From contig CAYUTF010000033.1 of the NCBI GenBank assembly GCA_964447495.1, forward strand, positions 1 through 27,922: a stretch of DNA of 27,922 nucleotides, in the 5' to 3' direction. Positions within the stretch are counted from its first letter, which is position 1; each line of letters begins with the position of its first letter. Positions 1-27,922 of this stretch are shown piece after piece. The notes under the pieces are model-generated. The model was not told where the DNA came from and did not search any database. It saw only the letters and a list, made by a program, of their open reading frames with translations. The translations under genes were made by a program, and so were the position numbers. The DNA comes from an uncultured archaeon. GTDB taxonomy: Archaea; Asgardarchaeota; Lokiarchaeia; Sigyniarchaeales; SOKP01.

Positions 1-529
1 CGCCACCAGAAATAGTGCCATATGTTGCCGAATATTCAGAGGCATCATTTACGCGGCTTAAAATTCCTGCTATAGTATTCGAAAGAAATATCCACTCTTC
101 TTGGCTTTCCACATCATATACTAACGATTCCGTTCCATCATCTAAATAATTTTCCCACTCGTCATAACCAAGAAATGTCCGGTTGATAGTGTTTAACCAT
201 ACGCCAACCCATTCCCCCGTCGTATCATCTGTTTGGTCACTACATAAATCTAAGCCAACATATACATTTGATAAGTCCTCCCCTAAATAGAGATAATTGA
301 AGCCGTCCGTATCTGGAGGGTTACCCACATCATCAATATCCAAGAAGATGGGTACTTTCCAATCTGCACCTGCCCATTCGGTCTCATCGATTATTCCATT
401 AATGTTTATTGGTTGCATTGGAGTTGAATCACTTGCTTTTGGGGACTCCACCGACAATGAGAGCGGAATTAGATCAAATGCTAAAATAACTAATAGAAGT
501 ATAATGAAAATTGCTCTTTTTTTTAACAA
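1..529 (-). CDS. Secreted/surface protein with N-terminal signal or TM segment and DOMON/CBM9-like domain (runs off the window's left edge)
   Basis: Not in the ORF track. Manual translation from TTG at 529 gives an open frame to the edge: (M)LKKRAIFIILLLVILAFDLIPLSLSVESPKASDSTPMQPINIDG-like segment PININGIIDETEWAGADWKVPIFLDIDDVGNPPDTDGFNYLYLGEDLSNVYVGLDLC... It has a basic then hydrophobic N-terminus. The IxGxIDxxEW and LYLGEDxxNVYVG patterns resemble DOMON-like sugar-binding domains. Confidence 0.75.
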   Translation of the reverse strand, partial: MLKKRAIFIILLLVILAFDLIPLSLSVESPKASDSTPMQPININGIIDETEWAGADWKVPIFLDIDDVGNPPDTDGFNYLYLGEDLSNVYVGLDLCSDQTDDTTGEWVGVWLNTINRTFLGYDEWENYLDDGTESLVYDVESQEEWIFLSNTIAGILSRVNDASEYSATYGTISGG

Positions 530-714
530 TACACTTCACTTGTTAGAAAAATTTGTTAAGTATCATTATCCTTCTTAGATATTTGAATGTATCCATTGAT
601 GATTTAAATATTTTAAAAAATCGCTAATAAGAAAGAATAATATGAAAGAAAAAGTAACCTGTATTTTCGGTATCCTAGAAAATTAAACTTAATTTTCCTA
701 AATCATTCTCCTCA

Positions 715-1239
715 TTATATATGCTTCCGATCCACTTCGACCTTTTTGTTGTTGGCGCTCGCAGCATTATATAATAAGCTTATAACTCGCGAAGCTTTAC
801 TCTTATTATATATCCTGAATTTAATCGTCTTTTTCTGACCAGAGTTTGATTCTTTAATGAAGGAAATTTTAAATTGGGTATAATCTTTACCCCATGCATA
901 ATGGAACCAATTATTGTGAGGACCTCGAGAGTATAATCGTATTTTGTCAAATTCACTCCAACTGATTGTACGTTTTGAATGTAATGGTGTGTCCATCTCA
1001 AGAATATTACTTGAGATCACAATTCTTTTACGAGCATGATTTAAATAAAAGGAGATTAGACAAGGAATAACCACAAAGATGAAAGGGATGTTTAAGACAA
1101 ACATCACAATCCAACCATCTTCAAAAGCAAGGACTCCCGAGAAAAATACATTCAAAAAAATTGCCATAATCCCAAATATTGACACAAATAGATATATTTG
1201 CCACATATTTGACTCATACACTTCATAGCTCTTACTCAT
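715..1239 (-). CDS. Hypothetical membrane protein (2 TM plus basic, possibly PH-like, soluble domain)
   Basis: ORF track 715..1275; the ATG at 1239 (MSKSYEV) is the likelier start. Two hydrophobic segments are followed by 'RTISWSEFDKIRL', similar to bacterial PH-like domains. Confidence 0.6.
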   Translation of the reverse strand: MSKSYEVYESNMWQIYLFVSIFGIMAIFLNVFFSGVLAFEDGWIVMFVLNIPFIFVVIPCLISFYLNHARKRIVISSNILEMDTPLHSKRTISWSEFDKIRLYSRGPHNNWFHYAWGKDYTQFKISFIKESNSGQKKTIKFRIYNKSKASRVISLLYNAASANNKKVEVDRKHI

Positions 1240-1468
1240 ATTTATCAAGTTTTTCAATTGTTTTTTTAATAACACTGTATAACATTAAAATTAAGGATTC
1301 TATCTTCTCTTTAGGTGCTACAATATAAAAAAGAATAAGGACCAAATGTTTACAATGCGTGGTTAGTGACACTTTTGTCCTTATTTTACACTTTCTACAC
1401 TTTATCTCACTTAATGAAATAGGTGATTTCAAAAAAGTAATATAAAAAGAAATAGAAATTAATATTAT

Positions 1469-3079
1469 TTATACAGGGACGAGCAGGTCTTGTCCATCTG
1501 TAAGCCAGTCAAGATTGACTTTTATAAATGTGATTGTTTCACGATAATCATACTTCCCCACTTCAAATAATATACAAATAGTATAATCTGAAAGGATTGC
1601 AATTGAAGAATAGGCAGAAGGTCCTTCATATACTTGTTTTGACACATTCCATGTGATCCCCTCGTCATAACTCATCCGGAGCGTAAAATGACCGCGAGAA
1701 AACTGATTTGGGTTTGAAAATAACACTCGAGACTTCATATGGGTCGATGTATTTGTAAAGCGGAATATAGACGCTTGAGTGCCCGCTTCAGGAAGATCTT
1801 GCTCATAGTAATACGGTTCCCAAACCTCCCCCCCGTTATAACTCCATGCCATTAATCGGTATCCCCCGCGTTCGGTACGACAATTTATAACTAACGATCC
1901 ATTTACGCTTTCAAATACCTGTGGCTCCTCACCCATTCCGACAAACCCCCCTTTTTGCCAGGTTATCCCATTATCGTCGCTAAAAACAACACATGCGCCT
2001 CCAATTTTCGATGGAATGATTAATCGACCATTAGACATTTGAATTCCATTCCCCGGTCCGGTGGCGCAGTATAGTCCTTCTGCTCCTAATTCTTGCGTAA
2101 GTTCTTTGGCTTCTGACCAAGTAATTCCCAGATCAGTGCTATTCATGATGAAGATCCTCTCATAATCCACACAGAACGGTAAGAATAGCGTTTGAGTACT
2201 ATTATCGAATAACGGACAAGGATTATGAACCGTATGTACTCCTCTGTTTTGTAAGATTTGAAGATTTCCCCACGTTTCGCCTCCATCAAGACTCCTTTTC
2301 ATTACCATATCAATATCGCCCCCATCTGACAGTGCATCCTGTCGCGATTCGCAAAATGCCAACATGATATCACCAGGTAATCTAATTAATGCCGGAATTC
2401 GATATCCTGGTCCTAACAAATTTCCTGTAAATAATGCTTGGCGCTGAACTCCACTAGCCCACTGGGGATTCCAAAATGCCATAATTGTTCCAAATGAACC
2501 AAATACAAATAGAAAGACAAACCCCAAGGCTGTCAACCCTCTCATCAACCGAGCTTCTCGCTTAAACCGGAACTTTTCCAGAAAAAATTTAATACTTCCT
2601 ACTATAAAAAGAGTTGCGAATCCAAAAAAAGGAATGGCAAGAACAATGATTAAGATTTCGGGTAAGGCTTCTGCTGAACCGAGGTAAAGGACTCTAAACA
2701 CGATGATAAGCAAAATACTTGCTGCGATATTCCATATTGCCCAACATATTAGCCATATTAATCTAACTTTGTTATTTGAAATTTTTTCAATTAATAATCC
2801 ACGATACCTGCCCGATTTCTTACTTAATATCGTCATAATCACACAGTATATAGGTGCACCGATTAATAGCGCAATAAACATATATAAGATCCATTCATTC
2901 TCGGTAACGATTAAAAATTCGCCCCCAAACATCATAATGAAAAGAAATGCGACCATCGCTAACAAAATAGCAAATATTAACAGGAAAATCCCTAAATAGG
3001 TGTCCCATTTCCAAATCTTCTTCAAATCCTCGTTGCGTACTTTTTCAGGTGCTCCATTAGATAATTTTTCTCTATCCAT
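1469..3079 (-). CDS. Membrane-anchored exo-alpha-sialidase (GH33, BNR/Asp-box beta-propeller) with five N-terminal TM helices
   Basis: YRIP motif; five Asp-boxes (SLDGGETW, STDLGITW, SDDNGITW, SYNGGEVW, SYDEGITW); candidate catalytic residues in GEEPQ, INCRT, FSRGH and SAYSS. Hydrophobic N-terminal ~200 aa. Confidence 0.9.
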   Translation of the reverse strand: MDREKLSNGAPEKVRNEDLKKIWKWDTYLGIFLLIFAILLAMVAFLFIMMFGGEFLIVTENEWILYMFIALLIGAPIYCVIMTILSKKSGRYRGLLIEKISNNKVRLIWLICWAIWNIAASILLIIVFRVLYLGSAEALPEILIIVLAIPFFGFATLFIVGSIKFFLEKFRFKREARLMRGLTALGFVFLFVFGSFGTIMAFWNPQWASGVQRQALFTGNLLGPGYRIPALIRLPGDIMLAFCESRQDALSDGGDIDMVMKRSLDGGETWGNLQILQNRGVHTVHNPCPLFDNSTQTLFLPFCVDYERIFIMNSTDLGITWSEAKELTQELGAEGLYCATGPGNGIQMSNGRLIIPSKIGGACVVFSDDNGITWQKGGFVGMGEEPQVFESVNGSLVINCRTERGGYRLMAWSYNGGEVWEPYYYEQDLPEAGTQASIFRFTNTSTHMKSRVLFSNPNQFSRGHFTLRMSYDEGITWNVSKQVYEGPSAYSSIAILSDYTICILFEVGKYDYRETITFIKVNLDWLTDGQDLLVPV

Positions 3080-3292
3080 TAATTTACACCTCTCTCATCT
3101 ATCACAATGAAAAATAATTTATTACATAATATTCTCGTTTAATGTTTAAAAAGATAATTCGTTGTAGATAACGATCTCCCTTAAAATCACTCAATTCAGA
3201 CGCTTAAAATCTTTTTTGAAATTGCATAATTTTTATTATCATTTCATAATTCCTAGCATTAATTTAAAAATATACATTTTTGAGATGAAATT

Positions 3293-5032
3293 GTGACAAT
3301 TTTATTAAATCCTAAAAACCATGTGCGTTATTATCCCGATGAAAATTCAAAAGAGATTATGCTGAAAACGATTAAATTTTTCGAAAATAAAGGAAAAGCA
3401 AAACTCAAAGAAGATGATCACAATAGAGTATGGTATTCCGATTTTCTTGAGTTTCAAAAAAACAATAAATGTTTTGCCCAGCTTTTAACACCAGCTCCTT
3501 ACGGTGATAATGAAAATTATCGGTGGGATACGTGGCGTATATGCGAATTTAACGAAATTCTCGCATTTTATGGACTATCTTATTGGTATACGTGGCAAGT
3601 CACCATTTTGGGCCTTGGACCTATCTGGATGAGTAAGAATGAAGCATTAAAGAAGAAAGCTGCCCAGTTGCTTAGAGATGGCGCAATTTTTGCGTTTGGA
3701 TTATCAGAACAAGCTCATGGCGCGGATATTTATGGAACGGAGATGGCTCTTACCCCACAAGCAGACGGAACTTATAGAGCCAATGGAGAAAAATATTATA
3801 TTGGAAATGGAAATGAGGCTGAAATGGTTTCAAACTTTGGTAAATTTGCTGACAAGGATGGAAACATCCCTCCCTATGATATGAAAAACAAAGATCAATA
3901 TGTCTTTTTTGTTGCAAATTATAAGAACAAGAATTACGACCTGATAAAAAATATCTGCGATAGTCAAAATTATGTCGCAAACTTTGCACTTCATGATTAC
4001 CCAATAACTGAAGAGGATATTCTTTCTAAAGGAGAGGACGCTTGGAATGCCTCACTTAATACCGTTAATGTTGGCAAATATAATTTAGGATGGGCGTCAA
4101 TTGGTATTTGTACGCATGCATTTTATGAAGCTATTCATCATGCAGCTCATCGAAGGCTCTATAATATGTACGTGACTGATTTCCAACATGTGAAGCAGAA
4201 TTTTGTTGATGCGTATACACGTTTAGTTGCTATGAAACTATTTGGATTAAGAACAGCGGATTACATGCGCATAGCTTCTAATAAAGACAGACGATACCTG
4301 CTTTATGCCCCTACAATGAAAATGAAAACAACGACTCAAGGGGAAGAAGTTATTAATCTCTTATGGGATGTAATCGCCGCAAAAGGGTTTGAAAAAGATA
4401 TGTACTTCGAAAGTGCCGCACGAGATATTCGCGCATTACCAAAGCTAGAGGGCACCGTTCATGTGAACATCGCCTTAATTTTAAAATTTATGCTCAATTT
4501 CTTTATGAATCATAAGAAATACGATGACGTTCCAAGACAAGATCAAGCTAAAAACGATGATTTTCTTTTTAATCAAGGTCCAACTCGAGGATTAGGCCGA
4601 GTGCGATTCCATGATTGGAAACCCGCATTCGAAAAATATCATTTGCCCAATGTTAAAATTTTCTTGGAACAAATCAAAATGTTTAACCTTCTTGGAACAA
4701 ATGCAACTCCAAACGCCGAACAACAAAAGGATATGGATTTTATGCTCTCTGGAATAGGAGAAATCTTTGCCTTAATTGTTTATGCTCATCTTATTATTGA
4801 AAACGCTCCAATATATAAGATTGATGAAGATACTCTGGATCAAATTTTTGACTTTCTCGTGAGAGATTTTTCCAAGTATGCATTAAACCTCTATCAGAAA
4901 TCAAGCACCACTCCTGAACAAATGGAATGGTGCCTAAAAATGATAAAAAAGCCAAATGTTGATGAAGCGAGATTTAAAAAAGTGTGGAATATCGTTCACT
5001 CCCTAAAGGATGCCTATCAAATGAATGAATAA
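3293..5032 (+). CDS. Acyl-CoA dehydrogenase
   Basis: FAFGLSEQAHGAD, ANGEKYYIGNG and LPKLEGTVHVN motifs of the ACAD family; 579 aa; GTG start. Confidence 0.92.
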   Translation: MTILLNPKNHVRYYPDENSKEIMLKTIKFFENKGKAKLKEDDHNRVWYSDFLEFQKNNKCFAQLLTPAPYGDNENYRWDTWRICEFNEILAFYGLSYWYTWQVTILGLGPIWMSKNEALKKKAAQLLRDGAIFAFGLSEQAHGADIYGTEMALTPQADGTYRANGEKYYIGNGNEAEMVSNFGKFADKDGNIPPYDMKNKDQYVFFVANYKNKNYDLIKNICDSQNYVANFALHDYPITEEDILSKGEDAWNASLNTVNVGKYNLGWASIGICTHAFYEAIHHAAHRRLYNMYVTDFQHVKQNFVDAYTRLVAMKLFGLRTADYMRIASNKDRRYLLYAPTMKMKTTTQGEEVINLLWDVIAAKGFEKDMYFESAARDIRALPKLEGTVHVNIALILKFMLNFFMNHKKYDDVPRQDQAKNDDFLFNQGPTRGLGRVRFHDWKPAFEKYHLPNVKIFLEQIKMFNLLGTNATPNAEQQKDMDFMLSGIGEIFALIVYAHLIIENAPIYKIDEDTLDQIFDFLVRDFSKYALNLYQKSSTTPEQMEWCLKMIKKPNVDEARFKKVWNIVHSLKDAYQMNE

Positions 5033-5072
5033 AAGATATTAGGATAAATTTCTGATAGAATCTAACAAATTC

Positions 5073-5084
5073 TTTTTTTTTTTT
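5073..5084 (+). terminator. Oligo-T tract (archaeal-type terminator) after the acyl-CoA dehydrogenase
   Basis: 12 consecutive T about 40 nt after the stop codon. Confidence 0.5.
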
Positions 5085-5137
5085 AATTTTTCAAGCTCCC
5101 CTCATATATTCAAAGATTATTCTTTTAGGTGTTTATA

Positions 5138-5760
5138 TATGCAACATGTTCGAAATTAGCTTTATTAACCTTCTATTACTACTTGTCTTGAATGATAATA
5201 ATATGAGGTGAACTACTAAATTGATGCCAATTGGACCTTTAATGATTGAACATCGGTTAATTGAAAAAATGATTGTCCTCATAAATGAGGAGATTGCCAA
5301 AATGAAACAATATGGCAAAGCTAACCCCCTTTTCATTGATATTGCGGTGGATTTTATCAGGATGTACGCAGATAGAACCCACCACGGAAAAGAGGAAGAT
5401 ATTCTTTTTCGAGATCTTGAAGAAAAAGAGATTTCCCCTAATCATACTAAGATTATGGAGGAACTTGTAGAAGAACATAAATGGGCGCGAAGTACGGTCG
5501 GTAAATTAGTTGATGCGAAAAATCAATATGTTAAGGGTAATGTGAAGGTAATAGATAACATTATTGATTTAATGAGCGAATTAACTGAGTTTTATCCACA
5601 GCATATTGAAAAGGAAGATAAACATTTTTTTATCCCTGTAATGAACTACTTCACTAAAGAAGAACAGGACAAAATGCTTGAAGAATTCTGGGATTTTGAT
5701 AAAACCTTAATTCATGAAAAATATATAAAGGTTGTTGAGAATCTGCAGAATAAATAATAA
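5138..5760 (+). repeat. Direct repeat copy 1 (623 bp; hemerythrin gene plus upstream region)
   Basis: Aligns without gaps to 9672..10294 (offset 4534). About 10 mismatches by eye, all at the ends. Confidence 0.95.
5221..5757 (+). CDS. Hemerythrin/HHE cation-binding domain protein (copy 1)
   Basis: LMIEHRLI, HHGKEEDILF, EEH and HIEKEDKHFF di-iron ligand motifs; GAGGTGA RBS upstream. The ATG at 5224 may be the true start. Confidence 0.9.
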   Translation: MMPIGPLMIEHRLIEKMIVLINEEIAKMKQYGKANPLFIDIAVDFIRMYADRTHHGKEEDILFRDLEEKEISPNHTKIMEELVEEHKWARSTVGKLVDAKNQYVKGNVKVIDNIIDLMSELTEFYPQHIEKEDKHFFIPVMNYFTKEEQDKMLEEFWDFDKTLIHEKYIKVVENLQNK

Positions 5761-5802
5761 TGTGTCCTATTAAGTCATTTGTTTAAATAATACTTGAAAC
5801 TC
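5761..5802 (+). repeat. 42-bp direct repeat copy A (orphan copy of the 3' end of the ArsR gene)
   Basis: tgtgtcctattaagtcatttgtttaaataatacttgaaactc matches 6536..6577 with one mismatch. Confidence 0.9.
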
Positions 5803-5842
5803 AAATAAAAATGTTTAATATTTCAATTTAGCTATTCATAAT

Positions 5843-6439
5843 TCATTTTCTGAGTTTTGGAAATATTGCTCCTGTATTTTTTTGATATTCACGATATTTT
5901 CCACCGAATCGCCTAATAAGGTCTTTTTCCTCATAGTGAATCATAATTGGAATATAGATTATAATAAATATTGCTGAAAATATTACTAAAAACCATGAAT
6001 TAATCGCAAAACTAATGGCGATAAAAAGAGGAAATTCTCCTAATGTTTGAGGATGTCGAATATGGCTATAAATTCCTCCGTACATTTCAGTATATTTTGA
6101 TGGACTAAGAGTTTCCGAGCCAGCAGCTTTTATTCCCAAATACATTATAGTACAACAGGGAACAGTAATACAGATTGCGATGATAATTCCGATCCAGATA
6201 TTAGAACTAATTATGCATGTGTCTACCAAAGGCAATGGAAACCAGATCCAAAGTATTAAATTAATTACTGAAATTAATTCAAAAAACCCGCCGATACTTC
6301 GAAATTTTTTACAATCTCTCCATGCTTTGTCGCCATATTTCTCTGCTCTCTTTACTGGTTGGATACTCAGAGTGTATACATAACTCATTATTAGACAAGA
6401 GATGATAAAGACACTAAAATTTATTATAGCGATAATCAT
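5843..6439 (-). CDS. Isoprenylcysteine carboxyl methyltransferase / PEMT family membrane methyltransferase
   Basis: Multi-TM protein with GGIYSHIRHPQTLG and EEKDLIRRFGGKYREYQKNTGAIFP, the conserved C-terminal motifs of the ICMT/PEMT family. Confidence 0.88.
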   Translation of the reverse strand: MIIAIINFSVFIISCLIMSYVYTLSIQPVKRAEKYGDKAWRDCKKFRSIGGFFELISVINLILWIWFPLPLVDTCIISSNIWIGIIIAICITVPCCTIMYLGIKAAGSETLSPSKYTEMYGGIYSHIRHPQTLGEFPLFIAISFAINSWFLVIFSAIFIIIYIPIMIHYEEKDLIRRFGGKYREYQKNTGAIFPKLRK

Positions 6440-6535
6440 ATTTACACTATTGAGTCAAAAATCTCCATTGTAAACTATTTAGTAATTAACTTCTATAAGA
6501 ACTTCATAGTATTTAAAATTGCATAATAATTGAAT

Positions 6536-6577
6536 TGTGTCCTATTAGGTCATTTGTTTAAATAATACTTGAAACTC
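6536..6577 (+). repeat. 42-bp direct repeat copy B (overlaps the ArsR stop codon)
   Basis: Matches 5761..5802 with one mismatch. Confidence 0.9.
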
Positions 6578-6886
6578 TTCTTTAACTTTAGTTAGCCCAA
6601 GATCATCAAGTAAGCTGATTGCACGTTTACTTAATGAGTAAAATGACCGCGGTTCTGAACGTTTATAATCCGTTCTTTTTTCATTTTTTATAAAATCCTG
6701 CTCCTTTAACACATTAAGATGATAATTTAAGCTATTATCTGGTATTGAAGGAAGTAACTCTTTTAGTTGGCTAAATGATAATTTTTCTTTACTCGCTAAT
6801 AATGTAAGCAATATCTTGTATCGCGTTTTTTCGGATATAATTTCTAAATCTTTTCTCATTTTTTCAAATTTTTTAGGTGTTTCCAA
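6545..6886 (-). CDS. ArsR-like winged helix-turn-helix transcriptional regulator
   Basis: TRYKILLTL...LSFSQLKELL...SLNYHLNVLKEQDFI...YSLS pattern; GGGGTGAG RBS just upstream of the TTG start. Confidence 0.85.
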   Translation of the reverse strand: METPKKFEKMRKDLEIISEKTRYKILLTLLASKEKLSFSQLKELLPSIPDNSLNYHLNVLKEQDFIKNEKRTDYKRSEPRSFYSLSKRAISLLDDLGLTKVKEEFQVLFKQMT

Positions 6887-6961
6887 ACTTTCTCACCCCT
6901 TGGTTTTTTATTTGATAAGTTTTTAATCCTCATGAAGTAATAATCAATTGGGATATTTATA

Positions 6962-6987
6962 TTTAACTCAATCATCATTGAGTCAAA
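6962..6987. promoter_or_regulatory. Palindromic operator candidate TTTAACTCAAT-CATC-ATTGAGTCAAA
   Basis: 11-bp arms with one mismatch and a 4-bp spacer, in the divergent intergenic region between the ArsR gene and 7058..7552. One arm (ATTGAGTCAAA) recurs at 6449..6459. Confidence 0.6.
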
Positions 6988-7057
6988 TTAAGTTGCAATA
7001 TAAGAATTTATTATATGAATGAATTTTAAACCTAATTAAATTAATTCTAGGATTTAT

Positions 7058-7552
7058 ATGGAACATTCACATGAAGAGACATGGGAAGAATTTTTAAATG
7101 AATTCACGAATGTGTTTTCAATCTATGATCTCTTAAAATATAAGATTTTTATCTGTGGGTCTTACAATGAGGAGAATTTCCCTAGTTTGGTTAAGACAAA
7201 GGAAATTCTAAATAGTCGTAATAATACTGTAAGTTTTTTCGAAAAAGAATTTCGGCGTACACACAGCGAAAATTTGATCTTTAAGTTTGATTTAATCGCT
7301 AAATTTTCTGATGAGATTATAATGGTGCTTGAACACGATAAAGGCGGGCAGATGATCGAAATGGGTATAATTGTAGCGTTTCCTGAATTTTATAATAAAA
7401 CAAAGGTATTCGTTCTAAAGAATATCGATATGACTCATATGCTTAAAAAAGGAGGATTATTAAAACCCTTTTTTTCTGCTGGTGAAGACATATTTTATTA
7501 TAATGATCGTGAAGAACTTCAATCCATTATAAAAAAGATTTACTTAAAATAA
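7058..7552 (+). CDS. Hypothetical protein, probable nucleoside 2-deoxyribosyltransferase (NDT)/TIR-like fold resembling retron St85-type effectors
   Basis: IFICGSY...FFEKEF...LIAKFSDEIIMVLE...GGQMIEMGII follows the IFxCG / SDxIIxxxE / GxxxExG layout of NDT-like domains. The fold call is by eye. Confidence 0.55.
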   Translation: MEHSHEETWEEFLNEFTNVFSIYDLLKYKIFICGSYNEENFPSLVKTKEILNSRNNTVSFFEKEFRRTHSENLIFKFDLIAKFSDEIIMVLEHDKGGQMIEMGIIVAFPEFYNKTKVFVLKNIDMTHMLKKGGLLKPFFSAGEDIFYYNDREELQSIIKKIYLK

Positions 7553-7643
7553 TGGTTATTAACTCTCTTATCTTTTCTTATTTTTTTTTGAAAAAAAGCT
7601 TTGGGAAATTATAAAAATTTAAATAATATAACTATCCGTAGTA

Positions 7644-7913
7644 TTAACCCCAATCATTTCGGTAACCCGTGCCTCCTAAAGGCCATGTGAAGATAATTGC
7701 CTCTTCCTCACAGACATACCAGCAAGATGCGCACTCCATACAATTTTCTAAGCTCTTAACCCTTGCCTTTTTTTCTACCATTTCAAAACATCCTGCTAAG
7801 CATACTTTTACACAGTTCATGCATCCTATACATTTCTTTTCATCAATCTTTATGAAATCTCCCGTTCCCTTAACCCACTCAACACCTGGGAAGTTCTTTA
7901 AATTCTTAACCAT
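7644..7913 (-). CDS. 2x[4Fe-4S] ferredoxin, FixX-like
   Basis: CIGCMNCVKVC and CMECASCWYVC motifs; C-terminal WPLGGTGYRNDWG like FixX; starts 2 nt after the flavoprotein stop codon. Confidence 0.88.
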   Translation of the reverse strand: MVKNLKNFPGVEWVKGTGDFIKIDEKKCIGCMNCVKVCLAGCFEMVEKKARVKSLENCMECASCWYVCEEEAIIFTWPLGGTGYRNDWG

Positions 7914-7915
7914 CC

Positions 7916-9592
7916 TTAAAACCCTCTTTTTTGATTTTGGAATATAATAGGATTAGCATACTTAACAAATTTTAAAATATTTCTACTAAATCGATTTAAA
8001 ATAGGGTTAAGCAACCTTAAAATAATTAAATAAATTGGTTCAACAACTGGGAGCGCTTTTCTCATAATGGTATTTAGCGATTTTGATAAAGGAATTACTA
8101 TAATAGTCAGCAGTTTCTTCTTCTTACTAAGTGATCTGAGAATTGTTTCTAATATACCCATATACCTTAAGAATTTCATTTCTACTTTTCTCAGTTTTTT
8201 TGAGCTATTAGTTCTAATTACTCGTTTCCCAGAATAGTCATAATTCTCATATATCCAGTTTTGATAATACCTGAAAAACATTTTAATCCATTTAGTTATT
8301 ATTACTGGATCATTATTTACATATGAAAGAAGGATTTGAAAAAAGGGGTTCATAAAATGAGTCAATGCGCCTAAACCCCATCCATTATGAATGTATTGTT
8401 TAAGCTTTTTTAAATCATGTTCTTCTTGAGCATTCCGCAAATCAAATCGATTTCTTCCCGAAATCGACCATTGTATTATTGGGTGTTGTTTAATTTTTTT
8501 ATCATATCTTCTTAAAAATGAGATTGAAGTATCATTAGCTTTTATTGCTTCAATTGCAATATTAGCCGCTATCTCCGCTGAAAACCAAGCAGCAGGAACA
8601 CCATCACATAATTCTGTGCTTTCAAGTCCTGCCGCGTCCCCTATTAGCAGCATACCTGCTGCATGATTTGGCATATCACGCAACTCTTTATCCAAACCAA
8701 CATAGATTTCGAACCCCGCCCACATCCTTGCTCGCAATTTTATATGAGGTTCTACTAAATTTTTCCACCATGCTAATTTGTCAGTAATATTACGATGGTA
8801 TACTTTAAAGAGCTTATTTAAATTAGGGACATGATTATCATTTATTCTTAGACATTGATCCTGCATAAAATGAAGAGAATTTCGATACGGCCATACCATT
8901 AAACCGTTACCATGCCCAAGCGGAGGTGCTATCCTCTGTTCATCCCACCCCCAACACATCTTCACGGAATAGCCAAACACTTTGTCAATTATTTCTTTTG
9001 GCATGACATAATCATAAGTATCTGCCAATGATATAGTCTCAGGGCGATACTTTTTTCGTATTCCCGCTTTTATCGCGAGTAATCCTTTTGAACCTTCCGC
9101 ATCAATTACAATTTTACAATTTATCCTTTCTCCTTTATCGGTTATTATCCCTTTAATACGATTTTCTGCTTTAATTACATCTATTGCGGTTGTGGACTTT
9201 TTCAATATAACTCCTGCATCAACCGCCTGATTAACCTCCCATTCACAAAAAGGTTTACAATAGGCATTATACCCAAAAGCGATTATAGGCGAAAACGGTT
9301 TAGGCACTCGTAAAGATTTATCAATTTCAATATCCCCTTTATCAATATCTTTAATGATGTAATTGATTATGCCATCTGAAGGTCGCTCAATTGGAGGATT
9401 TCCCTCTTGAATAAATTTGGGTCCAAATAAGAATCCATAAAACGGGATGGTTAAGCCAGAAATTACTTTATCTCCTACACTTTGGGATCTTTCAAGCATT
9501 AGGGTCTTCAGTCCCGCCTCAGCACATATCTTGGCCGCAACTGGACCCCCAAATCCCGCACCAACTACAATAACATCGAAATCTTCATCCAT
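7916..9592 (-). CDS. FAD-dependent oxidoreductase, FixC / geranylgeranyl reductase family, with long basic C-terminal extension
   Basis: DVIVVGAGFGG FAD-binding motif, GDKVISG, IVIDAEG and LLIGDAAG; coupled to a FixX-like ferredoxin. Confidence 0.85.
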   Translation of the reverse strand: MDEDFDVIVVGAGFGGPVAAKICAEAGLKTLMLERSQSVGDKVISGLTIPFYGFLFGPKFIQEGNPPIERPSDGIINYIIKDIDKGDIEIDKSLRVPKPFSPIIAFGYNAYCKPFCEWEVNQAVDAGVILKKSTTAIDVIKAENRIKGIITDKGERINCKIVIDAEGSKGLLAIKAGIRKKYRPETISLADTYDYVMPKEIIDKVFGYSVKMCWGWDEQRIAPPLGHGNGLMVWPYRNSLHFMQDQCLRINDNHVPNLNKLFKVYHRNITDKLAWWKNLVEPHIKLRARMWAGFEIYVGLDKELRDMPNHAAGMLLIGDAAGLESTELCDGVPAAWFSAEIAANIAIEAIKANDTSISFLRRYDKKIKQHPIIQWSISGRNRFDLRNAQEEHDLKKLKQYIHNGWGLGALTHFMNPFFQILLSYVNNDPVIITKWIKMFFRYYQNWIYENYDYSGKRVIRTNSSKKLRKVEMKFLRYMGILETILRSLSKKKKLLTIIVIPLSKSLNTIMRKALPVVEPIYLIILRLLNPILNRFSRNILKFVKYANPIIFQNQKRGF

Positions 9593-9671
9593 GTTCTGAT
9601 ATTTCCAAAAATGTTGAAATCTAGTGTTATAAAACTACTTACTATAAATTAATATGTTTTATCTCTTAAAT

Positions 9672-10294
9672 TATGCAACATGTTCGAAATTAGCTTTATT
9701 AACCTTCTATTACTATTTGTCTTGTTTAATTATAATATAAGGTGAACTGCTAAATTGATGCCAATTGGACCTTTAATGATTGAACATCGGTTAATTGAAA
9801 AAATGATTGTCCTCATAAATGAGGAGATTGCCAAAATGAAACAATATGGCAAAGCTAACCCCCTTTTCATTGATATTGCGGTGGATTTTATCAGGATGTA
9901 CGCAGATAGAACCCACCACGGAAAAGAGGAAGATATTCTTTTTCGAGATCTTGAAGAAAAAGAGATTTCCCCTAATCATACTAAGATTATGGAGGAACTT
10001 GTAGAAGAACATAAATGGGCGCGAAGTACGGTCGGTAAATTAGTTGATGCGAAAAATCAATATGTTAAGGGTAATGTGAAGGTAATAGATAACATTATTG
10101 ATTTAATGAGCGAATTAACTGAGTTTTATCCACAGCATATTGAAAAGGAAGATAAACATTTTTTTATCCCTGTAATGAACTACTTCACTAAAGAAGAACA
10201 GGACAAAATGCTTGAAGAATTCTGGGATTTTGATAAAACCTTAATTCATGAAAAATATAAAAAAGTCGTTGAGAATCTGCAGAATAAATAATAA
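9672..10294 (+). repeat. Direct repeat copy 2 (623 bp; hemerythrin gene plus upstream region)
   Basis: Near-identical to 5138..5760. Confidence 0.95.
9755..10291 (+). CDS. Hemerythrin/HHE cation-binding domain protein (copy 2)
   Basis: Same protein as 5221..5757 except one substitution near the C-terminus (KYIKVV vs KYKKVV). Confidence 0.9.
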   Translation: MMPIGPLMIEHRLIEKMIVLINEEIAKMKQYGKANPLFIDIAVDFIRMYADRTHHGKEEDILFRDLEEKEISPNHTKIMEELVEEHKWARSTVGKLVDAKNQYVKGNVKVIDNIIDLMSELTEFYPQHIEKEDKHFFIPVMNYFTKEEQDKMLEEFWDFDKTLIHEKYKKVVENLQNK

Positions 10295-10393
10295 AATAAT
10301 AATTCATTAGTACAAGATATTTTAAATAGTAAATATAAGGATATAATATCGAGTAGTAATTTCATCACAAAAGTTCTTTGATTGTGATATTTA

Positions 10394-11194
10394 ATGGAAA
10401 GTAATCAGAAAAAAAGTCGATTTATATTACTTATTTATATAATTGTGTCCTATTCAGTAACTTGGGCGATTCTTTTTCCATTAAGTGCGGTTTATACAGA
10501 TTTAGGCTTAGTTCAAAGAGAGCTATGGCATGCTTTAGGATCACTCGGTCCTACCATAGGAGGTATCATTGCACTCTATCTTTTAAAACAAAGGGATGGA
10601 CTTAAATTGTTAAAAGAACGTACTCTAAAATACCCCGGGAGAAATATTCTTCTCTTTGCCTTTTCCCCATTAATACTATTATTCATCGTCCTTATTTTAG
10701 AATCTTTATTTGGGGTTTTCAACTTATTTTCATTCTTTCAAGAGAATAATATAACGAGCTTAATAACGTTTATCATCTTCATTTTACCAAGCCTTTGCTA
10801 TGGTTTTTTTGAAGAATTTGGATGGCGTGGCTATCTTTTACCTGCTCTACAACAAAAATATAATGCCCTTATCTCTACCCTCATACTGACTGTCATTTGG
10901 TGGTTTTGGCATTTTCCGACTTTTTTCTACAGATATGATCTATTCTTTGCCCTTATCCTTATGTTTCCTTTGATGTTAACAGGTTCAATCATATTTACTT
11001 ATCTCTTTAATCAATCTAAAGGGAGTGTGTTGATGGTTATTATATTCCATATTTGCTATGATCTAGTTACCTCTCATCAAATATCCATAACTGCGATTAT
11101 AATTGTCAGTGCGTTCCTTGTTTTTATGGATATTAGGATTCTAAAAGTATATGGAATTGAGAATCTCTCCTCTACTGACAAAATTACATTTTAA
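10394..11194 (+). CDS. CPBP family intramembrane glutamic endopeptidase (Abi/CAAX protease, Rce1-like)
   Basis: Multi-TM protein with FEEFGWRGYLLPAL, WWFWH and IIFH..YD motifs. Confidence 0.9.
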   Translation: MESNQKKSRFILLIYIIVSYSVTWAILFPLSAVYTDLGLVQRELWHALGSLGPTIGGIIALYLLKQRDGLKLLKERTLKYPGRNILLFAFSPLILLFIVLILESLFGVFNLFSFFQENNITSLITFIIFILPSLCYGFFEEFGWRGYLLPALQQKYNALISTLILTVIWWFWHFPTFFYRYDLFFALILMFPLMLTGSIIFTYLFNQSKGSVLMVIIFHICYDLVTSHQISITAIIIVSAFLVFMDIRILKVYGIENLSSTDKITF

Positions 11195-11215
11195 AATTAT
11201 GTTCTATATATAATA

Positions 11216-11347
11216 CTAAATATGTAGCAGATGACCATTAGGACTTTCCAAGACTACTTTGCTTTCATTGATCCTTTAATTGATTTTCAAACCAGCTTTT
11301 TTGATCTTTTTAATTGTTAGCATTTGATTATATGAGAAATAGGTCAT
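11216..11347 (-). pseudogene. Possible gene relic (VOC/glyoxalase-like C-terminus)
   Basis: Manual translation MTYFSYNQMLTIKKIKKAGLKIN*RINESKVVLESPNGHLLHI* has one internal TAA. The end resembles the 'xDPDGxxxxL' motif of VOC proteins. Confidence 0.25.
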
Positions 11348-11412
11348 TGTAGTAATCTAAGCTATACTTTATAAGAACAAAGATAAAATAACTGAGTTCT
11401 CTTCTTTTACTT

Positions 11413-12225
11413 ATGAATCAATCTGAAAAACAAGAATTAAAAATGCCTGTGCTATTTATAGGGCATGGTTCTCCTATGAACATTATTTCAGATAATAAGT
11501 TTACTCGAGATATGAAACATCTGGGAAATATATTACCCACACCAACAGCCATATTGGTTGTTTCGGCACATTGGCTAACTACAGGAACTAAAATATTGAG
11601 TGCGAAAAAACCCAAAACGATTTATGATTTCTATGGCTTCCCCAAGGAACTCTATATGATCGAATATCCAAGTCCAGGATTGCCGGAATTAGCTACCCAG
11701 ATATCTACTACACTTAAATCGTATGGAATCGTGAGTGACGATAAGTGGGGATATGATCATGCTTCTTGGTCAATCCTTAAACATATATATCCCAATGCTA
11801 ATATTCCCGTCTTGGAACTAAGTTTAGATTATGGCTTTAATCGTTGGGATTTAAAACCAATTAAATATCATTATCAATTAGCTAAAAATTTGGCATTTCT
11901 TCGCGAACAAGGTGTTTTAATTATCGGAAGTGGCAATATCGTCCATAATCTTGGAATCATCGATTACGAAATAGATGCCCCCGTAATGGATTGGGCATAC
12001 CAACTCGATCAGGCTGTAAAACAAAATATATTAGAGTATAATCACAATGATTTAATAAACTTCGAAAAGATGGGTAATATTGCTAAATTCGGTATCCCAA
12101 CCTGGGATCATTACCTCCCATTAATTTATGTCCTAGCATTACAAGAAAAGGATGAACCTGTTAAATTTGTTCATGAAGGATTCCAGCATGGATCTGTTTC
12201 CATGAGATGTGTGCAAATTGGATAG
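11413..12225 (+). CDS. ygiD: 4,5-DOPA extradiol dioxygenase (LigB/YgiD family)
   Basis: MPVLFIGHGSPMN, VVSAHW, TIYDFYGFP, DHASW, GSGNIVHNL, PTWDHYLPL and GSVSMR motifs. Confidence 0.9.
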   Translation: MNQSEKQELKMPVLFIGHGSPMNIISDNKFTRDMKHLGNILPTPTAILVVSAHWLTTGTKILSAKKPKTIYDFYGFPKELYMIEYPSPGLPELATQISTTLKSYGIVSDDKWGYDHASWSILKHIYPNANIPVLELSLDYGFNRWDLKPIKYHYQLAKNLAFLREQGVLIIGSGNIVHNLGIIDYEIDAPVMDWAYQLDQAVKQNILEYNHNDLINFEKMGNIAKFGIPTWDHYLPLIYVLALQEKDEPVKFVHEGFQHGSVSMRCVQIG

Positions 12226-12245
12226 TTTAAAGAGAAATAATAAAC

Positions 12246-12743
12246 TTAAATTTTTAATTTCCCTAATACATCATCCAAATAATAGACATTTTCCTGTCCT
12301 ATGACCTCCGATAGTGCATTCGCTAAAGAATATTTGAAAGCCCAGACTTCTACTGCCTTGCCCAATTCTTTTACTTTAGCTACAACTGGCACAAAATCTC
12401 CATCTCCCGAAACTAAAATTGCGGTATCATAAGCATTTTCATAAGCAAGCGAGATGATATCTAGTGCTATATTAATATCAACCTTCTTTTCAATGGCTCC
12501 GCCCGTAATTATCTTATCAAAAGTTATCTTTATGATATATCCACTCCGATTTTTTAATTCCTCATACCAATTGCTTTTCTGTGGGCTTAAGGGATAAATC
12601 GCACCTTCATATAGGAAAATACCCCCTAATTTGCGGTTTTGAGTTACTAAAATCTTCAACTTCTCATAGTCTGCTTTTATCTTAAATTTCTGAAACCCCT
12701 TGAAAATATTGCTATTATCTATAAAGATTACAACCCTTTCCAT
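12246..12743 (-). CDS. NYN domain protein (LabA/DUF88, PIN-like nuclease fold)
   Basis: IFIDNSN, EKKVDINIALD and LVSGDGDFVP motifs. Confidence 0.9.
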   Translation of the reverse strand: MERVVIFIDNSNIFKGFQKFKIKADYEKLKILVTQNRKLGGIFLYEGAIYPLSPQKSNWYEELKNRSGYIIKITFDKIITGGAIEKKVDINIALDIISLAYENAYDTAILVSGDGDFVPVVAKVKELGKAVEVWAFKYSLANALSEVIGQENVYYLDDVLGKLKI

Positions 12744-12796
12744 TTTTAGATTTCACCATACAACAATAGAAAATTCTTTTAATTCAAATTTACGTT

Positions 12797-13225
12797 TTAA
12801 ACTATTTTGCTCATCGGCACTGCTGTCAAGGTGACTAAAGCTTTTGAAATTAATCGTTCATTATTATCAACTAAATCATATATTTCCGACTCTGCAACTA
12901 TTATTTTTTTACCCGAGCTAATTACTTTCGATTTGCATACAATTTCTTTACCAACTGCTGGTTTGAAATAATTTATCTTAAATTCAATGGTGAGAATTCG
13001 CATATCTTCTGGAACAATTGTATACGCTGAATATCCTGCGGTATGATCAGCAAGCGTAGCGAGAACACCGGCATGAACGAAACCATCTTGCTGCTTATGT
13101 TCAGTACGGACTTTAATGCGAGATTGGAATGCTCCGTGTTCTATTCGATCCACTGTAAAGCCACAAAATGCTGGAAATCCTTGAACGAAGTCTTTCTTTA
13201 ACAGTTCGACTCTTTTTTGATGCAT
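12797..13225 (-). CDS. PaaI family hotdog-fold thioesterase
   Basis: QQDGFVHAGVLATLADHTAG and LTIEFKINYFKPA motifs. Confidence 0.9.
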   Translation of the reverse strand: MHQKRVELLKKDFVQGFPAFCGFTVDRIEHGAFQSRIKVRTEHKQQDGFVHAGVLATLADHTAGYSAYTIVPEDMRILTIEFKINYFKPAVGKEIVCKSKVISSGKKIIVAESEIYDLVDNNERLISKALVTLTAVPMSKIV

Positions 13226-13342
13226 AATATATCTTAATAATAGTTCAATAATAAATTAGCAATAATCTGTCTTAACAAATATGTAAGTTTTATATTCCAA
13301 TGAAATCCTATTCTAGAATATACTTATATTGATAAACTCTAA

Positions 13343-14116
13343 GTGATACGAAAAACGTCTCAGAAAAGTAGAAATACTAAAGAACTCTTACCTTTTAAAT
13401 CTAAAGATTTTAAAGTAAAGTTTAGACATTACAATTCAAAAGAAAAATGGATTAAAGTATTAGTTGATATCATTGGAGCGGCTGTGATTATTCCGTTAAG
13501 TATTCTAATTATTTTCAGTGTAATTACAGAGCAATATATTAATATAGCAATATATGGTATAGTAATAACTGTTATGATAATTATAAATGAAATTGTGGAA
13601 CATAAACTTAAGAAAGATGCTCAAAAGAGACTGTTTGCAGCTGTAGTGTCAAAAAAGGATCAAAGAGAAATTCAGATTGAATATGCTCCTAAAGATAAAG
13701 GGATAGTACCAGCAAAAGAACAAGATTTCTTAGTTTTTGTTAGCTATGCAACAAAAGATGCTGAAATCTTCAAAGTTAGAGAACTCTCCGAAGCTTTAAC
13801 AAAACATGAAGAAATAACTGACGTTTTATATTGGCAAGAGCACATGAAAGACAATATTATCAAATATATGAATGATAATCTTGGAAAGTGTGATGTTATG
13901 CTCTTATTTTGTTCTCCAAACGCCTTACTATCTGAACCAGTAGAAAAGGAGTGGACTGCAGCTGACTTTATGGGAAAACCAATCATTCCCATCTTTAATG
14001 ATCCTGATCATATACCACCGCTTCTAAAGACTCGATTAGGAGTAAAATTCGATCCTTTTGATTTTAAAAAAAACACCGATGAAATCTATGATTTAATTTT
14101 AAAAAAAATGAAGTAA
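13343..14116 (+). CDS. Two-TM membrane-anchored TIR domain protein
   Basis: Two adjacent hydrophobic helices, then VFVSYATKD...CDVMLLFCSPNALLSEPVEKEW...KPIIPIF, a TIR_2-type domain retaining the Glu in EKEW. Confidence 0.88.
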   Translation: MIRKTSQKSRNTKELLPFKSKDFKVKFRHYNSKEKWIKVLVDIIGAAVIIPLSILIIFSVITEQYINIAIYGIVITVMIIINEIVEHKLKKDAQKRLFAAVVSKKDQREIQIEYAPKDKGIVPAKEQDFLVFVSYATKDAEIFKVRELSEALTKHEEITDVLYWQEHMKDNIIKYMNDNLGKCDVMLLFCSPNALLSEPVEKEWTAADFMGKPIIPIFNDPDHIPPLLKTRLGVKFDPFDFKKNTDEIYDLILKKMK

Positions 14117-14197
14117 TAATTTATTACCTTTAATTGCCTCTTCTCTTGATAGTACATGATATTGCTTTATTTCATGATTATTACCTAAAGATCTTTT

Positions 14198-14857
14198 TCA
14201 CATTTTTTTCTTTTCTTCAACCTTATCTTTTATTATTTGCCCAGAAAGCATAAGTGCAATGCCCATCTCGTTCTTAAGCAAAATTTGCTTGGACACGATG
14301 CTTTGAATTACTGATAGAAGAACTCCATAAATTAATCCCGCAAGCCATAGAAATAGAGTTAAAATATTCACTTCAATTCCAAATAAAGAGTTAACAGACA
14401 CACTGAGATATTGGTATAATATTCCCCATGTGAGTACAAATAAGAATTCAATAAAAATTCCAAATTTTACTATAAATGAGGCTATATCAGCACCCTTATT
14501 GTCTGGCAAATGATTTTTCATTATTCTTATATCATGGATTCCAAAAATGAAACGTCTACTAAGACCCGCTCCGCTGCGAAATGCTAAAAACACCATAAGA
14601 CCACTTATAGAGAGTGGATTGTTTAAAGAAAATAGATAAAGCAGTCCCACGACAATCCAAATAACTATATGAATAATTCTAAGATTTATATTATGAGAAT
14701 CCTTCATCTCTTCATTTGGTTTTATGATCTTATGAAGAAGTTTTGAGACTCTCCCCTGAAAGAAAATACCAAACAAAAAAAATAGATTGAATGTTACAAA
14801 TGGGATCAAAACCATATAAGCAAAAATGAGTTCAACTGTAAATGCCATAATTATCAC
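14198..14857 (-). CDS. Hypothetical polytopic membrane protein
   Basis: 219-aa ORF with about five hydrophobic segments; no family recognised. Start may be the ATG at 14848. Confidence 0.7.
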   Translation of the reverse strand: MIIMAFTVELIFAYMVLIPFVTFNLFFLFGIFFQGRVSKLLHKIIKPNEEMKDSHNINLRIIHIVIWIVVGLLYLFSLNNPLSISGLMVFLAFRSGAGLSRRFIFGIHDIRIMKNHLPDNKGADIASFIVKFGIFIEFLFVLTWGILYQYLSVSVNSLFGIEVNILTLFLWLAGLIYGVLLSVIQSIVSKQILLKNEMGIALMLSGQIIKDKVEEKKKM

Positions 14858-15264
14858 TTTCTTATATACTTGAAACTCTCTTTTATTTTAATAAAAAAAA
14901 TTAACCATTTAGTAAAAATTTATACTTTCTCTCAATCAAATATAACTTCAAAGCAACTATGCTTTTTACCGTAAACAAAATTATCTTCTTGAAAGCTTTA
15001 TTATCCCACACCTTACACATGAAACTAAAAATGTGATTGATAATAAAAAATAATATTAAGTTCCCTTTCTCTTCCTTAAAATACATCTAACTCACTACAA
15101 TTATAAAATGAAATTTAGCATTAAAGGAGTCTTAAATCATAATCCATAGCATAAGAATTTTACTAAATCTCAGATTTTATGATTCGAATTTTTTTAAATA
15201 AATTTTAAATAGTCATTCAAAACAATATAGATTATTTATATTGAAAAAAAGAAGGTAAAAAAAA

Positions 15265-17037
15265 ATGAATGATGATATACCAACCCCTTGGTACAAATTC
15301 TGGCCTAAAGATGTGCCCAAACATATTGCCTATCAAGTGATTTCTTTAGGTGATATCCTTCGGAATAGCACCAAGCAGTACCCAAATTCACAAGCCATCT
15401 TTTTTGAAGGTTTTCGGTTAACTTATGAAGAATTGAATACATTAGTGGACCAGTTTGCCACAGGACTCTCAAAATTAGGTATTAAAAAAGGAGATATCGT
15501 TGGAATTGATTTACCAAACGTTCCTCAATTTGTTATCGTTTTTTATGCGCTACAGCGTCTTGGGGCAACAGCAAACCCAATTATTCCACTTCATCGTTTT
15601 GTTGAGATTGTACATCAGATTAATGACTCAAAAAGTGTGGCTTTAATTATGCTTGATGCTTTATACGAAGAGCATCTGCATGAAAAAGATTTAAGCAAAA
15701 TGCCCACCTTAAAACACGTCATTTTAACGGGAGTGGGAGAATATTTACCTAAAATTAAGGCAGTGTTAGGAAAAGCGTTAGGAAAAGTTCCCAGGATGAA
15801 AAAGTGGCCCACAAAGGTAGGAAATATCGATTTTCTTAGGTTTCAAGATGTTCTTAAAAGAGGAGCTTTGATAAATTTACCCGAAGTTAAGATTGATCCA
15901 AAAAAGGATGTTGCTACGTTAATTTATACAGGGGGGACTACTGGCATCCCGAAAGGTGTAATGTTAACTCATTTCAATATGTCATCCAACGCCGAACAAG
16001 CCCGAGAATGGATAGAAAATCAATTAACTGAAACAAGAGAACTTCACGGGAAAGGTGGAGCCGGACTTGTAGTCCCTTTTGCTCATGTGTTTGGCATATC
16101 AACGGGAATGAGTCTTGGAATCTCGCTTGGGTATAAATTAATCTTATTTGCCCAACCTCCTGAGAAAAAATCAAAGATTTTAGATGTTTTAATGAAAGAG
16201 GAAGCGACCTATATCCCTGGAGTCCCTACTCTTTGGAATTTGATTAATCAAGACCCCAATTCTACAAAATTTAAAGGTAAGTTAACCACGCTAAAAGCAT
16301 GTGTGAGTGGAGGTGCATCCCTTCCAGAAGAAGTCAAGCGAAAGTTTGAGGAAATTACCGGTGCACTTATTATTGAAGGCTATGGGTTGAGCGAAACTAG
16401 CCCAAATCTGTGCTGTGGTCCCTTCCATAATTTTAAAGTCAACACTGTAGGGTTCCCCTTATCCGATACACTTGTAAAAATCGTTGATATCAATAATGGT
16501 AAAACTCCCGTTCCTCAATGCCCCGATGATGAGAGTACTGGTAATCCTGAATATTTTGGAGAAATTTGTGCTTTTGGTCCACAAATCACTCCTGGTTATT
16601 TAGGGAAGGAAGAAGAGAGTAAATATGCACTAAGAAAAGATGATCAAGGAAGAACTTGGTTATATACTGCTGATATTGGTTGTATCGATAAGGATGGATA
16701 TGTGATGATAAAAGATCGAAAACGCGATATGATTAAGTATAAAGGACATGGAGTTTTCCCCGCAGAAGTGGAAAATCTCATGTATCAGAATGATGCCATT
16801 AGGGAAGTCGGCGTCATAGGCGTACCTCATCCCGATGGTACTGGCGAAACCATAAAAGCGTATGTATCTATAAAAGAAGATTATAAAGGCAAAGTTACCA
16901 AAGAGGATTTAATGGAATGGTGTAAAGAAAATATTAGCCCCTATAAGTATCCACGAATCATTGAAGTTATCGAGGAACTCCCGAAAACCTTAGTGGGTAA
17001 AATTCTGCGCAGAGAATTGAGACAGATGGAAGATTGA
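15265..17037 (+). CDS. Long-chain-fatty-acid--CoA ligase (AMP-binding, FadD-like)
   Basis: YTGGTTGIPKG P-loop, EGYGLSETSP, WLYTADIG, DRKRDMI and LPKTLVGKILRR motifs. Confidence 0.93.
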   Translation: MNDDIPTPWYKFWPKDVPKHIAYQVISLGDILRNSTKQYPNSQAIFFEGFRLTYEELNTLVDQFATGLSKLGIKKGDIVGIDLPNVPQFVIVFYALQRLGATANPIIPLHRFVEIVHQINDSKSVALIMLDALYEEHLHEKDLSKMPTLKHVILTGVGEYLPKIKAVLGKALGKVPRMKKWPTKVGNIDFLRFQDVLKRGALINLPEVKIDPKKDVATLIYTGGTTGIPKGVMLTHFNMSSNAEQAREWIENQLTETRELHGKGGAGLVVPFAHVFGISTGMSLGISLGYKLILFAQPPEKKSKILDVLMKEEATYIPGVPTLWNLINQDPNSTKFKGKLTTLKACVSGGASLPEEVKRKFEEITGALIIEGYGLSETSPNLCCGPFHNFKVNTVGFPLSDTLVKIVDINNGKTPVPQCPDDESTGNPEYFGEICAFGPQITPGYLGKEEESKYALRKDDQGRTWLYTADIGCIDKDGYVMIKDRKRDMIKYKGHGVFPAEVENLMYQNDAIREVGVIGVPHPDGTGETIKAYVSIKEDYKGKVTKEDLMEWCKENISPYKYPRIIEVIEELPKTLVGKILRRELRQMED

Positions 17038-17051
17038 ATCCACTTTTTCTA

Positions 17052-17062
17052 TTTTTTTTTTT
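17052..17062 (+). terminator. Oligo-T tract after the CoA ligase
   Basis: 11 consecutive T about 15 nt after the stop codon. Confidence 0.5.
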
Positions 17063-17217
17063 GATTAATTGGACTAATCGGTATAGGTGCTATCGGTTAT
17101 ATATTCACTTCAAATCCAGTTGTAATTGATATTGGTATTACTTACCTTTTATTAAGAAGGTTATTAAAAAAGATAAAAACTTAAAAATTTAGAATAGATA
17201 AATAATATGGGAGCAAG

Positions 17218-17466
17218 ATGGAAATAAATCTGCATGGCTTTGAACTAAGAGAAGCGCTTGATGAGATTTCATACTGCTTAGAAGTGTGTAAGGCCAAAGG
17301 AATTCAAGAGATTAGCATCATTCATGGCTATCATGGGAAGCATGTGTTAAAAAACTATATAGAATCAGATGGCTTTCTCAAAGAAATGGATCGCGAGGGA
17401 TTTAAATTAAGCAGAAAATCAAGCTCCAATCCCGGAATTTCAAATTTCTCTATAAGTAGAATTTAA
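17218..17466 (+). CDS. Stand-alone Smr (small MutS-related) domain protein
   Basis: EINLHGFELREA and IIHGYHG.HVLK match the LDLHG / IxHGxG Smr motifs; NPG near the C-terminus. Confidence 0.85.
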   Translation: MEINLHGFELREALDEISYCLEVCKAKGIQEISIIHGYHGKHVLKNYIESDGFLKEMDREGFKLSRKSSSNPGISNFSISRI

Positions 17467-17533
17467 CTGATTAGATATTAAAAAATAAAAAAATAAAAAA
17501 TTAACGCATTACTCAATATCTTCGAAAATACAT

Positions 17534-17551
17534 TTTTGGTCGCAACCAAAA
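17534..17551. terminator. Short hairpin TTTTGGT-CGCA-ACCAAAA between convergent Smr and CxxC-x17-CxxC genes
   Basis: Perfect 7-bp inverted repeat with a 4-nt loop, 20 nt past the stop of the minus-strand gene. Confidence 0.35.
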
Positions 17552-17571
17552 CTGAGAAAAAATAGAATTAC

Positions 17572-17712
17572 TTACCTTCTATGCTTTCTATAACACTCTC
17601 GACAATAAACAGGCCTTCCTTCCTTAGGCTCAAATGGAACTTCGCACTCGTTACCGCAATCGGCACAGGTAGCTTTGTGCATCGTTCTATTGCCAAAACT
17701 TCTATTCGACAT
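17572..17712 (-). CDS. CxxC-x17-CxxC domain small zinc-finger protein (46 aa)
   Basis: Not in the ORF track. Manual translation: MSNRSFGNRTMHKATCADCGNECEVPFEPKEGRPVYCRECYRKHRR*, with a GGTGA RBS upstream. Confidence 0.92.
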   Translation of the reverse strand: MSNRSFGNRTMHKATCADCGNECEVPFEPKEGRPVYCRECYRKHRR

Positions 17713-18094
17713 TATTTCACCAAATTTTAATTTTATACTTGAAACTTTGAGATTTCTCTATTCAAGTATGTAATATATATTTTTAAAGATAATAAATCTT
17801 GGTATTATGAAAAATACACTTCCAAATTATGCTAAAAAATATCGTGGTTCTTTTTTTTTTAATAGGGTTAAATTGGCGCATCTTAAGAAGAAAAAGTGAA
17901 AGCGTTTAAATTTTTTTAGGGATAAAACTTTTTTCCTAGGTGCTATAATATTTTGATTATGCTTTCTTAGACATAACTTTTCCCTTAATCTAAAAGTGAC
18001 TTTTTGGAGAGAAAATCAAAAGGTTACTAAAGAGTTTCAAAAAAGAGAAGTATTACCTTAAAAGTGCTTATAAACTCATAACTAAAACCCTCAA

Positions 18095-18340
18095 TCAGAT
18101 TAAGGGTTCTTTTTCAATTTTAAAAATCCATTTTAATTTGCATTCACTGGAACAGAAAAATCGCTTTGGTGGTTCCTGACATATATTAATAAGGCGATAT
18201 TTCTTGTTCCATGTATTTCTTACAATATGTTTACCGCAGTATTCACATTCCGTCATTACCGTTTTTTCCTTTTTTAGAACATCTTTAAATTTTTCCTTCG
18301 TTCGTGTGTTATCGTCAAAAATTCCCATATTAATCATCAA
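18095..18340 (-). CDS. Small metal-binding protein (TRASH/FCS-type zinc finger)
   Basis: CEYCGKHI...FFCSSECK motif. The true start may be an ATG a few codons downstream. Confidence 0.7.
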   Translation of the reverse strand: MMINMGIFDDNTRTKEKFKDVLKKEKTVMTECEYCGKHIVRNTWNKKYRLINICQEPPKRFFCSSECKLKWIFKIEKEPLI

Positions 18341-18406
18341 ATTTTAATCTCAACTAGTAATAATCTTTCAAGATTAATAGCTTTGTACTAAAAGAATGAT
18401 AATTCA

Positions 18407-18615
18407 TTAGTAGAAATTTATGATTAATATTACAGCTAAATGGTCAGAATCAAATTTTGAGGATGAATCCATATTTAATAATATATCTGTAATACCATGA
18501 TACTCTTTAACATCTTTTTATCTCGTAGCATAAAGATAATCAGCTGGCGCTTTATTACCAGGACCAAACACCACTGTGGTATCTTTAAAATAAAAAAAGG
18601 CTAAAAATGGACATA
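18407..18615 (-). pseudogene. Possible relic of the C-terminus of an endonuclease/exonuclease/phosphatase (EEP) gene
   Basis: Manual translation ...KDTTVVFGPGNKAPADYLYATR*KDVKEYHGITDILLNMDSSSKFDSDHLAVILIINFY* has an EEP-like DY...SDHxxV ending, one internal TAA and no start codon. Confidence 0.3.
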
Positions 18616-18729
18616 ATTATAAAGATTTAAAATAAGAACTGTTTTTATGAAAAAATGATTAATAGTAAATTATTGATAAGCAAAATAAAATAATAAAATT
18701 TTTCGATTTTTCTCAAAGGTGTACTATTA

Positions 18730-21700
18730 TTGAAAGTGACTGTTCCCGAAGAACTGTTTAGAGCGAAAAAGTCTAGAGCGCTTTTACCCTTTTTTGGAGC
18801 GGGTGTTAGCGCAGCATTAGGAGTTCCCTCTTGGAGAGGTTTATTGAAAAAGATTTCTGAAAAGATTAATTGTCCCGATACTTTAACTGAAAGAATAAAG
18901 CTATTAGATTGGAACACTGATTTCGAAGAATTATCTTATATTGCTTCTGAATTAATGAGAGTTTCAGGGGATACTCAAGTTTTTATGAATTTTCTTCAAG
19001 AAGCACTCAAACCAGAAATATCTGGGGATATGCCCGAAAGATTTAAAGCCGTTTCTGAACTCCGAGACGATTTACCTGGTTTGGTGACTACTAATTTTGA
19101 TACTGTGTTAGAAGATTATTGTGGATTCACTCCTGATGAAGTCTTATATCGAGACTATAAAGATTTAATAAAAAGGCTTCAACAGAAAAAATTTTTATTT
19201 AAGATTCATGGGGATCCAAATAAATCTGATCTCATTGTATTTACAAAAGAGCAATACAAATCGCTCGAAAGTGATACGACCTATCAAGATGTTCTTAAAC
19301 AAATATTTTTAAGATGGGCTATAATTTTCGTTGGGTATTCGATTACTGATACGTATATTTTAAAAAATTTGGAATATCTGCACAGAAATTATGTGGATGA
19401 ATTAGAAGTATATGCTCTTTTACCAGATGCGGAGTTTGAACTCCAAAAACAACTTCGCCGTATAGGCGTTCGCGTGATTCCGTATACAGTTGGGATGGGA
19501 ATATCTGCTCATTCGGCAGTCGATGCGTTTTTAGCGCTATTAGATTCAAAAGATTTTATTCCTGCTCCCGAATCAGGATTTCAAGGAAGAGTCGATGAAA
19601 TAAATCAAATAACCAAAGCTTTACTTGAAAAACAATCGGTTGTAATTGAAATACTTGGACCTGCGGGTATAGGAAAAACTCAGCTAGCGAGAGCTGCTGC
19701 TCAAAATATACGACAAGAGGAAGGGTCTAGTAATACGTATAATACTTCTATTTTCGTAGATTTAATTAATAAGAAGGGTTCAAATTCACTTATTTATGGT
19801 ATTAGAGATGCTCTAGGATTATCTGAGGAAAAAACCGATAAAGAGGAAATCTTCGATGAGATTGTATCTCGGCAACCTATAATTATTATTGATAATGTTG
19901 AAGACCCATTAAATCAAGTAGAACCCATTCGCACTGAATTTGTTAAGACCTTGATCCAATTAATAAATAAATTAGAAACTCATGGAGCACTTATGATTAC
20001 TTCAAGAACCGCTCTTAGCGAGGAAATGAAATCCCAAATTGGAGATGGCAATAAAATAATAACCATTCAATTAGAACCTTTACATTATGAAGAAGCTCGG
20101 GAACTCTTTATATTAGAATCGAAGGCAAAATCAATTTCAGAAATAGGAGTAAAGGTTCTGAATCGTCTTTCTGCAAACCCTGGTTCTATTAGAATTCTAG
20201 GGCGACGAGCAGGTAAATTATCCGATGAGGGAAAAGAGGCTCTTTTTAAGAGCTTATTAGAAGATCCAGAAAAAGCATCTAAAGCAGTAATAAATACAAC
20301 TTTTGATCTCTTACCCGAAGATTCACGCCAGGCGTTACAAATAGCACTAGCTTTCCCTTCAGGATTGTCTGCGGAAATGGCTAGATTTGTAGTTGGCGAG
20401 AATTTTACAGAGTTACTATCTTTTGCATTGAAAAGTGGTTTAATTACAAGATCGGGTGGAAGATATCGTAGTATTGAGTCTATAAGGCAAAGCTTGTCAT
20501 CAAATGAATTAACGCAACAAACGTTATTGAAAGCGATTGATTTTTATGCAAATGAGATAAAGCTGTTTCGGGATCAACTGAAAGAAGGGGTCTTCAAACC
20601 ATCAAATGCAACCTTTCTATTAGAGGAATATGGAAATATTTCTGCTTGTGCTAATATGGCTGAGAAATCCGATCATCTTAAATTACAAAAGCTAACGCCA
20701 GCAATATGCATATTCTTTCAATGGTCTGGCTTTTTAGAAGATCCTACAAGATGGATTAGAGCTGTTTATACAAGTGAACTTATAACTTCGCATGATATAG
20801 GGATGCTTCTTTTATTTGCCGAAAATCTCGCGAGATTTGGAGGTTCCGAAAATAATAATCTAGCAGAACGAATTTATAGACGAATTCTGGAACATTACGA
20901 AAAGCTTCCTGAATTGAGTACCTTATCTCGAAAGAATATGATACAAGCATCAGAAGCACTAGCTTTACTTTTAATGAATATAGGAGGGAAAACAAATTTA
21001 GTCGAAACAGAAAACCTCTTAAGAACTGTATTAAAAATGAAACAAAAATATTTGGGGGATGCCAATGAAGACCAAGGGGAAATTGCTAAAACTGCTGATT
21101 CACTAGCGAATCTTTTATTAAGCTTTCAAGGCGAAGCTAATCTAAAAGAAGCTGAACTATTAATTCGAGATTCGTATGCGATAAATAAGAAGTTAGCTGA
21201 AATGGATCCCCGAGCACAATTTGCTTTAGCTCGCTCAATGCTCTCTTTATCAAAGTTGCTACAAAAATATGGTAAGGCAGAAAACATGCCCGAAATTGAA
21301 TCATTATGCAGAGAAGCGTTAAGGATTCATAGAGAAATGGCTACTATTATTCCTGGAGCAAAAGCGGCTTTAGTACAATCATTAACCGAATATGCAAATA
21401 TCTTGACGCTTCAAAGAAAACAGGATACATATCTAGAAATTGAACAGATGTATCGAGAGGCCATAAGCATTCAAAGAGAACTTATTAAAACACAACCAAA
21501 TATGCGGAGAAGCCTAGCTTATTCTTTATATTCGTTAGCCATCCATTTAAGAATGAAAGGAGAGGCTTATTTTGATGAAGCTGAAGCACTCCAAAGAGAA
21601 GCATTAACGATATTTCAAGATATTTCAGATAAGATGCCTTCCTCATTAGAAGGTCTTGCTTATTCCTTAATTCAATTAGCTACATTTATAAGAGATTATG

Positions 21701-24270
21701 GGGATATAGAAAAATTAAGTGAAGCTGAATCATTGCTTCGCCAAGCAATGACTATAGCCAAGAAGATAGAAGAAATGGGAGTCTCTACTTCAAGACTAAA
21801 TATCCAATCCTCTTTGACCCTAGCTCAAGTATTACTATTAATAGGAGGAGCAGACAAATTGGAAGAATCTGAGCGCCTCTATCGATACATCATTACTATA
21901 ATGAAACAAGAAGCTCAATACCTGCCAAGAGTATGGTTAGGTATCGCATCAATGAATATCACTCTTGCAGAATTAATAATTGCAAAAGGAGGAGAGAAAA
22001 ATCTCGCAGAAGCTATGGCATTATACAAGGAAGCAATAAAAATACAGGAAGAAATGATAAGTACCATTCCCGAATTACAAATCAATCTCGCATTGACAAA
22101 AATGACGTATGCCAATTTTTTAAATAATCTTGGCCGAGCAGATTTGGATAATGAAATTGTTATGCTGTATCAAGATGCTCTTAAAACAACTAAAGCTTTA
22201 GTGGAATCCAATCCTCTTATCTGCGGACCTCAGTCCCAAATTATGCTTTATTATGCTAATTTTCTGGGAAGTAAAGCTTCAATCCAATCTTATAGAGCCG
22301 CAGAATCGTTATTGAGGGAATCCATCGAAATTAAACGCTCTCTTACTCAAGAATCAAAAGCAGAACAATTTAATCTTTCAATCGCTTTAGCAAGCTTAGG
22401 AGGTGTCTTAAGAATCATGGAAGAGCCAAAATATCTTACTGAAGCTGAAAAAAGTTATCGAGAAGCATTATCAATTCAAAAAGAATTACTTAAAACTAGC
22501 CACGGAATTAAGATAGACATTACAGGAGCAGCAACAGATCTATCCCATATCCTAATCAGACTCGGAGGAGCACAGCGATTTGCTGAAGCAGAAAATTTGC
22601 TGCGTGATACCCTTGAAATAAATCGAGAACTCGTTAAGCACAATCCCGCTGCTGAAACAAATATTGCGCGCACATTGGGTGTTTTAGCTGACTTATTAAG
22701 CAGGCTTAATAACCCTGAAAAAGAAAATGAAGCGGAGCTACTCTACAAAAATGCTTTAGACATCTATAAAAAATGGATTAAGGATATGCCCCTAAAAAAA
22801 GGAGATTATGCATTGATCTTATTGAATCTGTCATCCCTATTATTGAGATTAGGTGATCCTCTTAAAATGAATGATACAGAGAAGTACTTACTCGAAGCTA
22901 TAACAATCTATAATGAAAATATAACTACAATCTCAAATGCAGAAATAAACTTATACAAAACTCAAACTGCTTTAGTTGATCTTTATCTAAGATTGAATAA
23001 TAAAGAAAAATTACTTGAAGCAGAAGCATTATGTAGGGATGCGCTCGCTCGGTTAAAAAAACTAAGTAGTATGAAAGCCATGGAAGTTCCTGTCATGGAC
23101 ACTTCATATAAATTGGCTAATATTTTATTAACCATCGGAGGGAAGCAGAAATATAACGATGCAGAACTGGTACTACGGGAAGCATTGGCTTATGCGAAAA
23201 CCCATATGGTCGAAGATCCTCATTTTCAAGCCTTTTTTGCACGACTAGAGTTCGGATTGGCTTTCATTTTAACCAATTTAAGAACTAAAGAAAGTTTAAT
23301 AGAGGCAGAAGACCACTTTAAGTTAGCATTGAATATTCAAAGGAAATTTGCCCCCGATTTCCCCGAAGTTAAAGCGGAATTACTAAAAACTTTATTTGCT
23401 CTAGCGGAATTATCTGCTCAATTCAGAAATAAAGATAAATTCATTCAAGCTGAGATTTTGTATCGAGAAGTCTTAACGATGCTAAAATCCACACCTAGTT
23501 TGTCTGCCAACCCTGATTATGATTTCGTAAATATTGCGGTAAAAATCGCCGATATTCTAACCACAATAGGAAGTTTGGAAAATATAAACGAAGCGGAAGT
23601 ACTTTTAAAAGAAGCTTTAGCTACATTGAGAAAGATTATGGATAAAGTACCAAATGCATTGCTTTACATCGCTCAAATTGAATATAAGCTCGCTAGAACT
23701 CTGAATTTACAACTCAAGCAAGGTAAAACAGAAAAAATATCTGAAATTGAACCTTTACTTGAAGATGCTATTGCTATTTATGATGCAGAAAGTAAGAAAA
23801 ATCCCGGATTACTACCAAATTTAGGAGAATATAAATTTTTTCTCGCAGCATCTTTACATTTATATGGCCCTCCAGAAAAGTATGAGAAAGCAGAATCAAA
23901 ATATAAAGAAACCTTACACCTTTTTAAAGGGTTGGAACAAACTTCTGAAATGAAATTCCGCGTCTTAAGAGTATCGAGCCAATTAACAGAATTATTAGAC
24001 AAGATGGCTCGGGTAGATGATGCTGATGTATCATATCGCGAATCCATACAAATGGCAAGAGATCTAGCAGAACTAAGCCTCGCAAATTTAGAATACTTAG
24101 GGAAATTAGTGTATAATTTTGCACTTTTTCTTAATAAGAATAAAGCTGCTATAGCGAAAGAAGAAGAGATTGTGCCATTATTACATGAAGCTAAAGAAAT
24201 CTTTCATAAGGTCGGAAAAGAAGACTTAGTTAAACGTGTTGAAGAAACAGAAAAAAATAATTCATATTAA
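18730..24270 (+). CDS. NLR-like protein: N-terminal SIR2-like domain, STAND/NB-ARC NTPase, long TPR-like solenoid (1846 aa)
   Basis: SIR2: FFGAGVS..GVPSW, VTTNFD, KIHGD, FVGYS. STAND: Walker A GPAGIGKT (19657..19680), Walker B IIIIDNVE, LMITSR, LEPLHYEEARELF, and GxP-like ANPGSIRILG. From about 20800 come repeated LAxLLxxxGGxxNxxEAExLYREAL units. Confidence 0.92.
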   Translation: MKVTVPEELFRAKKSRALLPFFGAGVSAALGVPSWRGLLKKISEKINCPDTLTERIKLLDWNTDFEELSYIASELMRVSGDTQVFMNFLQEALKPEISGDMPERFKAVSELRDDLPGLVTTNFDTVLEDYCGFTPDEVLYRDYKDLIKRLQQKKFLFKIHGDPNKSDLIVFTKEQYKSLESDTTYQDVLKQIFLRWAIIFVGYSITDTYILKNLEYLHRNYVDELEVYALLPDAEFELQKQLRRIGVRVIPYTVGMGISAHSAVDAFLALLDSKDFIPAPESGFQGRVDEINQITKALLEKQSVVIEILGPAGIGKTQLARAAAQNIRQEEGSSNTYNTSIFVDLINKKGSNSLIYGIRDALGLSEEKTDKEEIFDEIVSRQPIIIIDNVEDPLNQVEPIRTEFVKTLIQLINKLETHGALMITSRTALSEEMKSQIGDGNKIITIQLEPLHYEEARELFILESKAKSISEIGVKVLNRLSANPGSIRILGRRAGKLSDEGKEALFKSLLEDPEKASKAVINTTFDLLPEDSRQALQIALAFPSGLSAEMARFVVGENFTELLSFALKSGLITRSGGRYRSIESIRQSLSSNELTQQTLLKAIDFYANEIKLFRDQLKEGVFKPSNATFLLEEYGNISACANMAEKSDHLKLQKLTPAICIFFQWSGFLEDPTRWIRAVYTSELITSHDIGMLLLFAENLARFGGSENNNLAERIYRRILEHYEKLPELSTLSRKNMIQASEALALLLMNIGGKTNLVETENLLRTVLKMKQKYLGDANEDQGEIAKTADSLANLLLSFQGEANLKEAELLIRDSYAINKKLAEMDPRAQFALARSMLSLSKLLQKYGKAENMPEIESLCREALRIHREMATIIPGAKAALVQSLTEYANILTLQRKQDTYLEIEQMYREAISIQRELIKTQPNMRRSLAYSLYSLAIHLRMKGEAYFDEAEALQREALTIFQDISDKMPSSLEGLAYSLIQLATFIRDYGDIEKLSEAESLLRQAMTIAKKIEEMGVSTSRLNIQSSLTLAQVLLLIGGADKLEESERLYRYIITIMKQEAQYLPRVWLGIASMNITLAELIIAKGGEKNLAEAMALYKEAIKIQEEMISTIPELQINLALTKMTYANFLNNLGRADLDNEIVMLYQDALKTTKALVESNPLICGPQSQIMLYYANFLGSKASIQSYRAAESLLRESIEIKRSLTQESKAEQFNLSIALASLGGVLRIMEEPKYLTEAEKSYREALSIQKELLKTSHGIKIDITGAATDLSHILIRLGGAQRFAEAENLLRDTLEINRELVKHNPAAETNIARTLGVLADLLSRLNNPEKENEAELLYKNALDIYKKWIKDMPLKKGDYALILLNLSSLLLRLGDPLKMNDTEKYLLEAITIYNENITTISNAEINLYKTQTALVDLYLRLNNKEKLLEAEALCRDALARLKKLSSMKAMEVPVMDTSYKLANILLTIGGKQKYNDAELVLREALAYAKTHMVEDPHFQAFFARLEFGLAFILTNLRTKESLIEAEDHFKLALNIQRKFAPDFPEVKAELLKTLFALAELSAQFRNKDKFIQAEILYREVLTMLKSTPSLSANPDYDFVNIAVKIADILTTIGSLENINEAEVLLKEALATLRKIMDKVPNALLYIAQIEYKLARTLNLQLKQGKTEKISEIEPLLEDAIAIYDAESKKNPGLLPNLGEYKFFLAASLHLYGPPEKYEKAESKYKETLHLFKGLEQTSEMKFRVLRVSSQLTELLDKMARVDDADVSYRESIQMARDLAELSLANLEYLGKLVYNFALFLNKNKAAIAKEEEIVPLLHEAKEIFHKVGKEDLVKRVEETEKNNSY
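20800..24200 (+). repeat. Protein-level tandem repeats, 48-aa (144-nt) period, TPR-like
   Basis: Equivalent loop codons at 20839, 20983, 21127, 21271, 21415, 21559, 21700, 21844, 21988 ... 22564 ... 23866. Spacing is 144 nt almost throughout, with exceptions of 141 and 153. Confidence 0.85.
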
Positions 24271-24374
24271 ATCATTAATTAACTATTTTTTAAATATTTT
24301 TAATCTATTATTTAATTAGATTAACAATTCGAAATTTCCAATGTTATCAAATTAATCTCACAATTTAAAGGAAA

Positions 24375-25256
24375 ATGGAAAAATTAACTGATCACGAGTT
24401 ATTTTGGTTGGAAAATCACGCAAAATCTGATGCTTTTTTCAAATCCTTACTTGAACATTACAAATTAAAAGCTTTCCTGACAAAAACACAATATTATTGG
24501 CTTAATCTTTTTATTACACACTCCGAACCAGACGAGTCTGACATGCTTAAGATGCATCTGAGGCATGCGATCGTCAAAATTCCATGCCCTCATTGTAACT
24601 TTCTCTGTTCCCCACAAATTAAATATTGCTCCAAATGTGGCGAGCCTCTCCCTCAAATCGAAAATATTTTCGGAAAATCAGAGGTTTCCGATATCGTTGA
24701 AGATAATTATATTGAAAAAAGTATTATTCATGCTTTAGAAAAGCTAACAAATAAGCTAATTCCGAGAAAGGACAACTTTGATGTAAGTACAATTGGCTAT
24801 GTGAAAGAAGCTGACCAAATTACGGGACTCAGCCTCTTTAGTTGTAATTTAGATGTCTTTCCAAAAGAACTCCTGAAACTAACCTCTTTAAAACAGCTAG
24901 CATTGCGTAGAAATACGATTTCAAAACTTTTAAAACAGATTGGCTTTTTATCCAACTTAGAATATCTAGATATGCGGATAAATAAACTCAAAAAATTGCC
25001 CCAATCCATTGGATTACTTTCGAAACTGAAGCACCTCAATCTGAGCTCCAATCAACTTATAGAACTTCCAGACTCGATTGGGAACCTAGGATATCTTAAA
25101 GTAATAAATCTGAGCAATAACAAGCTAAAGCACCTTCCCCAATCAATATTAAACCTCAATTCTTTAGAAAAGCTAAATTTGAAGGCAAATTTCTGGATTA
25201 CAAGTCAAGAAATTATTACTGCTTTGGAGCAGAAAAGAATTGAGATAATATTTTAA
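24375..25256 (+). CDS. Zinc-ribbon plus leucine-rich repeat protein
   Basis: CPHC...CSKCG zinc ribbon, then five to six 23-aa LRRs of the LPxSIGxLxxLxxLxLxxNxL type. Confidence 0.9.
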   Translation: MEKLTDHELFWLENHAKSDAFFKSLLEHYKLKAFLTKTQYYWLNLFITHSEPDESDMLKMHLRHAIVKIPCPHCNFLCSPQIKYCSKCGEPLPQIENIFGKSEVSDIVEDNYIEKSIIHALEKLTNKLIPRKDNFDVSTIGYVKEADQITGLSLFSCNLDVFPKELLKLTSLKQLALRRNTISKLLKQIGFLSNLEYLDMRINKLKKLPQSIGLLSKLKHLNLSSNQLIELPDSIGNLGYLKVINLSNNKLKHLPQSILNLNSLEKLNLKANFWITSQEIITALEQKRIEIIF

Positions 25257-25262
25257 TTCTCT

Positions 25263-27413
25263 TCATACTTTATCTCCAGTTGTGAAATAGGGGCTGTTAA
25301 AAGACTTTGACTTAGACTTTTTTGACTTTGATTTAGACTTAAATTGAACCGAAGAGGTTGTAAATACCCCTGGATCTAATTCCTCAACAAACTGGGACAA
25401 CCTTGAGGTTTCGAACCTCCCAAACTTTTGAACAAAAGAGGGAGTAATCAAGTAGAGCTGGTCTTTTGCTCGAGTCACCGCAACATAAAATACTCTCCGC
25501 TCCTCTTCATATGCCTCATTGTCTCCGACCACTCTGCTTGTCGGAAATAAATTTTCGCAGAGCATGGGAATAAACACTGCGCGCCATTCTAGTCCTTTGG
25601 CCCGATGAATGGTCGACAGTACAAGGGGAGGCTCATCCTCTTGCTGAGAGCCCATCATTACCGTTTTGGATTCAATAGTGGACCGATTGAGACTCAAATT
25701 TTCTAAAAATCGCTGAATGGTGCCAAATTTTTGGGAATAAATGGCAAGTTGATTTAAATCTTCGAGCCTTTGGTCGGGAGTGTTGTACTTTGTTTTGATA
25801 TAATCCTCCAAGTTTTTCGTTATCCTGCTGATCATAGTTGCCGGGTCGTCTTGGGACGTAATGTCTGCGATTGATGTTATGTGTTTCATGAGATTCTTCA
25901 CTCCAACTTTGGGAATCCCATTTAATTTTGTAGTATAAAAACCTTTATCGAGAAGGGTCTTCAAGGGATCATCTGTGGATAAGATGGCTTTTCGAATCTT
26001 GCTATTCGACGTTTGTCCAATACCTCCAACAATACCAAAAATACGAGACCACGAGACCTCATCATATGGATTTTCGATAACTTTAAGGTGTGCTAAAAGA
26101 TCCTTGATATGTGCTCGCTCGAAAAAGGATACTCCAGCGCGTACTTCATAGGGAATGTTTTTTGCTTGGAGTTCAACTTCGATGCGAATCGAATGACTTG
26201 CTGCTCGGTATAGCACAGCTATTTCATTAAGAGCAAACCCATCATCTCTGAGTTTTAACACTTGATTTGCGATAAACCGTGCTTGGTCATCTTCGCTTCC
26301 CACATTCACCTGATACGGTACAAGCCCATCAGGTCGAGTAGGCTTCATTTTTTTCTTGAACTGCTGTTTATTATGTTTGATGGAGTCGTTGGCTAATTCA
26401 AGGATTTGGGGGCGACTGCGGTAATTATAAGTTATGATATACCGCTTACAGTTTTTATAACGCTTCTCAAAGCGAAGAATGTTTTGGAAATTCGCGCCTC
26501 GAAACGCATAAATGCTTTGGGCATCGTCCCCTACAGCAATAACATTTTGCTCCGGATTATTCTTCACGATTTTGTGGATAATATCATCTTGGATGTAATT
26601 GGTATCTTGATACTCATCGACCAATACGTACTTAATGCGCTTCGCAATCATCCGTGCGACATCTCTCTCTTCTAACAATCGATTCCAGAACACCAGTAAA
26701 TCATCAAAATCCAACAAAGAGTCCGCTTCCTTCTTTTTCCCATAAATTTTAAAGACCTGTTTCAACTTCGCAATGACGGCATCATCATTGTAGTGCAGAT
26801 ATTTCCATAGAACCACCTCTTCGATGGATTTATTACAATTGATGGAAAACGACAAGATATCTTTTGCTTGGGCTGACGTCGGGAATCGTTGTTCAAGCTC
26901 CGATACATCCGCATCGGTTATCGCCAGCTTCATGAGTGCTTTCGCATCGCCTTCGTCCATAATTGTGTAATTAGGCTTCATATTCAGTGTTTTACAGTAG
27001 ATTCGCAAAAAACGGTTCGCAATGGAGTGGAAGGTACCCGCCCAGATGCCTTTAGGACGCTTACCTAAAAGAGTTTCAACGCGTTTGATCATCTCGCTTG
27101 CGGCTTTATTCGTAAAGGTGACGAGCATAATCTGGCTAGGGTAAACGCCCGATGATAATAACTTCGCAACGGCGTATACAATCGTTCGCGTCTTTCCAGA
27201 GCCCGCACCAGCAATGATGAGCATTGGACCGTTGATATTGTTGACGACATCCAACTGTTCGCCATTAAGATTGGACTCGAAGTCAATCTTGTTGTATTCT
27301 TCAAGTGGCGCTTTCGGTTCCGGTCGAAGTCCGTTGATGTAGTCCTCATCGTAGAACTCGAATACATATTCTTCTTTTGGGTTTTCTTGTAGCGATGGCA
27401 TTTCAAATCTCAA
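25263..27413 (-). CDS. uvrD: ATP-dependent DNA helicase, UvrD/PcrA family
   Basis: IIAGAGSGKT, VTFTNKAA, GTFHS, LVDEYQDTN, VGDDAQSIYAFRGA, NYRS, STIHRAKGLEW and EERRVFYVAVTRAK motifs. Start may be the ATG at 27401. Confidence 0.95.
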   Translation of the reverse strand: MRFEMPSLQENPKEEYVFEFYDEDYINGLRPEPKAPLEEYNKIDFESNLNGEQLDVVNNINGPMLIIAGAGSGKTRTIVYAVAKLLSSGVYPSQIMLVTFTNKAASEMIKRVETLLGKRPKGIWAGTFHSIANRFLRIYCKTLNMKPNYTIMDEGDAKALMKLAITDADVSELEQRFPTSAQAKDILSFSINCNKSIEEVVLWKYLHYNDDAVIAKLKQVFKIYGKKKEADSLLDFDDLLVFWNRLLEERDVARMIAKRIKYVLVDEYQDTNYIQDDIIHKIVKNNPEQNVIAVGDDAQSIYAFRGANFQNILRFEKRYKNCKRYIITYNYRSRPQILELANDSIKHNKQQFKKKMKPTRPDGLVPYQVNVGSEDDQARFIANQVLKLRDDGFALNEIAVLYRAASHSIRIEVELQAKNIPYEVRAGVSFFERAHIKDLLAHLKVIENPYDEVSWSRIFGIVGGIGQTSNSKIRKAILSTDDPLKTLLDKGFYTTKLNGIPKVGVKNLMKHITSIADITSQDDPATMISRITKNLEDYIKTKYNTPDQRLEDLNQLAIYSQKFGTIQRFLENLSLNRSTIESKTVMMGSQQEDEPPLVLSTIHRAKGLEWRAVFIPMLCENLFPTSRVVGDNEAYEEERRVFYVAVTRAKDQLYLITPSFVQKFGRFETSRLSQFVEELDPGVFTTSSVQFKSKSKSKKSKSKSFNSPYFTTGDKV

Positions 27414-27747
27414 TTATATTATGAAACTCAAGCAATTTGAATTTATCTAAAATAAGAGCATTTATAAAACTTTGAGAGAAAGGAAAAGGAATAAATTAAT
27501 ATAATATCTCAATTTTAGTTTTCTAATTTTGAAAATTGACTTTTTCAATGACGAATATCTTTTAAATTCTTGAACCCTTCAATAGTCTTTAGACAAGAAA
27601 GTACAACTTATAACTCATAATCTTTATAAAAATTGAATCTCCAGAATTCCAAAGACTATAATATGATGCACTTTATTATATTTAAGGAGTAGGAAACAGT
27701 TATTCAATAAAAAAATTTTAATAGCATTTACATTTGGAGTTGATATT

Positions 27748-27922
27748 ATGGGATTTGAGAAAATAAATGAAAATCAACAGGAAAAGGAAAAGTTAGAAAA
27801 AGAGTTTCTTGAAAAAGAAGCCCTTGAAAAAGAAAGACTTGAAAGGGAGAGACTCGAAAAGGAGAAACTGGAAAAAGAAAGGCTGGAAAAAGAAAGGCTT
27901 GAAAAGGAAAGACTTGAAAAAG
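27748..27922 (+). CDS. Partial protein with N-terminal (EKERL)n charged pentapeptide repeats (runs off the right edge)
   Basis: Not in the ORF track. GGAG upstream, ATG at 27748: MGFEKINENQQEKEKLEKEFLEKEALEKERLERERLEKEKLEKERLEKERLEKERLEK... Confidence 0.8.
   Translation, partial: MGFEKINENQQEKEKLEKEFLEKEALEKERLERERLEKEKLEKERLEKERLEKERLEK
27781..27922 (+). repeat. 15-nt imperfect coding tandem repeat (9 full units plus a partial one)
   Basis: GAA AAR GAR ARR CTN-type units with synonymous variation. Confidence 0.9.

Follow-up and report, generated by a model that had tools for sequence, protein, structure and literature searches.

A rare single-gene SIR2-STAND-TPR-like protein of a Lokiarchaeia-type Asgard archaeon as a candidate Avs5-like, NAD+-depleting virus sensor

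As described for EfAvs5 and PaAvs5, bacterial Avs5 proteins consist of a SIR2 domain, a STAND NTPase and TPR/Sel1/PPR repeats, and a phage protein triggers filamentation and thereby the NADase (PMC11897194, PMC12931631). The NTPase of PaAvs5 was assigned to the nSTAND3 type (PMC12931631). At least 90 Avs families, including Avs7-24 with TPR-like sensors, were reported to share a modular build of effector, STAND NTPase and sensor; they were described as patchily distributed among bacteria and archaea through horizontal transfer, and their TPR-like sensors as directly binding phage proteins (PMC12803255). SIR2-NACHT/NB-ARC-TPR proteins were already described in eukaryotes, where the SIRim-NLRs (clade A, including FAM118/SIRanc, of fungi and animals) combine SIRim, NACHT/NB-ARC and TPR/ankyrin parts (10.1101/2024.09.18.613514). 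The archaeal protein PH0952 of Pyrococcus horikoshii (PDB 6mfv) was presented as a model for double autoinhibition (PMC6468293).

The window analyzed here is the whole stretch of 27,922 nucleotides. A preliminary description had proposed a SIR2-STAND-TPR receptor followed by a zinc-ribbon-LRR gene as a candidate immune system. Both open reading frames, 18730-24270 (+) and 24375-25256 (+), were present as described, with a gap of 104 bp between them. The novelty attached to the receptor was overrated, as SIR2-STAND-helical-repeat receptors were already characterized as bacterial Avs5 (PMC11897194, PMC12931631). Judged by its sequence and by analogy, the 1846-aa protein is probably (about two chances in three) a stand-alone, single-gene, Avs/NLR-like and NAD+-depleting virus sensor of a Lokiarchaeia-type Asgard archaeon. 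The following features were identified:

18345..18729, + strand: AT-rich upstream part of an indel, GC 0.24, missing from the empty sites of G061 and G033 (blastn breakpoints)
18730-24270, + strand: SIR2-STAND-TPR-like gene, 1846 aa, TTG start; orthologues at 68-79% identity
18730..19539, + strand: SIR2_2 effector domain at the N-terminus, residues 1-270; N122 and H160 predicted as catalytic
19552..20829, + strand: STAND NTPase module, residues 275-700, with NBD, helical and winged-helix parts; Pfam and PDB profile search
20863..24267, + strand: sensor region of TPR-like helical repeats, residues 712-1846; HMM iteration and 144-nt periodicity
24271..24374, + strand: intergenic 104 bp, belonging to the LRR gene and not to the cassette; right breakpoint at 24271
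24375..25256, + strand: Zn-ribbon-LRR gene, 293 aa; resident backbone gene outside the STAND system
25263..27413, - strand: UvrD-like helicase (Pfam), convergent with the LRR gene; backbone marker

The large gene encodes SIR2_2, the STAND NTPase and the tandem TPR-like repeats in this order. Pfam SIR2_2 matched residues 118-250 (E 4.4e-19; 69.4 bits, cut-off 24.5). The motifs GAGVS (23-27), TTNFD (120-124), KIHG (158-161) and GYS (202-204) were intact, as the preliminary description had stated, and were invariant in an alignment of eight sequences, including N122 and H160. H160 aligned with the histidine that was mutated by the depositors in entries of the KomC NADase (H146N and an Ala substitution). 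The conserved Asn and His of the NAD+ pocket, as in defence-type (SIRim-like) SIR2 NADases, were both present in the sequence. PADLOC matches were confined to the SIR2 part, with LmuA, Dsr1 and ThsA at 3e-26, 5e-23 and 1e-13, respectively, and the PDB matches of the domain were KomC NADase (4.9e-9), ThsA and DSR2. Both searches grouped the domain with defence NADases rather than with classical sirtuins. The Dsr1 equivalog NF041818 of NCBIfam reached 24.6 bits (cut-off 1400) and covered residues 5-129 only, so that a full-length match was absent. PADLOC gave SIR2-domain models and a weak mad8 match only for the 1846-aa protein, and the same was found for three distant family members; at E<=0.1, no Avs match was obtained on the NTPase or sensor with a release that may hold no Avs5 model.

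The NTPase module contained intact GPAGIGKT (310-317), IIIIDNVED (384-392), TSR (424-426) and GxP (P484) motifs, which correspond to the Walker A, Walker B, sensor-1 arginine and helical-domain GxP motifs of STAND proteins. G310, G315, K316, D388, T424 and P484 were invariant in the eight-sequence alignment (A2), and the STAND NTPase motif set (NB-ARC/AP-ATPase-like) was complete. The Pfam class of the NTPase was mixed, as NACHT, NB-ARC and ATPase_2 all scored and nSTAND3 stayed under its cut-off. NACHT matched residues 306-460 with 38.9 bits (cut-off 26.7) and was matched in three of the four family members; NB-ARC matched residues 289-488 with 28.7 bits (cut-off 23.5; 29-32 bits over the searches). 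nSTAND3 (PF20720) scored 21.6 bits with the whole protein and 25.7 bits with the NOD alone (cut-off 27.2); at E<=0.01 it was found in all four family members, with NACHT and NB-ARC scoring higher. The best PDB profile match of the module was the TPR-STAND protein PH0952 (4.6e-10, over NBD, HD and WHD), followed by the plant NLRs Roq1, ZAR1, MLA13 and Sr35, and by AfsR. No proteins named NACHT, NLRC or NLRP and no Avs5 chain were among the best 60 of 279 profile matches (E<=1). The single-sequence PDB search gave no Avs5 chain at E<=1, and the PDB search with residues 1-700 gave no PH0952 chain at E<=1.

The sensor region consisted of 22-23 tandem units of 48 aa, about 1135 aa in total, as found by an iterated HMM, and repeat spacings in its DNA were multiples of 144 nt. 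Pfam TPR_10 matched the protein with E 2.6e-12. The reading of the gene as effector, NTPase and sensor is borne out by intact SIR2 and P-loop motifs and by a tripartite layout as in Avs5. Amino acid identity among the four orthologues fell from SIR2 (82.5%) to NOD (72.5%) to the repeats (60.2%), the fastest-diverging part.

Three full-length orthologues of 1841-1845 aa were identified at 68-79% identity (P0003, P0004/G035 and L051). Homologue searches gave at least five matches with the whole protein and at least six with residues 1-700, and an exhaustive search of representatives was used instead. The GC content of the gene was 0.351 and that of the window 0.339, so that composition gives no foreign signal. 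Source names back the Asgard origin that had been suggested, as the close LRR homologues were labelled Promethearchaeota or Lokiarchaeia and the distant STAND members Helarchaeota and Sigynarchaeum. Every source name seen for a related SIR2-STAND fusion was that of an archaeon or a bacterium, and the small SIR2-NOD-TPR clade had members so far labelled Asgard only (Lokiarchaeia-type, Helarchaeota and Sigynarchaeum).

The STAND gene was present in four of 301 genomes of the phylum and missing from 26 of the 27 sampled congeners. Copies with 79-80% amino acid identity were found in two other families; those of G281 and G318 were truncated, with this identity over the first 700 residues. The cross-family copies lay on short contigs (3.8-5.1 kb), for which mis-binning is possible instead of transfer. 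Two congeneric genomes (G033 and G061) retained the backbone of AMP-ligase, small Zn-ribbon ORFs, LRR and UvrD genes at collinear sites, where about 5.9 kb with the STAND gene as sole gene was replaced by about 110-220 bp. Six STAND copies had no more in common than the gene and about 90 nt ahead of it. These 90 nt are common to L051, L053 and L054, with which 18345..18729 shares just its last 23-36 nt. An RBS-like AAAGGTG motif was located 8-14 nt ahead of the TTG start. No flank homology was detected between copies (both flanks for four copies, the upstream flank for three others), and each copy with flanks was found in a different genomic context. The STAND gene thus behaves as a mobile single-gene cassette, and the gene is the whole system.

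No transposase, integrase, terminal repeats, tRNA or long repeat was detected at the breakpoints. A 25-nt inverted repeat (17948-17972 and 23880-23904) was taken as chance and set aside, because its positions do not coincide with the breakpoints. The plasmid and phage collections gave only weak matches (22-26% identity), mostly to one domain; a few plasmid matches (for example H1, query 7-428) ran from SIR2 into the P-loop. The adjacent genes were housekeeping-like (AMP-ligase and UvrD) and did not form a dense defence island. Genes for a TIR_2 protein and for a NYN nuclease lay 4.6-6.5 kb upstream.

The protein encoded downstream matched Pfam LRR_14 (E 1e-17) and LRR_8 (E 1e-13), with a weak zinc-ribbon match. 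C71, C74, C78, C85 and C88 were invariant in 12 family members, and a protein atlas search with its N-terminus gave no usable match. The next gene, the UvrD-like helicase, was found in 38 of 41 genomes of the genus and is a core gene; its GajB-type PADLOC matches were discarded for this reason and because GajA is absent.

In eukaryotic NLRs, LRR domains are ligand sensors, and in the window the LRR gene follows the STAND gene on the same strand after 104 bp; both points would favour the proposed two-gene system, in which the SIR2-STAND-TPR protein has the Zn-ribbon-LRR protein as its co-receptor or regulator. The comparative data make such a pair extremely unlikely. No LRR match was detected near the STAND homologues at four of four loci (L036, L051, L037 and L038; tblastn E<=1e-3; L052-L054 were excluded, as their sequence ends within the gene), and no STAND gene was located upstream of the LRR orthologues at five of five loci (G033, G061, G028, G026 and G005). 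The two collinear empty sites hold the LRR gene, with its adjacency to UvrD preserved, and the same upstream TATA-like element (CTATTTTTTAAATAT at 24283-24297), without the STAND gene. Among 61 relatives, no genome besides G000 carried both genes, and the LRR family is far commoner (457 matches, against at least two close STAND homologues among the matches listed); its more than 450 relatives were confined, among the sampled genomes, to one Asgard family. The preliminary description had itself named a lack of conserved adjacency across homologues as fatal to the pairing, and the two-gene model fails because the LRR gene is not conserved beside the STAND homologues. The LRR gene is a chance neighbour and independent of the STAND system. 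That the locus is an assembly chimera or a decaying pseudogene without function has a negligible chance: the window is part of a metagenome-assembled genome in 223 contigs and a distant homologue in G039 has an internal TAA, but the reading frame runs through all 1846 aa without interruption, all catalytic motifs are preserved, and full-length orthologues exist. An assembly artefact at the STAND and LRR junctions was ruled out because contigs of two other runs (X2 and X3) span both with zero differences.

Many prokaryotic STAND proteins are regulators, such as MalT, and it is conceivable, if unlikely, that the protein answers an endogenous ligand or stress signal with NAD+ turnover or with protein deacylation or ADP-ribosylation and has no antiviral role. 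The regulator AfsR among the PDB profile matches, the absence of a proven immune role for PH0952 (the solved structure that matches best by sequence) and the lack of PADLOC matches beyond the SIR2 domain are in keeping with such signalling. However, Pfam found no DNA-binding or other output domain except SIR2_2, this domain falls with the defence NADases, and a rare, context-free, cassette-like spread together with a fast-evolving sensor would be unusual for a housekeeping regulator. Movement of one gene with minimal flanks into varied contexts, and the potential toxicity of a SIR2 NADase, would also suit a selfish or conflict cassette, that is, an addiction-type toxin or a self/non-self receptor like the fungal NLR incompatibility genes, and the architecture is shared with the fungal SIRim-NLRs described in 10.1101/2024.09.18.613514. 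We regard this as distinctly improbable, as the breakpoints lack mobility genes and repeats, no conserved antitoxin-like partner was found, and the characterized prokaryotic proteins of the same layout are described as antiviral (PMC11897194, PMC12931631).

For the preferred reading as a single-gene virus sensor, we infer the ligand, oligomeric state, NADase activity and antiviral role of the Asgard protein from sequence and analogy. At rest, the protein would be an ADP-bound monomer in which the predicted long solenoid of 48-residue TPR-like repeats holds the NTPase in an autoinhibited state by folding back onto it, as in archaeal PH0952. Binding of a viral or other invader protein to the solenoid would free the NTPase, and nucleotide exchange would allow oligomerization into a ring or filament. 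The oligomer would gather the N-terminal SIR2 domains for NAD+ hydrolysis, and the loss of NAD+ would arrest the infected cell by abortive infection. We know of no Asgard virus trigger.

If active, the protein would be an Asgard counterpart of bacterial Avs5, would show that SIR2-STAND immunity reaches into the archaeal lineage nearest to eukaryotes, and would be a concrete candidate for finding what senses Asgard viruses. A much bolder view, which we consider very doubtful, is that the Asgard SIR2-NOD-TPR clade is the archaeal sister of eukaryotic SIRim-NLRs, that an NLR-like NADase receptor thus belonged to the immune toolkit inherited from the Asgard ancestor and was not acquired from bacteria, and that the solenoid senses Asgard virus proteins. 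The Zn-ribbon-LRR family is an uncharacterized gene in its own right. The empty-site comparison is also a caution, as the adjacency in a single genome implied a pair of receptor and co-receptor that comparative data dissolved.

Compared with known systems, the Asgard protein resembles Avs5 in that one polypeptide carries SIR2_2 (PF13289) at its N-terminus, a STAND NTPase in the middle and a sensor of helical repeats at its C-terminus. Unlike Avs5, its NTPase scores under the nSTAND3 cut-off and over those of NACHT and NB-ARC, its long sensor is built of regular 48-residue repeats, and its host is archaeal. Of the solved structures, that of PH0952 best matches the NTPase module. PH0952 is likewise an archaeal STAND protein, and its TPR sensor follows the NOD; at 653 aa, it does not match the SIR2 region. 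DSR1/DSR2, Thoeris ThsA and Lamassu LmuA have a homologous SIR2_2 NADase domain, with the likeness limited to the first ~260 residues of the Asgard protein, which is without SLOG, a Lamassu SMC partner or the DSR-type C-terminal region. By published description, the tripartite layout is like that of the eukaryotic SIRim-NLRs, of which no sequence was compared, and the modular effector, STAND and TPR-like sensor are like those of the wider Avs families. The best reading of the sequence is that the SIR2-STAND-TPR protein has an Avs5-like architecture but is a member of a separate sequence family, seen so far in Asgard archaea only.

The STAND gene appears from its sequence and distribution to be a stand-alone, mobile SIR2 receptor of the Avs/NLR-like type, and its architecture, intact sites, mobility and conservation gradient were observed as described below. 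The window is the complete contig C33 (27,922 bp) of genome G000 (3.8 Mb, 223 contigs, 98% completeness rating) and carries the following features:

5221-5757 and 9755-10291: hemerythrin-HHE gene (178 aa), one per duplicated copy, plus ~85 bp upstream inside the duplication
12246-12743, minus strand: NYN nuclease (PADLOC NYN, 2.6e-19)
13343-14116, plus strand: TIR_2-domain protein, 257 aa (Pfam, 1e-13; weak PADLOC matches to bSEFIR and PDC-S66)
17218-17466: Smr-domain ORF, 82 aa, within a second small indel (17074-17486)
17572-17712, minus strand: small zinc-ribbon ORF of the CxxC...CxxC type, 46 aa
18095-18340, minus strand: small zinc-ribbon ORF of the CxxC...CxxC type, 81 aa
18730-24270, plus strand: STAND gene, 1846 aa, TTG start with AAAGGTG in front
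24375-25256, plus strand: LRR gene, 293 aa, 104 bp after the STAND gene

The hemerythrin genes lie in a near-identical direct duplication of ~625 bp (5140-5765 and 9674-10299, roughly 8 mismatches) with unrelated flanks. The TIR_2 protein and the NYN nuclease are encoded 4.6-6.5 kb upstream of the STAND gene, and at locus L051 a NYN homologue is located 1.9 kb downstream of the STAND orthologue. Three further SIR2_2 matches above the Pfam cut-off were found in G000, at C2 37159-37578 (minus), C2 7285-7713 (plus) and C1 8020-8400 (plus), in open frames of 1372, 1198, and 824 aa, respectively; these may be other SIR2-effector defence proteins.

In the STAND protein, Pfam identified SIR2_2 at residues 118-250 (E 4.4e-19), a P-loop STAND module above the curated cut-offs of NACHT (38.9 versus 26.7 bits) and NB-ARC (28.7 versus 23.5 bits), and TPR_10 (E 2.6e-12), while nSTAND1 and nSTAND3 each stayed under their own cut-offs. 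Eight sequences were aligned: this protein, two orthologues, three distant members of its family and two remote SIR2-STAND proteins. Invariant across them were the SIR2 residues G23, G25 and S27 (GAGVS), T120, N122 and D124 (TTNFD), K158, H160 and G161 (KIHG), and G202 and S204 (GYS), as well as the NTPase residues G310, G315 and K316 (Walker A), D388 (Walker B), T424 (TSR) and P484 (GxP). H160 aligns with the histidine replaced by the depositors in the KomC NADase entries. The SIR2 domain matched KomC, ThsA and DSR2 in the PDB, and PADLOC models of LmuA, Dsr1 and ThsA at 3e-26, 5e-23, and 1e-13, respectively, all within the first ~260 residues.

A profile of the NTPase built from four family members found PH0952, an archaeal TPR-sensor STAND protein, as its best PDB match (E 4.6e-10 across NBD, HD and WHD), followed by Roq1, AfsR, ZAR1, MLA13, Sr35 and NRCs; neither a NACHT-named protein nor an Avs chain was among the best 60 of 279 matches. 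At family level, Pfam gave nSTAND3 in 4/4 members (sub-threshold), NB-ARC in 3/4 and NACHT in 3/4. Because of these mixed results, the module is described here as a STAND of NB-ARC-like type, with no firm clade assignment. Starting from ten anchor repeats, an iterated HMM recognised 22-23 tandem units of 48 residues between residue 712 and about 1781. In the corresponding DNA, repeat spacings are multiples of 144 nt and identity is only 63-71%, so that the repeats are old and diverged, without recent amplification. Mean identity among four orthologues fell from 82.5% in the SIR2 domain to 72.5% in the NTPase module, 60.2% in the repeats and 56% in the last third, a gradient that fits the pattern expected for an effector, a switch and a fast-evolving sensor.

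The STAND gene, with a short upstream stretch, behaves as a mobile single-gene cassette. Nucleotide homology with the L051 orthologue is confined to 18707-24307, and that with the copies in G281 and G318 begins at 18694. Five loci (L036, L051, L052, L053 and L054) have ~90 nt upstream of the start in common and, beyond it, no common flanks of ≥150 nt. In congener G061 (locus L055), collinear blastn blocks at 1083-2967, 3030-3914, and 4029-6354 correspond to window 15192-17074 (AMP-ligase, 80%), 17486-18344 (73%), and 24271-26612 (LRR and UvrD, 73%), respectively, so that 114 bp in G061 stand in place of the 5,926 bp of 18345-24270. The right breakpoint is directly 3' of the STAND stop codon; no integrase, tRNA or terminal repeat was found at the breakpoints. 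The second indel, with the Smr ORF, measures 412 bp in the window versus 63 bp in G061. Congener G033 (L034) likewise has the UvrD C-terminus, the LRR gene and then the sequences of 18347-18015 and 17981-17543. The two small zinc-ribbon ORFs, in a stretch that had looked non-coding, are likely real backbone genes because tblastx similarity spans both in G033 and G061.

The first 700 residues found matches at E≤1e-20 in four of 301 genomes of an even phylum sample (G000, G035, G281 and G318). The copies in G281 and G318, genomes of other families, still show 79-80% protein identity, while the gene is absent from 26 of 27 sampled congeners. The core UvrD, by comparison, shows 51-88% identity between congeners. 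This distribution suggests horizontal transfer, and the cross-family copies may instead be mis-binned since their contigs span just 3.8-5.1 kb. Around the orthologue in G035 (C55, L036), three Ras/Roc-family small GTPase genes (8140-8676, 14645-15184, and 17410-17955) alternate with HTH-TPR and TPR proteins of ~645 aa. In the distant homologue of G039 (C219, L038), one in-frame TAA separates ORFs 5940-6467 and 6480-9722, possibly because of pseudogenisation or a sequencing error. An AbiEii-type nucleotidyltransferase toxin gene (G058, C156, L037, 5443-6294) lies 2.7 kb downstream of another distant homologue, flanked by housekeeping genes (amidase, MCH cyclohydrolase).

The preliminary description had been right in every detail of the architecture, motifs, repeats and LRR gene 104 bp on, as ORFs, Pfam and the alignment showed. 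Its reading as a SIR2-STAND-sensor receptor was upheld, but the two-gene system with the LRR protein as co-receptor or regulator was contradicted by the collinear empty sites and by synteny, in which the adjacency is not conserved. In the set of 61 relatives, G000 among them, full-length LRR orthologues are present in G005, G026, G028 and G033 (up to 39 candidates scored per genome; an uncapped search with the non-LRR N-terminus gave the same four), a STAND orthologue in G035 only, distant STAND homologues in G058 and G039 (30-33% identity) and partial matches in G049 and G047 (26-32% over query parts); both genes together were in no genome except G000. Upstream of the LRR orthologue, G028 and G026 have a GFO/IDH/MocA oxidoreductase, and G005 has a VWA protein. 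As for the STAND homologues, the copy in G035 is flanked on either side by Ras-family GTPase genes, that in G058 neighbours an amidase, that in G039 lies beside unrelated ORFs, and the neighbours in L051 include a NYN gene; tblastn with the LRR protein found no match in any of the four such loci with downstream sequence (L052-L054 end within the STAND gene and were left out). The two families differ greatly in abundance: a 5.8-billion-protein index contains just two close relatives of the STAND protein (68% identity), and 1.84 billion cluster representatives gave four at E≤1e-30, whereas the LRR protein has 457 relatives, the best 120 at 44-100% identity and nearly all at ≥90% query coverage.

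The LRR protein consists of a helical N-terminus, an invariant zinc ribbon (PCPHC...C.KCGEPLP) and 5-6 LRRs; its family has forms of 293-295 aa and of roughly 349 aa, the latter carrying a helical insert of 55 aa that follows residue 55. In the 301-genome phylum sample, it was detected in no family other than that of the window (5/68). The conserved unit is the LRR-UvrD pair, UvrD being core in the genus (38/41 genomes). Since G033, which has no STAND gene ahead of the LRR gene, conserves the ~95 bp in front of the LRR start, including CTATTTTTTAAATAT at 24283-24297, the LRR gene has its own upstream region. Contigs of the independent runs X2 (18104-19165, 23895-25097) and X3 (18153-18786, 23167-24348) bridge both STAND junctions without differences from the window. 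In X3 and X4, the match of some contigs to the window starts at 24289 or stops at 24322, with other sequence beyond; both runs show the same consensus at these intergenic positions, which is only a hint of strain or population variants with a different junction separating the two genes. By synteny, the LRR gene is a coincidental neighbour and not a partner.

Avs5 has the layout SIR2, STAND NTPase and TPR/Sel1/PPR repeats (PMC11897194; PMC12931631). Its NADase is activated through filamentation upon a phage-protein trigger (PMC11897194) or by the jumbo-phage protein JADA (PMC12931631). The STAND protein has this layout. From it, the SIR2 and NTPase relatives and the conservation gradient, we infer each biochemical step of its most likely function: the protein would rest as an autoinhibited monomer, bind a viral protein with the 48-residue solenoid and thereupon oligomerise in a nucleotide-dependent manner, and the oligomer would activate the SIR2 NADase, leading to NAD+ depletion and abortive infection.

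The sequence family itself is tiny, with collinear SIR2 and NTPase matches at E≤1e-28 only in orthologues and P0128, P0129 and P0130; the members that carry a source name are MAG proteins of Helarchaeota and Sigynarchaeum. Remote SIR2-STAND fusions are common (19 of 154 retrieved proteins with both domains in order), with named examples in Thermoplasmata, Paenibacillus and Pseudoduganella. TPR repeats were found in 6/8 Pfam-scanned proteins (six from this set, plus P0007) and were missing from P0128 and P0007, the latter giving a SIR2 match only. SIRim-NACHT/NB-ARC-TPR proteins are described in eukaryotes (10.1101/2024.09.18.613514). The main text of two Asgard defence surveys (10.1101/2023.09.13.557551; PMC13700489) does not mention SIR2 or AVAST, though the supplements may list the gene; one of them names NLR systems in Asgards in general terms.

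We liken the STAND protein to Avs5 in its predicted working, yet do not file it as an Avs5 member, because no PADLOC Avs model matched, no Avs5 chain appeared in the PDB (E≤1 in the single-sequence search; best 60 of 279 in the profile search), nSTAND3 is sub-threshold and, unlike Avs5, the sensor is a regular array of 48-residue repeats over ~1135 aa. In at least 90 Avs families of bacteria and archaea, TPR-like sensors are reported to bind phage proteins and N-terminal effectors to be interchangeable (PMC12803255, 2026 preprint). The STAND protein would add a member, in a lineage of interest, to a known kind of receptor.
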